This document shows positions 1-64,000 of a stretch of 64,000 nt of DNA, one piece after another. The notes under the pieces are model-generated. The model did no database searches and had not been told where the DNA came from. It saw only the letters and a program-made list of their open reading frames with translations. The stretch comes from Deltaproteobacteria bacterium. GTDB lineage: Bacteria; Bdellovibrionota_C; UBA2361; JAGFJO01. The first letter of the stretch is position 1. Each line of letters opens with the position of its first letter. Location: the NCBI GenBank assembly GCA_024102635.1, contig JAGFJO010000006.1, positions 45,909 through 109,908 of the forward strand. The letters are read 5' to 3'. Made by a program: the position numbers and the translations under genes.

Positions 1-162
1 CGGCATGCTGAGATAGCGCTGTAGAATGATATTGAAGATGCCCAGATAATTGAAGAAAAAATATCCTCCCAGCAGAACGAATCCCGTAATCACGAAATAG
101 GCGATCGGTGAAACAAAAAAGGATAAAATCTCCCGCCGACCGATTGCTGTAACATTGTGCAT
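1..162 (-). CDS. ABC-2 family transporter permease, N-terminal fragment (gene continues past window start)
   Basis: Minus-strand ATG at 162 preceded by a GAGG Shine-Dalgarno. Translation is MHNVTAIGRREILSFFVSPIAYFVITGFVLLGGYFFFNYLGIF..., the typical N-terminus of ABC-2 (GldF-like) permeases. It lies directly downstream of the ABC ATPase on the same strand. Not in the ORF track because it is truncated. Confidence 0.55.
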   Translation of the reverse strand, partial: MHNVTAIGRREILSFFVSPIAYFVITGFVLLGGYFFFNYLGIFNIILQRYLSMP

Positions 163-264
163 ATTTTCAGTGCCTCATCTTAAAATCTAATTGGCCAGTA
201 CATTTCAAGAGGCTTACCACCGTCGTCTATGCTAGAACCACGGCGAACAAGCCGTTCACCGAAG

Positions 265-1002
265 TTAGTTAGCCGCTACCTGCAAAGCGGCGCTCTCTTC
301 GGTGCTTACACACTCTAGAAAAACTTGCTCGAGCGACTTACTTTTAACTACCTCGCTTAAGCTGTTCTCTAATACGACTCGTCCTCGATTGATAATCACC
401 ACTTTGTTACAAACCATGCTTACTTCAGGCAGAATATGGGTGCTCAGGATGACGGTATGATTTTTGGCTAGCGATGCAATCAGCTGACGGATTTCAATGA
501 TCTGCCTAGGATCCAGCCCGCTAGTCGGCTCATCGAGAATGACGACTCCAGGTTTATGGATTATCGCTTGAGCCAATCCGACCCGTTGCCTGTAGCCGCG
601 GGACAAGTGCCGGCACAGTTTATTCCTAACATCTGCAATAAAGCAGATCTGCAACGCATGATCGACGCTCGCCTTGATCTCGGAGCGCTCAATCCCTTTG
701 ATGCGCGCAACGAAGAGCAGATATTCCTGTACCGTCATATCCTCGTACAAGGGGGGCGTCTCGGGCAGGTAGCCTATCTGCTTACGAACCTCATTCGACT
801 GGGAATTGATATCATACCCGGCGATTGTCGCCGTACCGGCAGAGGGCGGCAGATAAGTAGCCAGCATGCGTATGGTGGTGGTTTTACCGGCTCCATTGGG
901 CCCTAAAAACCCAACGACCTCTCCCTTGGCAGCGGAAAAGCTTACATCGGAGACCGCCAAGAATTCCCCATATCTTTTAGTAAGATTCTTTACTTCAATC
1001 AT
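265..1002 (-). CDS. ABC transporter ATP-binding protein (ABC-2 type)
   Basis: Walker A GPNGAGKTT, ABC signature LSRGYRQRVGLAQAI, Walker B ILDEPTSGLD. 245 aa. Confidence 0.9.
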   Translation of the reverse strand: MIEVKNLTKRYGEFLAVSDVSFSAAKGEVVGFLGPNGAGKTTTIRMLATYLPPSAGTATIAGYDINSQSNEVRKQIGYLPETPPLYEDMTVQEYLLFVARIKGIERSEIKASVDHALQICFIADVRNKLCRHLSRGYRQRVGLAQAIIHKPGVVILDEPTSGLDPRQIIEIRQLIASLAKNHTVILSTHILPEVSMVCNKVVIINRGRVVLENSLSEVVKSKSLEQVFLECVSTEESAALQVAAN

Positions 1003-1276
1003 CTCTCTACTCGTGAAAATTCAGGGCCCCGAATGAATTTTTCGGGCTAGCTCGGATCGAGAGATACAATAACTATATCTCAAGAACAACCCTTCTTTGG
1101 ATATCGCTATAGACGCGTTATAGGCAACTGGAATTCGCAATTCCGGGTGAAGTGGGCTCTATAAATACGGATCGTGCCGGCAAGAGGTGCCATCCAATGA
1201 TCTGGGGTCTTGAACAACGGGCCTGTCTAACGCCGTTTGATCTCCAGATTAAGAACAATCCAATGCCGCCCTAAAC

Positions 1277-2317
1277 ATGAATGCAGGTCACAGCTCACCG
1301 ACAGGCACCAGCCCCAGCAGGGCAAATCATGCGGCTCTCCGGTACTGGCAGTTAACCGGATATAGCGATCAGGACGTGGACGCAATTTGCGAATCTCTTA
1401 ACAGTACAGAGATGATCGCCAGATTACGCTTCGATGGGGAGGGAAGCGTAGAGATGGCGATCAGTACTCGAACATGGGAGCGTCAAGAAGGTCACTTCCC
1501 GGCCATCATGAAGTTCTTTAACGAAGTTGCTCAGCAGCCGTCACTCCGTGATCTTCGGGGATCAATGGTCGTATGGCTGGAGGATGGCGTCTGGGCTTGG
1601 AATCAGCAACATCCAAAAAAGGCGCCAATCCTATCCTTCGGGCGGCAGATTACCGATTTTCACACTTTTCTAATTCCGGATCCTGCCTTCTTGGATACCC
1701 GAGGATACCAAACGGACATCGCGGAGATTCGGCAATGGGAGCAAGAGATTCATCCGCAACATAAAAAAAGAACTGCCTTCTGGCGCGGAGCTGCAACGGG
1801 CCTTGGAATAGAAACTGAAAATTGGAGAATGTCAGCTCGCGGGCGGCTGGCCCTGCTTGCCAGAGACCTAAACGATCCCTCAGTTTTGGACGCAAAGATC
1901 AGCAAAGTAAATCATCTCTCGGAGAGCCAGCAACGGATCTTCATCTCCGAAAACATTGTGGGAGAGAGCTGCCCTTTCAGGGAATTCTTGGACTACCTAT
2001 ATCTAATAGACGCCGATGGCCACTGCTGCGCCTGGCGTTCCCTTTTCTTAAAACTGGCAACATCGAGTGTCGTTCTTAAGATCACCAGTGACTATGAGCA
2101 GTGGTACTTTCACGAGCTTGTACCGTGGAGGCATTACGTTCCCCTAAAAAGTGATCTCTCGGATTTTATGGATGCCTATCGGTGGCTGGAAGAAAACCGA
2201 GAAAAAGCCCGCGAGATTACTGCCGGCGCCCATGAGTTATTGAGAACTATCACTTACTACCGTGCTCTTGAAGAAACCGGCGCGCTTTGCGCAGCAATTC
2301 TGAAATGCAAGCGCTAA
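1277..2317 (+). CDS. CAP10 / glycosyltransferase family 90-like protein (LPS-modifying protein-like)
   Basis: 346 aa. The C-terminal half (WRGAATG... HYVPLKSDLSDFMDAYRWLEENREKAREI) resembles the CAP10 / LPS-A domain. There is no signal peptide. Assignment is by motif recall only. Confidence 0.45.
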   Translation: MNAGHSSPTGTSPSRANHAALRYWQLTGYSDQDVDAICESLNSTEMIARLRFDGEGSVEMAISTRTWERQEGHFPAIMKFFNEVAQQPSLRDLRGSMVVWLEDGVWAWNQQHPKKAPILSFGRQITDFHTFLIPDPAFLDTRGYQTDIAEIRQWEQEIHPQHKKRTAFWRGAATGLGIETENWRMSARGRLALLARDLNDPSVLDAKISKVNHLSESQQRIFISENIVGESCPFREFLDYLYLIDADGHCCAWRSLFLKLATSSVVLKITSDYEQWYFHELVPWRHYVPLKSDLSDFMDAYRWLEENREKAREITAGAHELLRTITYYRALEETGALCAAILKCKR

Positions 2318-3403
2318 TCAACCGGCCGGACAGAGTATTGTTGGGCGAATCATTACCGGCTGGTCCTGTAAGGCTTGGTTGACTGCCTGGCTCATGCTGC
2401 TATCGACGAAATTTTTCGTTTTGGGCAGAACAAGCACCGCGCTGCCGCTGCCACTCATTGACACGATTGCGTCCGGGATGCCGCGAAGCTTGGAGAGAAT
2501 GCTGTCAAAGACGCTCGAACAAGCTCTTGCGCTGTCCTCAAGATCGTTCATTATGAGCGCCTTCAACTCTTCCCGAAACGATTTGAATAAATCCCCGGGC
2601 ATGAAACTGCTCTCACGCACTCCTTCCACCCTGCTTACCGCATCGCAATAACGCGCTACAAAATCCCGGCCCGGCTCATCTCGCATGGCGGACGAAGCGG
2701 CCGACAACCTCTCTCTAGAGACCGAATAAACCTTGGCTGTAGAAATCTGCTCATCCGGAATTACGAGCAGAGCGGGGTAATTCGTTATGATTCGAGGATG
2801 CAGCTGCTGCACCTGCTCGCCTACTCCGCTAACCCAGGCGAGTCCGCCCGAAAGGAAATAGGGCACGTCCGCTCCGACAGCAAAAGCTATTTTTTCGACT
2901 TCGACCGCGGCTGACTCTAGAGGCAACCCCAGCCCCTGCTGTATATGCTCCCTGAATGTAGAAAACAGCCAGGCCAAGAGCCGTCCCGCATTACTGCTGC
3001 CACCCCCGAGGCCCGCGCCGGTAGGGATTCCCTTGCGCACTAGGATCGAAAGGCCGAGCGGAATCTGAAACCTCTCAAAAAACTGCGTCGCGGCCTGCCA
3101 CGCATGATTGTCCTTTTCGTTACTTAAATTTTGCCTGATCAGACCCCTTGTGCGGGGCGAGACCCACTCGCCGAAATGCTCGTCGATCTTGGCCTCGATT
3201 CTTCCCTCGCCGTCTAACTTTAAGAAGAGTTGATCTGTGAGATCAATCGGCGTGTTTATCATGCTAAGCAGATGGTAGCCGTCCTCGCGCAGCCCTTCTA
3301 TCTTGAGGCGCAGATTAACCTTAGCGGGGCATTCAACGGCTTGCTGGCGGCCGATCAAATCCTTGTATCTGCTCTTGAAATCAAAAGCCATTGTCAAAAT
3401 CAA
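2318..3403 (-). CDS. ispE: 4-diphosphocytidyl-2-C-methyl-D-erythritol kinase (GHMP kinase), with insertions
   Basis: PAKVNLRLKIEGLREDGYHLL matches the IspE N-terminus. The GHMP motif PTGAGLGGGSSNAG is present, as is the C-terminal MSGSGSAVL motif. At 361 aa it is about 75 aa longer than typical IspE, with an N-terminal extension and an internal insertion. Confidence 0.7.
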   Translation of the reverse strand: MILTMAFDFKSRYKDLIGRQQAVECPAKVNLRLKIEGLREDGYHLLSMINTPIDLTDQLFLKLDGEGRIEAKIDEHFGEWVSPRTRGLIRQNLSNEKDNHAWQAATQFFERFQIPLGLSILVRKGIPTGAGLGGGSSNAGRLLAWLFSTFREHIQQGLGLPLESAAVEVEKIAFAVGADVPYFLSGGLAWVSGVGEQVQQLHPRIITNYPALLVIPDEQISTAKVYSVSRERLSAASSAMRDEPGRDFVARYCDAVSRVEGVRESSFMPGDLFKSFREELKALIMNDLEDSARACSSVFDSILSKLRGIPDAIVSMSGSGSAVLVLPKTKNFVDSSMSQAVNQALQDQPVMIRPTILCPAG

Positions 3404-3511
3404 AGCTATTGCGACTGACCTGTCTCGGAATTCCTCTTCGGCGAAGCTAACACACCAGATTCAACTCTATCAATGAAGTTCCGCGGGTGACGCAATCTCT
3501 TGGAATAGGCA

Positions 3512-3540
3512 ATAAAAAAGCCGCGATAAAACGCGGCTTT
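3512..3540 (-). terminator. Rho-independent terminator downstream of cpaB-like gene
   Basis: On the minus strand: AAGCCGCG-ttttat-CGCGGCTT followed by TTTTTTATT. Confidence 0.6.
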
Positions 3541-3568
3541 CAATTGAGTCCTTTCTGTTAGAAAGGAG

Positions 3569-4522
3569 CTACATATCGTTGTCGAGACGGGTTATTCTAC
3601 CGCCCGGACCGCAATTAATTACTACGTCCATATCTCCGACCTTGGCGGTTCCGCAGATCGTACGATTACTTTCACTTTTACCTTTGCCGTGCTGGCCTGG
3701 CTTTGATACAGCCTCCTCCCGCACTTCGTTATTGTCGAGGATCTTATTATCCTCAGCCGCTCTCATCATCAGAGACAAAGTCCCCAATTTACGAGCCGTA
3801 AGGATAGTCATTGCATCGTTAGGCGTAAGATCGAGGGTAGCGGTATTGAATAGTTTCGGCCCTCCTGCCTCAAGAAAAGGGGTTCTTGGATTTACTTGTC
3901 CGCCGTACGATATTACGCGCGCTTTCTGGACAATCGCCTTAGTGGTTAACTCACCACCTTCGTTGTATGTCAGAGCGACGTCCACTAAACTTCCGGGGCG
4001 AATGTGCCCTTCAAGTCCGGACACTGCATCCACCTGAATTGTCACCGCCCTATTGCCAGGTGTTACCGGCAAGCTGGTTGAAACTTGGTCTTTACTGGTC
4101 ATGGTCCTGGTTATCGGGCTTCCGGCTTCGATGTTTCTGGCGGCAAAAAGATTCTGCAGCTCGCTACGGTCTCTAATGGCGCCTGCCGGCACCTTGTGCA
4201 TCGGCCAGTACATCTCGGTTAGTTCGATGTCAGAGAGCTTAGTTCCTTCCGGCACAGGACGTTTGGCCGCAAGAATCGTTGTCGTTCCTACCGAGGCCGG
4301 AATGTTGCTTTCTATGCTTAAATTCTGTCCCGCAGTTGCATCTGCAGCAGGAGTTCTAAAATTGAAGATTACGACGGTGATGATTAATAGCGAGAACGCT
4401 AAACCGGCTGCGGCCACGAAAAATAGTCTTTCGCGCTCGTTCTTTTTACGAAACCCCGAATTGTTTCCAGAAAACCTGTTATTCATAAAACCAACTCCTA
4501 TACAACCTTCAACTCCGTTCAA
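3569..4522 (-). CDS. Flp pilus assembly protein CpaB/RcpC-like (SAF domain), solitary
   Basis: N-terminal TM anchor, then a region (AKRPVPEGTKLSDIELTEMYWPMHKVPAGAI...) typical of the CpaB SAF domain. The true start is probably an internal Met (MNNRF...). No other tad/cpa genes are nearby. Confidence 0.55.
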   Translation of the reverse strand: MNGVEGCIGVGFMNNRFSGNNSGFRKKNERERLFFVAAAGLAFSLLIITVVIFNFRTPAADATAGQNLSIESNIPASVGTTTILAAKRPVPEGTKLSDIELTEMYWPMHKVPAGAIRDRSELQNLFAARNIEAGSPITRTMTSKDQVSTSLPVTPGNRAVTIQVDAVSGLEGHIRPGSLVDVALTYNEGGELTTKAIVQKARVISYGGQVNPRTPFLEAGGPKLFNTATLDLTPNDAMTILTARKLGTLSLMMRAAEDNKILDNNEVREEAVSKPGQHGKGKSESNRTICGTAKVGDMDVVINCGPGGRITRLDNDM

Positions 4523-4980
4523 GCACCCCCGCGATCGAAGGTCTTTTCATTCAGATGTGAAGATTCGAAAATCGATAAGCACAAAACCTAAAAAAGCTCC
4601 GCAAACATCTGCGATAATCCTATGCACAACATTCCGCAAGTTTCGTAGTACTGCTTCTGAAACTTTCAAAAACTCACCCTGGAAATAGCACATGCAATCT
4701 TCGGGCCCGCATAATCTCAGAAATCCAAAATTAATGTTACTGAACCCGAGGAATCCGCCTACTTTCAGGAACTTATTACAACAATTGTAACAGCTTCTCT
4801 GAAAGTATCCAAAGATGGAGTAGTTCCCTAGAATAGGTAATCGGTCGCTCCGCGCCTTAACTGAAGAGCCTATTTCTGGGGGATGGCGCAACTAGCTAGA
4901 ATCATTAAGCTCCCTCCGGGACAGCTTCAGCCATTCTTGGCAAGTTGTCAGGGGGCCGGGTGAATGTATAATTCCCATCC

Positions 4981-5460
4981 ATGAGAAATTCTTGGCTCAA
5001 ATCATTCCGGGTACTTTTTAGTTCATTTCTTTTGCTGCTTCCTCTTGCCTGTTCGGTTTCGCTGAGGGGCAACGGCACGAGCGGTTCTGCATCGCCATCT
5101 TCATTGGAGCCATCACGTAATGGAGATAGCTCCGCTGCTACAACGGCACGCGTAGACATAATGCCGCTAGCCGTCGATAAGAAAGCTACTCAGAGCGACG
5201 TTGAAATTATCTGGCGGGTGCCGGTCGAACAGGTGGAAGGTTTTGAAGTAAATTTCGGATTTGCGCGCAATAAGATGGACGAAAAGGTGCGTGTTTATGC
5301 ACAGGATCTTGAGCAGATTGAAGATCCTTTACACGGGCCTGTATACCGATTTGTGCTGGGGAACATCCCTCTCAACCAGCCCCTATTCATTGCCATCGCC
5401 GCTTTTACCGAAGAAAAAACCTCGCCTCCCAGCGACATTTTCGAAGTCAAAGCTCAGTAG
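4981..5460 (+). CDS. hypothetical lipoprotein
   Basis: Signal peptide with a lipobox-like LLLPLAC|S, then a Ser/Gly-rich linker. No recognisable domain. Confidence 0.4.
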   Translation: MRNSWLKSFRVLFSSFLLLLPLACSVSLRGNGTSGSASPSSLEPSRNGDSSAATTARVDIMPLAVDKKATQSDVEIIWRVPVEQVEGFEVNFGFARNKMDEKVRVYAQDLEQIEDPLHGPVYRFVLGNIPLNQPLFIAIAAFTEEKTSPPSDIFEVKAQ

Positions 5461-5524
5461 GCTCGTCCTAAATCTTTCACTCACTTTGGCCTGCACCCCG
5501 CACTTTTCTGCTACAGGGTGCTGA

Positions 5525-8500
5525 TCATATTGAATAGTAACAAGCTTCGGGATGATGAACTATGATCGCGGATGTGGATTGCTCCGGCACGAGCTGATAC
5601 TCAGAACTTAGCGACACCCCTATCTTTTCGGGCTGAAGAAGCTGAAATATATACTTCTGGTCTTCCAGGTTAGGACAAGCCGGGTAACCAAAGCTGTACC
5701 GCTCACCGTGATACTGCTGACGGAATAGGTCCTCTATCTTTTCGCTATCCTCGCCGTCAATGCCTAGCTCGCGCCTAATTTGCTTGTGCCAATACTCCGC
5801 GAGCGCCTCGGCGGTTTCAACCGAGAGGCCGTAGAAATGAAGATAGTCGGTATACTCGTCGGATCTGAAGAGCTCTTGGCACTTTTCTGATGCAAGCGAG
5901 CCGATAGTTACCACATGGAAGGCGACGACATCACGGTTTCCGCTTTCTTTAGGCAGGAAATAATCCGCGATACAACGCCGCACGTCAGCGACTTGACGTG
6001 GAAAGCTGATGCGGCATGCCTCACGCTCAAAATCGGCAGGATCCCATATAATAAGATCGTTCTGCTCGCTGTTGCAGGGGAAATATCCATAGGCCACCTT
6101 GGGCTGCAGCCAACCGAGCTCTTCAACTCTTTTGCGCCATTTTTGAAAGAGCGGGTCGACATGCTCTACGAGAAACTGACGGTGCTCGGCTGTTGACCTG
6201 CTACCCCGGCGATACTGCCACTGATTGGCATAGAGCGCCTTCTTGTTTATGAAATTGAAAAGCTCACTAAGCTGAATTTGATCGCTATAGACGTGACGAA
6301 CTCCCCAAAAAGGCGGAGCCGGGACACTGTCTAGCACGGGTATGTTCGAGCGCGCATACTCACGGGCTTTTTGAGCCAAGCGTTCCTCTCTCTCGGCTCG
6401 CATCTCACCCCTGCGGCGAGCCTTTTCGTCGCTTGCCTCGGTGATGGTCTTCACCTCGGTCTGCCCTGTAAGTTCATCCATTATTTGAAGGCCGGTAAAG
6501 GCGTCAGCACCATAAAAAACCTTGCCTGTAGTGTATGCTTGCCTAAGATCGACCTCGACATAAGCGCGATTCAGGGCAGCACCGCCGCAAACGACAGGCA
6601 CGTCTAAGTTTCGCCGCGACATCTCCTCGAGATTTTCCTTCATTACGACGGTGGACTTCACCAGTAACCCCGACATTCCGATAGCTTGTGGTTTATGCTC
6701 TGCAGCAGCCGCCAGAATGCTCTCGATGGGCTGCTTGATCCCGAGATTGACAACTTTGTAGCCGTTGTTGGAAAGAATTATGTCCACCAGGTTCTTCCCG
6801 ATGTCATGCACATCTCCTTTCACGGTTGCGATGACCATGCACCCCTTCTCTGCGCCTTCAACCTTCTCCATAAAGGGCTGGAGGAAGGCAACCGCTTTCT
6901 TCATCGTTTCCGCCGATTGCAGCACGAAAGGAAGCTGCATCTGCCCAGAACCGAAAAGTTCGCCTACAACTTTCATTCCCTCGAGCAGTATCTCATTTAT
7001 TATCTGGAGCGGCTTATAACTTTGGAGAGCTCTTTTCAGCGGCTCCTCAATTCCTATCTTCTTGCCGTCGATTATGCGTTGCTTCAGCACGTCCTCGATT
7101 GGACCGTTCTCGTTCTCCGCTGACGCCACCGGCTTTGAAGCGGCGCTTTGCAGCTTTTCAATGAATACGAAAAGAGGATCGTAATCTTGAGTACGCCGAT
7201 CGAAAATCAGATCGGACGTTACTTTCAAAAGATCAGGCTCAATCTTGCTGATTGGCAAGATCTTCTTGAAATGCACGATGCATGAATCAAGACCGTTCTT
7301 TATGGCCTCTGCAAGAAACACGGAATTGAGAACTTGCCGTGCAGCAGGCTGCAGCCCGAAAGAGATGTTCGACAGTCCGAGAATCGTCCTAGTCCCCGGC
7401 AGATTCTCTTTGATTAACTTTATGGCCTGCAAGGTTTCCAAGCCTGCCTTGCGGCTATCTTCATCTCCCGACCCTATAGTAAACGTCAGCGGATCAAATA
7501 TAAGAGTATGCGCCGGCAACCGGTGACGGCCGGTGCAAAGATCGTAGATTCGCCGGGCGACCTCTAGTTTGCGCTGGGCGGATTTAGCCATCCCCTCCTC
7601 GTCTATCGTGAGGGCGATCAGCGCACTGCCGAACCGCGACGCCAAGCTGCATATAATGTCGAATTTTTCCTCTCCATCTTCCAGATTTATGGAGTTGATA
7701 ATGGATCTTCCGCCGAGCAGCTTTAGCGCTGCCTCCAGCACATCGACCTGCGTTGAATCGATCATGATCGGAGCGGTAACTTGAGTGGCGAAACGCGATA
7801 TAACCTCGCGCATGTCGCGCGCTTCATCGCGCCCTACATAGGCCGTACATACATCAAGTATATGTGCACCATGCCCGACCTCCTCTCTTCCCATCTCGAC
7901 AATCGCTTCCCAATCTTCCAGCAGCATTAGTTCCCGGAAGCGCTTGGAGCCGTTTGCATTGCAGCGCTCGCCGACGATCAAGGGAGAGCTGCCTTCCTGA
8001 TCCAGCGTCACTGCGCTGTATGTTGAAGTAAGCTGAGGGGGAAGAGGATCTATAGTGCGAACAGGCGAGTACCCATTAAGTTCGTCGGCCAAGGCCTTGA
8101 TGTGCTCGGCGGTAGTGCCGCAGCACCCGCCCAAATAGGAGGCGCCGCACTCACGGGCGAATATCCCGTGGTAGCGGGCGAACTCCTGCGGCGAGAGGTC
8201 ATAAACTGCCCGGCCGCCTTCATTTCTCGGAAGCCCTGCGTTAGGAAAGATCGCTATGGGGTTCCTGCTGTGTCTACCCAGATAGCGCACATTCTCCTGC
8301 ATCATGTCGGGCCCGGTCGCGCAGTTGAGTCCTACTACATCTACCGGGAGAGATTCCAATATTACGAGAGCCGCGCTGACCTCGGTTCCTATCAATAGTG
8401 TTCCGGTGGTCTCTACTGTAAATGTGACACAAATCGGGACCTCTCTTCCGGACGCTTTCATTGCATCGCGAGCGGCAATTACCGCGCATTTAATCTGCAA

Positions 8501-8989
8501 CGGGTCTTGGCAAGTCTCGATCTGGAAAAGATCCACGCCTCCATCTAGCAAACCTTGAAACTGAGGTAGATAAGAGGCATGAAGTTGGTCAAAAGAAATA
8601 TGCCCCAGCGTTACGAGCTTTGTGGTGGGACCTACCGAGCCGGCAACGAAGCGGTGGCGGTCAGCTTTGGAATAATCGTTGGCAACTTCCCGCGCTATGG
8701 CGGCGGCCTTTCTCGAGATCTCGTACGCCTGATCTTCAATTCCATATTCCGCAAGCACAATTGCGGCAGATCCGAACGAATTAGTTTCGATTACATCCGC
8801 GCCTGCCTGCAGGAAATCGGCGTGGATTTTTTGCACAATGTCCGGACGGGTTTCGACTAAGTACTCATTACAACCATCCAGGCCTGCGAAATCGTCGGGC
8901 GTAAGACAAAAAGCCTGTATATTAGTGCCCATCGCACCGTCACCGATGACCACTCTCTCTCTTAACAATCTCAGAAAATCGCACTTCAT
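5525..8989 (-). CDS. metH: cobalamin-dependent methionine synthase
   Basis: 1154 aa. It has an N-terminal homocysteine-binding domain, a pterin-binding domain, the B12-binding DVHDIGKNLV motif and a C-terminal AdoMet activation domain. Confidence 0.95.
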   Translation of the reverse strand: MKCDFLRLLRERVVIGDGAMGTNIQAFCLTPDDFAGLDGCNEYLVETRPDIVQKIHADFLQAGADVIETNSFGSAAIVLAEYGIEDQAYEISRKAAAIAREVANDYSKADRHRFVAGSVGPTTKLVTLGHISFDQLHASYLPQFQGLLDGGVDLFQIETCQDPLQIKCAVIAARDAMKASGREVPICVTFTVETTGTLLIGTEVSAALVILESLPVDVVGLNCATGPDMMQENVRYLGRHSRNPIAIFPNAGLPRNEGGRAVYDLSPQEFARYHGIFARECGASYLGGCCGTTAEHIKALADELNGYSPVRTIDPLPPQLTSTYSAVTLDQEGSSPLIVGERCNANGSKRFRELMLLEDWEAIVEMGREEVGHGAHILDVCTAYVGRDEARDMREVISRFATQVTAPIMIDSTQVDVLEAALKLLGGRSIINSINLEDGEEKFDIICSLASRFGSALIALTIDEEGMAKSAQRKLEVARRIYDLCTGRHRLPAHTLIFDPLTFTIGSGDEDSRKAGLETLQAIKLIKENLPGTRTILGLSNISFGLQPAARQVLNSVFLAEAIKNGLDSCIVHFKKILPISKIEPDLLKVTSDLIFDRRTQDYDPLFVFIEKLQSAASKPVASAENENGPIEDVLKQRIIDGKKIGIEEPLKRALQSYKPLQIINEILLEGMKVVGELFGSGQMQLPFVLQSAETMKKAVAFLQPFMEKVEGAEKGCMVIATVKGDVHDIGKNLVDIILSNNGYKVVNLGIKQPIESILAAAAEHKPQAIGMSGLLVKSTVVMKENLEEMSRRNLDVPVVCGGAALNRAYVEVDLRQAYTTGKVFYGADAFTGLQIMDELTGQTEVKTITEASDEKARRRGEMRAEREERLAQKAREYARSNIPVLDSVPAPPFWGVRHVYSDQIQLSELFNFINKKALYANQWQYRRGSRSTAEHRQFLVEHVDPLFQKWRKRVEELGWLQPKVAYGYFPCNSEQNDLIIWDPADFEREACRISFPRQVADVRRCIADYFLPKESGNRDVVAFHVVTIGSLASEKCQELFRSDEYTDYLHFYGLSVETAEALAEYWHKQIRRELGIDGEDSEKIEDLFRQQYHGERYSFGYPACPNLEDQKYIFQLLQPEKIGVSLSSEYQLVPEQSTSAIIVHHPEACYYSI

Positions 8990-9039
8990 AGTGCAGGAAT
9001 GTTAACAGATAAGAGGTGCGGTGGAAATGCAGGCAGGAA

Positions 9040-9873
9040 CTAAGCCACGCCTTTCTGAATGAGCGCTTCACGCATTTCGTCAGCCTCCTCAGGCTGAGCC
9101 AGCCTTGGGTTCTCGCCGCCGGCGACAATGCGAAAAGCGCGTGAAAGTTCGCGCAGGATATCGTCCTTCTTCGGGGGCTTCACTAGAAAGCCGCTTGCGC
9201 CGGCCTTCAGGCATTCAACTAAATTCTCTATGGTTCCAATCGCCGTAAGAACTATAATCGGCATCGCCTTTAATTTCTGGTTGGACCGCATGTACTCTAT
9301 TAGATCCCTTCCCGTCATCTCGGGCATGCGAACATCAGTAAGTACGCAGTGGTAGCCTTCAGGCGATCCGGTGAGTTCGGCAATGGCCTCCTTTGCTGAG
9401 GCAACACCTTTGATGTGAGAGAATCCTAAGCCCTCAAGGTAGAAGCATATTATATCTCGCGGCGAGTCGAGATCTTCGACTACCAAGATCCTAAAATCGT
9501 TTTTCAGCACCGGCCTTTGATTGCGGATCCTCTCGAGCAATCTCTTAAGATGGGCCATGCCCTTGTTTCCATATATGTAATCGGCTCCGCTGAGCCTGAC
9601 GTGCTGTGACTGCCTGCCGTTTTGATTGCTTAAGTCGAATACTATGAGATGCGCGCTCTGGTTTCTAGACCACAAGATTTCCGCCATCTCCTGTTGATCG
9701 TCCGCGCTTATGGAGGAATCGATGATAAGGGCGTCAAAACCGCGCAAAGTTAACCATTCCTTCGCTATGTCCTGTTCAAAAGTGAGTTTGCCGCGAAACC
9801 CATGCGCCCGAACCTCTTGCTCGATCTCAAAGCAGTTCTTGTCGTCTTTTCCTACAATAAGTATGTCTCCCAT
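9040..9873 (-). CDS. response regulator, receiver-only (degenerate N-terminal REC plus canonical C-terminal REC)
   Basis: The C-terminal half (ILVVEDLDSPRDIICFYLEGLGF ... VLTDVRMPEMTGRDLIEYMR ... PIIVLTA) is a CheY-like receiver. There is no DNA-binding or enzymatic output domain. Confidence 0.8.
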   Translation of the reverse strand: MGDILIVGKDDKNCFEIEQEVRAHGFRGKLTFEQDIAKEWLTLRGFDALIIDSSISADDQQEMAEILWSRNQSAHLIVFDLSNQNGRQSQHVRLSGADYIYGNKGMAHLKRLLERIRNQRPVLKNDFRILVVEDLDSPRDIICFYLEGLGFSHIKGVASAKEAIAELTGSPEGYHCVLTDVRMPEMTGRDLIEYMRSNQKLKAMPIIVLTAIGTIENLVECLKAGASGFLVKPPKKDDILRELSRAFRIVAGGENPRLAQPEEADEMREALIQKGVA

Positions 9874-9889
9874 CGGCTTCCGCTTAAAA

Positions 9890-10216
9890 TCAGTCTTTGC
9901 CCGGCAGTGTCTTCTCTATCTTTTCAAGCTCTGCTACCAACTTCGTCAGCTCATCGCACTGCTTCAGCACAGCATTTAGCGGCTGTCTAAGGCGCGCTTC
10001 CAGTTGTGCCGCGATCCCCGCAACTTCAGAAAGCCCGAAAAATCCCGCGCCGCCTTTTACCATATGAACTGCTCGCGCCAGTTCATCCCAGTCGTCTTGC
10101 TGCTCTCGAGGTGTGGAGACAAGCTCTCTGGCAAAGGCTAAATGGCCAGACAGTTCTTGTAAAAAAAGATGGTAAGCTCGCGTTGCCTGCGGGCCGGACT
10201 TGTTATCAGCTGGCAA
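9890..10216 (-). CDS. histidine phosphotransfer (HPt) domain protein
   Basis: 108 aa with an HPt-type motif HMVKGGAGFFGL. It is 16 bp upstream of the response regulator on the same strand. Confidence 0.65.
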   Translation of the reverse strand: MPADNKSGPQATRAYHLFLQELSGHLAFARELVSTPREQQDDWDELARAVHMVKGGAGFFGLSEVAGIAAQLEARLRQPLNAVLKQCDELTKLVAELEKIEKTLPGKD

Positions 10217-10587
10217 GTTACCCCTCTATCTAAGTCTTTGTTCTATATGATCGGGCGGAATCAGTATGCGCTAAAGCAGAATTGTTCCGTCTACCGACCA
10301 TAGATCGTAAAAAATTAAAGTAAAAATAAAAGCTTAGCTAAGAGGCCCTTGATTCTTAAGCGGCATTGAAGCGTAACTTAGGCAACAGAGGCGAGATGGA
10401 ATGCGGGCCCGCCATCCGTTTAAGGCCTCTATATGGCTTGGGCTTTCCCCCCTACCTTCAAGATAGCTTTGTCTTTCCATATAGCGGCATATATTTTAAA
10501 ACTATAGGAATTATTGGGGCTGCTTAACGTCTAACTCGATAATTCGTGTGTAAGCGAGGTTTCCATTTGATTAAGCGGAAGTAAGTT

Positions 10588-11676
10588 ATGAAAAAGATAT
10601 TGCCAGTTCTTTCAATTGTCGTGATCGCCGGTGCCATTTGGTATTTCGTAACATCCGGGGGAACTCCACCGACTCCGGCCGGCACCAGCTCGGCAGCCGC
10701 AGTGAACTCTAATGTCGATAATGATCCTGCCGCCGGTGCAGCAGCGGTCGCACCGCAGCAAAACTCTTTCCCTGATCTAGTAGGAACCCCTGACGAAGAC
10801 GACGAAGAGGACATAGAAGGTCTTGAGGAGGAGGATGTTCGGCCCGCAACGGAGATTTACAAAACCGCAGACGAAGCTCTATTGGCGGTTAAGAACGCTT
10901 CGAAAAATTATGACGATATAGTGCTCGAACAGTTCTCGGAGATGAGCCCTAACTGCAGCTGGTGTCCGGCCTTTTACACCTCTCTTGCCGAGATGATGAC
11001 CTCGCAGAATAGTACACAAGATGAGCGCAGCTATTACGCCGAGGTGCTTGCAATCAGCGGACGGGTTGATAACGTCAAAACCTTGGTCGAATCAATTAAG
11101 AACGCTGCCAAGCCTGACGATGCCGACCTATATGCTGAAGCTCTTGAGCTTGCATCCGGTAAAGATGATGTCACCACTTACCTAGGAAGCCAGCTCTCCG
11201 GCTCTAATGACACTTTGCGCGAGGCGTTGGTTGCCGCAATCACCAACCAAAGTTCACGTTTGGCTGCAGACATTCTTTATAAACATACCGTTGAGCGGGG
11301 CGATGCCGACGGATACTACTCGGAAGGCATCGGCCTTGGAGAGTTCATTCCCGACGAAGAGGCTATGCCGTTTTTGCAGGAGCTAGTTCTTAAACGCGAC
11401 CAGTATTCTCATCTTGCAGCCAAAGCGCTGCTCAATTCAGGGATTGACGGACTTAGGGTTCTGGCCGACTCCCTCGAGAATTCCAAAGACTACGACTTTG
11501 ATGACAATCTTCTAAAAGATGCCGTAGACCATACGAACTTCGATCCGGAAGTAGAGGAGTACCTGAAGACTTTGCTCAATACCACCAAGAACCCCAGCGT
11601 GAAAAAGTTCGCGCAGGCTTCCCTTGACAGCTTCAGCGAGGAAGATTTCGGGGATGAGGAGGAGGGGGATCTTTAA
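10588..11676 (+). CDS. membrane-anchored acidic HEAT-repeat-like protein, hypothetical
   Basis: N-terminal TM/signal anchor. Asp/Glu-rich segments occur at both ends. The central part has helical repeats resembling PBS-lyase/HEAT repeats. Confidence 0.45.
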   Translation: MKKILPVLSIVVIAGAIWYFVTSGGTPPTPAGTSSAAAVNSNVDNDPAAGAAAVAPQQNSFPDLVGTPDEDDEEDIEGLEEEDVRPATEIYKTADEALLAVKNASKNYDDIVLEQFSEMSPNCSWCPAFYTSLAEMMTSQNSTQDERSYYAEVLAISGRVDNVKTLVESIKNAAKPDDADLYAEALELASGKDDVTTYLGSQLSGSNDTLREALVAAITNQSSRLAADILYKHTVERGDADGYYSEGIGLGEFIPDEEAMPFLQELVLKRDQYSHLAAKALLNSGIDGLRVLADSLENSKDYDFDDNLLKDAVDHTNFDPEVEEYLKTLLNTTKNPSVKKFAQASLDSFSEEDFGDEEEGDL

Positions 11677-11713
11677 TTCCTGCCGCCAATCTATTAAGCG
11701 CATCCGTTCAATA

Positions 11714-12349
11714 CTATTCGGATAGAGCGATCGGCTGACACGGACTATGATTCCAAAGAACAGCTCGCCAGCTGCCGCTCGAAGGGTCGAGCTGCAGCGC
11801 GCAAAGATGGCCGGTCGATACCTTTCCTAGCTTCATGCTTGGCCCGCGCTCTTCGGAGACCAATTGCGATATCGCGTTCAGCACTCCGTTGCTGGTAACC
11901 GCCAATGAGTCTTGGTTTAGTGCTCTTACCTTATCGAGCCACCTGCGGCGCTCCTCTATGAAGTCTTTTTCTCTCACCGGAAAAATCTCCTCCGGCCACT
12001 TTCTGGACTCTTGCCATTGCCGATAACGCTCCGGCCACTTAGCTGCTATGCTGTCGGAGGTTAGGCCTTCCCACTCGCCGTAATCCAGCTCATCGAGCGC
12101 AGAGCACCGTTCAATCCCGATGTTAAGGCCGAGCCGCTTTACTATCTCGCCGGCAGTCTCGGCTTGCCGCTTCAGATTGCCGCACATTACTGCCTGCGGC
12201 TTGAAACCGAAATCACGCAGAGCATCACCGGCCTCGATAGCTTGCTGCCTCCCACGCGCTGTGAGAGGAAGGTCGCTTCTTAAACCGGCCATCCTTGGCG
12301 CTTCATTCTCCTCAAAAGTATTGCCGTGGCGGGCTAAAAATAGCAGCAC
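11714..12349 (-). CDS. histidine phosphatase family protein (phosphoglycerate mutase-like)
   Basis: N-terminal LFLARHGNT (RHG catalytic motif). 211 aa. Confidence 0.75.
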   Translation of the reverse strand: MLLFLARHGNTFEENEAPRMAGLRSDLPLTARGRQQAIEAGDALRDFGFKPQAVMCGNLKRQAETAGEIVKRLGLNIGIERCSALDELDYGEWEGLTSDSIAAKWPERYRQWQESRKWPEEIFPVREKDFIEERRRWLDKVRALNQDSLAVTSNGVLNAISQLVSEERGPSMKLGKVSTGHLCALQLDPSSGSWRAVLWNHSPCQPIALSE

Positions 12350-12372
12350 TATCGTCCCTCAACGCAGATCAT

Positions 12373-13158
12373 TCAATTAATAATCTCGCCTTCAGTATCG
12401 ATGATCTTCTCCACTATGGCGATATCTTCCGGATTATCTACGGAAGCATGGGTTCGTCCCCGATAATCCACCTCCACCACCCGTATCGGTATGCCGTTCT
12501 CTAAAGCACGAAGCTGCTCGAGCTTTTCAAGTTTCTCAAGCCGGCCTTCCTCCAGCGAAGCGAATTTTTGTAGAACTTCCGGACGGTAGCAGTATAGCCC
12601 TATGTGACGCAGCAGATCAGTTCTGGCATTTTCATCCCGGCAGTAGGGAATTATCCCCTTTGAAAAATAGAGCGCGTTGCCCTTTGCGTCGGTCACGACA
12701 GTAGTACCGGTACTGGACCCTGAGCGCTTATGCGTCACAAAGTCATGCAAGGCCTGGCCGTTCAGCCGCACCGCAGGGGTGGTGATTTGGATCGCCGAAT
12801 CGGCAGCAAATGCCGTGAGGACTTCATCAATTACCCAGGGAGGAAGCAGCACAGCATCACCTTGTAACGAGACGACTGCGTCAGCCGGGAAATTGAGCGC
12901 TGCATAGGCCTCAGCAACTCGATCAGTGCCGGTACGGCAATCGGGGGATGTCATTATGACCGAAGCTCCGAGCGATTCGGCGAACTGCGCCACATCTTGG
13001 CTGTCGGTGGCCACTGCCAGCTTCGCCTGGTGTGATATGGACGAGGCAATGCGCCACACTCGCTCAAGCATTGCCACTCCCTTTATATGAACCAGCGGCT
13101 TACCTGGAAATCGCGTGGAAGCAGAACGGGCCGGCATGATAATAGCGGTTCTCATCAT
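12373..13158 (-). CDS. kdsB: 3-deoxy-manno-octulosonate cytidylyltransferase (CMP-Kdo synthetase)
   Basis: IIMPARSASTRFPGKPL N-terminal motif. 261 aa. Confidence 0.9.
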   Translation of the reverse strand: MMRTAIIMPARSASTRFPGKPLVHIKGVAMLERVWRIASSISHQAKLAVATDSQDVAQFAESLGASVIMTSPDCRTGTDRVAEAYAALNFPADAVVSLQGDAVLLPPWVIDEVLTAFAADSAIQITTPAVRLNGQALHDFVTHKRSGSSTGTTVVTDAKGNALYFSKGIIPYCRDENARTDLLRHIGLYCYRPEVLQKFASLEEGRLEKLEKLEQLRALENGIPIRVVEVDYRGRTHASVDNPEDIAIVEKIIDTEGEIIN

Positions 13159-13218
13159 AACCGGCTATTAATAGCACTTTTGGCTAATCTTATACAGTGA
13201 GATATCCGTAACGGGCTT

Positions 13219-13238
13219 AACGGGCATTAATGCCCGTT
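13219..13238. repeat. perfect 20-bp palindrome AACGGGCATTAATGCCCGTT between a hypothetical ORF and kdsB
   Basis: Read directly from the sequence. It is preceded by a partial direct repeat AACGGGCTTAACGGGCATTA. No U-tract follows on either strand. Confidence 0.5.
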
Positions 13239-13272
13239 GTAACGCAATCCGCCTTTGCAGGCATATTCGCTT

Positions 13273-13689
13273 TTAATCTTGATATAGATCCGCCTTCTCC
13301 GGATGCGTCCCGCTTATCATGGATGAGATGATTGATTCGCTATCGAGCTGTATCAGCAGGCTTGACCCGCGAATCAAATCGACATGACGTCTGACTTGAT
13401 CCCAATTCTGATCAGCTAAATGCCTGCTCAAAGCTTGCGCCAGAACTTTTTGCTTATGCAGCACTTCTTCATAACACTTAAGGCGCTGTACTATATCATG
13501 ACGCGGCTCGCTGCCGTGTTGCAGTGTTTTCTTGGTCTCCTCAATAACCTGCTCCAGGTTGGTGAGAGACGAGAACAGCTCGTCTATAATTGGATGTGGC
13601 ATGACAACCTCTTCTGCATTAGCGCGAACTTTTATGACACCAGTTAAGCTCTGCGCCGTAGTAATATAGTATAGTCGGAGCTGCCACAC
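13273..13689 (-). CDS. hypothetical protein (probable true start at internal Met, ~13602)
   Basis: ORF only. Predicted helical, with no recognisable domain. Confidence 0.35.
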   Translation of the reverse strand: MWQLRLYYITTAQSLTGVIKVRANAEEVVMPHPIIDELFSSLTNLEQVIEETKKTLQHGSEPRHDIVQRLKCYEEVLHKQKVLAQALSRHLADQNWDQVRRHVDLIRGSSLLIQLDSESIISSMISGTHPEKADLYQD

Positions 13690-13816
13690 GGGCTGCTCCT
13701 GATGAATTTTAAGGTAATCCTCATTGCTCCCTCGATTAGGTAAGAAAATTTCGCAGGAACTGCGGGTTTCTGTTGGTAAGCTGGACCTTTAGTTTCGTAG
13801 GAGATAGTTTAATAAG

Positions 13817-14506
13817 ATGATTATAGTGCGGCCCTCCAGCGAACGCGGACATGCCAATTACGGCTGGCTAGATACATACCACTCGTTTTCATTCGGGTCA
13901 TATTTTAGCCGCCACCATATGGGATTCCGCTCCTTGCGAGTGATAAACGAAGATTACGTGGCACCAATGTCCGGTTTTGAAACCCATCCTCATCAAAATA
14001 TGGAGATATTCACTTACATGGTGTCGGGCACTCTTCATCATCGAGACAGCATGGGAAAAGAGTCTTATTTGCAGCCGGGGCAAGTTCAGCTCATATCTGC
14101 CGGAAGTGGAATCACCCATAGTGAGCACAATAGTGATCAGCATGAATCAGTCCATCTACTTCAAGTTTGGATTAAGCCCGAACAGTTGAATATAGAGCCC
14201 AGCTATCAAGAGAAGAAGGTTGATGTAGCGGATAGACTATCACTGATAGCTTCTTTCGATGGCAGAAATGAATCTCTAATAATTCGGCAGCGCGCTTCCA
14301 TTTACGCCGCCAACTTCCTCGCTCCGCAAAATATTCAGCTCGATCTTGAAAATGGAGAACACGCCTGGGTGCAAGTCATTTCCGGAGAGATAGAAGTTTT
14401 TGAAACTTCGCTGCACGCCGGAGACGGCGCTGCCATTTCAGGCGTGCGGTCCATACCACTGAAATGCCGGGAAGAAGCTCACTTCTTGCTCTTTGATCTT
14501 CTTTAG
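13817..14506 (+). CDS. pirin family protein
   Basis: Cupin metal-binding motif HPHQNMEIFTYMVSG. 229 aa. Confidence 0.85.
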   Translation: MIIVRPSSERGHANYGWLDTYHSFSFGSYFSRHHMGFRSLRVINEDYVAPMSGFETHPHQNMEIFTYMVSGTLHHRDSMGKESYLQPGQVQLISAGSGITHSEHNSDQHESVHLLQVWIKPEQLNIEPSYQEKKVDVADRLSLIASFDGRNESLIIRQRASIYAANFLAPQNIQLDLENGEHAWVQVISGEIEVFETSLHAGDGAAISGVRSIPLKCREEAHFLLFDLL

Positions 14507-14590
14507 CTTAGTGCGATTAGCTTAGTGCGAACCACTGATTTCTATTTCATGCACTTTTGATTGATGAAAGCAGCGCGTCTAAGAGACGTG

Positions 14591-15061
14591 TTAATTAATA
14601 ACTTCTGCCTGCGGCATCTCCAGCGGCGCTGCCGGTGGCGCACCCTCCCCGGATTCAGGTGATGACGGCTCCTTCATAATTTCACTCAAAATCTCCTCGA
14701 CCACAGCGCTATCGGGGCCGGGAGCGGCAGGCGCCTGAATCCCGACTCGCGGCAATGCCAGTTTTTTATTGTCGGCGCCCGACATAACTGCACCCGAACG
14801 GTCGTCATACCAAGAAAAAACCTTGCCTTCATGAAAGGTAACCTGCGACTTTCCATACCACCAAATCTCTCGTCTCTTTGATTCTTGCTCTTCAATCTCC
14901 TTCGGGGCACCCCATAACCGTATGACGTCATGATGGCCGATACCGATTTCCAACGGTGGATTGCGCGGCTCAGCACGCAACGCACCGTAGCTCGCCATAA
15001 GTAGAGCAACGGATACGCAGGCAGCTATGCAGGGCATAAACAGATCTGCAAGCTTAGACAT
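14591..15061 (-). CDS. secreted hypothetical protein
   Basis: N-terminal signal peptide and a Pro/Ala-rich C-terminus. Convergent with pirin. Confidence 0.4.
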   Translation of the reverse strand: MSKLADLFMPCIAACVSVALLMASYGALRAEPRNPPLEIGIGHHDVIRLWGAPKEIEEQESKRREIWWYGKSQVTFHEGKVFSWYDDRSGAVMSGADNKKLALPRVGIQAPAAPGPDSAVVEEILSEIMKEPSSPESGEGAPPAAPLEMPQAEVIN

Positions 15062-15169
15062 AATAATTTCTCCATTTCCACATGCGGTGCTTGGAGTACA
15101 GCTACGTTAGCTATACTTTAGCCGAAGGACTTATTGACGAATTTTACAATATAGCCAAGAGTGTAAGCA

Positions 15170-16633
15170 ATGACTAATGCCTTCTTGCGAGACATGAGCC
15201 GTCTCTACTTTGATCACCGCTTATTCTTAGCGTGCGCTGCAGCCTTCTTGCTTCCGCTCAAGCTTTCCTGGGCCTTAGCCGTAATCGTTCCGATCTGCCT
15301 TTTAGAAATACTATCCGGTTTTCCGGCCATGGCGGAGTTACTAAAGACTCCAGCCATGTACCATGTAAAAGTTTTCGTGGCCTGGTGCGGATGGGCGGTA
15401 TGCAGCTCAATTTTCGGAATAGATCCTTTCAATAGTCTGCATGGAGCTCTTTCACTGGCATTTTTCTCGGTGTTAATATTCTTCACTTTCAGCGTGGCGG
15501 CCCAGTTTGGCCCCGACAGAATTCTATTTGCGCTTCTGCTCGGACAGTCTATAGCTGCAATGCATTCCATCCTAAATTCGGCTTACCCTGGGCTTGCTCC
15601 GAAATTGTTTGTCGGTAAGGTTACGGAATCCGGGCAATTGGCGATAAGCGTTGTGCTGGCGATCGGAATGCTTTGCTATCTAAATCAAAAAATCATACGG
15701 AATAGCGGAGCTAACGGCAGTGGTCTTCTGATATTCAGCGACCTATGGAGAATATCGAAGCGAAAAGCGCTTTTCGCTTTCATGCTGCTCAGTGCGCTTC
15801 TGACTGCTTTTGCCGCATACTCGGATCGTCTCGCCGGGCTGCGCGCCTTTTTTGCTTTGCTGCTAATAACAGCCCTCGCAATGAATCTTATAAATCTCCG
15901 CAGCATCTACAAACGCACTGCCGGCCTCGACTACGCCAGGGTGTTTGCAATATCTAATATAATCCTGCCGCTGTGCATAACCGCACTACTGGCGAATATG
16001 AAACGCGGCCCTTGGGCCGGAGCAGCCGCCGGCTCTTTGATTTTGCTATGTCTCTATTCACGGAAATTAATAGCACCTAGTTTAGTAATCGCAGTAGTTC
16101 TTTTCGGCACTCTCGCACCGGTGAAAGAACGGCTGGAACAGTCCGCTGAGCATTTTTATATACATGGCGGGCGTAAAGCGATCTGGGACATCGGCGCCGA
16201 GCTCGGCTCCCACTATCCCCTCGGCATAGGGTATGAAAACAGTCCTGTGTTGCGCGACTTTTCTACCGAAATTCCGAACGAGCTGCGGCATTTCCATAAT
16301 AACTTTCTGAACATCTGGGTCGAAACGGGATGGATAGGACTTTTCATTTTCACCTGGTGGCTGGCCGTCGTAATTCGCCAGGCTTGGAAAGATTACGGGC
16401 CGGCCCACTACTCGGTCTTATCAAGGGGGTTAGCATGCTGCCTCATCTCTTGGCAAATCGCCGGGCTGGTTGAATACAATTTTGGAGATTCCGAAGTTTT
16501 ATTGGTGGTATTTTTGCTGCTAGGAGTTCTTGCTGCAATTGAGAGGCGCGGCAAGGCAGCGACCGTGATACGTGAGAGCAGCGTGCCTGCCTTTGTCAGT
16601 GCTCCGGAGAGGGCTCCGGCCGCATCGGCATAG
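15170..16633 (+). CDS. O-antigen ligase / Wzy_C-domain polytopic membrane protein
   Basis: About 10-12 TM segments and a periplasmic-loop motif HNNFLNIWVETGWIGLFIF typical of WaaL/Wzy_C. Confidence 0.7.
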   Translation: MTNAFLRDMSRLYFDHRLFLACAAAFLLPLKLSWALAVIVPICLLEILSGFPAMAELLKTPAMYHVKVFVAWCGWAVCSSIFGIDPFNSLHGALSLAFFSVLIFFTFSVAAQFGPDRILFALLLGQSIAAMHSILNSAYPGLAPKLFVGKVTESGQLAISVVLAIGMLCYLNQKIIRNSGANGSGLLIFSDLWRISKRKALFAFMLLSALLTAFAAYSDRLAGLRAFFALLLITALAMNLINLRSIYKRTAGLDYARVFAISNIILPLCITALLANMKRGPWAGAAAGSLILLCLYSRKLIAPSLVIAVVLFGTLAPVKERLEQSAEHFYIHGGRKAIWDIGAELGSHYPLGIGYENSPVLRDFSTEIPNELRHFHNNFLNIWVETGWIGLFIFTWWLAVVIRQAWKDYGPAHYSVLSRGLACCLISWQIAGLVEYNFGDSEVLLVVFLLLGVLAAIERRGKAATVIRESSVPAFVSAPERAPAASA

Positions 16634-16694
16634 TGCCTTCTAACGCCCGGTTTTTTTGCAGTTTCACAAGCGTTACCCCATATTCCAAGATGAA

Positions 16695-17669
16695 CTACCT
16701 AACGACGCGGCGCATCATTGCTATCTCCTGCTGCAGCTGCCCGCGGACGATATTAATATCCGATCGGATATCAGAAAGTTCATGCACCATAACTGCAGCC
16801 CGCACCCTCGACCTTAGCTCGGCAATTTTTTGCTGAACGCTGCTACTATCCTCGGGGTTGAGTTCGGCACCGGGCGCCTGTCTTGTATATTTTTGATACA
16901 AGGCATTGCGAGACGCCAGTAGGCTCTCGAGGCTGGTAACATCCCGCAGGATGCGCGCGCTCAATGCACGGACCGCGTTTGAGCGAGTTTGTTCGAGATT
17001 TGCAGGGATACGCGGCGCGCTTTCGGGCGCAATGGCCACAGCCGGCGCAACCAATCTGTCTTGTGTAACAAGCGAGCGCGACTGAGAGGCAGAAGCCGGC
17101 CCCGCTGATGATACTACCACGGTTTTTTCCTGGCTCTCCGCGGCCTCAAGCTTGACTTGCAGCGCCTCGATTTCCTGCTGTTTTTTCTCTAAAATCGACT
17201 TGAGACTACTTATCTCGGATTGTGCCTCTCCGAGGGTCTTCTGCATGGAAGCCAGTTTTACGTCATAGTCGGTTTTCTGATCGTCTAAGCGGCCTTCGCA
17301 TGCTGTAACCCGCCGCTCACACTCCTGCTTGGCGGCCAAGGCTGCGGCACTTGAGCTGCCCTCTGCGCTCTTTGACGGTATATCTTTCTCACTCAACCGG
17401 GGCGCTTGACCGCTTTTTTGCAGGCTGGCCATTACTGCCTGCCGCTCGCGAGCTTCACTTTCTAAACCCTGCACCTGGCGCTGCAAACTTTCGATAGTAA
17501 GCTCCAACTCGGCTACATAGTCGACAAGCTGCACTCCATCTTCATCAGTTCTATAAGCCCGACCGTCAGGCAACCGGCCGCGAGCATCATCTTCAGCTCG
17601 AGCAGCCGGCAGCTGAAATAACAGCGCCGCAATAATTCCGAAACACAGATTTAGTTTTTTTAATTCCAT
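16695..17669 (-). CDS. secreted coiled-coil protein, hypothetical
   Basis: Signal peptide followed by long heptad-like Gln/Glu/Leu-rich segments. Confidence 0.45.
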   Translation of the reverse strand: MELKKLNLCFGIIAALLFQLPAARAEDDARGRLPDGRAYRTDEDGVQLVDYVAELELTIESLQRQVQGLESEARERQAVMASLQKSGQAPRLSEKDIPSKSAEGSSSAAALAAKQECERRVTACEGRLDDQKTDYDVKLASMQKTLGEAQSEISSLKSILEKKQQEIEALQVKLEAAESQEKTVVVSSAGPASASQSRSLVTQDRLVAPAVAIAPESAPRIPANLEQTRSNAVRALSARILRDVTSLESLLASRNALYQKYTRQAPGAELNPEDSSSVQQKIAELRSRVRAAVMVHELSDIRSDINIVRGQLQQEIAMMRRVVR

Positions 17670-17784
17670 ACCGAGCTCCCTTCAGCGCCGCTCATGGGCC
17701 GACGAGTTACCGGCCCTTACGACTCCCCTTCTTTAGGATATAGCAGGTCAGAGGGTATGGAAAAAGATTATTCTGAAACGCCGT

Positions 17785-18783
17785 TCAGCGCTGCGCATCC
17801 GTAGCTTCAAACAAAGCCGATCCCCAACTCAACCCTGCTCCGACAACAGCTACTGCAAGCCGCTGCCCGGGCTGGATCTCATTCCAGTGCATAGATATGA
17901 CCGCTGGAGCTCCGGCGCCCGCCTGATTCCCTATCTGGGTAACGTTGTGCCAGTGGTTGCTCTCGGGAATCTCGCGATTATTTGTGATCTGGTCAAGCAT
18001 GGTCTTGTTGGCTTGATGTCCAACGAAAAGGTCTTTCGTCCAATCTATTGAATGCTTTACCTCAAGAGCTTTAATAAGACGTACCGTCTGCCGAACGGAG
18101 AAGTCGCGCACTGCCCGGCCGTCCTGCTTGAAATGTCCGTAAGTGTTAACTACCACTGCATCTGCCCTGCTTGGATCAGCTGCGAAAAAGGTCTCAAGCA
18201 CCTTCAGCTTTCCCCTATGTCTTGGAGATACCACCCATGCAGCGGCGCCATCTCCCCAAATCGCTCCATCAGAGCGATCATTATAGTCAACGTGCTGAGT
18301 TAAAGTGGCGGTCGAAACGCATAACACAAAATCGGGGAGCATCTCCTCCTTGAAACTGTTAAGCAAATTCAGGTGCAATGCAAAAGCCGGACAAGCTGAA
18401 AATACATCATAAGCTTGCCCGCGAACGCCAAGGCGTTGCGCGATTCTTTGTGCCTCCGAGGGGGTGGTTTGATTTGGAGCGCAACAGTTTGTAATTACTA
18501 GCCCTACCTGCTCGGCTCCCACTCCGGCCTGCTTAAGAGCCATCTCGCCGGCCTTCGCCCCCAAATCTGTTGGGGACATCGATGCTACCTCAATGGCGGC
18601 GCGTGGGTCCTGATTTCGCGTTTCCTTGATGTAGTCGAGAGGCAGAGTCGAAAGCCGGGTGACAATTCCGATTTTTTCGAGTATCCAAGCCTCATTGGTG
18701 CCGACATCTAGCTCTTCAATGAACTTGTTGTCGATTACTGTGTCCGGATGAGCATGACCCATCCCAAGTATGTGCAAAGCCAC
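17785..18783 (-). CDS. fabH: 3-oxoacyl-ACP synthase III family (KAS III)
   Basis: Catalytic triad context is conserved: DVFSACPAF (Cys), VGHQANKTM (His), GNQAGAG (Asn). 332 aa. Confidence 0.75.
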   Translation of the reverse strand: MALHILGMGHAHPDTVIDNKFIEELDVGTNEAWILEKIGIVTRLSTLPLDYIKETRNQDPRAAIEVASMSPTDLGAKAGEMALKQAGVGAEQVGLVITNCCAPNQTTPSEAQRIAQRLGVRGQAYDVFSACPAFALHLNLLNSFKEEMLPDFVLCVSTATLTQHVDYNDRSDGAIWGDGAAAWVVSPRHRGKLKVLETFFAADPSRADAVVVNTYGHFKQDGRAVRDFSVRQTVRLIKALEVKHSIDWTKDLFVGHQANKTMLDQITNNREIPESNHWHNVTQIGNQAGAGAPAVISMHWNEIQPGQRLAVAVVGAGLSWGSALFEATDAQR

Positions 18784-19140
18784 TTCTCCTCCCTGTAAAT
18801 AATTAGGGAAATAATAGGGGCCAGATGCCGTTTATATCTATGAACATTCATCCGGCTAAAGGCAGCTGAATTATAGCACTTTTACTTAAGTTATCCCAAA
18901 TCCGCCGGCCTCCGTTCTATACCGCCTTCCAAAAGTGCCCGTTTAGCGTCTAAGTCTCTTAAATGGCAGCTGTTTCTTCTTGCTGGTGAGATTTGAATCA
19001 GTCAGTTCTTCTGCATGCATAATCAATTTCCCCCTTGCCCGGCACACAAACCAAGCGCGGTATTCGGTTACGAGTGCCGAGCCGGGAGAGATGTCATATA
19101 CTATCGCGGCCTCAGATGGCGAAACTGCGCAGATTCAAAA

Positions 19141-19992
19141 ATGGCTTCATTAAAATTTAGATTTTCCTGGCGGGTCACTATCGTATGCGGAGTTTTGGCG
19201 GCCTTAATGGTGCGAGCATCCTTTTGGCAATGGGATAGGCATCTGCAAAAAAAAGCGTACATTGAGTCCATCGAAAACCGTTTACAACTTCCGGTTGTAG
19301 ACATACATGAGCTGTTCCCGGTGATTAATCGCGCGCCGGACGAAGTAGCTTACCGAAGGGTTACCATTACCGGCCGCTATGACTTCGAGCATGAAATGGT
19401 ACTACGAAACCGGCGGCATGATGAGATGCCGGGGGTTTTCGTAATAACACCGCTTAAGATTGACGGAACAGATAGCTACCTACTTGTTAGCCGGGGATTT
19501 CTGCCGCTAACCTATTCCTCTCCTGAAAAAAGGCGTCAGTTCCGCCACACGCCATCGGTAAGCATCGTTGCTCTCTTAAAAGAGGGGGCGAGCAGGAAGA
19601 TTTTCGCTCCGGCGGACCCGCCGGCGGGCGACGGGAATCCTTGGGTAGACGCTTGGCTCAGAGTTGATGTCGAAAACATGTCTAAACAACTCCCTTATCG
19701 GGCCCTGCCTATCTATGCCGAAGTGATGAGCGACGTACATGGAGAAGATGCTGCTCAAAAGATCGTTTCGTCAAAATCTGGGCGCGATGAGATCTTCAAC
19801 CTGAGCGGACGGGTTGATATCAGCCGCCCCCAACCGATTGAAAACATAAGCGACTATCCGATTCCGGTGTTCGATACCGTTGTTCCTCCCGGGCGTCATT
19901 TCGGTTACGTCTTTGAATGGGCGATTATGGCTTTGATTACATTGGGGATTGCAATTGTTTTGCAACTTCGGCGCCCCCTGCCGGCATCATAA
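19141..19992 (+). CDS. SURF1 family protein
   Basis: N-terminal TM followed by RASFWQWDRHLQKKAYIE (SURF1 LGxWQxxRxxWK-like), and a C-terminal TM. The track ORF starts at 19015; the internal Met at 19141 is preferred. Confidence 0.6.
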   Translation: MASLKFRFSWRVTIVCGVLAALMVRASFWQWDRHLQKKAYIESIENRLQLPVVDIHELFPVINRAPDEVAYRRVTITGRYDFEHEMVLRNRRHDEMPGVFVITPLKIDGTDSYLLVSRGFLPLTYSSPEKRRQFRHTPSVSIVALLKEGASRKIFAPADPPAGDGNPWVDAWLRVDVENMSKQLPYRALPIYAEVMSDVHGEDAAQKIVSSKSGRDEIFNLSGRVDISRPQPIENISDYPIPVFDTVVPPGRHFGYVFEWAIMALITLGIAIVLQLRRPLPAS

Positions 19993-20015
19993 CTGAGAGT
20001 GGCGCGAGAAATAGT

Positions 20016-20309
20016 ATGAAAAAAGCTAAGAAAAGCCCAAAGAAGCAGGTAGCCCGGGAATCTCTCGATGTAGAGAAACAGGTAGACAGCCGCGATCCGG
20101 ATGTCGAAGAGCATGTGCTTCCACTTCTTCAATCTATCGGCAATCTAAAACTAGAGCGAATCGATCTCTCTACCAGACAATCGGCTCTCAATACTATTCC
20201 CGCAATTAACGAGGTGCTGGAGAAGATCTCAGTCTATCAGAGAGCCGCTTCTACATTACGATCGCTCTTGGAAGAAAAGCGCGATTTCATCATCAAGAAC
20301 TCGCAGTAG
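20016..20309 (+). CDS. small basic hypothetical protein
   Basis: ORF only (MKKAKKSPKKQ...). Start chosen after the SURF1 stop. Confidence 0.3.
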   Translation: MKKAKKSPKKQVARESLDVEKQVDSRDPDVEEHVLPLLQSIGNLKLERIDLSTRQSALNTIPAINEVLEKISVYQRAASTLRSLLEEKRDFIIKNSQ

Positions 20310-20368
20310 CGGCCCCGGGTTCTGCCCATTTGCTAGTTCTCATGCTTCCCCTTTTTGAAAAATTCGAT

Positions 20369-21235
20369 TCACAAAGCAAATTCGCTCCCTGCTCCAGCCT
20401 TATAATCCGGATACTTCAGAGCTATGCCGAGCGAGTCTTTCATAAGCCGATTTGATACCCGTTGATTGGATAGAAGCGTGTACATGCCACGTTCGGCTGC
20501 CTGATCGTAGGTCATAGACGCGGGTCGAGTTAATGAGAATGTGTCGCAGTAGTAGGACACTACCTCACTTGTCAAAGCCGGACAGTCGTCAGCGACGCAT
20601 ATTTTACCGGGGAGCGGTTTCACGCGGATGGCTGCCGCGATCGCCGCTGCAAGATCATCGACCTGTATTCTGTTACTCCACCTGTCTCGGTCGGCTATCA
20701 TTCGATAGCTGCCGGTCCTTAAAGCAGTTCCTAAACCGCGCCCCGGGCCGTAGATGGCAGGAATGCGAAGAGCTATCGTTTCATATGGCGATGACGAATA
20801 CGCCTCTTCGCATTGCAATCTGGCCCGCCCCCAGGCGTGCCGGCAAAGCGCGGGCGTGTCTTCATTCACCCAAGAACCATCCTCCACGCCGAATACCCCT
20901 GTTGTACTTAGATAGATTACTCTTAACAGTTTTGACTTGGAGAAGGCCCGCAGAAGATTACGCACGCCACTGTCCGCTTCAGCTGTCTCAGTTCGCGGCG
21001 GAGGCACGCTATCCACCACGACCTCGATATCCGGGTAATCGTCAGCGATAGCTTGGAGCGATGCTAGAGAGGAGTTGTCAGCGACCGCCCCCGTCCATCC
21101 CGCGTTTGCAAAGCTATCGAGCTTTAATCTTTCCCGCGATGTGATGATAAAAGTGGATGGATCCAAAATAGCAGCCACGCGGCTAAGTGTGTAGCCTCCT
21201 CCAAGAAGCAGTACTGTCTTACGGCTAACCGTCAC
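20369..21235 (-). CDS. NAD-dependent epimerase/dehydratase (SDR family)
   Basis: N-terminal Rossmann segment VLLLGGGYTLSRVA. 288 aa. Confidence 0.65.
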   Translation of the reverse strand: MTVSRKTVLLLGGGYTLSRVAAILDPSTFIITSRERLKLDSFANAGWTGAVADNSSLASLQAIADDYPDIEVVVDSVPPPRTETAEADSGVRNLLRAFSKSKLLRVIYLSTTGVFGVEDGSWVNEDTPALCRHAWGRARLQCEEAYSSSPYETIALRIPAIYGPGRGLGTALRTGSYRMIADRDRWSNRIQVDDLAAAIAAAIRVKPLPGKICVADDCPALTSEVVSYYCDTFSLTRPASMTYDQAAERGMYTLLSNQRVSNRLMKDSLGIALKYPDYKAGAGSEFAL

Positions 21236-21297
21236 GTGAGCATTTCACCTTCATTATACAGATTACCGGACACGCTGTTCCTCGATTAATTCTCGGG

Positions 21298-21954
21298 CTA
21301 TGGAGCGAGGCGGCATATCTGCCACTGGGCCCCTTTAAGGGTATAAAGGAGGCGGTCATGAAGTCGATTGTCTCGGCCCTGCCAAAATTCATACTTATCC
21401 GGCAGTAAAATATACCCTCCCCAATAGTCAGGGCGGCGGATATCCGCCCCGGATCGAGCAAAGTAATCCTGCCACGCCCTCTCCAACACTGCCCGCGACT
21501 CGACTGCCTGGCTCTGCCTTGAAACCACCGCAGCAATCTGTGCTCCCGCCGGCCGGGTTTTAAAATAGCGGTCGCTTTCCTCTGCGCTCACTTTTCTAAC
21601 TGCTCCAGCTACACGCACCTGCCGCACCAGAACCGGCCAATAGAATAACGCCTCGGCACGCGGGTTAACATCCAGGTCACGGCCCTTCGCGCTGCCATAA
21701 TTGGTATAAAAGATCATACCCTCGCGCGAGTAATCCTTTAGCAGTACGGTGCGAACGCTCGGAATAGATTCCGATGCCGTTGCAAGAGCCATCGCATTCG
21801 GTTCTTCGGTTCCGCACTGAATAGCTTGGTTGAACCATATATCGAATAAATCGAATGGATCTGCAGCTGCGCTGCTTACATCCAGGGATTCCGCGCCATA
21901 TTCGCGCCGCAGCCGTTTCAATTTCCCGGATACGTCCTGGTCTTGATTCGCCAT
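21298..21954 (-). CDS. pdxH: pyridoxamine 5'-phosphate oxidase
   Basis: EPNAMALATA ... FYTNYGSAKG ... C-terminal WGGYILLPDKYEFWQGR. Start set at MANQDQD, 3 bp after the DAHP synthase stop. Confidence 0.85.
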   Translation of the reverse strand: MANQDQDVSGKLKRLRREYGAESLDVSSAAADPFDLFDIWFNQAIQCGTEEPNAMALATASESIPSVRTVLLKDYSREGMIFYTNYGSAKGRDLDVNPRAEALFYWPVLVRQVRVAGAVRKVSAEESDRYFKTRPAGAQIAAVVSRQSQAVESRAVLERAWQDYFARSGADIRRPDYWGGYILLPDKYEFWQGRDNRLHDRLLYTLKGAQWQICRLAP

Positions 21955-21956
21955 AA

Positions 21957-22967
21957 TTAAAAGCCGTCCCTCAGGGCAGCACATTGCCGTGCTCTATTTA
22001 CTAGCACCGAAGACTCCTCGAAGTTCAGAGTTTGATCAGCATCCGACAATGCATCTTCCGGAGCAGGGTGAACCTCATATATTACGCCATCCGCTCCCGC
22101 CATCACCGCTGCGAGCGACATCGGCTCGACGAATCTTCTAATGCCGATGCCGTGTGAAGGATCGACTATCACCGGCAGATGAGACTTCTCTTTTAGGACC
22201 GGCACCGAGTTGAGATCCAGTGTGTTTCGATATGCCTTTTCAAAAGTTCTAATACCTCTCTCGCAGAGAAGCAGAGCCTCATTGCCGTTGGAAAAAACGT
22301 ATTCTGCCGACTGCAGCAGCTCGTCCAGAGTTCCGGACATTCCACGCTTAATCATAACCGGCTTATCAATGCGGCCTAGCTCATGCAGTAGGTTGAAGTT
22401 TTGTGTATTGCGCGTCCCAACCTGATAGATGTCGACATAATCGTACATTGCTTCAATATCCGCAGTCGCAACCACTTCGGATATGACCTTCATCCCCGAA
22501 TCACGTGCAATGGCATGAAACATTTTAAGGCCCTCCAGTCCCAGGCCGCGGAAGGTGTAGGGAGATGTGCGCGGCTTAAAAGCGCCCCCTCGCATGATAC
22601 TAACTCCTGTTTCCTTCAGGTGAGCAGCAATGGATCGAACCTGCTCTTCGCTCTCAATTGAGCACGGTCCGGCAATGATTGTAAAACCTCCACCGGCGAT
22701 CTCGATGCCGTTGCCGAGCTTGACTGTGCTCGGAGACACCTTCCATTTTTTTGAAACCAGTTTGTAGGAATCGGATACTCGATGTACATCCTTTATGCCT
22801 GGAAGCGAGCCTATGGAGCGGATATCTATCTCGCTGCTCCCGATTGCTACCAGGTAGCGGCCGAACTGTGTTCGAACCTCCGAAGCGCTATACGAACCGG
22901 CAGAAAGTGCCTTACATATCGCTTCTATATCTGATGAGGTTGCCGATTCGGAAAGCGTTATGATCAC
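21957..22967 (-). CDS. 3-deoxy-7-phosphoheptulonate (DAHP) synthase, class I-beta with N-terminal regulatory domain
   Basis: IAGPCSIESEEQ ... GGAFKPRTSPYTFRGLG core. About 90 aa of N-terminal ACT/ferredoxin-like extension, as in the Thermotoga-type enzyme. Confidence 0.85.
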   Translation of the reverse strand: MIITLSESATSSDIEAICKALSAGSYSASEVRTQFGRYLVAIGSSEIDIRSIGSLPGIKDVHRVSDSYKLVSKKWKVSPSTVKLGNGIEIAGGGFTIIAGPCSIESEEQVRSIAAHLKETGVSIMRGGAFKPRTSPYTFRGLGLEGLKMFHAIARDSGMKVISEVVATADIEAMYDYVDIYQVGTRNTQNFNLLHELGRIDKPVMIKRGMSGTLDELLQSAEYVFSNGNEALLLCERGIRTFEKAYRNTLDLNSVPVLKEKSHLPVIVDPSHGIGIRRFVEPMSLAAVMAGADGVIYEVHPAPEDALSDADQTLNFEESSVLVNRARQCAALRDGF

Positions 22968-23749
22968 AGAACCACTCCTTTAATAAAATCGCGGGCCGAA
23001 GCAGCGGCGTCGCTCGAAGCATTAATTGCCCTTATGAAGGCACTGCCAATGATCACTCCACTGGCATACTTTCCGATCTCCAGGCAGTCCTCGCGGCTGG
23101 ACACCCCGAAGCCGACCAGTAGCGGATTCTTAAGTTTGAGTTGCGAAAGACGGAGAAGATATGCGCTTCTTTGCTGGTCCACGGCTAGACGTCCGCCGGT
23201 TATGGCAGAGGAAGAAACGGCATATATGAATCCCGTGCTGATTGAATCGATCCATCTAATACGCTCATCAGTCGTTTGTGGCGTTACTAAAAGGATATTG
23301 AGAATATTGAAGCTACGGAAAAAATGTTCAAACTCCCTAAGATACACTTCCGGGGGAAGGTCAGGGATAATAACGCCGTCAATGCCGGCCTCAGCCGCAT
23401 CACGGCAGAAGTTTTCGGCTCCATACTGAATTATCGGATTAACATAACCCATTAGGAGCGCCGGAATGTTAACTGCGGGCCTTAAGTCTTTAAGCTGCGC
23501 CATCAGTCTCTCTAAAGACATTCCGTTACGCAGAGCCTGCTCATTTGAGCCTTGAATCGTGGGGCCGTCAGCGACCGGATCCGAGAACGGAATCCCGATC
23601 TCTACCATATCCGCGCCCGCGCTCTGCATGGCTCCCACAAGCGGCACAGTATCGTTTAATGATGGATACCCCGCCGTGCAGTAAACGCTCAGAATGCCGC
23701 TGGGCTTCCGTTTAAAAAGTTCGGTTATACGATTATAGGATAAAGTCAT
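22964..23749 (-). CDS. trpA: tryptophan synthase alpha chain
   Basis: [40 protein letters not shown]. Start set at MTLSYN, 3 bp after the trpB stop. Confidence 0.9.
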
Positions 23750-24933
23750 CCAAGCCTCCCAAGATATTCCAGGTAGGTTTGCATATCCTTGTCGCCCCGT
23801 CCGGATACGCATACCACTACCGTTTCAGACCCCGAGAGTTCAAGTTTGGAAAGATGGGCCAGTGCATGCGCCGATTCGAGCGCCGGAATGATCCCTTCGA
23901 TCCTAGCCAGCAATAGGCCGGCTTTTAACGCCTCTTCATCTGTCACGTTCGCATACTGCACGCGCCTAACCTCGAATAGATGCGCGTGCTGTGGGCCGAT
24001 TCCGGGATAATCAAGCCCCGCTGAAATGGAATGTGCTTCTTCAATCTGCCCGTCCGCATCCTGCATGAGAAGGGTCATGCTGCCATGGAGCACTCCAGGC
24101 CGGCCAAGCGCGGTGGTGGCGGCCGAGTGGCCGCTGCTCACTCCCTGGCCCGCCGCTTCCACCCCGATAAGCCTCACCTCTGGTGCTTCAAGAAAATGGT
24201 AGAATGACCCTATTGCATTACTTCCGCCGCCTACGCACGCTACCACTAAGTCGGGTAGCTCCTTGCCTGTTTTATTTTGAAGCTGCTGTCTTATCTCTGC
24301 GCTTATTACAGACTGAAATCGGGCTACCATGTCCGGGTAAGGATGTGGTCCGACAACGGAGCCAATGATGTAATGAGTATTCTCAGGATTAGCGATCCAG
24401 TCCCTCAGAGCCTCGTTTGTAGCATCTTTCAATACCTTGCTGCCCGAAGTTACGGGAACTACTTTTGCCCCCAGCATCTTCATACGCTCGACGTTAGGCG
24501 CTTGGCGTTGAGTATCGAGTTCTCCCATATAGACCACACACTCCATTCCCAGCAGCGCGCACACCGTAGCAGTTGCAACCCCGTGCTGGCCCGCGCCGGT
24601 TTCGGCGATAATCCTCCTTAGCCCGAGACGCTTTGCCATTAGAATCTGGCCGATAGTGTTGTTGATTTTATGAGAGCCGGTATGGTTCAGATCTTCACGC
24701 TTAAGATAGACGGACGCGCCGTAGTGTTGTGAAAGCCGCGATGCGTAATACAATGGCGAGGGGCGGCCGGCATAGTCGCGCAGTAAGGTATCAAACTCCT
24801 CTTGAAACGAAGGAGACTCTAGAATCTTAAGGTAGCTTTCACTCAGCCTTTTGATATTAGGGTACAACATCTCCGGGATATATGCTCCGCCGAAGCGCCC
24901 ATAGAATCCGTTACGATCCGGAAAATAACTCAT
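23746..24933 (-). CDS. trpB: tryptophan synthase beta chain
   Basis: PLP-lysine motif HTGSHKINN. 395 aa. Confidence 0.95.
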
Positions 24934-25577
24934 CTCCTTACCGCCTCAATGATTCGCGATACCAATTCCGGCGACTTAACGCCCGGAACCTTCTCGGCCT
25001 TGCTATTTATATCCACGGCTATAAGAGAAGCCGCCTTTCTCTTGAAACGCAGAGCCTCCGAAATGTTCCCGGATCCGATGCCGCCTGCCAAAATGAAGGG
25101 GCGCGGATCGTTATACCGCGAGATCAGTCCCCAATCAAAACTTCGACCGCTGCCGCCGAACCCGCTTAAAGGTGAGTCAAATAGAAATGTCTCGGTGACA
25201 TCGCTATATAAGCTGATGCTCTGGAGATCGAAATCCGGGCCTACCGAGAATGCTTTCCATATTTCAATGTCCGGCAGGGCCTCTTTTAATTGTTCGCAGT
25301 AAGCGGGCTCTTCGCTGCCGTGCAGCTGCACCGCATGCAGATTGGCGTCGTCGACCGCTCGCCGCACAACGTCAAGCTCATGATTAACGAATACGCCGAC
25401 TCTGCGGCAGACGCCCCAATTAAACTTATCTTCAGAAAGCTTGAAACCGTCCCCGACATAACGCTTGGAAGGCCGGTAAAAAATAAAGCCCATAAAATCG
25501 GGTGAGAGCTGCAGAATCTCTTCTATATTATCCCGCTCTCTCATGCCGCAAACTTTGATCTTAAGCCCAGGGTCCAT
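24930..25577 (-). CDS. trpF: phosphoribosylanthranilate isomerase
   Basis: [13 protein letters not shown] start and TIM-barrel PRAI motifs. Confidence 0.85.
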
Positions 25578-25619
25578 ACTGAAAACAAATTCACTATAGT
25601 GAAAGATATGCGTCCAACT

Positions 25620-26432
25620 CTAATTTCCTCCGGCCCTTAGCGTGTCTTTTAAAATCTCGGAAATCAGCCGCGCGCATGCGCGCTCCGGGTGAGCAGTCTT
25701 CATAAAGCTCTCGCCTATCAAGAACCCGTGATAGCCGGCCCTTTTCAGATCTAGAATCGTCTTAGCATCGCTGATTCCCGATTCCGAGACTTTGCATATT
25801 GATGACGGAAGAAGAGGGGCGATCTCGAAGGAAAGCTCTACCCTGGTCTGCAGTGTATCGAGATCACGATTATTTACCCCAACCAGGTCAGCTTCCGGGA
25901 AGAGTTTATTGTCAATCTCCTCTCGTGAATGCACCTCAAGTAGCACCTCCATCCCGAGCTGCTTTGCTGTACGGGCCAGCTGCACAGCTTTTTCCCGCTC
26001 TAGAATGCGGGCAATGAGAAGAACCGCATCAGCGCCGATAGATTTTGCCTCTATAATCTGATACTCATCGATGACAAAATCCTTTCGAAGTATAGGGCAA
26101 AAGTTAAATTTGCGGGCAGTCGTCAGATCTGCTTTGCTGCCTCCGAAATAGGCATTGTCTGTCAGAACCGATAGCGCTGACGCCCCAGCCTGCATGTATC
26201 CGATAGAGAGAGCCTCGACGTTGACCGATCTTTTCATAACTCCGCGCGAGGGAGATTTACGCTTTATCTCGGCTATCACCCCGCACTTGTCTTCGCGCCT
26301 TAAATACTCCTTTAGGGACACCGGTCTTGTATCAAAGTAAATGCTCTTCTCGAGCAGCTTCACGGGATAAAGCTCTTTAGAGGCGCTTACCTCGCGTTTT
26401 TTGTCGGCAACTATTTTCTCTAAAATATTCAT
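25620..26432 (-). CDS. trpC: indole-3-glycerol phosphate synthase
   Basis: NILEKIVADKKREV N-terminus and the IGPS barrel. Confidence 0.9.
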   Translation of the reverse strand: MNILEKIVADKKREVSASKELYPVKLLEKSIYFDTRPVSLKEYLRREDKCGVIAEIKRKSPSRGVMKRSVNVEALSIGYMQAGASALSVLTDNAYFGGSKADLTTARKFNFCPILRKDFVIDEYQIIEAKSIGADAVLLIARILEREKAVQLARTAKQLGMEVLLEVHSREEIDNKLFPEADLVGVNNRDLDTLQTRVELSFEIAPLLPSSICKVSESGISDAKTILDLKRAGYHGFLIGESFMKTAHPERACARLISEILKDTLRAGGN

Positions 26433-26461
26433 CAGCTATTCCGTCTTACTCCAATGATTCG

Positions 26462-27466
26462 CTATTGATGCTGCAAAAACTTCGCAAAGAGAGCGGCTGT
26501 CCGCCCCGAAACCAGTGCCTCTTTGCACTCTTCAATACATAGGGATAACTCTGCGGTTCCGCTGTTGGCGAACCGCGCTGCGTGCAGTGCAAATGCTGCA
26601 TTTGCGGTCACTACGGAGTTTTGCGCCGCGGTCCCCCGTCCTTGTAAAACATCAGTAAAGATCCGTGCGCTCCCTTCGATATCCGGCCCGGACTTCAATT
26701 CATCTTCACCAAGCCGGGCAAATTCTAACTGTTCGGGTTGGTATACGGTTTCCCCCTCCGGCGTTAAGACTTTGAATGCCGAGGTAAGTGAGATTTCGTC
26801 ATAGCCGTCTAACGAATGTATGATAGTGAGCCTCTTGCCGATTTCGGGTGCTGCATAAGAATAGAGCCGCATGATCTCTAAGTTATACACGCCGCAGAGC
26901 TGCACTCGGGGAGAGGCGGGGTTGGCTAGAGGACCTAGCAGATTAAAGAAGGTCTTTACTCCCAACTCCTTTCGCACCGGAGCAATCGCCTTCATGCTCG
27001 GATGGAACAGCGGCGCATGCATGAAACATATCCCACATTCTTGAAGCTGGCGTTTTATAGCCGCCGGATCGGCGGTAAAGCGCACCCCCAGTTTTTCTAA
27101 TACGTTTGAAGAACCGCATGACGAAGAAACGGCATAGTTTCCGTGCTTTGCAACCGGCACACCGCAAGCCGCAACCACAAGCGCCGCCAAAGTCGAAATA
27201 TTGAAACTGCTCTTGCCATCACCCCCTGTTCCGCAGAGATCAATCGCACCGATATCCCCTAGATCGACACGGACGGCGCGTTCCATCATTGCATCCCTGA
27301 AGCCGACAAGCTCTGCAACAGCGAGCGGACGCATACGAAAAACCGCTAAAAATGCTGCGGCCTGCGCCGCACTGAGGCTTCCCTGAAAAAGATTTGCAAG
27401 CGCCTCGCGCGCCTCCTCCCTTGAAAGAGTTTGATGTGCAAAGAGCCGCTCAAGCAGATCACGCAT
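26462..27466 (-). CDS. trpD: anthranilate phosphoribosyltransferase
   Basis: CGTGGDGKSSFNISTLAALVVAACGVPVAKHGN. Confidence 0.9.
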   Translation of the reverse strand: MRDLLERLFAHQTLSREEAREALANLFQGSLSAAQAAAFLAVFRMRPLAVAELVGFRDAMMERAVRVDLGDIGAIDLCGTGGDGKSSFNISTLAALVVAACGVPVAKHGNYAVSSSCGSSNVLEKLGVRFTADPAAIKRQLQECGICFMHAPLFHPSMKAIAPVRKELGVKTFFNLLGPLANPASPRVQLCGVYNLEIMRLYSYAAPEIGKRLTIIHSLDGYDEISLTSAFKVLTPEGETVYQPEQLEFARLGEDELKSGPDIEGSARIFTDVLQGRGTAAQNSVVTANAAFALHAARFANSGTAELSLCIEECKEALVSGRTAALFAKFLQHQ

Positions 27467-28049
27467 ATCGTCCCCTTACGTGTTTAACCCAATTATGGAT
27501 AATCTTTGGGCCGTCCGGTGTCATTACCGACTCCGGATGGAACTGAAGCCCTTTAATATCCAGTTGAGTGTGACTTAGTGCCATTATCCGGCCATGCTCA
27601 TCGGCCGCCGTAATACGAAGACACTCCGGAAAATTATCCCGTGATACCAGCCAGGAATGATACCGGCCAACATCTATAGTCTGCGGAATACTATCGAAAA
27701 GATAGTCTAAGGGATCATCAATGGCAGCCTTAGATGTTTTGCCGTGCATCGGAACCTGCATATTCTCCAGGTTTGCTCCGAATATCTCGCCGATACACTG
27801 GTGTCCCAAGCATATCCCCAGGATCGGCAATTGCGAGGAATAGCGCCTCACTAAATCGGGCATTAACCCGGCCTCAAGAGGGATGCCGGGTCCGGGTGAC
27901 AGCAGAACGGCGCTGTAATCTCTCCCGACACGATCCAGATCCACTTTATCATTACGCAAAACTTCATGACGGCACTGCAGCTGTTCGAGCAGGTGCGCCA
28001 GATTGAAAGTAAAGGAGTCGTAGTTGTCGAGCAGCAATACCGGTTTCAT
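27459..28049 (-). CDS. trpG: anthranilate synthase component II (glutamine amidotransferase)
   Basis: LLLDNYDSFTFNL start and a class I GATase Cys-His context. Confidence 0.9.
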   Translation of the reverse strand: MKPVLLLDNYDSFTFNLAHLLEQLQCRHEVLRNDKVDLDRVGRDYSAVLLSPGPGIPLEAGLMPDLVRRYSSQLPILGICLGHQCIGEIFGANLENMQVPMHGKTSKAAIDDPLDYLFDSIPQTIDVGRYHSWLVSRDNFPECLRITAADEHGRIMALSHTQLDIKGLQFHPESVMTPDGPKIIHNWVKHVRGRYA

Positions 28050-29482
28050 CTCGTCTCTCCAGCAGCAAGCTCGATTGCGCGCCGCAGCGCTCCCAGCTTA
28101 TTTCGCACCTCGGCCACTTCCTTGGCAGGCTCAGAGTCGTACACCACTCCGGCGCCGGCCTGGTAATGCAAACAGTTGTCTTTCGCCAAGAAGGAGCGAA
28201 TCATAATGGCCTGATTGCAGTCACCGTTTATACCGATGTACCCGATCGTCCCGCCATAATATCCGCGATTGCCCCGTTCGAAACCATCGATAAGCTGCAT
28301 GGCCCTATACTTAGGAGCACCGCTTAGGGTGCCGGCGGGAAAAGTGCCGCCTAAGATCTCGATAGCCGATGTTCCATCTCTCAGCTCTCCGCTCACCTTG
28401 GAAACAAGATGTATTACGTGGGAATAAAACTGAACCTCTTTGTAAGTCTCTACCGTAACATTGCGGCAGTGCTTGCTAAGGTCGTTGCGCGCAAGATCTA
28501 CCAGCATAACATGTTCGGCATTCTCCTTTGGATCCTCCTTCAAGGCATTCGCCAGCTCCTGATCATCCGATCGATCGGCGCTGCGCGCATAAGTTCCGGC
28601 AATCGGATAAATAGAAGCCTTGCCTCCCTTTATTTGAAGCTGTGCTTCAGGGGACGAGCCAAAGATTCGGAAACTGCCGTAGTCAAAGTAAAATAGATAA
28701 GGAGAAGGGTTGATAGATCGTAAGGTGCGGTAGACGTTAAAATCGTCCCCTCGATAGGGTTGAGAGAACCGGCGTGAAGTAACTATCTGAAACACATCCC
28801 CTCGAAGGATGTGGCGCTTGCAGGCTACTATCACTTCAGAGTGCGAGTGGTCATCGAAATTAGATGTTTCAGCTCCGCCTAGGGTAAACGGCGTACGCCC
28901 CGGGTCACTAAGCGCAATCAAGGAAAAAAGCCGCTCGCACTCCGCGCGCCGCCGGGATTCCGGTTCATTGCACTCCGAACTAGTCATTATGAACATTTCG
29001 TTCTTGAAATGATCGATGGCAACCACATTGCGGTAGAAACCGTAAATCAAGTCGGGAATCTCCCGTGCGGGCTCCCGCGCTGCTTCAAAGGTAATTTCCT
29101 CGAAATACTGAATAGCATCGTATGCCATGTAGCCGAAGAAACCGCTGAGCAGCGGCTTCTCTCCCGATGTGTTCTCTATAGAGATGCTGCCGAAAAACTC
29201 TCTCAGCAGTTCACCTATACGCCCTCGCGAGCATTGCTCCCTACGAAAGACTTTCTCACTTGGATACTCGACCGAGAACTGGTCCTGCGACGCGGCAGCA
29301 AGGACCAGAGGATTGAAGCAAAGAAAAGAGAAACTATTCTCCGATCCCCTGTAATCGGCGCTCTCAAGAAGAAGGGTATTAGGATAAATGTTACGAAGCT
29401 GAAGATAAGCGCCAACCGGGGTAATAGTATCAGCGTTAAAGCGGCTGACATGTGTGCTGACCTTTAGCTTTTCAATAATCAT
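28046..29482 (-). CDS. trpE: anthranilate synthase component I
   Basis: 478-aa chorismate-binding enzyme. It heads the trp operon and overlaps trpG by 4 nt. Confidence 0.9.
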   Translation of the reverse strand: MIIEKLKVSTHVSRFNADTITPVGAYLQLRNIYPNTLLLESADYRGSENSFSFLCFNPLVLAAASQDQFSVEYPSEKVFRREQCSRGRIGELLREFFGSISIENTSGEKPLLSGFFGYMAYDAIQYFEEITFEAAREPAREIPDLIYGFYRNVVAIDHFKNEMFIMTSSECNEPESRRRAECERLFSLIALSDPGRTPFTLGGAETSNFDDHSHSEVIVACKRHILRGDVFQIVTSRRFSQPYRGDDFNVYRTLRSINPSPYLFYFDYGSFRIFGSSPEAQLQIKGGKASIYPIAGTYARSADRSDDQELANALKEDPKENAEHVMLVDLARNDLSKHCRNVTVETYKEVQFYSHVIHLVSKVSGELRDGTSAIEILGGTFPAGTLSGAPKYRAMQLIDGFERGNRGYYGGTIGYIGINGDCNQAIMIRSFLAKDNCLHYQAGAGVVYDSEPAKEVAEVRNKLGALRRAIELAAGETR

Positions 29483-29562
29483 GGCGTGGCCATTTTGTAC
29501 TATAGTGGAGAGCTAATTTAAACGAGTGAAGAGAGTTTAGGGAGAGAGGACAATATAAGGGC

Positions 29563-29640
29563 CTACGCCCAGATGGAACGCCAGCAGCGAGATAAAGCGC
29601 CAGCATGAATCAAAAGAGTCTTGCTAATAAGACCAATCAT
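29563..29640 (-). CDS. candidate trp leader peptide (25 aa, MIGLISKTLLIHAGALSRCWRSIWA)
   Basis: Small minus-strand ORF about 80 nt upstream of trpE with two Trp codons in its last five codons. No convincing terminator/antiterminator pair was identified. Confidence 0.2.
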   Translation of the reverse strand: MIGLISKTLLIHAGALSRCWRSIWA

Positions 29641-29884
29641 ATAAATAGACTACACGCTTACACTTTTGAAGTCAAAATGATGTTGCAAAACGCCTTCCCC
29701 TTAACCGGCGGCCTAAAGGGGCCCGACTTCGTTTCCGATAGTAACTGAGAAGCGTCTTCTGGACTGCTAGAGCCTATCCCGGAACGGCCCTCCATGGCTA
29801 TCTCGGCGAACGCTCCAAGCTTTGCGCGCGCGACGGGTCGCTTCATTCCGGCCGCAATCGGCCGGCTAATAATGGAGAGCATGA

Positions 29885-30364
29885 ATGGCTTGTTATCAAT
29901 GCGGTTCGCCTGAAGGAAATGAGGCTAGGCTATGTCCGGCGTGCACCGAGAAGCGGCTTGCTCAGAAGCGGCAAGACCGCGAAGCCGAGATGCGGCCGCG
30001 GCGTCCCGACACCTATGAGCCCGAGCTTCCTCCTGAACCTTATTCCCTCACTCAACGCGCGTTATTTGCCGGCGGCTCCTCGCTTTTTGCCGGGGCCGTT
30101 GTCTGGCTTTTCTTTTTTTCTGTTTACGGTCCCGGTTGGGGAATGTCACGCGCGGAGCATGCTTATAAAAAGTGCCTTCACGCCGTATCGGGCATGAACG
30201 CGGCTCCCAAAGACTCAGGAAATGAGGAGGTAGATAAAGCCTTCGCTGCGTTCGGAGAGTCTTTGATGCAGGGGCTAGGCACTGCAGTATGTGAAGGTTT
30301 GCGCGACGAATGCAGCAAGAACCCGGACGGAGAAGCGTGCAGCGCTATTGCACGCGCACTGTGA
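29885..30364 (+). CDS. zinc-ribbon membrane protein, hypothetical
   Basis: N-terminal CxxC...CxxC (CYQCGSPEGNEARLCPAC), one central TM, and a Cys-containing C-terminal domain. Confidence 0.4.
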   Translation: MACYQCGSPEGNEARLCPACTEKRLAQKRQDREAEMRPRRPDTYEPELPPEPYSLTQRALFAGGSSLFAGAVVWLFFFSVYGPGWGMSRAEHAYKKCLHAVSGMNAAPKDSGNEEVDKAFAAFGESLMQGLGTAVCEGLRDECSKNPDGEACSAIARAL

Positions 30365-30416
30365 AGTGAAGATTTCTCGCCCGCTTATCTCACCGGCTAA
30401 CGTCTAAGCGGATTGC

Positions 30417-30782
30417 TCACTGCTTATTGCCGTTATTCTTCTGGCCCTGCTTACCGGCTCCTTTATTGCCGTTGCCTTTTTCACCGGACTTTTTTCCTTT
30501 TCCGCCATTAGGCTTTGCCGCGTCCTTATCCTTGGGCTTTTTAGCCTTCTCCTCTTTCTGGCCTTTCTCTCCGGCAGGCTTTTCGCAACTGGACTTGCAT
30601 TTTGCTTTGACACACTTATTCACGCAATCAGGTGAGTCCGATTCGGTGCCTTCGCATTCTGAAGCGCACACCGATTTATGATCCTTGCGGCAGAACTCAC
30701 ACTCCTCGGATTTAGCCAGGACCGACGATGGAATCAGCATAAGAAGTAAAAGCAGGAGAAACGGGGCGGCTTTATTGATCAT
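30417..30782 (-). CDS. secreted small cysteine-rich protein with Lys/Gly-rich low-complexity tail
   Basis: Signal peptide (LLLLLLMLIPSSVLA|K). Twelve Cys occur in CxxC / Cx3C / Cx4C spacings within about 50 aa, followed by about 50 aa of K/G/N/E-rich disordered tail. Confidence 0.5.
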   Translation of the reverse strand: MINKAAPFLLLLLLMLIPSSVLAKSEECEFCRKDHKSVCASECEGTESDSPDCVNKCVKAKCKSSCEKPAGEKGQKEEKAKKPKDKDAAKPNGGKGKKSGEKGNGNKGAGKQGQKNNGNKQ

Positions 30783-30889
30783 AAAAATTCCTTTTAAGGC
30801 GTCATTGCTCTGAGAATCATCAAATCTTACAGTATTTTATAAAATTTTTTTTCAAATCAAGCAAATCCCTGCCGATTAGTACTAATGAG

Positions 30890-31258
30890 ATGCAATCATC
30901 AGCAAAACCTTACTATAACGCCAATGGTGGTTTCACGATAATAGAGCTGCTGGTTGTAATAGCAATCATAGGCGTTATCGCCGCAATCGCTTTTCCCGCC
31001 CATCTTCGCTACCGGGCCACAGCACTCGACAAACAAGCGCAACAGGCCCTACGAACCGTCGTTATCGCAGAAGAAGCCTATTTCATTGAGCACTCAACCT
31101 ATGTTTCATGTGATGAGACTACATGTGCGGCATTGCTTCCAAGTGTTGGCCAGATAGTGCCGAACGTCACGCTCACGTTTACCTCCACCGGGACAGCTTG
31201 TAGCGGGATCGCATCACACCGAAGCGGAACCGGCGCGATCTTTGAATGGTCGAGTTAA
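30890..31258 (+). CDS. type IV pilin / pseudopilin (prepilin-type N-terminal cleavage/methylation domain)
   Basis: GFTIIELLVVIAIIGVIAAIAFP class III signal motif. Confidence 0.75.
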   Translation: MQSSAKPYYNANGGFTIIELLVVIAIIGVIAAIAFPAHLRYRATALDKQAQQALRTVVIAEEAYFIEHSTYVSCDETTCAALLPSVGQIVPNVTLTFTSTGTACSGIASHRSGTGAIFEWSS

Positions 31259-31361
31259 ATTGAACGCCGATTGCACATTCGGACAGACTCCCATCTCAAA
31301 TTTGACTTTTAGTCATCCCCCTCATACCATCCACTGCTGCGCTTCGTGAAGTAAATCTAAA

Positions 31362-31991
31362 ATGCAGATTCCGCAAACCATCAGCGACAACCTGCCGCTG
31401 CTAATTCTTGTGCCGACCATCGCGGCGCTGATCGGTTGGGTAACCAACTTTCTGGCCGTAAAGATGATCTTTCGTCCGCGGCGCCCATTCCGTATTTTTG
31501 GGCTTAGAATTCATGGATTGATTCCGCGGCGGCAAAAGGAGCTGGCAATCAGCATCGGGGAAACCGTTCAACGCGACCTTATCTCGCATAAAGATGTACA
31601 AAAGGTTCTTAGCAGTTCAGACGTTGAGGCTCGGATACGCAAACTGGCAGGAGAGCAGATCGATCTTTTCATCTCTCGCATTATTTCCGAAAACCCGATG
31701 GTGGCTATGTTCATCCAAGGTTCGCTTGCGGCAACCATCAAGGAAAGGCTGGTAGACCAAATGTCAGCCATCGCTCCTACATTTCTTGATCAGGTAATGC
31801 AACAGGTAGAAGACAATCTCGACTTTAAGCACATTGTGCAGGAGAAGATCGAGGGTTTCGACCTCTCCAAACTGGAGGAGATAATTTACCGCATTTCGAG
31901 CAAGGAGCTCAAAATGATTGAGGTCCTTGGAGGAGTACTAGGGTTCATCGTGGGACTTGCTCAGGTAGCTTTGATGCTGGTTATGCAGTAG
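31362..31991 (+). CDS. DUF445 family membrane protein
   Basis: N-terminal GWVTNFLAVKMIFRPRRPFRIFGLRIHGLIPRRQKELA, typical of DUF445. There is a C-terminal TM. Confidence 0.6.
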   Translation: MQIPQTISDNLPLLILVPTIAALIGWVTNFLAVKMIFRPRRPFRIFGLRIHGLIPRRQKELAISIGETVQRDLISHKDVQKVLSSSDVEARIRKLAGEQIDLFISRIISENPMVAMFIQGSLAATIKERLVDQMSAIAPTFLDQVMQQVEDNLDFKHIVQEKIEGFDLSKLEEIIYRISSKELKMIEVLGGVLGFIVGLAQVALMLVMQ

Positions 31992-32121
31992 GGCGCCATT
32001 GGACGGCGGGTCCGCTGCGTGGGCTTCTTAATCTCCACCGCCCAATGACGATATCAAAGTCTTATCGAGAGCGCTCCCCATTGGACTGCCTTTGTGCTAG
32101 TGTTGCAACGTCCGAGGCCAA

Positions 32122-32910
32122 ATGTTGCAGCATCTCTGGAAACATAGAGAATTAACCTATCAGCTAACGAAGCGCGAAGTATTGCATCGATATCGCGGCT
32201 CGCTTCTCGGCGTCTTTTGGTCCTTCATTACCCCGCTTTTCATGCTGCTTGTATACACCTTCGTATTTGGAGTTATCTTCCGCTCCCGCTGGGGAGCCGG
32301 CACTACAAGCCAAACAGATTTTGCTTTGATACTCTTTTGCGGTCTCAGTATCTTCAGTATCTTTTCCGACATAATCGGAAGAGCTCCGGCAATTATCCTT
32401 AGCAATCCCAATTATGTGAAGAAGGTGGTTTTTCCGGTTGAGATTCTTCCCGTCACCATACTCGGCTCCAGCCTGATCCACGGAGCAATTAGCATATTAA
32501 TTCTGCTGGGAGCCGTGCTGATTATTCACGGTTCTCTGCCGCTCACGGTGCTCTTTCTTCCGATCGTCATCTTGCCGCTGCTACTGGTGTCAATCGGCCT
32601 GGCATGGTTTCTTGCCTCGTTGGGAGTTTATTTGCGGGATATAAATCAGATCGTACCTGTACTCGTTTCGGCCCTGATGTTTTTGAGCCCGATATTCTAT
32701 CCGGTATCGGTGATCCCCGAGAACCTACAGTTTCTATATTTCATAAATCCTGTGAGCTACGTGGTTGAAGACGCCAGGCAAGTGGTGATTTGGGGTAACG
32801 CCCCCAACTGGCTCTGGTGCATGATCGGAACGGGACTCGGCGCGGCAATTGCGGGGCTGGGATACGCCTGGTTCCAGAAGACTAAGAAGGGGTTTGCCGA
32901 TGTCATCTAA
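32122..32910 (+). CDS. wzm: polysaccharide ABC exporter permease (ABC-2, Wzm/KpsM type)
   Basis: Six TM segments. The first loop resembles the Wzm/TagG/KpsM families. Confidence 0.8.
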   Translation: MLQHLWKHRELTYQLTKREVLHRYRGSLLGVFWSFITPLFMLLVYTFVFGVIFRSRWGAGTTSQTDFALILFCGLSIFSIFSDIIGRAPAIILSNPNYVKKVVFPVEILPVTILGSSLIHGAISILILLGAVLIIHGSLPLTVLFLPIVILPLLLVSIGLAWFLASLGVYLRDINQIVPVLVSALMFLSPIFYPVSVIPENLQFLYFINPVSYVVEDARQVVIWGNAPNWLWCMIGTGLGAAIAGLGYAWFQKTKKGFADVI

Positions 32911-34270
32911 TTCGGCGCTGTCACTGAATTCCATCAGCAAGTGTTACCGCTTATTTGCAAAGCCTCAGGACAGGCTTAAGCAGATGATATTCCGCGGACG
33001 CCGCACTTACTTCCGGGAATTTTGGGCGCTAAAGGATGTGTCTTTTGAGGTTGCACCCGGCGAATGCATTGGAATAGTAGGAAGAAACGGCGCCGGAAAG
33101 TCAACCTTACTGCAGATTATTACCGGCGTAATTCCGCCGACAAGCGGGTCAGTACGCGTAGCAGGCAAAGTGGCTGCCCTTCTTGAACTAGGCACCGGAT
33201 TCAATCCTGAATTCACCGGCCGCGAGAATGTGTTTCTAAATGGGTCTATACTCGGCTTCACTCAGGAGCAAGTCCGCGAGAAATACGACGACATAGCAAG
33301 CTTTGCTGATATAGGAGCATTCATCGATCAGCCTGTCAAAACCTATTCAAGCGGTATGATGGTGCGGCTCGCTTTTGCGGTCGCAGCTCACGTAGATCCG
33401 GATATCCTTATTATCGACGAAGCTCTATCGGTCGGAGACGCTAAGTTTCAGGCTAAGTGTTTCAGGAAGTTTCAAGAGTTTAGGGACAATAGGAAAACAA
33501 TTCTTTTTGTTACGCATGCTGTTGAACAGGTTATACGCCATTGTGACAGGGCGCTGTTAATAGAAGACGGCTCACTAATAACGCAGGGAGAGCCGAAACA
33601 GGTAGCTAATACCTACTTGAGCTTGCTCTTCGACACCAAGCCCATAGATAAGCAAGAGAGCCAGGTTGATGCAAAGCCTCAAGGGAGCGAGGTTAACGGC
33701 CTACGTGCCGGCTCCAACGGAAGCGCTTCTGCATCTCAGCTTGATTTGTTTCTCTCAGGAGCGGCTGGAGACGATAGCTTTCCAAGTCGCCCAGGATACA
33801 ACCGAGCGGAGTATCGCTGGGGGTCACGGGAGGCGGAACTTGTAGACTATATGCTGTGCAACGACAAACAGTGGCACATAAACCATTTCTCTTCCGAAGA
33901 CAGGATCACATTGTACCTAAAGGTGCGCTTCAACCGTAATGTGGCCAAACCGATATACGGCCTTACACTGAAAACACCTGATGGAGTTACGATCTACGGC
34001 TCTAACTCCCGGGATTCGGCGGGAGACCGAATTTTCAGGCACCAGAGCAGCGGGGCGGTGGCTGTAGTGAGCTTTTCCCTGCGAGCCGGCTTGACTTCAG
34101 GTCATTACTTTATATCGCTCGGTGTCGCAGAAGAGGTTAATGACGAGGCCCTGCCGCTCGACAGGCGCTATGACGTTCTGGAGATATACATCACTAATCC
34201 CCACAAAGTTTATGGAATTGCTGATTTAGGCCTGAAGTTTTGCGAAATTGAGAGCCTGTCCCCCGAATAA
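32900..34270 (+). CDS. wzt: polysaccharide ABC exporter ATP-binding protein with C-terminal glycan-terminus-binding-like domain (Wzt)
   Basis: Walker A GRNGAGKST, signature YSSGMMVRLAFA, Walker B LIIDEALSVGD. After a Ser/Gly linker there is a beta-rich C-terminal domain of about 150 aa. Start taken at MSSNSALS, overlapping the wzm stop. Confidence 0.8.
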   Translation: MSSNSALSLNSISKCYRLFAKPQDRLKQMIFRGRRTYFREFWALKDVSFEVAPGECIGIVGRNGAGKSTLLQIITGVIPPTSGSVRVAGKVAALLELGTGFNPEFTGRENVFLNGSILGFTQEQVREKYDDIASFADIGAFIDQPVKTYSSGMMVRLAFAVAAHVDPDILIIDEALSVGDAKFQAKCFRKFQEFRDNRKTILFVTHAVEQVIRHCDRALLIEDGSLITQGEPKQVANTYLSLLFDTKPIDKQESQVDAKPQGSEVNGLRAGSNGSASASQLDLFLSGAAGDDSFPSRPGYNRAEYRWGSREAELVDYMLCNDKQWHINHFSSEDRITLYLKVRFNRNVAKPIYGLTLKTPDGVTIYGSNSRDSAGDRIFRHQSSGAVAVVSFSLRAGLTSGHYFISLGVAEEVNDEALPLDRRYDVLEIYITNPHKVYGIADLGLKFCEIESLSPE

Positions 34271-34379
34271 TCAGCGAGATCAGTGAGGTGGTTAAGAAAA
34301 TATCTCACCGTTCTTGCTGAATTCTTTGTTTAGTCCTTAAAGTATTTATTGCCGGCCTAAAACCCGCTATTTTCTTAGT

Positions 34380-35438
34380 GTGACGAGCATAGAGATAAGC
34401 AACCTATCAAAAAGCTTCGGCTCCGCACGGGTGCTCGCCAATGTCTCAATAAAGATCGCCAGTGGAGAGTTTTGCTGCCTTGTTGGACCGTCCGGTTGCG
34501 GCAAGACGACTTTACTGCGGCTGGTTGCCGGATTCATCACGGGCGAAAGCGGCGATATTCTTTTCGACGGCAAGTCGGTGAAGGACCTGCCGGTGGCCGA
34601 TCGAGAGATCGGCTTTGTATTCCAAAACTATGCGTTATGGCCGCACATGACCGCTTATCAGAACGTGCTCTTCGGCCTGGAAGCTCGCAAGGTTTTGAAA
34701 AACGAACGAGCACCACGGGCTCACGCTGCTCTAACCTCCGTGCAGATGGATTTATTCAGAAACCGGTACCCGCATGAGCTTTCGGGCGGGCAGCAGCAGC
34801 GAGTAGCTATCGCAAGAGCACTAGCGCTCAAGCCGAAGCTGCTGCTGTTGGATGAACCTTTATCCAATTTGGACACTAAGCTTAGGGAGGAACTTAGAGG
34901 CGTTATCTCTGATTTGCAGCGTGAGCATTCGATTACCACCATTTATGTAACTCACGATCAACATGATGCTTTGGTTTTGGCGGACAAACTGGCGGTGCTG
35001 AGTGAGGGGCGGATAATTCAAAGCGGTACTCCTGAAAGCGTTTATGAAAGCCCTCTCAGCGCTGCAGTTGCCGGATTCATAGGCAGCGCCAATTTTATCC
35101 AGGGCGAGATAGTTTCCATTACGCCGCTCAAGGTTCGCTGCGCCTTCGGTGTGCTCGATGTTGCCAGCTCAATTAGCGATGCAAAGATTGGACACGAAGT
35201 AAAGCTGGCTATCAGACCGTCTTACGTTTCGCTTACTCCCACCGGCGAATGCAGTAATCGTCTCGAGGGTATCGTAATGGAAAATCGCTACTTCGGGCCC
35301 ACCAGAAGAATCGTACTTGAAAGCCAGGCCGGCGCTCTTGTGGCTGAATGTCCTGCCGAACAGGCCGCGCATATACAAACTGGGCAAAAGATATCGATTG
35401 CCCTTCCGCCCCACCGCCTAGTGGCTTTAGCGGCATGA
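34380..35438 (+). CDS. ABC importer ATP-binding protein with C-terminal TOBE domain (Fe3+/thiamine/polyamine type)
   Basis: GTG start. Walker A GPSGCGKTT, signature LSGGQQQRVAIARAL, Walker B LLLDEPLSNLD. Confidence 0.85.
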   Translation: MTSIEISNLSKSFGSARVLANVSIKIASGEFCCLVGPSGCGKTTLLRLVAGFITGESGDILFDGKSVKDLPVADREIGFVFQNYALWPHMTAYQNVLFGLEARKVLKNERAPRAHAALTSVQMDLFRNRYPHELSGGQQQRVAIARALALKPKLLLLDEPLSNLDTKLREELRGVISDLQREHSITTIYVTHDQHDALVLADKLAVLSEGRIIQSGTPESVYESPLSAAVAGFIGSANFIQGEIVSITPLKVRCAFGVLDVASSISDAKIGHEVKLAIRPSYVSLTPTGECSNRLEGIVMENRYFGPTRRIVLESQAGALVAECPAEQAAHIQTGQKISIALPPHRLVALAA

Positions 35439-37096
35439 AAATTTCGCATGCCCTGATAATCCTTGTTTGCGCCGCGTTTCTGGCAGCCTTCCTGTTCTAT
35501 CCGCTTATCTACTCTCTTCGGGCAGCCTTTATATCGGGAGGAGATATATCCTTTGAGCCCTTCGGATTGCTGCTGCAAGATCCGGAGTTCTATCATCTGC
35601 TTTTCAATTCGATAAACCTTGCATTTCTCTCTACCTTCTTGGCGTGCTTGCTGGCACTCCCGCTGGCAGTCGTAATGGAGCGCGTCTCCCTTCCGAGAAA
35701 AAAGATATTTCATATCATTTTATTGTTTCCCTTAATTCTTCCGCCGTTTGTCGGAGCAATCGGCATTCGCAAACTGTTTGCTCGATTTGGGCCGATTAAT
35801 CTCTCCCTCATGCACTCCGACATCATAAGCGAGCCGATTAATTGGCTAACAGAGTCCGGGCTATCGGGAATAGCAATCGTCGAGGCGCTACATTTGTACC
35901 CAATTGTGTACTTGAACTTGCGCGCGTCATTACGGGCGGCCGATCCCGCCCTCGATGAAGCGGCCATAAGTGTAGGAGCCGGCAAGCTGCGCCGCTTCTT
36001 CAGAATCACGGTACCTATGCTTGCACCCGGTTTTTTCTCGGGAGCGGTGCTTGCTTGGATTTGGGCCTTTACCGATCTCGGCACTCCTCTTGTTTTCGAC
36101 TATCAACAGCTACTCCCAGCGAGGCTCTTTCAGATCGCTGACGAGATACACTCCAACCCGCTTGGATTCTGTATTGTCATTATGATGCTTTTGGTAATTG
36201 CTGCCATGCTGCTCCTGTCAAAGGCGGCAGTTGGGATCGAACTCTACCGGCCTTTAGCAAATTCAGGGCGACCGGCACAGCAAGCTTCGCTATCACCACT
36301 GTTACAAGGAGTGGTCATTTTGCTGCTCTCGGCCGCATCGCTCATTGTCATTCTACCGCACGCGGCGGTAATACTTACATCTTTAGCCGATAAGTGGTTC
36401 ATTACAGTAATTCCTGAGGAGCTTGGGCTCGAAGCATATGTCAGTGTGGTGTCTCATCCCTTAACGGCTAGCAGCATTAGAAATAGTCTTTTCCTTAGTA
36501 GCGCAAGCGCCGTTCTCGACTTCATTCTTGGAATATGTCTCGCCTGGCTCATAACCAGAAGAAGGCGTAAATGGACAGGGTGGCTCGACGCCGCAGCGAT
36601 GGCCCCACTGGCAGTACCCGGTATAATTATTTCTTTTGGATACCTGGGCGGCTTCTCTAATACCTCTCTCGATCCGCGCCTTTCTCCCTTCCCGCTTCTA
36701 ATTATCGGATATGCGGTGCGGCGCCTGCCATTCATGGTTCGTTCGGCGGCGGCAGGCTTTCAGCAGGCCTCCCCTCAGCTCGAGGAAGCCGCCTATAGCG
36801 TTGGCGCTTCTGCCGTTATGACGGCAAGACGCGTAACGTTTCCTATCATGAAGGCACATCTTCTGACCGGAGCGATTCTTTGCTTTTGTTTTGCGATGCT
36901 GGAAGTGAGTGAGAGCTTGATACTTGCGGTCCAAGAGCATCACTATCCGATGACGAAAGCCATGTACTCGCTCCTCTCCCGGCCCGACGGCGAGAGCACT
37001 GCCAGCGCGCTTGGAGTGATAGGCATGCTCGTGTTAGCGGCCGGAATGCTTGCTGCGGCAAGGCTAACTGCCAAGAAGGAAAAGATGGAGCCATGA
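35435..37096 (+). CDS. ABC importer permease, duplicated (two MetI-like domains; FbpB/ThiP type)
   Basis: About 12 TM segments with two EAA-like loops. Start chosen at MKISHALI, whose ATG overlaps the ATPase TGA. Confidence 0.8.
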   Translation: MKISHALIILVCAAFLAAFLFYPLIYSLRAAFISGGDISFEPFGLLLQDPEFYHLLFNSINLAFLSTFLACLLALPLAVVMERVSLPRKKIFHIILLFPLILPPFVGAIGIRKLFARFGPINLSLMHSDIISEPINWLTESGLSGIAIVEALHLYPIVYLNLRASLRAADPALDEAAISVGAGKLRRFFRITVPMLAPGFFSGAVLAWIWAFTDLGTPLVFDYQQLLPARLFQIADEIHSNPLGFCIVIMMLLVIAAMLLLSKAAVGIELYRPLANSGRPAQQASLSPLLQGVVILLLSAASLIVILPHAAVILTSLADKWFITVIPEELGLEAYVSVVSHPLTASSIRNSLFLSSASAVLDFILGICLAWLITRRRRKWTGWLDAAAMAPLAVPGIIISFGYLGGFSNTSLDPRLSPFPLLIIGYAVRRLPFMVRSAAAGFQQASPQLEEAAYSVGASAVMTARRVTFPIMKAHLLTGAILCFCFAMLEVSESLILAVQEHHYPMTKAMYSLLSRPDGESTASALGVIGMLVLAAGMLAAARLTAKKEKMEP

Positions 37097-38436
37097 AGAG
37101 CTTTATATTGCTTTTGTGTATCTTGGTGTTTGGTCTCCAGCCTAGCCATGCCGAAGACAAGTTGATAATCGTCTCACCCCACTGGGAAGGAATCCGTTAC
37201 GAAATGGGGAGGGCTTTCAATGAGCACCGCCGAAAGATCGGAGCACCGTCCGTAAAGATTAGCTGGCTGGACGTTGGTGGTACTTCAGAGATACTGCGAT
37301 ATCTCCAATCGGAGTACATGCAGACGCCGGAGGGCGTGCAGATTGATATGCTTTTCGGCGGAGGAATCGAACCGTTCTTGCAGCTCAAAGCCAGCGGCTT
37401 ACTGGAGAGACCTGGGCTGCATGGTGAGGAGTTGGCGGGAGTAGCGCACATGCTGGGAGGAGTTCCTCTTCATGACCCTGATGGTTACTACTATGCTCCG
37501 GTGATATCGGCATTCGGCTTGCTCTGCAATCTCGAGGTACTGAGGACAATCGGCGTTTCGATCCCTGCGAAATGGAGCGATCTGACGGGTGCCGAATACC
37601 GCGGCTGGCTCAGTTCCGCCGACCCGCGTAAGAGCGGTAGTACTCATATGTTCTATGAGATATTGCTGCAAGCTTACGGCTGGGAGCAGGGATGGAAAAT
37701 GATTTTTAATATTGCCGGCAACATCAACTCGTTTTCCTCTCATTCGTCTCAGGTTACGCAGGATGTTATTGGCGGAGAAACAGCATGTGGTTTCGCCATA
37801 GACTCGCAAGCCTGGGCGCAGATCGAACGTTTCGGCTCGGACAAACTTGCTTTCATAGTACCTTCTGATGCCAGTTTCGCTAACGGAGATAGCGCCGCCA
37901 TACTGAAGGGAGCACCGAACTATCAGCTGGCAAGCGATTTTCTCTCGTTCCTCCTTTCCGAAGCGGCTCAAAAGGTCTGGATGTATCGGCCCACATCACC
38001 GGGAGGACCGTCGAAGTATGAACTGGCAAGACTGGGGGTAAGGCCCTCTCTGTACTCTGATCTGCAGCAACAGTCATCCATTTTACTTAACCCATTTTCG
38101 TGGGATAGTAGCCTGCCTTATGATCACAAACTTGGCGCCGCCCGCTGGGGGCTTCTTAACGAGCTGTTAGGGACCTTTGTGCTGACCGCCAAGCACTACA
38201 ATCTAGCTTACTCGGGAAAGTTGCCGGTAAATGAAGAGCAGGCAATGAGTCTCATAAGCTCCGGAGATTGGCACGATCAGGGCCTGCGCCGCAATATCGT
38301 CGCCGGTTGGCGATCCGGCATTTTTAGAGAGATTGATGAAGGTTCGTTGTTTTGGCTCAATGCCGCTCCAACAATAACATTCATTCTATTATGTGTTCTT
38401 GCCATAGTGGTTAGGGCTCGCCGTTTTGGCCGTTAG
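37093..38436 (+). CDS. ABC substrate-binding protein (family 1, Fe3+-type) with an unusual C-terminal TM segment
   Basis: Signal peptide, then a periplasmic binding fold. The last about 30 aa are hydrophobic (AAPTITFILLCVLAIVV) followed by RARRFGR. Confidence 0.65.
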   Translation: MKSFILLLCILVFGLQPSHAEDKLIIVSPHWEGIRYEMGRAFNEHRRKIGAPSVKISWLDVGGTSEILRYLQSEYMQTPEGVQIDMLFGGGIEPFLQLKASGLLERPGLHGEELAGVAHMLGGVPLHDPDGYYYAPVISAFGLLCNLEVLRTIGVSIPAKWSDLTGAEYRGWLSSADPRKSGSTHMFYEILLQAYGWEQGWKMIFNIAGNINSFSSHSSQVTQDVIGGETACGFAIDSQAWAQIERFGSDKLAFIVPSDASFANGDSAAILKGAPNYQLASDFLSFLLSEAAQKVWMYRPTSPGGPSKYELARLGVRPSLYSDLQQQSSILLNPFSWDSSLPYDHKLGAARWGLLNELLGTFVLTAKHYNLAYSGKLPVNEEQAMSLISSGDWHDQGLRRNIVAGWRSGIFREIDEGSLFWLNAAPTITFILLCVLAIVVRARRFGR

Positions 38437-38449
38437 CTTCACAAAAAAA

Positions 38450-41101
38450 TCATATCCCGATCTCTCCACCGCTTGCACGCTTCAAGTAACCCTTTGCCAA
38501 GATAAAGCATAATACAGCCAGTGTTATTAGTGACACGGTCTTGGTGACGTAAAGAAACGAGGGCTGGAATGCCAGCAGCACTGTGCTTTCACCTTCGATT
38601 AAAGGCACTCCCAAAAATGCATAATTAAAGATGTAGGTAGGAACTGGTTCGCCGTTGACGTAAGCCCTCCATGCTGGATCATAGGGCTGCAACAGCACAA
38701 GATACGAGCTTCTTTCAGTGTGCACGGATATCTCATAGACGCCCTCGCCGGCACGGCGAAGATCCAGCTTCAAACTGTCTCCTTTTGAAGGTCCTTCGGG
38801 TAAAAGCGCGCGTTGATCCTCGATTAGCACCGCCTCCTCAAAGTCCATGTTCTCAAGGCGTTTGATTGCATTTGAAGGGTGCGGTTCATACACCGACGAT
38901 GCGGCAAGAAATGCCGGCCGAAACTGGAGCGATCGTTTAAGCACAGACACGCCTCCCGATAACACGACTTTCCACTCTTTTCCGGCTATCAACTCAGCGA
39001 CCGAGCGGGGGGCGACAATATGAGTCACTCTTAGAAGATCTAATAGAGGTGAATTATATTCAAAACTAGCCGATGAAAAGCTATTACCAGAAGACTTAAG
39101 CCGAGCATCGAGTGCCTCGACAATCTCCCGCAATCTGGCGGGAAGCGGATTCGCAGGATCAATAGTGGATATGCCGTACGCTTTTGCAGCGTGAACTGGA
39201 AACACGCCGTCCAAACTGACGAGCCTAGAACGGCCCTGCCCGTCACTCTTGAGAGCCGAGATCAGTTCGGTCTGGGGGAAATTGAGTGCATTCGGCAGGT
39301 AAGGAATCAAGGGGCTGTTTACGACTAGGAGATCCAGAAACGAAGCAAGGACTATCATCTTACCGGAAATACCTCCCCCTTCCCTGGCAAAGGAAAAAAA
39401 CCCGATCAATAGAAGAGATGCTAGGATAAGCGCCACTTGTACCATGAAACGAAATCCCGACTGCGGGTGATCGCTATCCATTTGAAGAGCCGTGGGATCA
39501 ACAAAAAAAGCAGTGGACGGCAAGACCGCCAGCAATAAGATTAAAATCGGAAACAAGATTTGGCGCTTTTCGGCACTCCCATTTAGCACTGCATCAAGGC
39601 CAGCACCCGATCCTATCGCCAACAAAAAGGTAAGGAGTCCAGCGATGAGCTGAGAATCCCCCAATCCGAGAATTGAGATGACACGCGAGTTTCTCGCTCC
39701 ACCAACATCAAACGCAAGCATGCAAATGATTGAGAACGCAGCCAAGAAAGAGATAGAAAGCCGCCGAGGCCGAGATAGAAGCGCTGATAAGAAAAGTACG
39801 AGGGGAATAATTCCAATGTATATGGTATTGACCTGCGGTCCGCCGTCCAGCTGAGGGAACACCGGCATGGCCGGAGAGAAGTTGAGCTGTAGAGACTCCC
39901 CGGTAAAAGCAGCAATGTTCGCTCCCGCATGCACCGCCGGCCCTAGGGAAGGAACGATCGCTGCCGCCAGCAGCAACAAGGCCCCACACAGGCCGGCAAA
40001 CAAATAGCCTGCATGCCTAATACGCGCCGCCCAAAGCTTCTGCGCCGCCTGCAGCCGCCACAAAGCAAATACTGCCGAACACAGCAGCATGCCCCACCCG
40101 AAGCGGGGCACACAAAGTGAGAGATAAACCGCCAGGGTGAGCAGCGGAACTAAATAGACCGTGCCCCGCTTGGTGCACCGCTCAATCAAGAAAAGAAGCA
40201 TCGGCAGGAAGCAGATCCCTGTGAGCGCAAGGTTAAACAAAGTAGCGCATGAAAATGCAAAGGCTGTTGCCGCCAGAAGCGATGCCACATGCGAAGCTCG
40301 CCAGGCGCGGGCGAGTAGATAGGTGAAAACCGCCGCCATTAGCGCCTTTGCAAAAAATGCCGCCGTCAAGCCCCAACCCGGGCCGAGCAAGACCGCCAGC
40401 CATGCATCCGGTGAAAAGGAGTGCCTCATTAGCTGGTCCGGGTATCCCGATAAGAAGAGCGCAGTATCAGCAAGAGTAAATACCCCGGCCTCGGTAACTT
40501 CGTTGAAGAAATGATAGTAGCTCGACCAAAGCTGCGACAACTCATCGGTCACTAGGGGACCGGCAACCGCTTGATGCACACCCTGTGCCGCGAATGCCGG
40601 GAACCTATAAATATATGAAAGAGGACTTATGGTTTGCCCTTGAAATACCGGATGAAAGAATAGCGCCGCAAAAAGAAAAATCGCCCAAAACGCCCATGGT
40701 GAAGGTCTAACAGGCAGCACATGGCGCCATAGCTGCATTTCGAAAATGCAGGCCGCTATAGTAAAAAAGGCAACTAGCCAAGCGCATCCTTCCAACAGCG
40801 ACTCGAATGGGATCAACAACGCCGCTATAAATGCTGCGCTCAGGAAACGGCGCTCATAAAAAACCTCAAGAAAAGAAGCGACGCCGCGGCGGGGCGAGAC
40901 AACATGCAGCAGTCCGAAGGCATAAAGGGCGGCTGTTCCGATTGGAATTAAGCATAGCACCATCAACAAAAGCAATCGCTGGATCAGATCGGGAGTTCCA
41001 ATAACCGGTGCCGGCAGCAAAACAGATATGGCTCTAATGGCCCAAGGAAGCCCGCACAAGAAATAGAGCAGAGAGGCGGACGGAGAAGATCTTTTGTCCA
41101 T
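38450..41101 (-). CDS. large polytopic membrane protein, YfhO-like / GT-C fold glycosyltransferase candidate
   Basis: 883 aa. At least 13 TM helices span the first ~560 residues, followed by a ~300-aa soluble C-terminal domain. Architecture is that of the YfhO family. Assignment is by topology only. Confidence 0.5.
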   Translation of the reverse strand: MDKRSSPSASLLYFLCGLPWAIRAISVLLPAPVIGTPDLIQRLLLLMVLCLIPIGTAALYAFGLLHVVSPRRGVASFLEVFYERRFLSAAFIAALLIPFESLLEGCAWLVAFFTIAACIFEMQLWRHVLPVRPSPWAFWAIFLFAALFFHPVFQGQTISPLSYIYRFPAFAAQGVHQAVAGPLVTDELSQLWSSYYHFFNEVTEAGVFTLADTALFLSGYPDQLMRHSFSPDAWLAVLLGPGWGLTAAFFAKALMAAVFTYLLARAWRASHVASLLAATAFAFSCATLFNLALTGICFLPMLLFLIERCTKRGTVYLVPLLTLAVYLSLCVPRFGWGMLLCSAVFALWRLQAAQKLWAARIRHAGYLFAGLCGALLLLAAAIVPSLGPAVHAGANIAAFTGESLQLNFSPAMPVFPQLDGGPQVNTIYIGIIPLVLFLSALLSRPRRLSISFLAAFSIICMLAFDVGGARNSRVISILGLGDSQLIAGLLTFLLAIGSGAGLDAVLNGSAEKRQILFPILILLLAVLPSTAFFVDPTALQMDSDHPQSGFRFMVQVALILASLLLIGFFSFAREGGGISGKMIVLASFLDLLVVNSPLIPYLPNALNFPQTELISALKSDGQGRSRLVSLDGVFPVHAAKAYGISTIDPANPLPARLREIVEALDARLKSSGNSFSSASFEYNSPLLDLLRVTHIVAPRSVAELIAGKEWKVVLSGGVSVLKRSLQFRPAFLAASSVYEPHPSNAIKRLENMDFEEAVLIEDQRALLPEGPSKGDSLKLDLRRAGEGVYEISVHTERSSYLVLLQPYDPAWRAYVNGEPVPTYIFNYAFLGVPLIEGESTVLLAFQPSFLYVTKTVSLITLAVLCFILAKGYLKRASGGEIGI

Positions 41102-41256
41102 GTTATTCCGTTCAATCTACCGGCGTTGAAGCGATCTATCAAGTTAGGAAACTGCCGATCTAACTCGGCAAGACCATCCATCGTGTCTCGCTCAGGGGCC
41201 GCGAGAAACACCTGTTCTTGTTTGACAAACGCCTTACCTCAGGCTACTGATTATGC

Positions 41257-42030
41257 ATGCCTGCCCCTAACGCTTCAAAGCACTTGCCATTAGTAAGCAT
41301 AATAGTAAGAACGGTCGACCGTCCCTACTACCTGCGCGAGTGCCTCACGAGTTTGCTCGTGCAGGACTACCCTAATATTGAAATCATCATCGTAAACGAC
41401 GGGGGAGAGAGCGTGAGTGCCCTGGTCGAGGAATTGGGCCTCCCGTTCCGGCACCAACTTATCGAGCTGAAGGAGAATCGAGGCCGATCGGAGTGTGGAA
41501 ATATCGGTCTTGATCATGCGAGCGGAAAGTACATCGGCTTTATCGATGATGATGACATCTTCTACTCTTTTCACATTTCGACCCTTGTATATAAGCTGAT
41601 CAACTCCAACTACAAGGTGGTCTATTCCGACGGACTGCAAGCCCGGCAGATAAAATGCCCATTCAACGATAAGATGTACTCGACGGTGGAACTTACCTTG
41701 GTGTTATCGGAAGAGTTCGACTTCCAGGATCTTCTTACGCGCAACTACATTCCGATTCTTTGCGCCCTTTTTGACCGATGCTGCATTGAAGAAGGCATTA
41801 GGTTCGACACCTCAATGGACGTACTGGAAGACTGGGATTTTTGGATACGTATAGCAAGGCACTACGACTTTGCCCATTTGAAGCAGATCACCTGTGAATA
41901 CCGCTATCGCTCCGACGGCTCGAATACGGTAGGCCAGCTGGATCATGTTTGGGAATGGTGCCGCAATCACATAAAACATAAGTATTCCATCTTAAGAAAG
42001 GGGCGGGTTAATATGGAGCTGGCAAGCTAG
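41257..42030 (+). CDS. glycosyltransferase family 2
   Basis: VSIIVRTVDRPYYLRECLTSLLVQDYPNIEIIIVNDGG and a DDD motif. Confidence 0.8.
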   Translation: MPAPNASKHLPLVSIIVRTVDRPYYLRECLTSLLVQDYPNIEIIIVNDGGESVSALVEELGLPFRHQLIELKENRGRSECGNIGLDHASGKYIGFIDDDDIFYSFHISTLVYKLINSNYKVVYSDGLQARQIKCPFNDKMYSTVELTLVLSEEFDFQDLLTRNYIPILCALFDRCCIEEGIRFDTSMDVLEDWDFWIRIARHYDFAHLKQITCEYRYRSDGSNTVGQLDHVWEWCRNHIKHKYSILRKGRVNMELAS

Positions 42031-42039
42031 GGAAGGACT

Positions 42040-42840
42040 ATGGGGGATGCTAAAGTTGCATTTGACTTCAACAAGATGACGGTCGAAGAGCAGGAAGCTG
42101 CTATTCAGAAGGTTGTTCAACTGCTTGCAGGTAAGTCGAGCGTTCTATGCATCGGAGCTTCCGCATTAAGGCTTGCCGAGACGCTGGCGGCCTACGAGTC
42201 GCGCCGAGTAACGTTACTCACTGACAACAGCGACTTCATATCCACCGATCAAAGCAGTTCGGTGCGTATCCTAGTTGAGCCGCTTGCTTCAGACAGCTTT
42301 CTATCACGCTTTACGCCCGATGAATTTGATGCGGTAGTGCTAACCGATCCTCCACTTAGCAGCAACACCGTCACCAGCAAGCTCCCGTCGCTACTGACCT
42401 TCTTCACCGGGGCATTGGTCGTATCTATTCCGGAGCTAATCACCGAGGAGCAGGCAATCATAAGAGAGCAGGCACTAGAGATTGAGAGACTTAAGAAGGT
42501 TCTGCGGGTGCGGGAGGAAACGATCTCTTGGTACTCGAAGCGCTTAAGGGAGCATCTAGTTAGTCATTACAAGCTTGAGGGCACACATGCAGAGCGCAAG
42601 CGCGAACATGAATTAAGCAGTGAACTTGAACGAAAGAACCAAGAGTACTCTGCGCTGCTCGCTGACCGCGATCGCATCAAGGACTATGCCGACCGGCTGT
42701 CGCGATATTCCGCCGATCATCTGCCTTTGATTCTGCGCTATCCTGTCAAGGCTCTCATTGCTCTGTGGGCATACGGCCCGCTAGAGCCGATTCGAATCAT
42801 CAGAAAAAAAAAATCTATAAAAAGCCAGCCCGGCAGTTAG
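42040..42840 (+). CDS. hypothetical protein: Rossmann-like N-terminal domain plus C-terminal coiled coil
   Basis: The N-terminus has degenerate MTase-like motifs (VLCIGASA; DAVVLTDPP). Residues ~140-235 are heptad-rich coiled coil. The last codons run through an A10 tract. Confidence 0.45.
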   Translation: MGDAKVAFDFNKMTVEEQEAAIQKVVQLLAGKSSVLCIGASALRLAETLAAYESRRVTLLTDNSDFISTDQSSSVRILVEPLASDSFLSRFTPDEFDAVVLTDPPLSSNTVTSKLPSLLTFFTGALVVSIPELITEEQAIIREQALEIERLKKVLRVREETISWYSKRLREHLVSHYKLEGTHAERKREHELSSELERKNQEYSALLADRDRIKDYADRLSRYSADHLPLILRYPVKALIALWAYGPLEPIRIIRKKKSIKSQPGS

Positions 42841-43784
42841 AAGAACATCCCGCCATAGAAGTTCTCACCCTGGCTTACAACTCCGAGCGCTTTATCGATG
42901 GCTATTTCTCAGCCTTTTCTCGAATTAACTACCCCTTTGAAAAGATAACAATTCGCATCCTGGATAATCACCCGGAGCACGCCTCGTTTAGGCTGATAGA
43001 AGATCGAATCGTTAGACCCGGAACATATCCTATACGCATTGTACTAGAAAAGTCCGAGCGTAATTTGGGTTTTACGGGAGGCAATAATCTGCTTATGGAG
43101 CGGGCGCTGAATGAAACCGATTCTCCATTCGTTTTCCTCCTTAATATGGATACTCGCATCGATCCGGAATGTCTTAGCGAACTGGTTCGCTTCATGCGTG
43201 AGGATAACTCTGCCGGCATGGTGGAGGCGCTACAAGAGCCGCGGGAACATCCTAAAGCCTATGATTTGCGGACATTCGAGACCCACTGGTGCTCCGGAGG
43301 GGGCGTACTAATTGATAGACGCGCTCTCGAGGAGGTCGGACTATTTGACGATCGCTTTTTTCTATACTGCGAGGATGTAGACTTAAGCTGGCGGATGTGG
43401 ATGAACGGGTGGAGGTGCAAGATAAATCCCAAGGCCAAATATGTGCACCTGACCGAGTCAGATGACACCGGCAAGGATCTCACTAATCAGCACTACTACA
43501 GTATGCGCAACTGCTTCTTTATGCACTACAAGTACGATTCCCGGCGTGGCATCAAATCTTTGGAAGCTCTGCTGCGGGAGACGCTTGCGAAAGAGCCCGA
43601 CCCCAAGCAGCGCGCCATATTTGAACGGGCATATAATGACGCCCGGCAGCGGCGGCTTAGCTTTTTCATGGATAAACTTAAGCTTTCTCTCCTTCCTCGC
43701 AGTCAATGGATGGTTTTTGAGGGCTTTTCGTTCGAAAAACGGCGTGCGTTTATTGATGAAGCGGATCGTCGTATTATACTATGA
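42765..43784 (+). CDS. glycosyltransferase family 2 (start uncertain; overlaps upstream ORF across an A10 tract)
   Basis: GT-A fold signatures: IEVLTLAYNSERFID, FLLNMDTRIDPE, and FFLYCEDVDLSWRMWMNGW as the DxD region. Confidence 0.75.
   Translation: MGIRPARADSNHQKKKIYKKPARQLEEHPAIEVLTLAYNSERFIDGYFSAFSRINYPFEKITIRILDNHPEHASFRLIEDRIVRPGTYPIRIVLEKSERNLGFTGGNNLLMERALNETDSPFVFLLNMDTRIDPECLSELVRFMREDNSAGMVEALQEPREHPKAYDLRTFETHWCSGGGVLIDRRALEEVGLFDDRFFLYCEDVDLSWRMWMNGWRCKINPKAKYVHLTESDDTGKDLTNQHYYSMRNCFFMHYKYDSRRGIKSLEALLRETLAKEPDPKQRAIFERAYNDARQRRLSFFMDKLKLSLLPRSQWMVFEGFSFEKRRAFIDEADRRIIL
42804..42813 (+). repeat. A10 homopolymer tract at the junction/overlap of two ORFs
   Basis: Read directly from the sequence. 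Inserting one A would fuse frame 42040 with frame 42765. Confidence 0.9.
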
Positions 43785-43814
43785 ACAGCTAAAGCAGCGA
43801 GTCTAAACACAGTC

Positions 43815-44738
43815 ATGTCAGCGGGGCCCACACTCAACCTTAATTCCTTTAACCATGACATGCACTATTCGGACGGCGAATCCGAACAGCGCCTGCTCGC
43901 CCATTTTAAGGAAGCTAAGAACCCCGAAGACATTCTTTCCCTTTTAACAGATAAGCCCGATTGGCCTACTCTCTATCACCTCTCACCTGAAAGAGAGAAC
44001 CTTCTATCTTGGTTCGATTTCAACTCCGACTGCGAGCTGCTCGAGATCGGCGCCGGCTGCGGAGCTTTAACGGGGCTATTTTGCAGGCGGGCGAGGAAAG
44101 TTACGGCCGTGGAGCTGACCCGTCTTCGCGCAGAGATAATACTTCAACGGTGCAAACACTACAGCAACCTCGAGATCATCGTAGGAGATTTCAACCAGAT
44201 AGAGTTCGAGCGGCCCTTTGACTATGTGACTTGCATAGGAGTGCTTGAATATGCCGGGCGTTACGGCAGATCTGCCAGACCTTACGATCACCTGCTTGCG
44301 CGGACCAGGTCACTGCTCAAGCCGGGGGGGTGCCTTATTCTTGCAATAGAGAATAAGTTCGGTCTGAAATACTGGTCCGGCTGCCGGGAAGATCATACGG
44401 GTCGAATGTTCGAATCCATCGAAGGCTATCCCGGCAGAGATGGCGTCCAGACTTTTGACAGGGGTGAGTTAGAGCGCATGCTCAACACGGCCGGATATTC
44501 CAATCTGCAATTCTACTACCCACTGCCCGACTACAAGCTGCCGGTCGAGATCTTTTCCGACGCCTATCTTCCCTCGCCCAGACACTCGGTCAGGCCTGGC
44601 TTGCTACCTACGCCCGATCCTTCCGGCGAAAGAGCTGAACTTTTCGATGAAGCGCTTGTAATGGATAGTATTATCGGAGCCGGGCAGTTCAGCTTCTTTG
44701 CAAACTCATTTCTTGTCTTTGCAAAGGCTGTCCCATGA
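43815..44738 (+). CDS. class I SAM-dependent methyltransferase
   Basis: Motif I LEIGAGCGALTG, motif II VTAVE, and post-I/III segments. 307 aa. Confidence 0.8.
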   Translation: MSAGPTLNLNSFNHDMHYSDGESEQRLLAHFKEAKNPEDILSLLTDKPDWPTLYHLSPERENLLSWFDFNSDCELLEIGAGCGALTGLFCRRARKVTAVELTRLRAEIILQRCKHYSNLEIIVGDFNQIEFERPFDYVTCIGVLEYAGRYGRSARPYDHLLARTRSLLKPGGCLILAIENKFGLKYWSGCREDHTGRMFESIEGYPGRDGVQTFDRGELERMLNTAGYSNLQFYYPLPDYKLPVEIFSDAYLPSPRHSVRPGLLPTPDPSGERAELFDEALVMDSIIGAGQFSFFANSFLVFAKAVP

Positions 44739-45925
44739 TAATCTATTCAAGATTCAACTCCCGGCGAAGACGGCGCTTTCAGCTGCGAACCAGTGTTGAA
44801 CTGCGAGGCGACACGCTGGTGGTAAGCAAACACGCCATGCAACCAGAAGCTGTGCCGTTTTTGCAGGAGATATTGCTTGCCTACAGCAAGTTGAGCGAGC
44901 TCAAATTGCCATTTGAAATCAATAAACCTTACCGCTCCGAAAAGAATCAGATAAGTTTTGATTACATTGATGCCGACTCACTGGAGTCGCTGTTAATTGG
45001 GTGTTTGAGGCGCAAGCAGAAAGACTCATTTCTTAATATGATAGCGCACTACTGCGAACAGGTACGTTCCTTCCCTCAAGTCCCGCAGCAGTCCGACCGG
45101 CATTTCAAGTCTGTATTTGGAGATCATCCTGCATCCGAATGCGACTGCCTCTCCATAGGATGCCTTGACATAAATTTCGACAATATTCTGGCAAAAGACG
45201 ACGGCTTTGTTCTTATAGACTACGAGTGGACTTTCCCTTTCCCGATACCGGCGGACTTTATAATTTTCCGCGCCATCCTAGGTTTTTACGGCAACAACAA
45301 AAGATTACGCCCAAATTCGCTGGTACCATTAGAAGAGGCATTAAGGCATGCCGCCATAGCACCAGAAAACTTCGAATCTTTTCTGCGGATGGAGAATCGA
45401 TTCCAACAATACGTCTATGACGATATTCCAAGCACCGATACTAACGGTACAAGTGCACTGAGTGAACTCGGCAAAGATCCGCCAACCGAAGGGCCGGCCA
45501 GCCGCCTCGTTGCCATGAACGCCTACCTTCTCTTCTTGGAGAAAGAGAACGCTCTTAAGCAATCTTGGATTATGAAGCTGGAAGACAGCATAAGGGCAAA
45601 GGACTCTTGGACCTCGAAGTTGGAGCAGGACAACTCCAACTTGCGGCACTCAACCGAGGAGCTCAGTAAGCAGCTAACCGAGATCAAGGCCGGACAAGCG
45701 GCTTTATCGCCGACCAAGGTGTACGACTCGCAGCTCCAACCAGTCAAAGATCGCCTAGCTACTCTTGAATCCGAGCTGCAGCGCAAAGACGAGCTTATAG
45801 AGGATTTAGAAAAGACCGTTCTGTCAAAAAGCGAATGGATTTCAAAACTGCAAGAAGAAGTTCTGAGTTTTACATCCTCTCTTCAAGAGCTTCGGCAGCA
45901 GATGGAAGAGTTAACCAAGCGTTAA
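44735..45925 (+). CDS. protein-kinase-like (PKL) fold protein with about 150-aa C-terminal coiled coil (WbdD kinase/ruler-like)
   Basis: Beta-3 Lys context LVVSKH and a catalytic-loop-like CLDINFDNIL (HxDxxxxN pattern with C in place of H). The metal-binding IDYEW resembles the DFG/ChoK IDxE. Then a long heptad-rich C-terminus. Its ATG overlaps the TGA of the methyltransferase (ATGA). Confidence 0.55.
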   Translation: MIIYSRFNSRRRRRFQLRTSVELRGDTLVVSKHAMQPEAVPFLQEILLAYSKLSELKLPFEINKPYRSEKNQISFDYIDADSLESLLIGCLRRKQKDSFLNMIAHYCEQVRSFPQVPQQSDRHFKSVFGDHPASECDCLSIGCLDINFDNILAKDDGFVLIDYEWTFPFPIPADFIIFRAILGFYGNNKRLRPNSLVPLEEALRHAAIAPENFESFLRMENRFQQYVYDDIPSTDTNGTSALSELGKDPPTEGPASRLVAMNAYLLFLEKENALKQSWIMKLEDSIRAKDSWTSKLEQDNSNLRHSTEELSKQLTEIKAGQAALSPTKVYDSQLQPVKDRLATLESELQRKDELIEDLEKTVLSKSEWISKLQEEVLSFTSSLQELRQQMEELTKR

Positions 45926-45990
45926 CCCAGAACCTTTGTGAGTAGCGTAATGGCCCGCGATGGCTCCTTTGATATCCAGAGAGGGAGAAT

Positions 45991-47064
45991 ATGCGAATAG
46001 CATTTGCTCCATCCTCAATGCTACAGGTCTCTCCACAATCGCTCGAGAGCCGCCCTTTGGGCGGAATGGAAACGGCTCTTCTCCGGCTCTCGGAAGCCAT
46101 AGGCCAGGCCGGTCATGAGGTGATCCTCTTAACAGAAGAGCGCAACCCCCGCCTCACCGAACCGCTCCTACTGCCATATACTATGGTGGACCGATTAGGG
46201 GAACTTGATGCTGTCATTAGCGTGCGTGAATGGACTCCGCTTCTGTTGCCCTTTCAGAGCAAGCTCCGTCTTTTCTGGACCGGTGATTCATACGACCTGG
46301 CTCAAAATATAGGGATCGGAGACGCGCGGGTGATTAATAAAATTGATCACTTGCTATGTGTAAGCAATTGGCACGCGCATACCTTGAGCAGCCACTCAGG
46401 CTTTCCTGCTGAAAAGATCTATATACTTCGGAACGGCTTACATCTTCCCTATTTTGAAGGTAGCGAGACACGCCTCAGGAAACGGCTAATCTACTCTTCA
46501 ACGCCCTATAGGGGGCTCAATCTGCTTAAAGATATATACAGTGATCTAGTAAAGAACCATTCTGACCTGGAGCTGCATGTATTCTCAGGCTATCAAGTGT
46601 ACTCGCAGAATGAAAAGAATGACTTTCATCCAAAGCTCGTTCGGGAATTTGAGGCACTTTCAAGGGAAATGAGCCAACTACCCGGATGCGTAATGCACGG
46701 CAATGTAATTCAGAAAGCACTGGCGAGAGAGATGATGCGCTCGAGCATATTGGCGTATCCAAACACCTTCGAGGAAACCAGCTGCATAACGGCTATGGAA
46801 GCTCAGGCAGCAGGCTGCGTGGTTGTGACTTCCGAGCTAGGAGCGCTCCCGGAAACAGTAGGTGACCGCGGCGTGATAGTTAAAGGGAAGCCCGGCTCTC
46901 CCGAATACATGCAGGAATTCAAGTCGCAGCTGAACCGGCTGCTGACGGATGACGGCGCCTGGAACGCCCTTTCATCCGCCTCGTTAGCAGCCGCTAAGCA
47001 GTTTTCATGGAAAGCGATAGCCGAAGAATTTATTAAATTCATCGGCCATAAAGTGGGCGCCTAA
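45991..47064 (+). CDS. glycosyltransferase family 4 (GT-B, retaining)
   Basis: C-terminal EETSCITAMEAQAAGCVVVTSELGALPE (EX7E-type) motif. Confidence 0.85.
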   Translation: MRIAFAPSSMLQVSPQSLESRPLGGMETALLRLSEAIGQAGHEVILLTEERNPRLTEPLLLPYTMVDRLGELDAVISVREWTPLLLPFQSKLRLFWTGDSYDLAQNIGIGDARVINKIDHLLCVSNWHAHTLSSHSGFPAEKIYILRNGLHLPYFEGSETRLRKRLIYSSTPYRGLNLLKDIYSDLVKNHSDLELHVFSGYQVYSQNEKNDFHPKLVREFEALSREMSQLPGCVMHGNVIQKALAREMMRSSILAYPNTFEETSCITAMEAQAAGCVVVTSELGALPETVGDRGVIVKGKPGSPEYMQEFKSQLNRLLTDDGAWNALSSASLAAAKQFSWKAIAEEFIKFIGHKVGA

Positions 47065-47136
47065 AGCGCCCGGCTCTCTGTGGCCATAACTGTTCAGCAC
47101 GGGGGAAAATGCTTACGAGATTCTACCCCCTACACG

Positions 47137-48237
47137 CTACCAGGTCAGTGAAGCGGCCGTCTGATACTCAGTCACGCGCGTCTCAAAAAAGTTCTTCTCT
47201 TTCCCAAGGTCGATCGTTTCGCTCATCCAGGGGAACGGATTCTTCGAGCCGTACTGGCTCTTTAGTCCGATCCTCTCAAGCCGGCGGTCCGCAATATATT
47301 GAACATAATCTCTGAACATCGGCGCTGATAATCCGAGTATCCCGCGCGGCAAACAGTCTACGGCATAGTTGTACTCCAGCTCGACAGCCTGTCTGATACG
47401 ATCCACCATCTGCTGCTGAAACTCCGGCGTCCAGACCTCCGGGCTCTCTTCCTTTATACCGTTGATCAGATCAATTCCGAAGTTAAGATGAATGGTTTCA
47501 TCCCGCAGAATATACTGGAACTGTTCCCCGATGCCGGTCATCTTGTTCTGGCGGTGGAACGAAAGGATCATCACGAAGCCGCTATAGAAGAAGATGCCCT
47601 CCATAATGACGTAAAAGCCTATCAAGTTCTCGAGGAACTTCTGCTTGCCTTCGAAGGTATCGGTGGAGAACTCCGGACGAATAACGTCCGCGGTCAGCTC
47701 CATTTCGAACTTGTCTTTATCGTGAATTGAATTCACCTCGTTGTACATGTTGAAGACCTCCTGCTGATCAAGCGAGAGGGACTCAACTATGTAGTGGAAG
47801 GTATGGGTATGAACTGCCTCCTCGAAAGCCTGCCTTAACAAATACTGGCGCGCTTCCGGGTTGGTTACGTGCTTGAATATCGCAAGTACGATATTGTTCC
47901 CGACCAAACTCTCGGCAGTGCTGAAAAACCCAAGATTGCGCATGATAACACGGCGCTCATCCGCGCTAAGCCTGTCGGACTTCCAAAGCTCTATATCTTT
48001 GCCCATTGGCACTTCAGTCGGCAGCCAGTTGTTTGCGCAGCCGTTAAGGTAATGCTCCCATGCCCACTTATATTTAAGCGGCATTAGCTGGTTTACATCC
48101 ACGGTTTGGCAGTTAATCAACCGCTTGTCGCTCTGGTTGACGCGGCCCTTTCTACCTATCAGATCGGATGAGTTCTCTTGCTCATCGCTGTTTGAACCAT
48201 CGGCTTTCCCCCCGGGGATATCATCAAAATTAAGCAT
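47137..48237 (-). CDS. nrdB: ribonucleotide reductase class Ia beta subunit
   Basis: Ferritin-like di-iron ligands (EEAVHTH ..., [18 protein letters not shown]) and a C-terminal acidic tail for R1 binding. Confidence 0.9.
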
Positions 48238-48268
48238 CTCGACCTCCTAAAAAAACATAAATACTCGG

Positions 48269-51200
48269 TTATTGGCAGCTCTCGCAATCTCCGTCCAGAT
48301 TGCAAACTGCCTTAGGTACAGCAATGGCACGGTTTTCAGCGCCGGCGGATTCTCCGCCGGCCGGCGCATCACCGGAACGAGGCTCTTCACCCTCGGACTG
48401 CCGATCCACCTTGATGTTGCTGGATGCCGACTTACTCTTCATCCAGCGCGGCTGCAACCCGCGGCGGTTGATATCGGTGGTGGATTTCTCGATCTGAGTT
48501 GCTCCTAGCGACCGCAGATAGTAGGTAGTCTTAAGTCCCTTGCGCCAGGCATGCAGATACATGTCGTGGAGTTTTTTCCCGCTCGGCTCAGCGATATAGA
48601 GATTAAGCGATTGACCCATATCTATCCACTTCTGACGTCTCGAAGCGCACTCAATCAACCACTCGGGCTCAATCTCGAATGCGGTGAGGTAAATGCGCTT
48701 AAGGTCATCCGGAATTCGCTCAATCTCCATAATGGAGCCATCAAAATACTTCAGATCATCCACCATCTCATGATCCCAAAGTCCGAGCGCTTTCAAGTCA
48801 TTCACCAGGTACACGTTGTACACGATGAATTCACCGGACAGGTTCGATTTGGCGTATAGGTGCTTGTACGCGGGCTCAATCGACTGAGTGATTCCGGTAA
48901 TGTTGGAGATCGTCGCCGTAGGCGCGATAGCCATCGTATTGCTGTTCCGCATGCCGTTCTGACGCACGGCCTTACGTAGCGTCTCCCAATCTAGAGTCGA
49001 ACTTCGATCTACATCTACGTCACCTCCACGCTGCTCCTCCAGCAGTGCGATGGTGTCAATCGGCAGAAGGCCCCGGTCCCACTTCGATCCTTTATAGGTC
49101 GAGTAAGTTCCTTTTTCCTTAGCCAAGTCGCTGGAAGCCAAGATGGCATGGTAGGAGATGAGCTCCATACTCTGATCGGCGAAGTTAACCGCTTCAGGGC
49201 TGGCATAGCTCAAGCGCTGCTCGTAAAGAGCGTCCTGGAATCCCATTACTCCCAGCCCGATTGGGCGGTGTCGCAGGTTGGCATTACGCGCTTCAGGCGT
49301 CGGATAAAAGTTAATATCAATAACGTTGTCCAACATTCTCACCGCGGTCCTTACGGTCGCTGCAAGCAGCTTTGCATCAAGCTTACCGTCCTTTATATGG
49401 GCCGGAAGATTAATAGAGCCGAGATTGCAAACTGCGGTCTCCTCTTTGGAGGTATTCAGCAAAATCTCGGTGCAAAGATTCGAGCTGTGCACCACACCGA
49501 CATGATCCTGCGGCGAGCGGATGTTTGAAGGATCCTTGAAAGTCATCCAAGGATGTCCAGTTTCATAGAGCATGCTGAGCATTTTTCGCCAAATCCCCAT
49601 CGCCTCGACTCTCTTGAAAAGCTTGATCTCCCCCTGGTCAACCATCTTTTCATATTCCTCGTAGCGCTTTTCGAATGCCGTACCGTAAAGATCATGGAGA
49701 TCGGGCACATCGCTCGGGCTAAACAATGTCCATTGTCCATTTGATGCTACGCGCTTCATGAACAGGTCTGGGATCCAATTCGCGGTGTTCATGTCGTGGG
49801 TTCGCCGGCGCTCATCGCCTGTGTTCTTCCGAAGCTCAAGAAAATCCTCGATATCCAGATGCCAGGTCTCGATATAGGCGCACATCGCCCCTTTGCGCTT
49901 GCCGCCCTGGTTAACTGCCACAGCGGTATCGTTAGCAACCTTAAGGAAAGGAATCACCCCCTGACTACGTCCGTTTGTACCCTTAATGCGAGCACCGGTG
50001 GCACGTACATTCGTCCAGTCGTTCCCGAGTCCGCCGGCCCATTTGGATAGCTGAGCGTCATCCGAGATGACCTTAAAGATATGCTGCAGATCGTCCATTA
50101 CGGTGGAAAGATAGCAGCTGCTCAGCTGCGGGTGCATCGTTCCGGCATTGAATAAGGTAGGAGTACTCGAGACAAATCTGAACTGAGAAAGAACGTTATA
50201 GAACTCAACCGCTCTCTGGTTTTTCTGTTCCCCTTCGAGAACGCTCAATCCCATTGCGACCCGCATCCAAAATATCTGCGGAGTTTCAAGGCGGATATCG
50301 TTACTGTGAATGAGATAACGATCGTACAGAGTTTGCAAACCGAGATATGCGAAATTCAGGTCTCGCTTAAGATCCAACGCCTGAGAAAGAAAATCGAGAT
50401 CGAATTCCAGCAGCTTGGGGTCAAGGCGCTCGAGCGAGATCGCCTTGCTTAGATAGCTCTTGAAATATTTGCGGTGCTCCTCTTCCAGTTTTGGGTTGTG
50501 CGCGTCGATGCCGAAAGCCTCACGATAAATCACATCTAGCAGCAACCCGGAGGCGACATAGGAGTAAGCCGGCTCCTTCTCTATTTTGGATCGCGCGGCC
50601 ATAATATTGGCCTGATCGATCTCTTCTGCTTTGATGCCGTCATAGAAGTTGCGAAGAGATTCCTGCAGCACCTCTTCGCTTGAAACCAAACCCTGCTGCT
50701 CAAATTCTTTGCAGGCAAAGGATATGCGGGTGCGAAGATCGCCCTCCGATATAGTAGCCGCGCTGCCATCCCGGCGAGTTACCGAGTAGCGGACCTCAAC
50801 CTTCTCTTCCTGCTCTTTCTCTCCGGTAATCTGAGGTGCAGGCCGGACCTCTTCGGCGGCTGGCTGGGTACGAAGGGCGCTGCGCTGAGCGCGATAAATA
50901 ATAAAATCCTTGGCAACTTGATAGAAGCCTTCCGCCATCATTTGACGCTCAACTTCGTCCTGAATAAGTTCAATCTCTATTGTCGCGCCGCTCTTGGCCC
51001 GCTCAACCGCTTTGGAGACGACTTTATTCGTAAGAAGATTTACTGCGTTAATGATCTCCTGGGGTGAAGGCCCGTCGACTTTGAGCGAAGCGCGGAAAGC
51101 GCGCTCAATCGCCGATGCGATCTTCATTGGGTTGAAACGCACAAAAGTCTTGCCGTCACGGCGCAAGACCTTAAGATTGCGAGGGGAATCGTCTCTTAGC

Positions 51201-51637
51201 TGCTTATGCTCGTCTCTGTAAATTATATAGTTTCTGGCAACCTCGTAGTGACCGCTTTGCATCAGCTTTACTTCAACAAGGTCCTGAATTCCCTCGACGG
51301 TCAGCGCAGCACCCTGCATGGCTTGCTTGCTTAGTTCGTCCGCTACAAGCGCCGTAACCTCCTGAACGGTACTGTAAATCTCTTGAGGAAGTGGAGATGT
51401 TATCGCGATGCTGTTTGTGGCGCGAAAGGCCGCTTCGATGGCAGAGAATATTCTATCGCGCCGGAAGGGCACCAGCATCCCGTTGCGCTTCACAACCGCT
51501 ATCGTGGTGGGCGGCGATTTCGACGGACGCTCAAGGTCCACATTTTTTGCGGACCCATTTTCCTTGGCCTGCTGTGATGTGAGGCCACCGTTTAATCCAT
51601 TATTGGTTGAAGATTCGTTCGATCCGATGCTTTCCAT
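48269..51637 (-). CDS. nrdA: ribonucleotide reductase class Ia alpha subunit with three N-terminal ATP-cone domains
   Basis: Three VxKRDG-type cone starts ([34 protein letters not shown]). Catalytic-core motifs are present. The C-terminal [11 protein letters not shown] is the redox Cys pair. Confidence 0.95.
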
Positions 51638-51780
51638 TTCACCCCCAACAACAACTTTACCTTTTTACACTAGCAGCCACACCAACCCGTCAAAGGACAT
51701 AAAAGCCCCTCGGCCCGCTGGAAAGACCCAAATCAGATGGTCGTCCTATGGTATTAGGATTCTATTAAGGATCCCGCAGA

Positions 51781-51798
51781 ACCACAATATATTGTGGT
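51781..51798. promoter_or_regulatory. NrdR box 1 (perfect palindrome ACCACAATATATTGTGGT)
   Basis: An 18-bp perfect inverted repeat whose core CACAATATATTGTG matches the NrdR operator consensus. It lies about 145 bp upstream of nrdA. Confidence 0.6.
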
Positions 51799-51812
51799 TT
51801 ACGAGCTTCTTA

Positions 51813-51830
51813 CCCACTATATATAGCCCA
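51813..51830. promoter_or_regulatory. NrdR box 2 (degenerate, CCCACTATATATAGCCCA)
   Basis: Centre-to-centre spacing to box 1 is 32 bp (three helical turns), as is typical of tandem NrdR boxes. Its right half is degenerate. Confidence 0.4.
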
Positions 51831-52145
51831 GGACTGCATGTGTCTAGAGCAAAAAATTTTGAGCTGAAAAAAATAACAGGCGCGCTTCGTAAATGATAGC
51901 AAATTCTCACCCCGCCCATATCAAATTATTTTTTAAAATCCCCGGAATCGGCCTCTCCAAGGCGATCTCAGAACAGACAATCTTGTAAGCTCTTGAAAAG
52001 TTTCATTGAGGGTCCGCAGCTGTCTTTTCGATCGACTATCGGCACAACGCAAAATTAAAAAGTGTAGATCACCTTCGTTCATTATTGCAGAATAACATAG
52101 TGAAGCGTTTTGATTTTTCGCGGGTTTTTTTAGGATATCTTCCCT

Positions 52146-53135
52146 ATGAATTCCAATCTACAAGCAGACTGCGACCTAAGTCACGCGATCATCAATTACT
52201 TGAATGCTCTGCTGCGGGGGAAACTTGCATTTTTAAATGCACTACGCCAGGCCGCGCATCCCGACTTCAAAACCGACGACTTGATGCGAACGGAAAAGAG
52301 TCTGGAGACGGTCAGCCGCTGGTCGGCAGATCTTGCAAAGCGCGTCCCACTTATGTCCACAAGCTGGAGTATGCCAGAAACATTCGAGGCCAAGCGGGCT
52401 CTCGACCTGTTTTCAGAGCGTAAAAAGGAGCTAAATCAGCTGGCTGAGAAGCTGGAGCGGATATTATCTCAATCGCCGGAATACCGGTTAGGGGAGGATG
52501 ACGCATTGCTTGTCTCTACCTACGTTCAGTTTGTATACGGGCAAGAAAATTTCATTAAAGGGTATATAGAGTATGGCCGGGAGTTCGGACGGCCCGACTT
52601 TGTGGAGCAGTATTCATTGCAACTACCATCGGCAGCTAACGAGATCGCACTCGCAAACTGGCTTCTCAAAGAGCTGCGTCAACGCGCCACAATAGGTCCC
52701 GAATACGATGCGAGGCTTCATAGCGCCACATATCTTTTGCCCGGATACTTGCGAATGAACGTCAACGATATAAATTCCTTTCTCGCTGTCTTTGAGCCCG
52801 AATTTACTTATGAGATGGCTGACATCTCGCGCGTCGAAGCTCAACGTTGGCAAGAGGCAGGCTTCGCTCCTAAATTAAGCGGATACTGGAATGCTTTCAG
52901 ATTTGCCCCATCTGAGGCGCTACAGTGGCTCAATGCCGGCTTTAACGACGTAGTAATCTCAGCAAGGTGGCGGACTGCAGGCGTAAGTCCAGAAGCGGCG
53001 TTACGCTGGATTGAATGTGGGATTGATCCGGAAACCTCAGCTGTGTGGCATAAAGCGGGGTATGAGCCCTCGCAGGCGGTCTTATATATTGAACGGGGAA
53101 TAACCTCTCCTGAAAAAGCTCGACAAGGCCAATAG
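52146..53135 (+). CDS. hypothetical protein with C-terminal Trp-containing ~25-aa tandem repeats
   Basis: Four C-terminal repeats share a pattern of the form P-x-x-A-x-x-W-x-x-x-G-(F/I/Y)-x-P: QRWQEAGFAPK, ALQWLNAGFND, ALRWIECGIDPE, AVLYIERGITSPE. The N-terminal ~230 aa are helical with no recognised domain. Confidence 0.45.
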   Translation: MNSNLQADCDLSHAIINYLNALLRGKLAFLNALRQAAHPDFKTDDLMRTEKSLETVSRWSADLAKRVPLMSTSWSMPETFEAKRALDLFSERKKELNQLAEKLERILSQSPEYRLGEDDALLVSTYVQFVYGQENFIKGYIEYGREFGRPDFVEQYSLQLPSAANEIALANWLLKELRQRATIGPEYDARLHSATYLLPGYLRMNVNDINSFLAVFEPEFTYEMADISRVEAQRWQEAGFAPKLSGYWNAFRFAPSEALQWLNAGFNDVVISARWRTAGVSPEAALRWIECGIDPETSAVWHKAGYEPSQAVLYIERGITSPEKARQGQ

Positions 53136-53333
53136 CCGGCAGGCAAGATTTTGGCCTAAAAGTCTCGAATAATCAATAAATTAACTCCCAAAGCCTGTAC
53201 ATGAGTAATTTATTCGATATACCTAAGTAAAATTACCGTTAGCTTCCGATTGACAGCATACTGAGATATACCGTAGGCTTATATATGTGGCGCTTCATAG
53301 CGCTCTATTTTTGCCATTTTTAATTCCAGCAGA

Positions 53334-53576
53334 ATGGATCGGACTCTCACACTAAATAAACTCGGCGCCGGCAGCAAAGCTGTAGTGTGCTCTGTATGCT
53401 GCAAAAATAAGAGTGTCGGCGGAAAACTTTTAGCAATGGGAGTTGTGGCAGGAACCATCATCGAAGTGCTGCGCATTGCACCATTGGGTGATCCTATGAA
53501 GATTAAAGCATTGGGCTATAAACTATCCCTGCGCTTATCCGAGGCAGCACAAATCGAAGTAGTGCCCTTCAGCTAG
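53334..53576 (+). CDS. feoA: ferrous iron transport protein A
   Basis: 80-aa SH3-like FeoA. It is immediately upstream of feoB. Confidence 0.8.
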   Translation: MDRTLTLNKLGAGSKAVVCSVCCKNKSVGGKLLAMGVVAGTIIEVLRIAPLGDPMKIKALGYKLSLRLSEAAQIEVVPFS

Positions 53577-53622
53577 ACTTCTTAGATTGGATCTCAACTA
53601 ATGCCTATAATTTAGAAGCCTC

Positions 53623-55713
53623 GTGGCGCTTGAGGTGTCTCACTTAAAAATCTCAGCCGAACATTCGCTGCCTAGGATCGTACTGGCAGGCAACCCTAAT
53701 TGCGGCAAAACTACTATCTTCAATGCACTTACCGGGCTTAACTATAAAGTAGCCAACTACCCTGGAGTAACGGTCGAGAAGAAAGAAGGGAAAATTTCAT
53801 TCGCTTCGGGAGAACAAGCCGTATTGGTGGATCTACCCGGTACATACACTCTTTCCGGCCACTCGATTGATGAAGCGATTGCCTCCAAAGCCCTCCTAGG
53901 TAAGCTCCGCTCCGAGCCTAGGCCAGACCTCATCATTTCCGTAATAGACGCCAGCAATCTGGAGAGAAATCTATACCTGACCACTCAGCTGCTGGATCTC
54001 AATGTCCCGGTAATCGCTGCATTGAACATGAAGGACTTGGCCGACAAAGACGGAATAGATATAAAGGGCGAGCTGCTGGCCAAAGAGCTCGGAATTCCGG
54101 TAATTGCACTCTCAGCAAATAAAGGAAAAGGAATTTCGCAGCTAAGAGAACAGGCCGGAAAGCTGCTCTCACGTCCCGGTTCCGCTCCTAAGCAATACTC
54201 CTGGCTTCCTCCGTCCTCTGAATATCGCGCCGCTTGCGAAGAACTCGGCAAACTAGAGTTGAACGGAGAGGGCGAAATCGATTCTTCCCTTGCGGTCCTG
54301 CTCGGAAGCTCCCTTTTTTCTGAGGCCTCCGCACCGTCAAATGCAGAGTCGCGCAACAGACTTAACACACTGCGCGCGCAGCTCGAGGGAAGCGGGATTG
54401 ACCCCTTCAGCTTCGAGGCCACGAGCCGTTACACCTGGATTCACGAAATAGTAAAGCGCTCGTGTGTTATTCAGAGCGAGGCCCAAAAGAGACTTTATGA
54501 CCGTATCGACGGGGTGATCACCCACAAGATTTGGGGATCGCTGATTTTCCTTTTGTTAATGGGAGCCATTTTCCAATCGATTTTTGCCTGGGCAAGCTAC
54601 CCAATGGATGCAATCGACAGCGCAACCCAATCGTTCGGCACTATGCTGGGCTCACTGTTGCCCAGCGGGCAGCTGAAGAGCTTGGTAGTGGACGGAATAG
54701 TTGCAGGCGTCGGCGCGGTGATTATATTCGTCCCGCAAATAGCAATTCTATTTTTCTTTCTTGGTCTGCTAGAGGATAGTGGATACCTATCTCGGGCGGC
54801 ATTTTTAATGGATAAAATAATGCGTAAGTTCGGCCTGCAGGGCCGTTCGTTCATCCCTCTCCTGAGCTCTTTTGCTTGCGCCATTCCGGGCATAATGTCG
54901 ACACGGTCAATCCCCTCGTTCGCAGATCGCATGACTACAATTCTTGTGGCGCCACTCATGAGCTGCAGTGCCCGGCTCCCGGTTTACACTTTGTTGATTG
55001 CAGCATTTATCCCGGCCGGAACCGTGGCGGGCTTTCTTTCTCTGCAGGGCTTGGTGCTCTTCAGTATGTACCTGCTCGGTGTACTGGGTGCGGTGGCAGT
55101 GGCTTGGCTGCTGAAGCTCAGTCTGCTGCGCGGAGAACCGGCCATCTTCGTGATGGAGATGCCGCGATTCAGAGCCCCCTCGCTTAGAAAAGTTCTGCAG
55201 GATGTATGGGATAGAGTGCTAATTTTTCTAAAGAGCGCGGGAACGGTTATCCTGGCCTGCTCGATAGTCTTATGGTTCCTAGCCAGCTACCCGAGGGGCG
55301 AAGTGAAGGAATCGTATGCGGGCCAGATAGGAACGGCTATGGAGCCGCTGATAGAACCTTTAGGTTTCAATTGGCAGATAGGTGTAGGAATCCTAAGTTC
55401 CTTCGCCGCCAGGGAGGTTTTCTTAAGTTCCCTCAGCACCGTCTACAATCTGGAGCAGCAAGATGACGAGGGCGACACTCTCTTGCATGTTCTAAAAGAG
55501 AAGCGTGCTCTTGGAGAATTCACCCTCCCAACGGCGCTTTCACTCATGGTCTTTTACGTCTTTGCATGTCAGTGCATGTCCACTCTTGCGGTATGCCGCC
55601 GCGAGACCGGCTCGTGGTGGTGGGTGGCATTTATGTTTACTTACATGACGGCAATGGCATACGCCGCGTCATTCGTTACCTATCATGCGGCGCTGCATTT
55701 TTTCGGGACGTAA
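53623..55713 (+). CDS. feoB: ferrous iron transport protein B
   Basis: N-terminal G-domain GNPNCGKTTIFNALTG and DLPG, followed by a polytopic gate/nucleoside-recognition membrane domain. 696 aa. Confidence 0.95.
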   Translation: MALEVSHLKISAEHSLPRIVLAGNPNCGKTTIFNALTGLNYKVANYPGVTVEKKEGKISFASGEQAVLVDLPGTYTLSGHSIDEAIASKALLGKLRSEPRPDLIISVIDASNLERNLYLTTQLLDLNVPVIAALNMKDLADKDGIDIKGELLAKELGIPVIALSANKGKGISQLREQAGKLLSRPGSAPKQYSWLPPSSEYRAACEELGKLELNGEGEIDSSLAVLLGSSLFSEASAPSNAESRNRLNTLRAQLEGSGIDPFSFEATSRYTWIHEIVKRSCVIQSEAQKRLYDRIDGVITHKIWGSLIFLLLMGAIFQSIFAWASYPMDAIDSATQSFGTMLGSLLPSGQLKSLVVDGIVAGVGAVIIFVPQIAILFFFLGLLEDSGYLSRAAFLMDKIMRKFGLQGRSFIPLLSSFACAIPGIMSTRSIPSFADRMTTILVAPLMSCSARLPVYTLLIAAFIPAGTVAGFLSLQGLVLFSMYLLGVLGAVAVAWLLKLSLLRGEPAIFVMEMPRFRAPSLRKVLQDVWDRVLIFLKSAGTVILACSIVLWFLASYPRGEVKESYAGQIGTAMEPLIEPLGFNWQIGVGILSSFAAREVFLSSLSTVYNLEQQDDEGDTLLHVLKEKRALGEFTLPTALSLMVFYVFACQCMSTLAVCRRETGSWWWVAFMFTYMTAMAYAASFVTYHAALHFFGT

Positions 55714-55755
55714 CGAGAGTCTCAACTTTACTACCTTATCTTGATCTTGATCCTG

Positions 55756-57534
55756 TTATTGCCCCACCCCCGGCCTGGGAGCGAAGACTACAAGAGAGAT
55801 CTCGCCCTTCAGTGTAGTTGTAAATTCTGGGTGAAGTAGAGAAACTTTTTTTTCTGGAAGCAACGCGGCAAGTGGAAAGATATTTTCATCCAAGGAAGAC
55901 ACTCCTTCTTGGGGCATAGGGATAGTACGGACGCGATATCCATTATCCCACAACTCTTCTATCTGATACCAAGTCAGTCTGCGCAGCCCAAGAACCTTAC
56001 CCTGTGCGGGGGATAGATAACGATCCGATTCTCCTTCGTAGGGTGCGACCTGATAAGCATTTGCCCGCCCAAGTATCCTCTCGTACTCCAAAACAGAAAG
56101 AGAGTTAGCTTCGTCGTTCGGGGTCAGAGCGACCATTGCGCCAATGCCTTCCAGATCCAGCTCGTCTTGCACATGTTCGGAGAGAGCGTTCCCGTGATGG
56201 CAAGAGAGGCCTAGCTTACGTCCCTTCCAGATATTTCTAATGTTATTATCGATAAGGGTTACCTTTACTCCGTGCTTCGCCAAAGCTTGAGCAAAGGCGC
56301 GTACAAAGCTCGACGCCCCGACGAACATTACTCCCTGTGGATTGGCCTGGCGCAAAGACAAGGTCCACGCGAGGATTGGAGCGATACTTCCATATAGTAG
56401 TACGGTGCCGATAATAGTAAAAAATATTACCGGCAGCACGTACTCGACACCCGGGATGCCACTTTTGCTCAGGTTAAGAGTGAGAACGGATGCCAGTGAT
56501 GCAGCAACTATTCCGCGCGGAGCAATCGATGAAAGCAAGACCTTTTCACGGATCGAGAGCTTGGAGAGGCTTGTAGAAACGAACACGCTAAAAGGCCGGA
56601 CTATCAGAATTAATGCGGCCAGAAACAGTAAGCTTTCCCAGCCCACAATTGCAAGGTGCTCGGGATCGAGGTTCGCCGAGAGCACTACAAACAAAAATGC
56701 GACCAGCAAAGGTTGCAGATTGGCAGCGAAGTCTAGGATGTTACGGCACGACACTCCACCCTTTTCAGCCACTATCATGCCCGCAAGAGTGGCGGCAAGA
56801 AGCCCGGATTCATGGTAAAAGTAGTTCGAGGCCCAAAATGAAAGCAATACCGTGCAAATAAGAAACGGCAGCTGCAGATGATCGGGAACGAGGTAACGCC
56901 GCAACGCTAATACTATAATCGCTCCGCCTGCTACCCCTAGAACAGCGCCCACCGAGAGGCTGGCGAGCATTCCGTAGAAGATGTGAAGAGGGGTAGCCGC
57001 CATCGCGGTGTCAACGAGCCCTTCGGCAATCAGGATGGCAAGAATGACCCCGATCGGATCAATTAGAATCCCTTCCCATTTAAGTATCGCCCCGAGCGGC
57101 TCTTTAAGCCGAATGGAGTGCAGCAGGGGTATGACGACTGTTGGGCCGGAGACGACCAAGATAGAACCAATTATCAGCGATCCTTGTAGAGGCACGGCGA
57201 GAAGATAGTGGCATGCGGCGGTTATCCCGATAAATGCTACCAACGCTCCGATAGTTATCAGGGCAACGACCGTCCCGCGTCTTCCGCTAAGCTCCTTAAG
57301 ATGTAGTGTAGTTCCCGCTTCAAACAGAATAAGCGCAACCGACATCGACACAATCGGAGTTAGAAGGTCGCCGAATATGGCGCTCGGCGAGACCGCTCCC
57401 ATGAGGGGTCCAAGCACTATCCCGATCAGCAGAAGAAAAACGATGGATGGAATCTGTAAGCGCCAGGCTAACAGCTGCGCTGCTGTCCCGCCCGCGAGGA
57501 TAATTACAATCTGACTGGCGTTATTTAAATTCAT
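55756..57534 (-). CDS. cation:proton antiporter (Na+/H+ exchanger family) with C-terminal TrkA-N/RCK domain
   Basis: An N-terminal membrane domain of about 12 TMs, then a Rossmann segment VMFVGASSFVRAFAQALAKHGVKVTLID and a TrkA-C-like tail. Confidence 0.8.
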   Translation of the reverse strand: MNLNNASQIVIILAGGTAAQLLAWRLQIPSIVFLLLIGIVLGPLMGAVSPSAIFGDLLTPIVSMSVALILFEAGTTLHLKELSGRRGTVVALITIGALVAFIGITAACHYLLAVPLQGSLIIGSILVVSGPTVVIPLLHSIRLKEPLGAILKWEGILIDPIGVILAILIAEGLVDTAMAATPLHIFYGMLASLSVGAVLGVAGGAIIVLALRRYLVPDHLQLPFLICTVLLSFWASNYFYHESGLLAATLAGMIVAEKGGVSCRNILDFAANLQPLLVAFLFVVLSANLDPEHLAIVGWESLLFLAALILIVRPFSVFVSTSLSKLSIREKVLLSSIAPRGIVAASLASVLTLNLSKSGIPGVEYVLPVIFFTIIGTVLLYGSIAPILAWTLSLRQANPQGVMFVGASSFVRAFAQALAKHGVKVTLIDNNIRNIWKGRKLGLSCHHGNALSEHVQDELDLEGIGAMVALTPNDEANSLSVLEYERILGRANAYQVAPYEGESDRYLSPAQGKVLGLRRLTWYQIEELWDNGYRVRTIPMPQEGVSSLDENIFPLAALLPEKKVSLLHPEFTTTLKGEISLVVFAPRPGVGQ

Positions 57535-57782
57535 CGTTTGAATTATATAGTCGTCCGCTCACAGCGAGAGGCATCCCGCCCGCATAAAGATCCTGCAATT
57601 TTTGCTTTCATAATGAAAGATACTAAGAACCTCCCTTAGGCAGCGCCAGCCATGAGAGGGTCGTGACTTTCCGGGTATTTAGAGCCTGTCCCCGCAGCAC
57701 CCATGCACAACTGTTGCAGGGATCGATGTGGAACCGCGCGGCGTTACTTTTTACTTCAGCAATGGTATGATTACCGCACCCA

Positions 57783-57938
57783 ATGCAAGATTTACTGCTA
57801 TTTTTAGCCGTGGCCTTAGCCGCCGCATACCTGCTTTATAGGGCGCGCCGCTCTCTCAGCGGAAAGGGCGGTTGCAACTCATGCAGCCGCTCTCCTGCGA
57901 ACCAGCATCTCATAAACGAAATAAAAAAGAGAAAATGA
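57783..57938 (+). CDS. small membrane protein (TM helix plus GGCxxCS), resembling FeoB-associated Cys-rich membrane protein family
   Basis: 51 aa: MQDLLLFLAVALAAAYLLYRARRSLSGKGGCNSCSRSPANQHLINEIKKRK. Its TGA stop overlaps the queF ATG (aaaATGAgt). It is below the length cutoff of the ORF track. Confidence 0.45.
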   Translation: MQDLLLFLAVALAAAYLLYRARRSLSGKGGCNSCSRSPANQHLINEIKKRK

Positions 57939-58759
57939 GTCTCGACGACCTTCAGCTCGGAAAGCATGTAGACTATCCAACTGAATATGATGCCGGGCTC
58001 CTGCGCGCGATTCCTCGAAAGCGCCCTACAAAGGGTGGAAGCGGTGCGCCCGGCGGTTTTGACCTATGGCGCTGTTACGAGCTTTCTTGGATCGCTCCCA
58101 ATAACCTTCCTGTTAGCGGCGTGGCGGAGATTACCTATGAGAGCTCCACTCCTAATATCGTGGAGTCCAAAAGCCTCAAACTGTTCTTGGGAAGCATGAA
58201 CGGGAAGACCTTTGCAGAATCCGGCGAAGTAACTCGAGAGATTAGCTGCCGCCTGGCGGAAACGGTAGAGGCAAAGGATGTAAAGGTTAGAGTTTTGTCT
58301 CCAGGTCAATGGGGCCTGCTGCTACCTGCGCCGATAGATGGAACATGCCTTGACGAAGCTGATGCGAAAGGCGGCATACTTTCGGAGGATGGTTTACCAG
58401 AGGAGGCTTTCGCTTCAGAACGGAGCGAAGAGACTCTTTACACTAACTGCTTCCGGGCGCTATGCCCGGTAACTCGCCAGCCTGACTGGGCTACCGTCGA
58501 GATCTCCTACCGCGGCCCCAAAATTCGCCGCGAAGCACTGCTGCGCTATCTCATCTCATTCCGGAGTCAGAAGTGCTTTCACGAAGATTGTTGTGAGCGC
58601 ATTTTTGAGCAGCTGCACAAAAGAAAGGATGGCACGACACGAATGGACGAGCTCAAAGTGATCTGCCACTTCATGCGGCGCGGCGGAATTGATCTTACTC
58701 CCGTACGTTTCACTGAGGGCTATAAAACAAGCGGGATTATCCGCACACTGCGACAGTAG
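57935..58759 (+). CDS. queF: NADPH-dependent 7-cyano-7-deazaguanine reductase (bimodular type II)
   Basis: LGKHVDYPTEYDAGLL N-terminus and the catalytic-Cys context CPVTRQPDWATVEISY. Start taken at MSLDDL rather than the track start at 57872. Confidence 0.85.
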   Translation: MSLDDLQLGKHVDYPTEYDAGLLRAIPRKRPTKGGSGAPGGFDLWRCYELSWIAPNNLPVSGVAEITYESSTPNIVESKSLKLFLGSMNGKTFAESGEVTREISCRLAETVEAKDVKVRVLSPGQWGLLLPAPIDGTCLDEADAKGGILSEDGLPEEAFASERSEETLYTNCFRALCPVTRQPDWATVEISYRGPKIRREALLRYLISFRSQKCFHEDCCERIFEQLHKRKDGTTRMDELKVICHFMRRGGIDLTPVRFTEGYKTSGIIRTLRQ

Positions 58760-58763
58760 AATT

Positions 58764-59423
58764 ATGAAAACCGTGGTCTGCTTCTCAGGAGGAATGGATT
58801 CTACAGTGCTTTTATACCACCTGATTGCGGGCGGACACTCCGTTAAGGCGATCTCTGTTGATTACGGCCAGCGGCACAGGAAGGAGCTTGAGTCGGCCAA
58901 ATCCATCTCGCAGAGTCTGAAGATAGACCATCGCATCCTTGATCTTGCCGGTGTGGGAACACTGCTCAAAGGAAGCGCCCTCACGGACAGGTCTGTCACC
59001 GTTCCGCGCGCGGAATACGACGAGCAAAGCCTTAAGGTGACTGTGGTCCCTAATCGCAATATGATCTTTCTCTCGATTGCGGCATCATGGGCTCTCAGCT
59101 CGGGCTGGGACAGTATTGCGATCGCCTCTCACGGCGGAGATCGCGCATTGTATCCCGATTGCCGCAGCGAGTTCCTTGACGCAATGCGGAAGGCCTTGAA
59201 CTTATCCGACTGGAATAATTTGGAGCTGCTGTCGCCATTCACAGGCCTAAGCAAAGCCGAGATCTGCAAACTGGGGAGTGAGCTTGGCGTGCCGTTCGAA
59301 AAAACCTGGAGCTGTTATGAAGGGGGGCCAGCTCACTGCGGGAGCTGCGGCACTTGCCGGGAGCGCCGAAGCGCTTTCAAGGAATGCGGATTATTGGATC
59401 CGGCCCCCTACCACAAGATGTAG
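58764..59423 (+). CDS. queC: 7-cyano-7-deazaguanine synthase
   Basis: PP-loop VVCFSGGMDSTV. C-terminal zinc site CxxC/CGSCGTC. Start at MKTVVCFSGG. Confidence 0.9.
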   Translation: MKTVVCFSGGMDSTVLLYHLIAGGHSVKAISVDYGQRHRKELESAKSISQSLKIDHRILDLAGVGTLLKGSALTDRSVTVPRAEYDEQSLKVTVVPNRNMIFLSIAASWALSSGWDSIAIASHGGDRALYPDCRSEFLDAMRKALNLSDWNNLELLSPFTGLSKAEICKLGSELGVPFEKTWSCYEGGPAHCGSCGTCRERRSAFKECGLLDPAPYHKM

Positions 59424-59472
59424 CTTCGCTGGAGTAATATAGGCATAAGTGATAGACTTTTGCGCTTAACGG

Positions 59473-60165
59473 GTGATATTCGTTGCTTTTCTTATGAGCG
59501 CAAATCGTTCGGTGCGCCTGGCGCACAACATTATAGATCGACCGAAGCTGGACCTCCCCGCTGCGGGCCAGTTTGCAATTAACGAAATCTTCTGTTCCCT
59601 GCAAGGAGAAGGTGCGCAAGCCGGGCGCGCTATGGTTTTCCTCAGATTTTCTCAGTGTAATTTGCGATGCTCCGTCAGTAACTCCGGGTTCGACTGTGAC
59701 ACCGACTTTTCTGGGAAGCGCGTCATGACTCAGTCGCAGATTTTCAGTGAGCTTTCAGCCATGAAGCTTCAAACCGATTGGCTACTGCTAACCGGCGGCG
59801 AACCGGCGCTTCAAGTGACACCTGATTTCCTTGGCGCCTTGAAAAACGCAGGATGGAAGATTGCTATCGAAACAAACGGGACTATAAGGCTGCCGGAGGG
59901 TTTCGACTGGATAACACTTTCACCAAAAAGCGCAGAACACACCATTAGGCAGCGGCACGCCGATGAAGTGAAATATGTATTAAGCGAAGGCATGTCACTT
60001 CCTCGACCGAGCATTGCCGCGAAACATTATTTTGTATCTCCCGCCTTTCAGCCGGACGGCACCCTGCGCAGAGAGGACCTGGAGTGGTGCATAAATCTCG
60101 TAAAACAGGCGCCGGACAAATGGAGACTCTCGATTCAGCTTCACAAATTGATCGGAATCCGGTAG
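59473..60165 (+). CDS. queE: 7-carboxy-7-deazaguanine synthase (radical SAM)
   Basis: INEIFCSLQGEGAQAGRAMVFLRFSQCNLRC, the QueE CxxxCxxC-variant cluster motif. Start uncertain. Confidence 0.85.
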   Translation: MIFVAFLMSANRSVRLAHNIIDRPKLDLPAAGQFAINEIFCSLQGEGAQAGRAMVFLRFSQCNLRCSVSNSGFDCDTDFSGKRVMTQSQIFSELSAMKLQTDWLLLTGGEPALQVTPDFLGALKNAGWKIAIETNGTIRLPEGFDWITLSPKSAEHTIRQRHADEVKYVLSEGMSLPRPSIAAKHYFVSPAFQPDGTLRREDLEWCINLVKQAPDKWRLSIQLHKLIGIR

Positions 60166-60860
60166 CTCACGCACCTAAGCCTTGTATCAGCAAGCCGGCG
60201 GCAATAGTCCGAAAGGCTCTGCGAGCAGCGATTCTGATTGTCGCCGTCGATATTGCGCTTACGGCGCTTTACCTTCCGTTCTCTGCCTATCTCATCTCGG
60301 CTCATAAACTAAGTGGCACCGTAGATGCAGCGCTAATATTCTTCGGCGAAAGCGGGCCTTATGAAGGTCTATCAGCGGACACCTTGCGGGTTGTCGAGCA
60401 TGCAGCGCAGCTGTATCACCAAAAGAAGGTGCGCCATGCTGCCTGCCTGGGGGGTGGAAAGCTGCCGGGCCCGGTTAGCGGGGCGCAATTAATGTGCCGA
60501 GCGTTAGCCGCTCGCAGCGTTCCAGCTGAAGCGTTAAAGGTGGATAAAGGCTCTTGGGATACCATAACTAATATGAACGAAGCGCGGCAGCTGATGAATG
60601 TCCACGGATGGACGAGCGCTGCACTCGTCAGCTCGCCCTATCACCTGCCTAGAATATTGTATCTTGCAAATAATCCGAAATGGGCTTTCAGCACTGCACC
60701 GCCCCATTCTCCACTTTCTATTAAGCTCTCCACTTTGCTAAGGAGGTGGCGCGAGGTGAATCATGAATTTGCTGCATGGGGCGCAATGGCGCTGCTGCCG
60801 CGCGGCTGGTATGAAGCAGCTATCGCTTGGTACAGGGATAGAGGGCTGAATATCATTTAG
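60084..60860 (+). CDS. DUF218 (YdcF/SanA/ElyC-like) domain protein
   Basis: N-terminal TM, then ALIFFGESGPYEGLSADTLRVVEHAAQLY ... LGGGK, typical of DUF218. The 5' end overlaps the queE 3' end. There is no in-frame ATG after the queE stop, so the start is uncertain. Confidence 0.55.
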   Translation: MVHKSRKTGAGQMETLDSASQIDRNPVAHAPKPCISKPAAIVRKALRAAILIVAVDIALTALYLPFSAYLISAHKLSGTVDAALIFFGESGPYEGLSADTLRVVEHAAQLYHQKKVRHAACLGGGKLPGPVSGAQLMCRALAARSVPAEALKVDKGSWDTITNMNEARQLMNVHGWTSAALVSSPYHLPRILYLANNPKWAFSTAPPHSPLSIKLSTLLRRWREVNHEFAAWGAMALLPRGWYEAAIAWYRDRGLNII

Positions 60861-61126
60861 GGCGCCTTATGGTTATACCCCTTAACGAACAAAATCTTCG
60901 AGGGAAGATCCCCACATTAGCTGCGGGAGGTTCTCGGCGCGTGAGATTTGTTGGAAAATTTTAACTCGATCAAAAATCGGATCGTTCAAAGTCTTTAAAA
61001 GACAGGTGAAATCTGCTTATTATCTTCAGAAAGAGTTCCCACCCCTCCTATTTGTAGCGACGGGATATTTGTGTATATTATCAGTTCATCCCGGAAGGGA
61101 CCGGGTTGTCCATTCAATGTAACAAT

Positions 61127-62263
61127 ATGAAAGTTCCACTACTTGACTTAAAAGCTCAACTGACTCCGCTTGAAAACGAGATTAAACAGGCCGTAATGGA
61201 GGTGATCGACTCGACCCATTACATTATGGGCCCTAAGGTTGAAGAACTCGAGAAGAAGGTGGCCGAATACAGCGAAGTTAAGGAAGGCATCGGGGTCTCT
61301 TCTGGTACTGATGCTCTTCTGGTGGCGCTAATGGCCCTGGACGTAAAGCACGGCGACATTGTAATTACCACTCCCTATTCGTTCTTCGCCTCGGCCGGAG
61401 TGATAGCTAGATTGGGAGCCACTCCCGTATTCGTCGATATCCTCCCGGACACATACAACATCGACCCGTCCGCACTCCAGGCATGGTTCGAAAAGGAAAA
61501 AGAGCTACGAGCAAAGGTAAAGGCGATAATCCCCGTCCACCTGTATGGACAGACCGCCGAAATGGATCCGATTTTGGAGGTGGCAGAAAAATACAACGTT
61601 CCGGTCATCGAAGATGCAGCGCAAGCGATCGGCGCCACCTATCCGTCAAAAAGCGGCACAAAGAAGGCCGGAAGCATGGGGCTTATGGGATGTTTCTCAT
61701 TCTTTCCCAGCAAAAATTTGGGGGGCGTGGGTGACGGCGGAATGGTAGTAACTAATGACGGTGAGCTGGCGGAGAAGCTCCGCAAGCTTAGAAACCACGG
61801 GGCCAAGCCGAAGTATTATCATGCAATGATCGGCGGAAACTTTAGGCTAGATCCGATTCAGGCCGCCGTACTGCTTGTAAAGCTGCCGCATCTTGAGAGC
61901 TGGCATATGCAACGCAGGGAAAACGCTCACAGATACGATGAGCTGATTTTATCTCCGAAGGTTAAAAAGCCGGTGTCGCGTTACGGACGGCAGCACCACA
62001 TATTCAACCAATATGTTTTGAGCGTTGACGATCGTAGAGATGAATTCCGTCAGTTCTTAACCAGTAATAATATCGGTAACGAGGTCTACTACCCGGTCTC
62101 CTTTCATGAGCAGGAGTGCTTCAAGTATCTCGGATATGCTAAGGGCAGCTTTCCAAACAGCGAGCATGCCGCGCGTCATACCATAGCGCTTCCAATATAT
62201 CCGGAACTGACGCGCGAAATGCAGGAATATGTTGCAGGAAAGGTGAAGGAGTTCTATGGATAA
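61127..62263 (+). CDS. DegT/DnrJ/EryC1/StrS family sugar aminotransferase (WbpE-like)
   Basis: [11 protein letters not shown] start, PLP-Lys region [15 protein letters not shown], and a conserved C-terminal fold. Confidence 0.85.
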
Positions 62264-63863
62264 AAAAATATGCGTAGTCGGCGTAGGCCGTTGGGGTAAA
62301 AATCACGTTCGAACTCTCGCCGATCTCGGCGCGCTAGCCGGAATAGTTGACACCAACACCGATTCAATCAAGTGGTTTAAGGAGAAGTACCCCGGTGTTC
62401 AAACATTTGCTTCTTTAGATGAAGCTTTGCAGGCGCCAATTGATGGATTTACCGTCGCGACCCCCGGAGAGACGCATTTCGCTATTGCAAAGAAAATTTT
62501 GCAAGCAGGAAAACCGGCGCTGGTGGAGAAACCGCTGACGCTTGAACTTTCACAATCCCGCGAGCTACGAGACCTGGCGAAAAGCAAGAACTTAACGCTG
62601 ATGGTCGGCCATGTGATGCTCTTCCATCCCGCTATCAGAAAGATTCGGGAATTAATCAAGTCGGGCAAGATCGGCAAATTGCAGTATCTCTACAGCAACC
62701 GCCTTAACTTGGGAACGGTCCGTACTGAAGAGAATATTTTGCTGAGCTTGGCCCCGCATGACATCTCTATATTCCAGTATATAATCGGCGATGAACCGCT
62801 CGAGGTCATCTCGCAAGGCGGAGCGTTCGTTCAGCCGCACATACATGACTCAACCCTTACTATCCTCAAGTATCCCAACAATGTCGTTGCTCACATTTTC
62901 GTGAGCTGGCTGCATCCCTTTAAAGAGCAGCGTCTCGTGGTGATAGGCTCCAAGGGAATGCTTTCCTTTGAGGACTCCACCAAAGAGAAGAACATCCTCT
63001 TTTATGAAAAGGGAGTGGACTGGGTGAACGGTGAGCCCGTTAGCCGCGATGGCACAACAGATATCATTCCTTACGATAAAGAGATGCCTCTCACGGAGGA
63101 GATGCGCTACTTTATTAATAATTTAGACAGCGGGAGCGCTGAGATCGCCGGGCCCGATAGCGCTGTAGAGACAATGGAGATACTGGCGCGAGCATCCAAG
63201 AGCCTGCTTCATTCAGGCGAGAGATCGCTTAATAACGTGTCATCTCCTGCAGCTAGCAGGGAGTTTTTTGTTCATCCAACGAGTATAATAGATAACGACG
63301 TTGCTATAGGCTCAGGCACAAAGATATGGCATTTTTCCCATATCCAGCCGAACGTCTCGATAGGCTCCAACTGCTCTCTTGGGCAGAACGTTAACGTTGG
63401 AAATAACGTTAAGATCGGCAACCACGTGAAGATTCAGAATAATGTCTCCATTTATGAAGGAGTCGAGCTCGAGGACTATGTCTTTTGCGGCCCCTCCATG
63501 GTTTTTACCAATATTCTTAACCCGAGAAGCAAATATCCTCAGCGCGGCGCAAAATTTTACAAGCGCACGCTGGTGCGGGAAGGCGCCTCCATAGGGGCGA
63601 ACGCGACCATCGTGTGCGGCACAACTATAGGGAGGCACGCATTCATAGCTGCCGGCGCCGTAATTACCAAGGATGTTCCCGACTATGCGCTGATGGCAGG
63701 CGTTCCGGCCAAACAGAAGGGATGGATGTGCGAATGCGGCGAGTCGCTAAGTCTGAATTCGGATAATGCAAAATGCTCGAAGTGCTCAAGGAACTATCTG
63801 CTCAAAAACGGTGCTCTAGAAGAAAAGAGCCCGTCCGCCCATGAGTCGGGCAAGGCAGCTTAG
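62256..63863 (+). CDS. tri-domain fusion: Gfo/Idh/MocA oxidoreductase + left-handed beta-helix (hexapeptide) N-acetyltransferase + C-terminal zinc ribbon
   Basis: N-terminal [13 protein letters not shown] Rossmann and an EKPL catalytic region. Residues ~350-480 are hexapeptide repeats ([49 protein letters not shown]). It ends with CECGES...CSKCS. It overlaps degT by 8 nt. Confidence 0.8.
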
Positions 63864-64000
63864 CGAACATTTAAACGCAACCGTTTAAGTAAAATCGCCA
63901 TATCTTTTCATGGGGGGAGTTACAGCACCCCATGGGGAGAGATTTAGTGCCGGCCAAGCGAACAAAAGCGAGTTTCCGCTTCTATCTTCCGCTACTTGCA

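What the first reader, a model, noticed from the sequence alone, without database searches (positions are those of the whole stretch)
29885..31991. Cluster of unexplained envelope proteins: 12-Cys secreted protein with Lys/Gly tail, solitary type IV pilin, zinc-ribbon membrane protein, DUF445
Between the trp operon and wzm/wzt lie four small genes with no obvious pathway context. The secreted protein (30417-30782, minus) has CxxC, Cx3C and Cx4C pairs packed into about 50 residues, then a highly basic low-complexity K/G/N tail. Three readings are possible from this: a metallothionein-like metal binder, a disulfide-knotted secreted effector, or a nucleic-acid or polyanion-binding adhesin. It is transcribed divergently from a lone prepilin-type pilin (30890-31258) across a very AT-rich 107-bp promoter region. 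No pilus assembly genes are nearby.
Basis: partly seen in the sequence, partly recalled or inferred. Interest (0 to 1): 0.5.

Follow-up and report, generated by a model that had tools for sequence, protein, structure and literature searches.

The report
Small secreted 8-cysteine hairpin protein family
The four small genes are real but are not one system: an ordinary pilus subunit gene and a sugar-export accessory gene lie beside a rare, unnamed family of secreted eight-cysteine mini-proteins, which often sits next to a zinc-ribbon membrane protein and has no known function.

Summary
All four ORFs exist at the stated coordinates. The secreted protein has 8 cysteines, not 12.

- **Cys-rich protein.** It is a real gene. 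An exhaustive search found 18 distant relatives of 80-145 aa. All fit signal peptide + C-x2-C-x2-DH-x3-C-x2-EC-x(6-12)-C-x3-C-x4-C-x3-C + a variable, mostly lysine-rich, disordered tail. Nothing matches in Pfam, NCBIfam, PDB sequences or solved folds. AlphaFold2 gives a confident helix-loop-helix, with a central twin-Cx3C pattern like disulfide-stapled hairpins.
- **Its neighbours.** In 4 of 9 lineages it is convergent with a homologue of the zinc-ribbon membrane protein. A pilin sits beside it in only 2.
- **Pilin.** It is a conventional PilA-type type IVa major pilin. Its 41-50% identical relatives sit in pilB-pilC-pilR-pilA or pilD-pilR loci.
- **DUF445.** It travels with wzm/wzt in a second lineage, inside a large glycan-synthesis region.

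Best reading: a mosaic neighbourhood that holds one new lineage-restricted mini-protein family. That family is probably a disulfide-stapled periplasmic or surface hairpin with a conserved D-H/E/K patch. Its chemistry (disulfides or bound metal) and its function remain untested. Interest is modest.

The parts
29885..30364 (+). Zinc-ribbon / single-pass membrane protein, 159 aa. It has an N-terminal C-x2-C-x10-C-x2-C motif, a TM segment at residues 59-80, and a C-terminal helical domain of about 75 aa with four conserved Cys (97, 136, 143, 152), presumably periplasmic.
   Evidence: ORF. Cys positions, hydropathy. Homologues at 37-43% identity lie convergent to Cys-rich genes in L010, L013/L014 and L018. 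The single-sequence AF2 model has helices 55-81, 89-103, 114-145 and 150-158 at low to moderate confidence. NCBI calls it a hypothetical protein, MCO6429323.1.
30417..30782 (-). Secreted 8-Cys mini-protein, 121 aa. Signal peptide residues 1-23 (30714-30782). 8-Cys helix-loop-helix core residues 28-66 (30585-30701). Disordered Lys/Gly/Asn tail residues 67-121 (30420-30584).
   Evidence: 18 homologues found. C28, C31, D34, H35, C39, E42, C43, C53, C57, K61, C62 and C66 are invariant. All 19 members fit the motif. AF2 gives helices 24-43 and 51-66 with pLDDT 81-95, and the tail at about 50.
30783..30889 (.). AT-rich divergent intergenic region, 107 bp at 29.9% GC, between the Cys-rich gene and the pilin gene.
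   Evidence: No sigma-54 consensus was found and only weak sigma-70-like matches.
30890..31258 (+). PilA-type type IVa prepilin, 122 aa. The leader is 14 residues and ends in G14, followed by F15 (+1) and E19 (+5).
   Evidence: Pfam and NCBIfam hits. Homologues at 41-50% identity over about 89% of the length, located in pil loci. Alignment A5. The profile hits solved Geobacter, Myxococcus and Thermus major pilins.
31362..31991 (+). DUF445 family membrane protein, 209 aa, with hydrophobic segments at both ends. It is the conserved upstream neighbour of wzm.
   Evidence: Pfam 6.5e-31. 55% identical homologue directly upstream of wzm in L013/L014. Hydropathy.
32122..32910 (+). Wzm, the ABC-2 permease of a glycan exporter.
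   Evidence: PF01061 at 1.2e-32. 62% identical to the L013 homologue.
32849..34270 (+). Wzt, the ABC ATPase with a Wzt_C glycan-binding domain. The true start is probably the ATG at 32900.
   Evidence: PF00005 and PF14524. The alignment to the L014 Wzt begins at residue 18.

Best explanation
The interval is a mosaic neighbourhood, not a single system.

1. The Cys-rich ORF founds a rare family, restricted to MAGs labelled Deltaproteobacteria or Bdellovibrionales. Its members are Sec-exported mini-proteins with three parts: a cleaved signal peptide, a 36-42-residue helix-loop-helix 'head' with eight invariant cysteines, and a 16-66-residue disordered hydrophilic tail that is usually lysine-rich.
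   - Inferred mechanism: after export, the central twin Cx3C pairs (C39/C43 and C53/C57) staple the two antiparallel helices by disulfides. This is how twin-Cx3C and alpha-hairpinin hairpins are built.
   - The outer C28-x2-C31 and C62-x3-C66 pairs either add two more disulfides or form a four-thiolate site at the open end of the hairpin.
   - The invariant D34-H35, E42 and K61 form the functional patch, which binds either a partner or a metal.
   - The cationic tail tethers the head to anionic envelope polymers.
   - The likeliest partner is the presumed periplasmic three-helix, 4-Cys domain of the adjacent zinc-ribbon membrane protein.
2. The pilin is a conventional PilA-type T4a major pilin encoded away from its assembly genes.
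3. DUF445 belongs to the wzm/wzt glycan-export unit.

Shown here: gene reality, family, motif, predicted fold, synteny. Inferred only: disulfides, tail function, partner.
For: - **Family and motif.** The exhaustive phmmer search gave 18 representatives with E from 3e-11 to 7.5e-4. Eight Cys plus D34, H35, E42 and K61 are invariant. All 19 members fit one regular expression.
- **Fold.** AF2 gives helices 24-43 and 51-66. Mean pLDDT per 10-residue block across residues 31-70 is 95, 88, 94 and 81.
- **Export.** A hydrophobic N-terminus at residues 1-26 precedes the ...VLA|K site. There is no twin-arginine and no lipobox, by direct reading.
- **Scaffold versus functional patch.** P0028 and P0031 carry a second module with the same eight-Cys spacing but without DH, E or K. 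This suggests the Cys form the scaffold and D-H/E/K form a separable functional patch.
- **Partner.** The zinc-ribbon TM homologue is convergent with the Cys-rich gene in the window, L010, L013/L014 and L018, at only 37-43% identity. Synteny is lost beyond it: trpE in the window, RtcB in L013.
- **Tail.** Net charge is +2 or above in 15 of 19 members.
- **Pilin.**
- **DUF445-wzm-wzt.**
Against: - No coordinates were available, so S-S geometry was not measured.
- No experiment bears on oxidation state.
- Five of nine lineages lack the zinc-ribbon neighbour (L008, L011, L015, L019; L020 is cut at the gene end). Convergent genes are also not co-transcribed.
- The lineages that share synteny may simply be related by descent.
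- Invariant D, H and E are just as typical of a metal site.
- Three tails are net acidic.
- C62 and C66 fall on the opposite helical face from C53 and C57 unless helix 2 kinks. DSSP does show a break at residue 62.
Confidence: 0.45

Rival explanations
1. A periplasmic metal (Cu/Zn) binder or chaperone. The central disulfides hold a hairpin, while C28, C31, C62 and C66, with or without H35, D34 and E42, coordinate a metal. This would be functionally Cox17-, Sco- or metallothionein-like, possibly serving oxidase or cytochrome biogenesis.
For: - D34, H35 and E42 are invariant next to Cys.
- One homologue follows COX1-COX3-COX4 (L020).
- One homologue follows CcmH and a PNPOx/DUF2470 protein with a 22-bp gap (L019).
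- SURF1 lies 11 kb away in the window.
Against: - The protein has a Sec rather than a Tat signal and enters a compartment that normally oxidises cysteines.
- The second modules in P0028 and P0031 keep all Cys but drop D, H and E.
- Only 2 of 9 contexts touch respiration.
- There is no metallothionein, Csp, Sco or Cox17 hit in Pfam or PDB.
Confidence: 0.25
2. A secreted cationic effector, adhesin or antimicrobial peptide. The stapled hairpin resembles plant alpha-hairpinins, and its poly-Lys tail would bind LPS, nucleic acid or other polyanions on prey or on a matrix.
For: - The window protein's tail has a net charge of +10 to +11 with 17 Lys.
- 15 of 19 tails have a net charge of +2 or above.
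- The central CX3C-Xn-CX3C motif equals the alpha-hairpinin motif (PMC11591084).
- The relatives are labelled Bdellovibrionales.
Against: - Tail charge runs from -6 to +10, and the tail sequence is not conserved.
- The inter-helix loop is variable.
- There is no export or immunity genes nearby.
- The Foldseek hit to an alpha-hairpinin (7uv3) has E = 9.3, which is not significant.
Confidence: 0.15
3. A pilus accessory or regulator co-regulated with the divergent pilin. This would be analogous to the small secreted CxxC protein Bd0108, which links type IV pilus status to growth in Bdellovibrio.
For: - The pilin and Cys-rich genes are divergent neighbours in the window and in L010, despite only about 40% identity between the two Cys-rich proteins.
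- Bd0108 is a 101-aa secreted protein with a CxxC disulfide (PMC4267844).
Against: - Six of eight lineages with an informative upstream side have no pilin there.
- L013 has DUF445 in that place.
- Bd0108 has two Cys and is disordered. It does not have an 8-Cys hairpin.
Confidence: 0.1
4. A spurious ORF: a low-complexity reading-frame artefact.
For: - Strong compositional skew across the tail (AT skew -0.46).
- The word-index search found nothing.
Against: - 18 homologues share 12 invariant positions.
- A canonical signal peptide is present.
- An AAGGA Shine-Dalgarno-like motif sits about 6 nt upstream of the start.
- The NCBI protein accessions of the flanking genes skip one number between them.
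Confidence: 0.02

Closest known systems
Plant alpha-hairpinins (CX3C-Xn-CX3C antimicrobial or trypsin-inhibitor peptides)
   Same: The central four Cys give CX3C-X(6-12)-CX3C. A helix-loop-helix is predicted. The protein is small, secreted and often cationic.
   Different: This family is bacterial. It has eight invariant Cys plus invariant DH, E and K, and a long disordered tail. There is no sequence or significant fold match. By the published criteria (PMC11591084), three or more extra Cys outside the core motif is an exclusion.
Mitochondrial intermembrane-space twin-Cx3C / twin-Cx9C hairpins (small Tims, Cox17/CHCH)
   Same: An antiparallel helical hairpin with paired Cys motifs, located in the oxidising compartment that corresponds to the periplasm. 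Like Cox17, it has extra Cys beyond the staple that could bind metal.
   Different: No detectable homology. The spacer is 6-12 residues rather than 11-16. Export is by a Sec signal peptide rather than Mia40 trapping. Only 2 of 9 gene contexts touch respiration.
Bd0108 of Bdellovibrio bacteriovorus (hit locus)
   Same: A small secreted protein with a CxxC and a disordered C-terminus, from a related phylum and linked to type IV pili.
   Different: Bd0108 has only two Cys and is intrinsically disordered (PMC4267844). This family has a confidently predicted 8-Cys hairpin. Its pilin adjacency is not general.
PilA-type type IVa major pilins (Myxococcus PilA, Geobacter PilA-N, Thermus PilA4)
   Same: Leader ending in G|F with E at +5, a hydrophobic N-terminal helix, and a small globular domain. 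The pilin is 41-50% identical to pilins inside pilB-pilC-pilR-pilA loci.
   Different: The leader is longer (14 residues). The C-terminal Cys-containing tail of its relatives is missing. It is encoded between unrelated genes, with no assembly genes in the 64 kb.
Bacterial metallothioneins (SmtA/BmtA) and Csp copper-storage proteins
   Same: High Cys density, with His, Asp and Glu near the Cys.
   Different: No family hit. A Sec signal peptide is present, whereas metallothioneins are cytosolic and Csp1 is exported by Tat. The fold is a two-helix hairpin, not a zinc-finger-like fold or a four-helix bundle.

Membership tests
Type IV pilin (class III signal peptide, T4a major pilin) | Leader peptide ending in Gly, followed by Phe/Met at +1 and Glu at +5 | tested here: met
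   ...NANGG|FTIIELL: G14, F15, E19. N_methyl PF07963 at 4e-08 and TIGR02532 at 1.5e-07, both above their cut-offs. The leader is 14 residues, longer than the 5-7 of its closest relatives.
Type IV pilin (class III signal peptide, T4a major pilin) | Hydrophobic N-terminal alpha-helix of about 20-25 residues, plus a globular domain homologous to known major pilins | tested here: met
   Hydrophobic segment at residues 9-41. Full-length alignment with 12 relatives. The profile hits solved major pilins: 9egp at 9e-27, 8tj2 at 1.4e-18, and 6xxd at 3.7e-18 over positions 8-108.
Type IV pilin (class III signal peptide, T4a major pilin) | C-terminal disulfide-bonded D-region | tested here: inconclusive
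   Three Cys (74, 79, 104). C74-x4-C79 is conserved in the clade. The distal Cys pair seen in P0002 and P0003 is absent.
Type IV pilin (class III signal peptide, T4a major pilin) | Cognate prepilin peptidase, assembly ATPase and platform protein in the genome | not testable with these tools
   None among the scanned ORFs of the 64-kb window. The rest of the MAG could not be read. Relatives have PilB/PilC/PilR or PilD/PilR adjacent.
alpha-hairpinin | CX3C-X(4-20)-CX3C motif in a helix-loop-helix | tested here: met
   C39-x3-C43-x9-C53-x3-C57. The spacer is 6-12 across the family. AF2 predicts a hairpin.
alpha-hairpinin | 4-6 Cys only, of plant origin, with homology or a fold match to known members | tested here: not met
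   Eight invariant Cys, from bacterial MAGs. The best Foldseek hit to an alpha-hairpinin has E = 9.3. No profile hit in the PDB.
alpha-hairpinin | Two interhelical disulfides | not testable with these tools
   Model coordinates are not exposed, and there is no biochemical data.
Bacterial metallothionein / Csp copper storage | Sequence-family match, and cytosolic or Tat-exported | tested here: not met
   No Pfam or NCBIfam hit for any of the 19 members. Sec-type signal peptide without a twin-arginine.
DUF445 (PF04286) | Score above the Pfam gathering threshold | tested here: met
   109 bits against a cut-off of 33.8, E = 6.5e-31. The match comes in two stretches of a 368-position profile, so this is a short form.
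Wzm/Wzt O-polysaccharide ABC exporter | An ABC-2 permease plus an ABC ATPase carrying a Wzt_C domain | tested here: met
   PF01061 at 1.2e-32, PF00005 at 5.3e-24 and PF14524 at 2.3e-25.
Zinc ribbon (DZR, PF12773/PF18912) | Score above the gathering threshold | tested here: not met
   13.1 and 10.1 bits against cut-offs of about 27. The C-x2-C-x10-C-x2-C motif is visible and is conserved in L013 and L018, so the label is descriptive only.
Bd0108-like hit-locus protein | Homology to Bd0108 | not tested
The published features (two Cys, intrinsically disordered) differ from an 8-Cys folded core.

The most novel reading that the evidence does not exclude
The 8-Cys hairpin family is a bacterial periplasmic counterpart, by convergence or ancient relationship, of the mitochondrial intermembrane-space twin-CxnC hairpins. 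It would be a disulfide-stapled mini-protein whose outer Cys/His site relays copper or redox equivalents, or which acts as the ligand of a new zinc-ribbon transmembrane sensor that carries the signal across the inner membrane.
Probability: 0.12. Interest if true: 0.6.

Novelty: new variant of a known kind. Interest (0 to 1): 0.3.

Why it matters
If the model holds, this defines an unannotated family of bacterial secreted mini-proteins. It comes with a sharply defined motif and a candidate membrane partner, in a poorly studied lineage related to Bdellovibrio. Stapled helical hairpins are well known from plants and from the mitochondrial intermembrane space. A bacterial example with eight invariant Cys would be a small but clean addition, and it would be an easy target for expression, mass spectrometry and NMR.

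The pilin, DUF445 and wzm/wzt components are ordinary. For genome annotation, the main lesson is that these four genes should not be read as one functional cluster.

Tried and rejected
Searches that found nothing:
- Word-index homology search with the Cys-rich protein: nothing. With profile A1 it returned only 4 proteins on contigs of 1.2 kb or less.
- Genome-collection scans with the single protein and with alignment A2: pattern matches only, none confirmed. The family therefore seems absent or very rare among GTDB species representatives.
- Metagenome scan with the single protein: nothing. With the zinc-ribbon alignment it returned one locus, L018.
- hhalign of the Cys-rich family against the neighbouring Aq_678-like 12-Cys lipoprotein: no similarity.
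- PADLOC: no hit for any of the four. PHROGs: no hit for three, and only generic pilin matches for the pilin. There is no sign of a defence or phage origin.
- Rfam, tRNA, tandem-repeat and inverted-repeat searches: nothing.
- A sigma-54 promoter in front of the pilin: none.

Ideas tested and dropped:
- PilG/PilH/PilI-like identity for DUF445/wzm/wzt. This was rejected. There is no homology between DUF445 and the proteins downstream of pilA in L002, L004 and L005, and only generic ABC similarity between Wzt and their ATPases.
- A RiPP-precursor reading. This was rejected because the N-terminus is a standard Sec signal and the radical-SAM neighbours are housekeeping genes (BioB, Mqn).

Could not be run as planned:
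The single-sequence model is only low to moderate confidence, so it was not used for a fold search.
Full report
**Observation**

The four ORFs are present exactly as listed:
- a 159-aa protein at 29885-30364 (+)
- a 121-aa protein at 30417-30782 (-)
- a 122-aa protein at 30890-31258 (+)
- a 209-aa protein at 31362-31991 (+)

The 107-bp region between the second and third is 29.9% GC in a background of about 50%. Upstream lies a complete trpE-G-D-C-F-B-A operon. Downstream lie wzm (ABC2_membrane) and wzt (ABC_tran plus Wzt_C).

One factual error needs correcting. The secreted protein has eight cysteines, not twelve: C28, 31, 39, 43, 53, 57, 62 and 66. Its tail of 54-55 residues has 17 Lys, 12 Gly and 6 Asn, with a net charge of +10 to +11 depending on where it is cut.

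The window comes from an NCBI MAG contig of 222,705 bp labelled 'Deltaproteobacteria bacterium'. There the flanking genes are annotated as hypothetical protein, prepilin-type protein and DUF445 family protein.

**The Cys-rich protein is a real gene and founds a small unnamed family**

Pfam, NCBIfam, PADLOC and PHROGs give nothing. The word-index search and the single-protein scans of genome and metagenome collections also found nothing.

The exhaustive phmmer search of 1.84 billion cluster representatives found 18 proteins of 80-145 aa, with E from 3e-11 to 7.5e-4. In their alignment, C28, C31, D34, H35, C39, E42, C43, C53, C57, K61, C62 and C66 are invariant. All 19 sequences fit C-x2-C-x2-DH-x3-C-x2-EC-x(6-12)-C-x3-C-x4-C-x3-C. 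This core is preceded by a signal peptide, with only 2-5 mature residues before the first Cys.

The tails behave differently from the core:
- They are 16-66 residues long, with no conserved sequence.
- Net charge runs from -6 to +10. It is +2 or above in 15 of 19 members and +6 or above in 7 of 19.
- Two members (P0028, P0031) carry a second eight-Cys module with the same spacing, but without DH, E or K. This suggests the cysteines are the scaffold and the four polar invariants are a separable functional patch.

None of the 19 members hits any Pfam family. A profile of the family hits no PDB sequence even at E = 10. The precomputed Pfam column is also empty for every homologue whose contig I read. 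The only taxonomic labels available are 'Deltaproteobacteria bacterium' (the window) and 'Bdellovibrionales bacterium' (P0017, GCA_020434485.1).

**Predicted structure**

With the 19-sequence alignment, AlphaFold2 gives helix 24-43, a loop, and helix 51-61/63-66. Mean pLDDT per 10-residue block is 95, 88, 94 and 81 over residues 31-70. The signal peptide and tail score about 50-60.

On a helical wheel (my reading), C28, C31, H35, V38, C39, E42 and C43 share one face of helix 1. C53 and C57 face them from helix 2. C62 and C66 would rotate away unless helix 2 kinks, and DSSP does break the helix at residue 62.

**Genomic context of the family**

I read nine lineages.

| Locus | Arrangement |
|---|---|
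| Window | ZnR-TM -> \| <- Cys-rich \| -> pilin -> DUF445 -> wzm -> wzt |
| L010 (P0016) | pilin <- \| -> Cys-rich \| <- ZnR-TM. Same as the window, at 40-43% identity |
| L013/L014 (P0025) | wzt <- 590 aa <- wzm <- DUF445 \| -> Cys-rich -> Aq_678-like 12-Cys lipoprotein \| <- ZnR-TM. No pilin |
| L018 | Cys-rich -> Aq_678-like \| <- ZnR-TM |
| L008 | RNase-III-like / GT2 |
| L011 | after bioF-D-A, before HDOD |
| L015 | after two flagellins |
| L019 | after CcmH and a PNPOx/DUF2470 protein |
| L020 | after COX1-COX3-COX4 and an acidic 271-aa protein |

An all-against-all comparison of neighbours found four shared families only:
- ZnR-TM, in 4 lineages
- Aq_678-like, in 2
- DUF445/Wzm/Wzt, in 2
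- pilin, in 2

Between the window and L013, identities are 55% for DUF445, 62% for Wzm, 63% for Wzt and 37% for ZnR-TM. Synteny ends just beyond ZnR-TM, with trpE in the window and RtcB in L013.

The most persistent neighbour is therefore the zinc-ribbon membrane protein. The pilin is an occasional one. The respiration-related contexts (2 of 9) are a lead for a copper or redox role, not evidence of one.

**The zinc-ribbon membrane protein**

It has an N-terminal C-x2-C-x10-C-x2-C motif that is conserved in L013 and L018. One hydrophobic segment spans residues 59-80. An invariant YGPGxG motif follows it, and then a C-terminal domain with four invariant Cys (97, 136, 143, 152).

The Pfam DZR hits are below threshold. 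No solved relative exists. The single-sequence AF2 model suggests a TM helix and three C-terminal helices, at pLDDT of about 60-80.

Its architecture is a cytoplasmic zinc ribbon, a single TM helix and a small Cys-containing domain that is presumably periplasmic. That is compatible with a transmembrane receptor or anchor whose outer domain could bind the hairpin. This is inference only.

**The pilin**

It carries the prepilin signature: G14|F15 with E19 at +5. It aligns over its whole length with 12 relatives at 38-50% identity.

Those relatives sit in classical type IVa loci:
- PilB-PilC-sigma54 activator-pilin-TPR protein-ABC ATPase-ABC permease in L004 and L005, the latter a Bdellovibrionota MAG.
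- Pilin near PilR and the prepilin peptidase in L002.

The family profile hits solved major pilins of Geobacter (9e-27), Myxococcus (1.4e-18) and Thermus PilA4 (3.7e-18, nearly full length).

The genes downstream of the pilin in the window are not the PilG/H/I-like genes of the relatives. The window contains a single prepilin motif. No T4a assembly gene turned up among the ORFs scanned. A lone RcpC/CpaB-like (Tad-type) gene lies at 3569-4522.

The simplest reading is an ordinary PilA-type major pilin gene encoded away from its machinery. Whether the MAG has that machinery could not be checked.

**DUF445 and wzm/wzt**

DUF445 (PF04286, 6.5e-31) directly precedes wzm both in the window and in L013/L014. 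It has hydrophobic segments at both ends.

The window around it is rich in glycan-synthesis genes:
- GT90
- Wzy_C
- YfhO
- several GT2 and GT4 glycosyltransferases
- a methyltransferase
- a DegT aminotransferase

DUF445 is best filed as an accessory membrane protein of that export unit, not as part of a pilin or Cys-protein cluster.

**Mechanism and rivals**

The best-supported model is as follows. The protein is exported by Sec and its signal peptide is cleaved. A hairpin head forms, stapled by at least the two central disulfides and probably by four. A conserved D-H/E/K patch binds a partner, and a usually cationic disordered tail holds the head on anionic envelope material. The adjacent zinc-ribbon protein is the leading partner candidate. 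Confidence is 0.45.

The rivals are:
- a periplasmic Cu/Zn binder or chaperone (0.25)
- a cationic secreted effector or adhesin (0.15)
- a pilus accessory analogous to Bd0108 (0.10; Bd0108 has only two Cys and is disordered, PMC4267844)
- a spurious ORF (0.02)

**Novelty and verdict**

The pilin, DUF445 and wzm/wzt are ordinary. The Cys-rich family is new at the sequence-family level and very rare: 18 clusters at 50% identity among about 15 billion proteins. At the level of architecture it is a variant of a known kind, the Cys-stapled helical hairpin. Nothing here is mechanistically surprising yet. Interest is 0.3.

Noticed in passing
window 3569-4522 (-): A lone RcpC/CpaB-like (Flp/Tad pilus assembly, PF16976 at 1.6e-21, plus a SAF domain) gene. 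It sits between a GHMP kinase and MetH, with no other Tad genes seen nearby.
   Followed up: no
window 1277-2317, 15170-16633, 32122-47064, 61106-63863: The window is dominated by envelope-glycan genes: GT90, a Wzy_C O-antigen ligase-like protein, Wzm/Wzt with Wzt_C, YfhO, several GT2 and GT4 glycosyltransferases, a methyltransferase, a DegT aminotransferase and a GFO/hexapeptide transferase. A pilin embedded in such a region and ending in ...WSS raises the untested idea of pilin O-glycosylation.
   Followed up: partly
window 32849-32910: The listed TTG start of wzt (32849) overlaps wzm by 62 nt. The alignment to the L014 Wzt begins at residue 18, so the ATG at 32900 is the likelier start.
   Followed up: partly
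L013 5052-5444 (+); L018 537-938 (-): An Aq_678-like (PF27284 in the precomputed annotation) 12-Cys lipoprotein with several Cx3C pairs lies between the Cys-rich gene and the zinc-ribbon gene in two lineages and is absent from the window. hhalign finds no similarity to the 8-Cys family.
   Followed up: partly
L013 3988-4746 (-): The called DUF445 start (252 aa) abuts the Cys-rich gene with no intergenic gap. The alignment to the window protein begins at residue 53, so an internal Met (about M41) is probably the real start. That would leave a divergent promoter region of about 120 bp.
   Followed up: partly
P0028 and P0031 (family members): These two carry a tandem second 8-Cys module with identical spacing that lacks the invariant DH, E and K of the first module.
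   Followed up: partly
L004 536-8632; L005 4386-13329: The pilin relatives lie in a pilB-pilC-sigma54 activator-pilA-TPR/HEAT-like protein-ABC ATPase-ABC permease arrangement. From memory, this resembles the Myxococcus pilA-pilG-pilH-pilI order.
   Followed up: partly
window 29483-29884: A 402-bp gap lies between the trpE start and the zinc-ribbon gene, with no Rfam hit and only short unsupported ORFs. It may hold a trp leader or regulatory region.
   Followed up: no
L020 3-2827; L019 3881-5307: Two family members lie directly downstream of respiration or cytochrome-biogenesis genes: COX1-COX3-COX4 in L020, and CcmH plus a PNPOx/DUF2470 protein in L019. SURF1 lies at window 19015-19992.
   Followed up: partly
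window 34380-38436: An ABC importer follows wzt. It consists of an ATPase with a TOBE domain, a 582-aa fused permease and a solute-binding protein.
   Followed up: no

Follow-up and report, generated by a model that had tools for sequence, protein, structure and literature searches.

A conserved run of ten adenines as a putative recoding signal between a coiled-coil ORF and a glycosyltransferase ORF in uncultured bacteria

Conserved recoding sites in chromosomal, non-mobile bacterial genes are few to our knowledge: prfB, dnaX, copA, a number of genes for type III secretion and a few more. Homopolymers within coding sequences also occur in the phase-variable LOS, LPS and capsule glycosyltransferases of host-adapted pathogens, where tract length varies by strain and on and off alleles coexist. 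For bacterial slippage, the threshold is a run of at least nine A or T (PMC1088944, PMC5009743). In vivo, RNA polymerase slips efficiently on runs of nine A/T, and T. thermophilus dnaX makes use of such slippage (PMC5009743) at an A9 run; two-ORF dnaX genes with ten A's are found in Chlorobi and others (PMC3711429, PMC5009743), and transcriptional realignment has been proposed for them (PMC3711429). E. coli dnaX employs a -1 ribosomal frameshift at A_AAA_AAG (PMC3711429, PMC5009743). Overlapping ORFs are also joined at a run of at least nine A or T in Shigella flexneri mxiE (T9) and in IS orfA-orfB (PMC1088944, PMC5009743). According to Baranov et al. 2005, slippage is functional if ORF organisation and run are conserved in non-identical homologues (PMC1088944).

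In glycan assembly, chain length depends on the occupancy and stoichiometry of a coiled-coil ruler and a polymerase (PMC11231755). Coiled-coil rulers have been described as WbdD (E. coli O9a and K. pneumoniae O3, O5), WbbB (O12) and ORF6 of K. pneumoniae O7, the latter consisting of an N-terminal methyltransferase, a coiled coil and two C-terminal GT2 modules (PMC11231755). No described ruler has been reported to need a frameshift. Here we analyse a 64-kb stretch of DNA (hereafter the window) in which a coiled-coil ORF (ORF1) and a GT2 ORF meet at a run of ten A's.

Reading frames at the A10 tract

The ten consecutive A's (ATCATCAG-A10-TCTATAAAAAGC) form the longest homopolymer of the window, followed by one A8 and two T8 (A7 n=8, A8 n=1, A9 n=0, A10 n=1), and lie inside a 76 nt overlap of ORF1 and the GT2 ORF (Table 1). 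Relative to ORF1, the GT2 ORF occupies the -1 frame (start coordinates modulo 3: ORF1 1, GT2 0), the ORF1 stop falls 24 nt past the run, and an A_AAA_AAA heptamer within the run is in phase with ORF1. Adding one A to the run resulted in a single uninterrupted ORF of 581 aa; the same ORF is completed by the -1-frame continuation once the mRNA has gained an A or the ribosome has slipped by -1, with ...IIRKKKIYKKPAR... as predicted junction peptide. Promoter-like or terminator-like sites were not found at the ORF1/GT2 junction. A previous sequence-only reading of the window had located the A run, both ORFs and the effect of one inserted A as we find them; its values of 75 nt for the overlap and ~590 aa for the fusion have to be replaced by those given above. 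Other same-strand overlaps of the window (19015/19917, 32122/32849, 57872/58689, 59473/60084 and 22964/23746) were inspected as further splits and rejected, as they involve different genes.

Table 1. Features of the window and location of the A10 tract in three other lineages
Feature	Position	Strand	Remark
Wzm, ABC-2 permease	32122-32910	+	PF01061
Wzt, ABC ATPase with carbohydrate-binding Wzt_C	within 32849-34270	+	PF00005 and PF14524
Small GT2 gene	41257-42030	+	directly upstream of ORF1
ORF1, zero-frame product	42040-42840	+	266 aa, ATG start; NCBI: hypothetical protein J5J00_00610
GT2 ORF	42765-43784	+	339 aa; public annotation MCO6429335.1
GTG, annotated GT2 start (MCO6429335.1)	42765-42767	+	sole canonical GT2-frame start upstream of the fold
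A10 tract, proposed slippage/frameshift site	42804-42813	+	ORF1 frame: AG[A AAA AAA AAA] TCT (R-K-K-K-S)
-1-frame continuation	42813-43784	+	linker IYKKPARQLEEHPA and GT2 (GT-A fold) catalytic domain; TGA 43782-43784
Class I SAM methyltransferase gene	43815-44738	+	downstream of GT2; L092 gene order identical
Kinase-like N-domain with C-terminal coiled coil	44735-45925	+	396 aa
A10 in L092	1450-1459		CTT-A10-GAGCCTAG
A10 in L093-L096	4786-4795		CG-A10-GTCCCAGAATAG
A10 in L097	5118-5127		CTTC-A10-GCTCGG

ORF1 encodes a Rossmann-like N-domain followed by two long helices, the conserved motif HLPLILRYPVKALIALWAYGPLEPIRIIRKKK and a non-conserved tail of 8 aa that ends at TAG 42838-42840. In its motif I, VLCIGASALRL replaces GxGxG (compare VLDLGCASGY), so that the SAM-binding glycines are missing, and a Pfam search of ORF1 gave no match. 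By these two measures a catalytically competent terminating enzyme was not detected in ORF1 of the window. The N-domain looks like a degenerate methyltransferase, and a profile search with the ORF1 family was dominated by ordinary methyltransferases. The AlphaFold2 monomer model comprised five beta-alpha units (residues 1-130) and helices at residues 136-176 and 186-221, the latter two lying between the Rossmann-like and GT2 domains with a pLDDT of only 43-73. This agrees with the Rossmann-like and coiled-coil domains initially read from the letters, at moderate to low confidence in the helices. The downstream ORF, likewise recognised as a GT2, exceeded the cut-offs of PF13632 (47.4 bits, cut-off 27), PF13641 (32.6, cut-off 27) and PF00535 (28.3, cut-off 23.3), and its structural model matched the GT-A enzymes PcManGT, GalNAc-T2, GlfT2, TarS and RmlT in Foldseek (E ~1e-11 to 1e-13).

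Fused and split relatives

Homologues with 45-52% identity encode the region as a single polypeptide, in which a methyltransferase or kinase is followed by a coiled coil, the motif and GT2. In the alignment, P0002, P0004, P0005, P0006, P0007 and P0010 carried the C-terminal motif of ORF1 and GT2 in one chain, the motif being kept as HLPxLLRxPVKAxI...GPLEPIR. The conceptual ORF of 581 aa aligned over its whole length, junction included, with P0002, P0004, P0006, P0007 and P0010. The helical part is longer in homologues, which possess a genuine methyltransferase or APH domain. In five fused ones, the K/R linkers are written in mixed codons and lack any long A run. Among genome contigs, in a collection without the window's own genome, only two relevant loci were found (L001 and L002), both of them fused; the 78 others were distant GT2s. 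A9 runs near GT2 genes in L053 and L056 are in frame and unrelated to the A10 split. Searching metagenome contigs with a junction profile yielded one locus, identical to P0007. A tblastn search of plasmids returned only distant GT2s, and a cultured carrier of the A10 arrangement was not found.

The gene order of the window was shared by three other lineages, namely L092, L093-96 (three haplotypes from four sequencing runs, all A10) and L097. In all four lineages, the window included, the run is exactly A10, occupies the same alignment column and accompanies an ORF1-to-GT2 offset of -1. It is the sole homopolymer of at least 8 nt in the loci of L092, L093-96 and L097, where ORF1 stops 5-37 nt after the run and GT2 then goes on in the -1 frame. 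In the GT2 frame, no ATG, GTG or TTG occurs until 239 nt (L092), 147 nt (L093) and 292 nt (L097) after the start of the run, well inside the catalytic fold, and L092 has a TAA in the GT2 frame immediately 5' of A10. As the GT2 frame offers no early start, gene callers truncated GT2 to 250, 263 and 228 aa, respectively.

The A10 relatives are short-read metagenome assemblies of uncultured organisms, and the lineages are environmental with 38-58% GC. The run was seen in independent assemblies (one NCBI MAG plus Logan contigs of six or more runs); Logan contig L085, which stems from the window's own sample (SRR13799152) and has the upstream gene in identical form, spans ~40993-42205 only and ends before the tract. 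Proteins of the four lineages are 43-55% identical, and identity at third codon positions is 29-38%, i.e. near saturation. Outside the tract, AAG is the prevailing Lys codon in three of these lineages (AAA fraction 0.28, 0.23 and 0.18). Given this codon preference and the strong divergence, an all-A run is not expected from the protein sequence alone. Within its codon, the first A of the run takes position 3, 1, 3 and 2 in the four lineages.

An exhaustive HMMER search added P0089, P0090, P0092 and P0094, which are ORF1-like, stand alone and terminate shortly after KKK. P0087 is encoded on 23 contigs; the three haplotypes from four runs all have A10, and its 90% cluster is a single sequence. 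A rough NJ tree calculated without support values separated L097 from the remaining three A10 lineages; the A10 state may thus be ancient with subsequent losses or may have arisen more than once. The comparison of orthologous loci suggested by the sequence-only reading returned two groups: fused homologues without the run, and split A10 lineages without an early GT2 start. Since the protein is continuous in the former, and three more lineages share the A10 and frame layout of the window, the comparison supports ORF1 and GT2 being halves of one coding unit, with A10 as the point at which the reading frame must change.

If ORF1 and GT2 were instead two genuine genes, then GT2 would start at GTG 42765 or, through termination-reinitiation, at a non-canonical codon, and the A run would be the remnant of a lysine-rich linker. 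The public annotation does list two genes, and the GTG exists. GT2 relatives that stand alone with proper ATG starts are known as well (P0213, P0216-P0221), and L087 is naturally split at the same linker by a TAA-G-GTG junction, its own GTG following 1 nt after the stop. Covalent fusion is thus not obligatory for the fold. P0012, P0013 and P0016 were rejected as further splits, as their upstream ORFs encode an unrelated protein without coiled coil. However, GTG 42765 is embedded in a stretch conserved in the ORF1 frame (ALWAYGPLEP), L092, L093-96 and L097 have no equivalent of it, and no SD-like element was found 5-10 nt upstream of it (AAGG is located 14-17 nt upstream). This GTG is probably adventitious. 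The buried ATG from which GT2 had been supposed to initiate is not there: the codon at 42765 is this unconserved GTG, and the first in-frame ATG of GT2 follows at 43095, 291 nt past the start of A10. Since the GTG lies in frame 39 nt upstream of A10, a feature that distinguishes the window from the other three lineages, some independent initiation of GT2 would be possible in the window. For L092, L093 and L097, two genes would have to do without a canonical start until far into GT2, in L092 with a stop codon immediately preceding the run, and in AAG-preferring genomes the all-A 10-mer would remain unexplained. We therefore regard two separate genes as very unlikely.

The sequence-only reading had put phase variation first. 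Under such a scheme, DNA polymerase slippage would toggle the run between A10 (GT2 off) and A11 (fused, on) and thereby switch a surface-glycan glycosyltransferase on and off heritably. As in phase-variable glycosyltransferases, the homopolymer is part of the coding region of a glycosyltransferase gene for surface glycans, where one added base restores the frame. Poly-A is slippery for DNA polymerase, too (PMC3711429), and selection for a mutable tract could hold a long run at one site. If the off state is the commoner one, then its presence in all four lineages has a chance of ~0.05-0.2 on frame alone. The stronger argument against this switch is the identical length: all lineages and haplotypes observed share a run of 10 that is out of frame, despite the deep divergence of the four lineages, and this differs from the strain-dependent tracts of the pathogens. 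Of the two features that define a contingency locus, the frame-switching repeat in a coding sequence was present, and tract-length polymorphism was not seen among the four lineages and three haplotypes. No A11 or in-frame A8 allele and no allele with an alternative tail is on record, a fused version of the window gene was absent from the protein collection, and the fused relatives have no run at all. In addition, these are uncultured environmental organisms, and the window has no other long homopolymer. That is, the tract stands as the point of frame change, while DNA slippage as its mechanism is unlikely.

Homopolymers are classic sites of indels, and the source genome of the window is a MAG. 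The true genome could read A11, with A10 as an assembly or sequencing error, or a recent 1-nt deletion could have created a pseudogene from an ancestral protein that was continuous, judging by the fused homologues. Against both stands the recovery of A10 by independent assemblies in four lineages, which also effectively excludes the assembly indel raised by the sequence-only reading. Furthermore, no other frame-broken gene was seen in the window, its A8, T8 and G7 runs being located in intact ORFs or outside them, and both halves are full-length and conserved, unlike those of a pseudogene. An artefact or decay appears highly improbable to us.

A probable slippage signal within one gene

A programmed frameshift, mentioned in the sequence-only reading as one option, is favoured by the comparative evidence, that is by A10, the offset and the missing starts in four lineages. 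We consider it likely that ORF1 and GT2 form one recoded gene and that A10 is a conserved and selected slippage signal. Under standard decoding, the 266-aa coiled-coil protein would be produced. A fraction of expression events would shift to the -1 frame at A10 and lead to the 581-aa coiled-coil-GT2 fusion, and only this fusion would contain a GT2 whose N-terminal nucleotide-sugar-binding half is intact. Slippage of RNA polymerase on the T10 template, giving A11 mRNAs that are then read normally, would be the most likely event. Alternatively or in addition, -1 ribosomal frameshifting of tRNA-Lys on A_AAA_AAA could contribute, with the same protein as a result. Slippage, with its occurrence and efficiency predicted here, would thus supply a short and a long product, both of which we take to be functional.

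Transcriptional slippage and ribosomal frameshifting are inseparable from sequence. On the transcriptional side, A10 exceeds the nine A or T known from slippage sites inside coding regions, an added base joins ORFs that are a single ORF in homologues, and ORF organisation and run are conserved in non-identical homologues as outlined by Baranov et al. 2005. With 10 nt, the run is also longer than the 7 nt demanded by a frameshift heptamer, which may be taken as a hint at the mechanism. On the ribosomal side, an in-phase heptamer of the X_XXY_YYZ type exists in all four lineages (A_AAA_AAA in the window, L092 and L093; A_AAA_AAG in L097). A conserved stimulator, which is common and not obligatory, was not found: RNAalifold predicted 0 conserved pairs downstream across the four lineages (single-sequence fold of the window: z = -0.85), and the only structure upstream was a trivial hairpin of 5 pairs within the GP.EP codons, while an SD-like element common to the four was not detected.

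The locus resembles dnaX in several respects. Both have a poly-A (lysine) site in a cellular, non-mobile gene, ten A's recur, and polymerase and ribosome are both candidates for the slip. Short and long products with a common N-terminus, made at a fixed ratio for a multi-subunit assembly, are shared features that are predicted in our case. The shifted product would be the longer one, as proposed for two-ORF dnaX genes. However, dnaX belongs to a different gene family and serves the clamp loader of the replisome, whereas ORF1-GT2 would serve glycan assembly; moreover, no stimulatory SD or hairpin was found for A10, and the recoding of the window gene is predicted. The joining of overlapping ORFs at a long run, predicted in our case, and the conservation of run and ORF organisation among non-identical homologues are shared with mxiE and IS orfA-orfB, but ORF1-GT2 is neither a mobile element nor a virulence-plasmid regulator.

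Glycan-assembly context

As in ruler systems, the window encodes Wzm together with a Wzt that carries Wzt_C, and this pair identifies the glycan pathway as ABC-transporter-dependent and terminator-gated. The Wzm/Wzt pair of L093-L096 is located directly upstream of the small GT2 gene, which is syntenic with the coiled-coil-GT2 unit in fused and A10-split relatives alike. The order of the fused homologues, a terminator-type domain (SAM methyltransferase or kinase-like), a coiled coil and GT2, corresponds to that of O7 ORF6, with one GT2 module here versus two there. The N-domain of the window differs from the rulers in lacking both the SAM-binding glycine motif and a Pfam match, and PDB sequence searches for a relationship to WbdD or WbbB gave no specific matches.

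In a Wzm/Wzt complex, a fixed ratio of short to long product would set the stoichiometry of polymerase module and coiled-coil 'ruler', and hence chain length. We tentatively suggest, with more doubt than confidence, a new family in which an A10 signal (RNA polymerase slippage and/or -1 frameshifting) yields a ruler/adaptor and its GT2-fused form at a fixed ratio that determines chain length. Such a family in ABC-transporter-dependent glycan loci of several uncultured lineages would be previously undescribed. If it exists, the frameshift-fixed ratio would be a new way of hard-wiring ruler:polymerase stoichiometry, in parallel to dnaX frameshifting for tau:gamma, and the strict A10 signature across lineages of 38-58% GC would lengthen the list of chromosomal recoding sites.

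For annotation, the 'hypothetical protein' and the N-terminally wrong or truncated GT2 would then need correction, the GT2s of the relatives being short by 50-100 residues. When MAGs are curated, a broken frame at a homopolymer should not automatically be taken for an error or a pseudogene.

Two further genes next to the GT2 ORF, one for a methyltransferase and one for a kinase-like coiled-coil protein, are another likeness to ruler systems. The methyltransferase is a candidate for the chain-terminating activity. The gene of the kinase-like protein overlaps that of the methyltransferase by ATGA and follows it in the same order in L092 (407 aa there), and the N-terminus of its product matches the N-domain of P0223, which is itself fused to a GT2.

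Reading frames around the A10 tract

The longest homopolymer of the 64-kb window is a run of ten A's (A10; followed in length by one A8 and two T8), located, as the sequence-only reading had stated, in the overlap of ORF1 and a glycosyltransferase family 2 (GT2) ORF. The overlap spans 76 nt, not 75 nt. A conceptual edit adding one A joined the two frames as claimed, but the resulting ORF comprises 581 aa rather than about 590. Pfam confirmed the downstream product as GT2, and ORF1 gave no Pfam match. Both are annotated on a 222,705-bp contig of an NCBI MAG labelled 'Deltaproteobacteria bacterium', ORF1 as hypothetical protein J5J00_00610 (MCO6429334.1) and the GT2 as a 339-aa protein (MCO6429335.1). 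The GT2 had been thought to initiate from an ATG buried in ORF1; its only canonical start in the upstream region is GTG (42765), and the first in-frame ATG follows at 43095. No SD-like element was found at the usual spacing upstream of this GTG.

Features of the window and of the modelled ORF1-GT2 fusion
Feature	Position	Strand	Remark
trp operon	22964-29482	-	trpE, trpG, trpD, trpC, trpF, trpB, trpA (Pfam)
wzm, wzt	32122-34270		Wzt with Wzt_C carbohydrate-binding module
Solute ABC importer	34380-38436		between wzm/wzt and GT cluster
YfhO-like membrane protein	38450-41101	-	between wzm/wzt and GT cluster
Small GT2 gene	41257-42030
ORF1	42040-42840	+	266 aa
ORF1 N-domain	42040-42430
GT2 ORF	42765-43784	+	339 aa; -1 frame versus ORF1
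A10	42804-42813
SAM methyltransferase gene	43815-44738		downstream of GT2
Kinase-like gene	44735-45925		kinase-like N-domain, C-terminal coiled coil
Ribonucleotide reductase, small subunit	47137-48237
Ribonucleotide reductase, large subunit	48269-51637	-	class I; 1122 aa
queF, queC, radical-SAM (queE-like) cluster	57872-60165
Rossmann-like domain	residues 1-130		AlphaFold2 model
Two long helices	residues 136-176, 186-221		AlphaFold2 model
Conserved motif as helices	residues 230-245, 249-260		AlphaFold2 model; KKK 256-258
GT-A domain	from residue 273		AlphaFold2 model

Fused and split homologues

All evidence for recoding at A10 is comparative and was drawn from metagenome assemblies. Searched with the conceptual fusion, the protein collection yielded proteins of 424-785 aa (45-52% identical) spanning both halves, in which the ORF1 C-terminal stretch (WY..K.RE..., then HLPLILRYPVKALIALWAYGPLEPIRIIRKKK) is continuous with the GT2 domain in single polypeptides (alignment A1). 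Their N-termini comprise bona fide SAM methyltransferases (P0004, P0005, P0014), an APH-type kinase-like domain (P0002, P0007), a methyltransferase-like domain (P0006) or a short coiled coil only (P0010), and a small GT2 gene, as in the window, always lies directly upstream. Since these homologues are continuous through the region, the stretch from 42765 to the run is selected in the ORF1 frame; the annotated GTG sits within it. After GPLEPIR, five fused homologues have a basic linker encoded by a mixture of Lys and Arg codons, and a long A run was absent from all five.

An exhaustive HMMER search with ORF1 alone detected stand-alone ORF1-like proteins ending a few residues past a KKK at the linker position (P0086, ...RILKKKRA*; P0087, ...RILRKKKVPE*; P0089, ...VALKKKRQNGDASKP*; P0090, ...YFKKKSQSKPEREQ*; P0091, ...VLQKKKLGNISPLMPSRR*; P0092, ...LRQKKKPRESLELEI*; P0094, ...RRQKKK*). 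Three such lineages were compared at the DNA level. L092 (Logan ERR12350055; ...CGAATCCTT-AAAAAAAAAA-GAGCCTAG) has the gene order of the window: small GT2, ORF1-like, GT2, methyltransferase and kinase-like coiled coil. L093-L096 (four runs, three haplotypes; ...GGATTCTTCG-AAAAAAAAAA-GTCCCAGAATAG) carry Wzm and Wzt-Wzt_C directly upstream, and L097 derives from SRR8731049 (...AGGGTTCTTC-AAAAAAAAAA-GCTCGG). In all four lineages, window included, the run is exactly A10 in the identical alignment column, ORF1 stops 5-37 nt past it, the GT2 domain follows in the -1 frame, and one added A gives an uninterrupted ORF (581, 600, 576 or 698 aa). No second homopolymer of 8 nt or more occurs in the L092, L093-L096 and L097 loci. 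Judged by their divergence (43-55% protein, 49-57% nucleotide and 29-38% third-position identity), the lineages are old. Away from the run, AAG is the preferred Lys codon in three lineages (AAA fraction 0.28, 0.23 and 0.18; 0.67 in the fourth), so an all-A 10-mer is unexpected from protein sequence alone; the joint probability, considering Lys codons only, is roughly 10^-5 to 10^-6. In a rough NJ tree L097 fell away from the other three, among fused forms; the A10 state thus implies either several losses or more than one origin.

An assembly indel or a recent pseudogene is very unlikely, as a run of the same length would not recur across four diverged lineages assembled independently, and no other broken genes were seen in the window. 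The trp operon, complete-looking, and the que cluster are intact, supporting good assembly quality.

Could the GT2 instead be initiated independently of ORF1? Some GT2 relatives stand alone and have proper start codons, and L087 (4532-6002), split at the same linker without an A run, carries its own GTG; the GT2 fold is thus not strictly dependent on fusion. This route is not available, however, in three of the four A10 lineages: no GT2-frame ATG, GTG or TTG occurs until +239 (L092), +147 (L093) and +292 nt (L097) from the run start, well within the catalytic fold, and in L092 a TAA lies directly 5' of the run in that frame. Lacking an earlier start codon, these GT2s were called as only 250, 263 and 228 aa. 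The window GTG accordingly looks adventitious. Comparing orthologous loci, as the sequence-only reading had suggested, gave single-chain homologues without the run and three split lineages with A10.

In L087 a 155-aa coiled-coil ORF terminates with ...RSSTRS-TAA, and the GT2 begins in a different frame one base past the stop (TAA-G-GTG), which looks like ordinary translational coupling, a third arrangement of the same two modules. P0214 (14,978-nt JGI contig), P0008 and P0009 (short JGI contigs) are GT2s starting at an internal Met (MTLGFNS...) or at GTG-coded residues shortly before the first beta-strand, and are probably further A10-split genes; P0009 and P0094 both lie on 3313-nt JGI contigs.

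Probable slippage at A10

Baranov et al. recognize functional transcriptional slippage by overlapping ORFs and a run that are both conserved among non-identical homologues, while other homologues are encoded by a single ORF (PMC1088944). The A10 loci display this pattern, which backs the programmed frameshift that had been raised as an alternative. We favour RNA-polymerase slippage, whereby A10 would become A11 in the mRNA and the GT2 frame would be joined to ORF1, over a purely ribosomal event, because the conserved length exceeds the 7 nt required by a frameshift heptamer and, at ten bases, is close to that of the RNA-DNA hybrid (PMC5009743), because the first A of the run takes codon position 3, 1, 3 or 2, depending on the lineage, because neither a conserved downstream RNA structure nor an upstream SD-like stimulator was found at their A10, and because two-ORF dnaX genes with 10 A's were interpreted likewise (PMC3711429). 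A_AAA_AAA or A_AAA_AAG is nevertheless in phase in all four, and -1 ribosomal frameshifting may act alone or contribute; either event would yield the identical fusion (...IIRKKKIYKKPARQLEEHPAIEV...). With one A fewer, a stop follows 4-25 nt past the run, and such transcripts would give only ORF1-like short products.

To phase variation by tract length, the switch originally proposed, we assign a minority probability. One A does restore the frame, but such a switch predicts length polymorphism with in-frame and out-of-frame alleles. Instead, A10 was out of frame everywhere, with one length and frame state also in the three haplotypes of the best-sampled lineage, and the 90% cluster of P0087 is a single sequence. 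A fused allele of the window gene was not found among 15 billion proteins by a word-indexed search whose negatives do not equal absence: with the L093 fusion it missed P0087, present in the collection and 100% identical over 268 aa.

Signals of this type are already known, but in this gene family they appear to be new: a search of mainly open-access literature, covering the main recoding surveys and a review, found no case of slippage in glycosyltransferase genes.

The probable glycan locus and the ORF1 N-domain

Roughly 7 kb separate the wzm/wzt pair from the GT cluster; the longest wzt ORF has a TTG start and overlaps wzm by 62 nt, which makes its start codon tentative. Downstream of the GT2, the methyltransferase and kinase-like coiled-coil genes overlap by ATGA and resemble a WbdD-type terminator (methyltransferase, kinase, coiled coil) divided between two translationally coupled genes. 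PDB searches gave no sequence match. The MIIYSRFN... N-terminus of the kinase-like protein recurs in P0223, joined there directly to a GT2 domain. By gene content, Wzm, Wzt-Wzt_C, methyltransferase and kinase-like coiled coil correspond to the components of ABC-transporter-dependent, terminator-gated O-polysaccharide assembly, a pathway in which the coiled-coil proteins WbdD, WbbB and K. pneumoniae O7 ORF6 (methyltransferase, coiled coil, two GT2 modules) are molecular rulers, and chain length is shaped by polymerase-site occupancy on the ruler (PMC11231755). By analogy, we hypothesize that slippage could fix the proportion of 'ruler alone' to 'ruler-GT2' and thereby set ruler/polymerase stoichiometry and hence chain length, much as dnaX produces tau and gamma. 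This idea is the newer, unproven part.

The AlphaFold2 model of the fusion (mean pLDDT 70) has a GT-A domain resembling GT2 enzymes such as GlfT2, TarS and RmlT. The Rossmann-like N-domain of ORF1 and its A10-bearing relatives had no Pfam match above cut-off. In the window, P0086, P0087 and P0091 it aligns with true SAM methyltransferases, but the motif-I SAM-binding glycines are gone in the A10 lineages (VLCIGASALRL versus VLDLGCASGY), and the domain may be purely structural, a pseudo-enzyme scaffold. Elsewhere in the window, the ribonucleotide reductase large subunit, adjacent to the small one, carries three N-terminal ATP-cone stretches (Pfam).

Follow-up and report, generated by a model that had tools for sequence, protein, structure and literature searches.

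The two adjacent genes that we call ORF1 and ORF2 probably encode the two halves of a glycan chain terminator of the K. pneumoniae O7 ORF6 N-terminal type, a methyltransferase-kinase enzyme characterised by Kelly et al. 2024 (PMC11231755). The genes lie in a 64-kb window (the whole stretch of DNA that was analysed), are split at the methyltransferase/kinase boundary and translationally coupled, and their products would most likely place on a surface polysaccharide a cap that is read by the carbohydrate-binding module (CBM) of the exporter ATPase Wzt. The first-pass annotation had proposed a methyltransferase and kinase-coiled-coil chain terminator working with a Wzm/Wzt-CBM exporter, and this is well supported by the O7 homology, the catalytic residues and the genomic linkage. 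It had also placed the pair in the WbdD family, an assignment that we do not uphold: neither half has detectable sequence similarity to WbdD, while both match K. pneumoniae O7 ORF6. The features of the locus are collected in Table 1.

Table 1. Features of the probable terminator locus and its surroundings, in window coordinates
Feature	Position	Strand	Basis
wzm, ABC-2 permease of glycan exporter	32122..32910	+	Pfam ABC2_membrane E 1.2e-32
wzt, exporter ATPase with C-terminal carbohydrate-binding module	32849..34270	+	ABC_tran 5.3e-24; Wzt_C (PF14524) 2.3e-25, residues 321-460
GT2a, family 2 glycosyltransferase, first of GT2a-CC-GT2b triad	41257..42030	+	Pfam Glycos_transf_2 1.3e-20
266-aa coiled-coil (CC) protein	42040..42840	+	no Pfam family; 268-aa homologs with same ends
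A10 tract, candidate slippage / -1 frameshift site joining 266-aa ORF to GT2b	42804..42813	+	conserved homopolymer
GT2b, family 2 glycosyltransferase, -1 frame relative to 266-aa ORF	42765..43784	+	Pfam Glyco_trans_2_3 2.5e-12
ORF1, SAM-dependent methyltransferase, 307 aa	43815..44738	+	Pfam methyltransferase families; BLASTP vs O7 ORF6
ORF2, kinase + coiled coil, 396 aa	44735..45925	+	ORF call
ORF2 kinase domain, residues 1-230	44735..45424	+	K32; catalytic loop D145-x4-N150; D162-Y-E-W165
ORF2 two long helices / coiled coil, residues 254-395	45494..45919	+	AF2; three W-x2-K-L-E/Q repeats
GT4 glycosyltransferase, 357 aa, conserved downstream partner	45991..47064	+	Pfam Glyco_transf_4 6.8e-11, Glycos_transf_1 2.4e-9

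The reading frames of ORF1, ORF2 and the GT4 gene are present where the first-pass annotation had put them, and the ATGA stop/start overlap of ORF1 and ORF2 (44735-44738) is borne out on the sequence. The neighbour of ORF2 is a GT4 by its Glyco_transf_4 and Glycos_transf_1 matches, Wzm is recognised by its ABC2_membrane match, and the long C-terminal domain of Wzt is indeed a CBM (Pfam Wzt_C). The wzt frame is listed from TTG 32849, its likely true start being ATG 32900. Wzm and Wzt are encoded 10 kb from the terminator genes; between them and the glycosyltransferase (GT) genes stand a YfhO-like gene and an ABC importer of no relation.

ORF1 is a class I SAM methyltransferase, as had been proposed, with matches to Pfam Methyltransf_12, 25, 23 and 11 over residues 69-232 (E down to 3.8e-10). 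By BLASTP it is 35% identical over 302 aa to residues 24-311 of O7 ORF6 (E 5e-45), an alignment that covers the methyltransferase domain end to end. The O7 ORF6 query is a sequence reconstructed from the machine-read text of the paper's supplement; a protein database search with it returned no near-identical protein (best match 54%), and the O7 comparison therefore rests on this reconstructed text together with close fused relatives. Residues Y54, G79, G81, E100 and Y146 of ORF1 correspond at a constant offset to Y66, G91, G93, E112 and Y158 of O7 ORF6, the SAM-binding residues that are invariant in the fused family (alignment A2), and the motifs ENxxGLKY, PxPDYKLP and ANSFL are common to ORF1 and the O7-type family. 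ORF1 has both the N-terminal class I methyltransferase with these O7-type residues and the C-terminal lid, and its site is intact (GxGxG loop, E100, Y146).

The kinase half is connected to O7 ORF6 by profile-profile comparison only: the ORF2 family profile (A1) aligns with the fused O7-type family (A2) from ORF2 residues 3-231 to template 334-547 (hhalign 98.2%, E 5.8e-14), at 17% identity in that alignment. ORF2 D145 falls on O7 ORF6 D441 in the same [FIL]D-x4-N loop, where the O7 row of the supplement alignment has FIDAVPQN at the starred position, and D441 is required by experiment for the kinase activity of ORF6-O7 (PMC11231755). D145, N150 and D162 are invariant and, with K32, make up an intact kinase site. 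ORF2 contains an unannotated kinase domain of ~220 aa with its catalytic Asp in this loop, and the kinase-like N-domain that had been suggested has an APH/AmiN-like kinase fold. Among solved structures, the kinases that act on aminoglycosides, macrolides and amicoumacin come closest to it. A "His-to-Cys" variant had also been pointed out in the catalytic loop; the Cys is there, but it carries no special meaning because the column is variable (C/L/N/D/F) in the family.

A coiled coil follows the kinase in ORF2, and about 150 aa of it had been claimed. AF2 predicts helices at residues 254-323 and 331-395, with W-x2-K-L-E/Q repeats at residues 278, 292 and 368; the claim holds best for 331-395, whose very strong heptad periodicity was equalled by none of 2000 shuffles, but less well for 254-323, where it is weak (p about 0.24). 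The helix runs to residue 395 of 396 with no further domain behind it. After the coiled coil ORF2 has neither the membrane-associated C-terminal amphipathic helix or polymerase-recruitment region of WbdD, nor what most relatives have at this place, the SxSW(K/R)xTxP(L/F)R-basic motif or GT modules. An Ig-like CBM between kinase and coiled coil is also absent from ORF2, where residues 231-253 make a short linker, modelled at low confidence and free of any beta domain; beta-rich inserts are found in several relatives.

Could the pair still be a split member of the WbdD family, with the coiled coil as a membrane-anchored molecular ruler? The order of methyltransferase, kinase and coiled coil is the same, the combined length is ~703 aa, a Wzt with CBM is present and the helical region possibly reaches ~140 residues. 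We consider this reading very unlikely, for the family to which the pair belongs already contradicts it. The chain-length ruler that had been proposed is likewise not established, ORF2 being without a WbdD-type membrane-binding C-terminus. It is unlikely that the coiled coil acts alone as a membrane-anchored ruler; most likely, its role would be to oligomerise the enzyme or to dock it to the polymerase.

The next question is "does the split occur in other loci?" That the methyltransferase and the kinase with its coiled coil are separate ORFs is correct, but the arrangement is not the exception it was taken for: among 79 related loci in species-representative genomes, 51 are split alike (gaps of -47 to +75 nt) and 22 are fused. 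Natural fusions of ORF1-like and ORF2-like domains (P0013, P0014, P0016, P0017) have their domain junction exactly at the split point in the window (...ANSFLVFA / MIIYSRF...). The literature that we consulted on such enzymes does not describe split terminators, the forms there all being fused. A Wzm homolog adjoins the terminator genes in 65 of the 79 loci and a Wzt with a homologous CBM is nearby in 64, the usual gene order being wzm-wzt-MT-kinase. A genome scan with alignment A3 finds the IDYEW-type kinase in at least 570 species genomes, a family size understated by the 17 ORF2 relatives from a word-indexed protein search; Lachnospiraceae and CPR bacteria are among the lineages in which it is common.

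These counts also bear on the proposal that the pair acts on a small molecule, as an antibiotic-type kinase plus methyltransferase, or on a protein, with the GT neighbours incidental. While the nearest solved structures are of that kind and the Pfam methyltransferase matches are generic only, we find this proposal scarcely credible in view of the linkage to Wzm and Wzt-CBM in 61-65 of the 79 loci over many phyla, the same GT cassette linked in L081-L084, and the homology to an enzyme that phosphorylates and methylates a glycan acceptor in vitro.

The cassette itself is conserved. GT2a orthologs lie directly upstream of the CC gene in L083, L084, L087, L088 and L091-L094 (E 1e-59 to 1e-126), and in L081, L082 and L083 the kinase-CC gene has a GT4 ortholog as its next gene downstream (E 1e-130). 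L083 keeps the whole module GT2a-CC-GT2b-MT-kinaseCC-GT4. In L084 the MT-kinase genes lie upstream of wzm-wzt-GT2a-CC-GT2b and in the divergent orientation, wzm-wzt being directly upstream of the GT2a/CC/GT2b cassette, and the Wzt C-domain matches with E 3e-55. Natural in-frame fusions take the forms kinase-CC-GT2b (P0265, P0269) and MTase-CC-GT2b (P0268), and the domain attached to relatives of the CC-GT2b gene is in some a methyltransferase, in others an APH-like kinase that is unrelated.

The scheme that we infer, including its methylphosphate chemistry, acceptor sugar, docking and any chain-length control, would run as follows. GT2a, GT2b and GT4 would build an undecaprenol-linked glycan in the cytoplasm. 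Like the homologous O7 enzyme in its assays, the ORF2 kinase would phosphorylate the non-reducing terminal sugar with ATP, and ORF1 would methylate the terminal phosphate with SAM. The capped end would halt elongation, the C-terminal CBM of Wzt would recognise the cap, and Wzm/Wzt would export the chain. The ORF2 coiled coil may dock to that of the 266-aa protein, itself possibly joined to GT2b by recoding. Points that weigh against the scheme are the modules missing from ORF2 (Ig-like CBM, C-terminal motif, GT modules), the distance to wzm and wzt, the low identity to the O7 kinase, the degenerate methyltransferase domains of some relatives and the use of a reconstructed O7 sequence.

Alternatively, the family may be right and the chemistry different, with a phosphate-only cap, or with direct O-methylation of a sugar hydroxyl and the kinase acting at another position or step. 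Related terminators do vary (methyl in K. pneumoniae O5, phospho-methyl in O3), and the chemistry may vary within the family itself, since some fused relatives (P0013, P0014) have degenerate methyltransferase domains; the two kinds of domain attached to CC-GT2b relatives point the same way. In the window this alternative is improbable, because the catalytic residues listed above leave both sites intact and the two genes, coupled in translation, are inherited together in 51 loci. This pattern agrees with enzymes that act one after the other on a single substrate, as the domains of ORF6-O7 do.

We turn our attention to the 266-aa protein upstream. It consists of a methyltransferase remnant (~18-131) that has lost its SAM-loop residues and, by deletion, the C-terminal half of the domain, a coiled coil (~135-232) and a conserved LPxxLxxPxKALIxxxxxGPxEPIR-KKK tail. 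It matches the MTase-CC(-GT2) proteins P0268, P0261 and P0270 (hhalign 99.8%, E 5.7e-28), and judged by its sequence it is a degenerate remnant of methyltransferase-coiled-coil-GT2 fusions. Against the O7-type fused family hhalign found nothing; we reject the ORF as an O7-type relative and assign it to this different MTase-CC-GT2 family. Its single-sequence AF2 model (pLDDT 50) is too poor for a fold search.

Near the end of this ORF, 1 kb upstream of ORF1/ORF2, is the longest homopolymer of the window, a run of ten A (A10) in a neighbourhood whose Lys codons are AAG 180 times vs AAA 98 times. All 8 of the 8 lineages compared have the exact A10 on the same Lys codons and GT2b in the -1 frame. 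Their proteins are 30-46% identical and the flanks of the tract have diverged; what is conserved is a slippery homopolymer, in length and position, with a conserved domain in the downstream frame. One gene broken by an assembly frameshift into the 266-aa ORF and GT2b is rejected as a simple explanation, since the 268-aa homologs have the same end and the tract and frame offset are found in all eight lineages. The only canonical start of GT2b in the window is GTG 42765, which lies within the 266-aa ORF and has no Shine-Dalgarno sequence. In L083, L084 and L087 no start codon precedes the conserved GT2 N-terminus, and in L083 the -1 frame opens within the tract. Programmed recoding is suggested by these facts, namely a tract exactly conserved, GT2b always in the -1 frame and a start codon sometimes absent.

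We put forward tentatively, at somewhat less than even confidence, that A10 is a programmed recoding site giving a free 266-aa protein and a ~581-aa coiled-coil-GT2b fusion, either by RNA polymerase slippage (+1 A) or by a -1 ribosomal frameshift on A_AAA_AAA. Through the coiled coil that both contain, the free protein and the fusion would assemble with each other, and this CC/GT2b assembly would be the docking site of the split methyltransferase/kinase-coiled-coil terminator. The slippage efficiency would then fix the ratio of terminator scaffold to polymerase and, with it, the glycan chain length. No conserved stable RNA structure is found in the 90 nt downstream of A10 (z from -2.4 to +0.5), and a metagenome scan for further CC-GT2b junctions matched 105 stretches, of which 0 were confirmed.

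Homopolymers are prone to sequencing and replication errors, and the tract might instead reflect faulty assembly, a lesion in a pseudogene or phase variation switched at the DNA level. Independent initiation of GT2b is possible in five lineages, because a GT2b-frame start codon lies 29-39 nt upstream of A10 in the window, L092 and L093, and a GTG 10-36 nt past it in L088 and L091. We nevertheless think an artefact, a lesion or a switch on balance unlikely. The eight-fold recurrence comes from independent assemblies (NCBI, JGI, ENA, Logan); the identical P0260 protein, from whose sequence the length of the tract follows, occurs on 23 contigs, including three from different samples; the stand-alone homologs terminate at the same place; and L083, L084 and L087 are left without a start. 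Phase variation would in addition be expected to give variable tract lengths, whereas the representative clusters hold no A11 in-frame variants, their in-frame fusions being without the tract.

What do these results mean beyond the window? The O7-type terminator family is far larger than reported, and its closest 79 relatives are mostly two coupled genes. Its nearly constant place beside a Wzt-CBM exporter provides an annotation handle for an otherwise "hypothetical" kinase, and it leads us to predict that many uncultured and Gram-positive organisms make glycans with a capped end and a controlled length. The A10 site, if the recoding is true, would put the terminator/polymerase complex under a further control, exerted by recoding; it would be, as far as our literature search found, the first recoding event described in polysaccharide assembly, and a new way of setting the stoichiometry behind chain-length control.

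Several known systems can be compared with the locus. Programmed transcriptional realignment at A9/A10 tracts is known from dnaX of Thermus thermophilus and the Chlorobi group (PMC3711429). As there, a run of 9-10 A is conserved in a coding region, and the two products would share an N-terminal part at a built-in short:long ratio; the candidate here belongs instead to a polysaccharide locus, where it would link a coiled-coil protein with a glycosyltransferase. The 266-aa protein plus GT2b also resembles the terminator-coiled-coil-polymerase fusions of the K. pneumoniae O12 WbbB type in its layout of (pseudo)terminator, coiled coil and GT2, a likeness that is strongest if the two are joined by recoding and that extends to P0265, P0268 and P0269. 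WbbB, however, has a Kdo transferase N-domain in place of the degenerate methyltransferase remnant, and is a continuous ORF, whereas the GT2 join here would depend on the A10 slippage site.

With WbdD of E. coli O9a and K. pneumoniae O3 the pair shares the order of methyltransferase, kinase and coiled coil and would share the logic, in which an ABC transporter exports the glycan and the CBM of Wzt recognises its capped end. It differs from WbdD in having no detectable sequence relationship, in the kinase subtype, and in ending at the coiled coil where WbdD has a membrane-binding C-terminus. A protein annotated as WbdD, a SAM-dependent methyltransferase, stands beside wzm, wzt-CBM and a GT in the TET operon of P. 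syringae pv. actinidiae (PMC7820976); it is annotated as O-methyltransferase only, its kinase domain being unrecognised in that paper (PMC7820976). One of the database proteins most closely related to the O7-type query is P0151 of P. syringae pv. tomato (50% identity), which hence belongs to the O7-type fused family. The TET-operon protein is fused, with 600-700 aa, while ORF1 and ORF2 are separate.

The closest comparison is with O7 ORF6, described as a second, WbdD-unrelated methylphosphate type of terminator with orthologs in a few proteobacteria and a cyanobacterium (PMC11231755). ORF6 is one polypeptide, with an Ig-like CBM (not stated to be universal) between kinase and coiled coil and with GT2 polymerase modules fused behind the coiled coil, while the window has two coupled proteins, no such CBM, an ORF2 that stops at the coiled coil, and a kinase domain of very low identity that is detectable by profile only. 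Common to both are the homologous methyltransferase with its SAM-binding residues and shared motifs (ENxxGLKY, PDYKLP, ANSFL), the ~220-aa kinase of APH/AmiN-like fold with its D-x4-N loop (D441 = ORF2 D145) and ID-x-EW motif, the coiled coil after the kinase, and the Wzm/Wzt-CBM exporter and glycosyltransferases encoded alongside.

We consider the two coupled genes ORF1 and ORF2, the methyltransferase half and the kinase-plus-coiled-coil half of a putative split glycan chain terminator, in a metagenome-assembled 'Deltaproteobacteria bacterium' (locus tag J5J00_00625). Both genes and the GT4 glycosyltransferase gene that follows are present on the plus strand as first annotated, and the ATGA overlap of ORF1 and ORF2 is real.

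Features of the terminator locus (window coordinates, or the relative's own where one is named)
Feature	Position	Strand	Description
Wzy_C (O-antigen ligase) protein	15170-16633		487 aa; E 6.8e-18
ABC-2 permease (wzm)	32122-32910		E 1.2e-32
ABC ATPase (wzt)	32849-34270		C-terminus matches Pfam Wzt_C, residues 321-460, E 2.3e-25
ABC importer, complete	34380-38436		ATPase with TOBE domain, fused double permease, SBP_bac_6 binding protein
Polytopic membrane protein	38450-41101	-	883 aa; C-terminal YfhO-family match, E 3.7e-11
266-aa ORF	42040-42840		coiled-coil (CC) gene between GT2a and GT2b
A10 tract	42804-42813		encodes KKK
ORF1	43815-44738	+	307 aa; several Pfam class I methyltransferase families, residues 69-232, E down to 3.8e-10
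ORF2	44735-45925	+	396 aa; kinase-like N-domain and coiled coil
Trp repeats of ORF2	45566-45604, 45836-45862		residues 278-290, 292-297, 368-376
GT4	45991-47064	+	357 aa; Pfam Glyco_transf_4 and Glycos_transf_1
A10 tract, L083	1450-1459
A10 tract, L084	6786-6795
A10 tract, L087	7118-7127
A10 tract, L088	5422-5431
A10 tract, L091	2158-2167
A10 tract, L092	829-838
A10 tract, L093	3401-3410

Residues 1-250 of ORF2 are covered by no Pfam, NCBIfam or PDB-sequence match. Across an alignment of 17 homologs, K32, D145, N150 and D162-Y-E-W165 are invariant; judged from sequence, K32/D145-x4-N150/D162 is the pattern of beta-3 lysine, D-x4-N catalytic loop and metal-binding Asp of APH/choline-kinase-like enzymes. 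The AlphaFold2 model made with this alignment has a mean pLDDT of 83 (mostly above 90 in the N-domain), and a Foldseek search with it finds APH(3')-Ia (E 2.5e-6), in agreement with a kinase fold. Together the invariant residues, the model and the structural match bear out the kinase-like N-domain that the first-pass annotation had proposed. The Cys that it saw in place of the catalytic-loop His lies in a column that varies (C/L/N/D/F), and therefore has no special significance.

The same annotation had placed the pair with WbdD, whose crystal structure is published (PMC3482155). Single-sequence searches of PDB sequences with ORF1 or ORF2 return no WbdD chain, and none is retrieved up to E 1-10 by profiles built from the kinase family or from the fused one; both halves match instead the type of O7 ORF6, the methyltransferase-kinase terminator of K. 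pneumoniae O7 (Kelly et al. 2024, PMC11231755). With the O7 N-terminal sequence, reconstructed from a machine-read alignment in the supplement of the O7 paper, ORF1 aligns end to end (35% identity, E 5e-45), and the residues named as SAM-binding in the O7 enzyme (Y66, G91, G93, E112 and Y158; PMC11231755) correspond to Y54, G79, G81, E100 and Y146 of ORF1. A search with the reconstructed sequence brings up over 3300 fused proteins, each about 600 aa long, and an alignment of nine of them keeps the SAM-binding residues invariant, together with D445, N450 and D463-x-E-W. When the profile of the ORF2 family is compared with that of these nine, the match has 98.2% probability (E 5.8e-14), and in it ORF2 residues 3-231 cover the kinase domain 334-547 and D145 falls on the D441/D445 position (D441 is the essential kinase Asp of O7 ORF6). 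ORF1 ends with ...FANSFLVFAKAVP and ORF2 starts with MIIYSRFNSRRRR; since the equivalents of this end and this start are contiguous in the fused proteins (...LANSFLIAA...ILAYHYSTQRKR...), the split coincides exactly with the domain boundary. There are also fused proteins nearer to ORF2 (P0013, P0014, P0016 and P0017). ORF1 and ORF2 are a split variant of the recently described, experimentally supported O7 terminator type, and the first interpretation named the right function but the wrong family.

How common is such a split? When one genome per species is scanned, at least 570 loci with an ORF2-like kinase emerge. All ORFs in the best 80 of these loci were scored with the proteins of the window, and 79 loci carry the kinase. 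A separate ORF1-like gene lies directly upstream of it in 51 of the 79 (the gap ranges from -47 to +75 nt and is frequently -4 or -8), the two are fused in 22, and in six this scoring detects no methyltransferase. Stand-alone methyltransferases of the ORF1 type are very common in their own right (more than 2300 matches at 50-60% identity). The split arrangement, unfamiliar at first reading, is in fact widespread. The majority of the analyzed genomes are Lachnospiraceae and other Clostridia, with CPR phyla, Omnitrophota, Verrucomicrobiota, spirochaetes, Gaiellales, Bdellovibrionales and Campylobacterales represented as well. Wzm is found in 65 of the 79 loci, the Wzt ATPase in 68 and a Wzt C-domain homologous to that of the window in 64, usually in the order wzm-wzt-MT-kinase. 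At the family level, the C-terminal extension of the window's Wzt matches a carbohydrate-binding module (CBM) as anticipated, and linkage to a CBM-bearing exporter provides strong independent support for the terminator function.

Within the window, an unrelated binding-protein-dependent ABC importer and a YfhO-like membrane protein lie between wzm-wzt and GT2a, both outside the conserved set of related cassettes; the insertion of the importer between wzt and the glycosyltransferase genes accounts for the 10-kb distance noted earlier. The YfhO-like protein might act in periplasmic glycan decoration. The neighborhood is kept in the closest related loci: L081 and L082 retain MT-kinaseCC-GT4, L083 retains the complete GT2a-CC-GT2b-MT-kinaseCC-GT4, and in L084 a divergently oriented MT-kinase pair adjoins wzm-wzt(CBM)-GT2a-CC-GT2b. 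The region is flanked by the trp operon and ribonucleotide reductase genes, and a Wzy_C protein encoded about 16 kb upstream of wzm fits glycan ligation to a lipid A-core acceptor.

We turn to the C-terminal part of ORF2, for which a coiled coil of about 150 aa acting as a ruler of chain length had been suggested. The model has two long helices, 254-323 and 331-395, with a low-confidence break between them. Hydrophobic periodicity at 3.5 residues is very strong in 331-395 (power 110 against 10 +/- 10 in shuffles, with 0 of 2000 shuffles reaching 110) but non-significant by the same test in 254-323; the predicted coiled coil thus stands as about 140 helical residues, only about 65 of which carry a clean heptad signal. 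The region 3' of the kinase varies among relatives, often with a beta-rich insert before the coiled coil, and at the very end relatives nearly always have either GT modules or a conserved SxSW(K/R)xTxP(L/F)R-basic motif. In most family members across phyla, whether split or fused, the coiled coil is closed by this motif, which may serve membrane or partner binding (for example in loci L017, L028, L036 and L042 and in the fused proteins P0153, P0168 and P0244). Motif and GT modules are both absent from ORF2 and from its three closest homologs, and the ORF2 chain stops where its final helix stops. A ruler needs an anchor, which ORF2 lacks; an oligomerizing or docking role would therefore be the more economical, if speculative, reading.

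The ORF2 coiled coil contains three W-x2-K-L-E/Q repeats (residues 278, 292 and 368; SWIMKLED, SWTSKLEQ and EWISKLQE), and this Trp-containing repeat is common to ORF2 and its closest homologs. The 266-aa protein has a similar element (ISWYSKRLRE), a sequence likeness that hints at a common pairing surface.

The 266-aa protein matches no Pfam family. An exhaustive HMMER search with it finds 268-aa homologs with the same ends, plus longer proteins. Among the latter, P0268 (761 aa) joins a methyltransferase, a coiled coil, a linker motif and a GT2 orthologous to GT2b, while in P0265 and P0269 (785 aa) a canonical APH-like kinase takes the place of the methyltransferase. Over its full length the 266-aa protein is homologous to the MTase-CC part (hhalign 99.8%, E 5.7e-28); it has lost the SAM loop, lacks the C-terminal methyltransferase half through deletion, and is a degenerate terminator-coiled-coil scaffold. 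Its layout is a degenerate, truncated methyltransferase remnant, then a coiled coil, then the conserved linker LPxxLxxPxKALI...GPxEPIR, of which only the last two are shared with P0265/P0269; some relatives (125-154 aa) have no N-domain at all. The APH-like domain of P0265/P0269 (HNDFTLSN...DFEF), joined via the coiled coil to a GT2b ortholog, is unrelated in sequence to both WbdD and O7-type kinases and would be a third kind of putative terminator kinase.

The most novel element of the locus is the conserved A10 junction of this gene with GT2b. The 266-aa protein stops nine codons after the A10 run, and GT2b lies in the -1 frame, its sole canonical start being a GTG inside the upstream ORF with no Shine-Dalgarno sequence. 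All eight lineages with a non-fused CC gene before GT2b (the window, L083, L084, L087, L088, L091, L092 and L093) have a run of precisely ten A's at these codons and GT2b in the -1 frame, at a protein identity of only 30-46% and with diverged tract flanks. In three of them (L083, L084 and L087) GT2b has no usable start codon, the first in its frame lying 147-292 nt past the tract, where the conserved GT2 domain has already begun; the L083 -1 frame opens inside the tract. The tract is the longest homopolymer in the 64-kb window, where Lys is encoded by AAG 180 times versus AAA 98 times. An identical protein, P0260, whose sequence fixes the tract length, is found on 23 contigs, and three of these places lie in different samples. 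Programmed transcriptional realignment has conserved A9-A10 tracts as an accepted hallmark, as in dnaX (PMC3711429). Downstream of the A10 run before GT2b there is no conserved stable RNA structure. We regard the tract as a candidate site for programmed transcriptional slippage or -1 frameshifting, and consider it reasonably probable that recoding there gives two products, the coiled-coil protein on its own and a fusion of the coiled coil with GT2b (about 581 aa). The accessible part of a comprehensive 2016 recoding review nowhere mentions glycosyltransferases or polysaccharides.

What this analysis establishes is the fold and family of the pair, its catalytic residues, the point at which it is split, and the conservation of its gene linkage. 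By homology to ORF6-O7, ORF2 would phosphorylate the non-reducing terminal sugar of the growing undecaprenol-linked chain, and ORF1 would then methylate the phosphate; the resulting methylphosphate cap would halt extension and be read by the Wzt CBM for export. More speculatively, the ORF2 coiled coil may oligomerize the enzyme and dock it onto the coiled coil of the 266-aa protein or the GT2b product. The terminator-coiled-coil-polymerase layout, which is found in single chains in O7, O12 and P0265/P0268, would here be rebuilt from parts.

Follow-up and report, generated by a model that had tools for sequence, protein, structure and literature searches.

A divergent, two-cysteine relative of the FeoB-associated membrane peptides is probably encoded by an unannotated small ORF between feoAB and queF-queC-queE

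The closest described counterparts of the peptide studied here are the FeoB-associated cysteine-rich membrane proteins (PF12669), which are about 40–90 amino acids long and have an N-terminal transmembrane helix followed by basic residues. They usually contain four to six cysteines, typically arranged as CGCGCSGC...C. We take this to be the family once called the 'virus attachment protein p12' family. Its cysteine motif has been given as Cx3-5Cx2-3Cx6-8C, and its genes tend to be found in the absence of feoC (PMC8749426). Being encoded beside feoB, or fused to it, counts as a further mark of the family. The literature on PF12669 describes both an association with iron regulation and this occurrence in the absence of feoC (PMC8749426, PMC10434189, PMC9478572, PMC10669500, PMC8980893); the ties to iron are at the transcript level only (PMC10434189, PMC9478572, PMC10669500).

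Two other described systems invite comparison. FeoC, encoded with feoAB in the gammaproteobacterial feoABC systems, is likewise a Feo accessory; it is small, often bears cysteines, and is a proposed binder of Fe-S clusters or metal. However, FeoC is soluble, with a winged-helix fold, rather than a membrane peptide, and it has no sequence relationship to the peptide described below. The second comparison is one of position. The preQ1 riboswitches (classes I–III) sit immediately upstream of que biosynthesis genes, and in the locus presented here that same position is held by an ORF for a PF12669-like peptide.

We analyzed a window of 64,000 nucleotides, which is the whole stretch of DNA presented. 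The small ORF lies at 57783–57938 on the forward strand. It begins with an ATG at 57783, the earliest start codon past the preceding in-frame stop, and ends with a TGA at 57936–57938. Its 51 codons encode the product MQDLLLFLAVALAAAYLLYRARRSLSGKGGCNSCSRSPANQHLINEIKKRK, which we describe as a divergent PF12669-like single-pass membrane peptide. This peptide was missing from a collection of 5.8 billion proteins that does hold QueF of the same contig, and thus the ORF is unannotated. The original prediction had reported an untracked 51-amino acid ORF at this site, and the reading frame was indeed open throughout.

The features that were first described in the product, namely one transmembrane helix, a basic stretch and the sequence KGGCNSCS, were all recovered. 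Hydropathy, AlphaFold2 and the family alignment place the predicted helix at codons 4–19 (LLLFLAVALAAAYLLY; 57792–57839, forward strand), followed by a basic RARRS segment. Mean Kyte-Doolittle hydropathy was 2.5 over residues 4–19, whereas the rest of the peptide held 9 K/R versus 1 D/E. AlphaFold2, run with the family alignment, gave a helix at residues 3–26 (pLDDT ~94), a low-confidence cysteine loop and a weaker C-terminal helix. The stretch GKGGCNSCS occupies codons 27–35 (57861–57887, forward strand) and contains both cysteines of the peptide, C31 (57873–57875) and C34 (57882–57884). Hydropathy and charge fit a single pass with the N-terminus out and the C-terminus in. By the positive-inside rule, the 2–3 N-terminal residues would face outward and the helix would span residues ~3–20, leaving a cytoplasmic basic tail that would carry one CxxC and then a short amphipathic or basic C-terminus.

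We compared the peptide with the PF12669 family. In the Pfam search, PF12669 was the sole match, with 23.6 bits (E = 6e-5) against a gathering score of 27. The original prediction had named an NCBIfam FeoB-associated model as a check; no FeoB-associated model of NCBIfam release 20 matched the peptide, and the models that did match, weakly and owing to transmembrane composition, were those for C-terminal sorting signals. Because short transmembrane peptides can match short transmembrane models by composition alone, three composition controls were run. None of 100 shuffles of the peptide, in which the compositions of the transmembrane block and the tail block were kept separately, matched PF12669 in Pfam, even at E ≤ 0.1. 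An HMM of 119 real PF12669 members scored the ORF at 28.5 bits, a value with a slight bias towards ORF look-alikes since the ORF and invented probes were part of the profile with which the members were gathered. With the same HMM, the best of 2000 block shuffles reached 15.4 bits, and the 687 other ORFs of 25–120 amino acids in the window reached at most 4.6 bits. Among all 688 small ORFs in the window, only the one at 57783–57938 resembled PF12669 by this HMM.

The members had been gathered by a word-indexed search seeded with the ORF peptide and six invented family-like probes. The search returned 120 database proteins, of which 119 carried a precomputed PF12669 label and several were so named by NCBI; the HMM was built from the real Pfam-labelled database proteins alone, with the invented probes left out. 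The Pfam score and its shuffle control are independent of this gathering search. Lastly, hhalign of the ORF against 24 real PF12669 members gave a probability of 98%. We concluded that the resemblance of the predicted peptide to PF12669, as judged from its sequence, appears specific and exceeds chance or composition, though it is sub-threshold. The proposed FeoB-associated identity can therefore be kept only in part: the similarity to PF12669 is specific, but the score of 23.6 bits lies under 27, and the cysteine motif is cut to a CxxC.

The alignment revealed where the resemblance lies. At 51 amino acids the ORF peptide fits the family plan in length and layout, and its N-terminal MQ corresponds to the family's N-terminal MQ, such that the start coincides exactly. 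Within the transmembrane segment it keeps the invariant A13 and the aromatic residue at position 16. Its basic juxtamembrane RR and its GKGG align with PF12669 members, and C31 and C34 align with the nearly invariant C-x-x-C pair of the family. Thus, the ORF shares with the FeoB-associated cysteine-rich family a length of ~50 amino acids, the MQ start, one transmembrane helix, RR, GKGG and C-x-x-C, as well as a feoAB neighborhood and a specific profile similarity. In contrast, it has only two cysteines, is below the Pfam gathering score, and is without both the upstream nearly invariant cysteine and the distal cysteine of the family, so that of the published motif C31-x2-C34 alone is present. 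It also differs in having an opposite-strand antiporter gene between itself and feoB, in being the first cistron before queF-queC-queE, and in its basic C-terminal tail; these last ~15 residues have no counterpart in the family alignment, and the DNA that encodes them is the A-rich initiation region of queF.

The nearest relative of the ORF peptide was P0214, a 65-amino acid protein from JGI metagenome 3300031555 that is 54% identical to the ORF over 37 columns in hhalign (AAVYLLGRLRRTLSGKGGC in P0214 versus AAAYLLYRARRSLSGKGGC in the ORF peptide). P0214 is also under the Pfam threshold, at 25.9 bits. A second protein of the same sub-clade, P0168 (54 amino acids), begins with MQDLL like the ORF peptide. 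Both P0214 and P0168 retain 5–7 cysteines, whereas the ORF peptide has 2. Their neighbors are unrelated to those of the ORF (an AAA_2 ATPase; RNase H and DJ-1), and no que genes lie nearby.

The genes for ferrous iron transport are found upstream of the ORF on the same strand. Gene feoA is at 53334–53576 (PF04023, 63 bits) and feoB at 53623–55713, with FeoB_N, Gate and FeoB_C domains. Between feoB and the small ORF, a CPA-type cation/proton antiporter gene with a TrkA_N domain occupies 55756–57534 on the reverse strand, and the distance from the feoB stop to the ATG of the ORF is 2069 bases (2.07 kb). We considered whether the antiporter gene is a recent insertion and rejected the idea, given that no flanking repeats of note were found, its GC content is like that of its neighbors, and it presents no compositional anomaly.

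We sampled 25 PF12669 loci for comparison: those of 3 most-similar or representative members, 8 from species genomes, 11 from metagenomes, and 3 of reduced-cysteine members. Gene feoB was no more than 3.8 kb away in 21 of the 25, a tally that is biased towards typical family members since the species-genome and metagenome loci were found via the CGCGCSGC pattern, and in which two loci (L015 and L026) are possibly one organism. Two loci, those of P0214 and P0168, were clearly without feoB, and in two the contigs were too short. The usual site of the PF12669 gene was directly after feoB; five loci had it between feoA and feoB. Intervening genes also occurred: in L008 the small gene is 1.3 kb from feoB with a 404-amino acid ORF between them, whereas the gap in L017 measures 3.8 kb and contains two ORFs. 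Because the ORF is on the same strand as feoB, 2.07 kb past it, and because genes intervene in other family loci as well, the ORF is still in the feo neighborhood. The original prediction had called the ORF not adjacent to feoB, a wording that understates this setting. The layout in the window, with feoA-feoB, an opposite-strand gene and then the ORF, falls within the feo-linked range of the family. Assuming a multi-megabase genome, we estimate that a family member would come to lie ~2 kb from feoB by chance about 1 time in 1000. This proximity may carry less weight than it appears to, given that no feoB was found near P0214 or P0168, two of the family proteins that most resemble the ORF peptide; their location away from feoB means that Feo linkage is not obligatory in the sub-clade.

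Several other arrangements were seen among the sampled loci. Two orphan PF12669 genes (L003, 6001–6198; L006, 3805–3969) have no feoB within 4–6 kb. One of them precedes an AAA_2-type ATPase gene and a gene for a multi-ferredoxin-domain protein, and the other lies between RNase H and DJ-1/PfpI genes; the name 'FeoB-associated' therefore does not fit every member of the family. In several Desulfobacterota-like loci (L012, L016, L019, L020, L025) the PF12669 gene is upstream of feoB, whereas the literature says downstream; in L012, L016, L019 and L025 it follows feoA. Fusions of FeoA with a metalloregulator were observed upstream of feoB at 2036–2806 of L027 (DtxR-type, Fe_dep_repress) and at 1724–2416 of L028 (FUR).

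Downstream, the ORF runs directly into the queuosine genes. Gene queF (57935–58759, forward strand) encodes a 274-amino acid bimodular NADPH-dependent preQ0 reductase with QueF_N and QueF domains (PF14819, 79.8 bits; PF14489, 76.9 bits; both over cutoffs). TIGR03138 aligned with QueF residues 3–274 at 231 bits, under the equivalog cutoff of 293, and the 274-amino acid protein read from the ATG at 57935 was identical to NCBI protein P0001. The stop of the small ORF overlaps the queF start in the sequence ATGA (57935–57938, forward strand), according to the ORF calls and the TIGR03138 alignment. Because QueF aligns with TIGR03138 from residue 3, this overlap is real, and the claim of an ATGA junction stands. 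Gene queC follows on the forward strand at 58764–59423 (PF06508, 230 bits; TIGR00364, 212 bits, above cutoff), and then queE, a radical SAM gene of the Cx14CxxC type, at ~59473–60165 on the same strand (TIGR04508, 146 bits). The longest-ORF start of queE, a GTG at 59473, probably lies upstream of the true start, since the match to the family model does not begin until residue 35. A DUF218 gene comes after queE at 60084–60860 (forward strand, longest-ORF start); at that start it overlaps queE by 82 nt, and its true start is probably later. One promoter-like site, TTTAAA-16-TATAGT, was found at 57524–57551 on the forward strand, and no terminator-like site was seen between the intergenic region and queF.

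The explanation that we favor, and that we hold to be probably correct, is that the ORF represents a real but unannotated gene encoding a feoAB accessory peptide, displaced from its usual site and now heading queF-queC-queE, where its link to the que genes reflects gene order rather than pathway. A local rearrangement would have moved the Feo accessory gene to become the first cistron of the queF-queC-queE transcript, with which it would be co-transcribed. The ORF would be translated, and its product would insert into the inner membrane with a cytoplasmic C-terminus. By analogy with its relatives, the peptide would most likely act there with FeoB; the same analogy suggests that the CxxC thiol pair may bind or sense metal or redox state. 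Ribosomes that end the peptide could then reinitiate on queF, whose initiation region is only weak and A-rich. The ORF thus appears to be a missed small gene, a divergent two-cysteine member of a known family with an idiosyncratic coupling to queF. It would be a concrete small membrane-protein gene, just under the Pfam threshold, that annotation pipelines missed, and it would suggest that the PF12669 clade reaches two-cysteine forms and that its genes can drift from feo operons into unrelated transcripts.

A PF12669 descendant need not still be functional, and the ORF could be a decaying relic that has shed most of its cysteines and whose frame stays open only because it is now the 5' leader of queF, perhaps as a mere upstream ORF that loads ribosomes onto that gene. 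We regard this as unlikely. The sub-threshold Pfam score and the loss of one nearly invariant cysteine and of the distal cysteine would suit decay; nonetheless, the peptide has kept its transmembrane helix, its basic juxtamembrane motif and the core C-x-x-C, and accepted members with 2–3 cysteines exist, some of them directly after feoB. One PF12669-labelled member with 2 cysteines only, P0240, scored 31 bits. A relic could likewise explain why the C-terminal 15 residues are unaligned and encoded by the A-rich queF initiation region, but the frame is intact over 51 codons and its start is exactly the family N-terminus. Every ORF that is open in that frame would end in ATGA automatically.

Decay would also be consistent with the low codon-usage score of the ORF and its lack of a Shine-Dalgarno sequence. 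The ORF frame had the best codon-usage score of the six frames; this score was at the ~4th percentile of real-gene windows and ranked 69th of 281 small ORFs. Codon usage in this 51% GC genome is too weakly discriminating to decide on the ORF. Similarly, there is no Shine-Dalgarno sequence before the ORF ATG. The same is true of feoA, feoB, queC and the antiporter gene, which makes its absence at the ORF uninformative. Close relatives were sought at both the protein and the DNA level. An exhaustive phmmer search with the ORF peptide against 1.84 billion representatives gave no match, and a word-indexed single-sequence search returned no homologue. DNA-level scans of genome contigs with QueF and of metagenome contigs with the ORF peptide found no relative, and the best relative of the window's QueF was 45% identical. 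The lineage is isolated and poorly sampled, which limits comparative tests in the window.

The location of the ORF raised the further idea that the peptide has been recruited to 7-deazaguanine/queuosine metabolism, as a membrane tether, as a metal or thiol donor (to QueE or QueC), or as an accessory of a preQ0/preQ1 transporter. QueE ([4Fe-4S]) and QueC (Zn) are metalloenzymes, and the peptide has a CxxC; moreover, the 4-nt stop/start overlap with queF and the lack of a terminator between the two would be compatible with a shared function. Translational coupling of the ORF to queF is plausible from the ATGA overlap, but the overlap is weak evidence for it: when a gene starts with ATGA, its TGA necessarily closes whatever ORF is open in that frame. 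The comparative data argue against recruitment. None of the 25 PF12669 loci had queF, queC or queE within ~5 kb of the family gene, and none of five loci from four of the nearest QueF relatives had a PF12669-like ORF. For the four queF loci that have DNA, all small ORFs in six frames, whether or not they had been called, were also scanned with an HMM, and nothing PF12669-like emerged. The loci of the nearest QueF relatives were arranged as queC-queF, as queE-queC-queF, or with a solitary queF, and even in the closest que cluster the gene order differs, queE being opposite to queC-queF. Finally, the ORF still lies near feoAB. Recruitment is thus very improbable in our judgment, and the association with the que genes looks like a lineage-specific accident of gene order rather than a pathway link.

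The association with the preQ1/7-deazapurine pathway, which the original prediction had called unexpected, recurred in neither the 25 family loci nor the 5 related queF loci; among these more distant relatives the arrangement is not conserved. A more specific form of the idea holds that a cysteine-reduced offshoot of the family was co-opted as a membrane partner of preQ0/preQ1 synthesis, tethering QueF or QueE or handing over metal or thiol, with translational coupling setting the stoichiometry; we give it slightly less credence again, and consider it highly improbable. If it were true that the peptide acts with the que enzymes, it would be a new accessory factor, but current evidence points to gene-order happenstance. 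Under the reading that we favor, a peptide gene and not a riboswitch precedes this queF, which removes a false lead for the queuosine field.

We also examined the divergent intergenic region, or presumed leader, at 57535–57782 (248 bp). Rfam gave no match at E ≤ 10 across 57400–58100, and no match at gathering score in the whole window. A preQ1 riboswitch or other Rfam family upstream of queF was rejected on these results, in agreement with the original report that no preQ1 riboswitch was recognizable there. A structured leader RNA was rejected as well, since the 246-nt leader folded no better than shuffles (z = 0.27); the alternative raised at the outset, that the region is a conserved RNA, was thus checked and gained no support from either the Rfam search or the fold. 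A chance ORF in a non-coding queF leader, or an unrecognized regulatory RNA, would be in keeping with an ORF that is short, has weak codon statistics, was not called by annotators and has no single-sequence homologue in 1.84 billion representatives, but this is scarcely credible for the sole ORF of 688 in the window to match PF12669, with a match that is specific and not driven by composition, with feoB 2 kb away, and with an upstream region that has neither an Rfam match at E ≤ 10 nor an unusual fold (z = 0.27).

Operators were sought in the same region. A Fur box or other operator common to the upstream regions of feoA and the ORF was rejected, as candidates were no better than shuffles. The stretch that separates the antiporter gene from the small ORF contains a perfect 7-1-7 palindrome, CTTTCATAATGAAAG, at 57605–57619, which has no second copy in the window. 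It does not resemble a Fur box (11 of 19 matches, a level that shuffles also reach), and it may be an operator for some regulator.

At the other end of the feo cluster, just upstream of feoA, a 329-amino acid ORF without a Pfam match lies at 52146–53135 on the forward strand. The C-terminal third of its product carries tandem copies of a ~20-residue motif, W..AG..P..A..W, examples of which are RWQEAGFAP, QWLNAGFND, RWRTAGVSP, RWIECGIDP and VWHKAGYEP.
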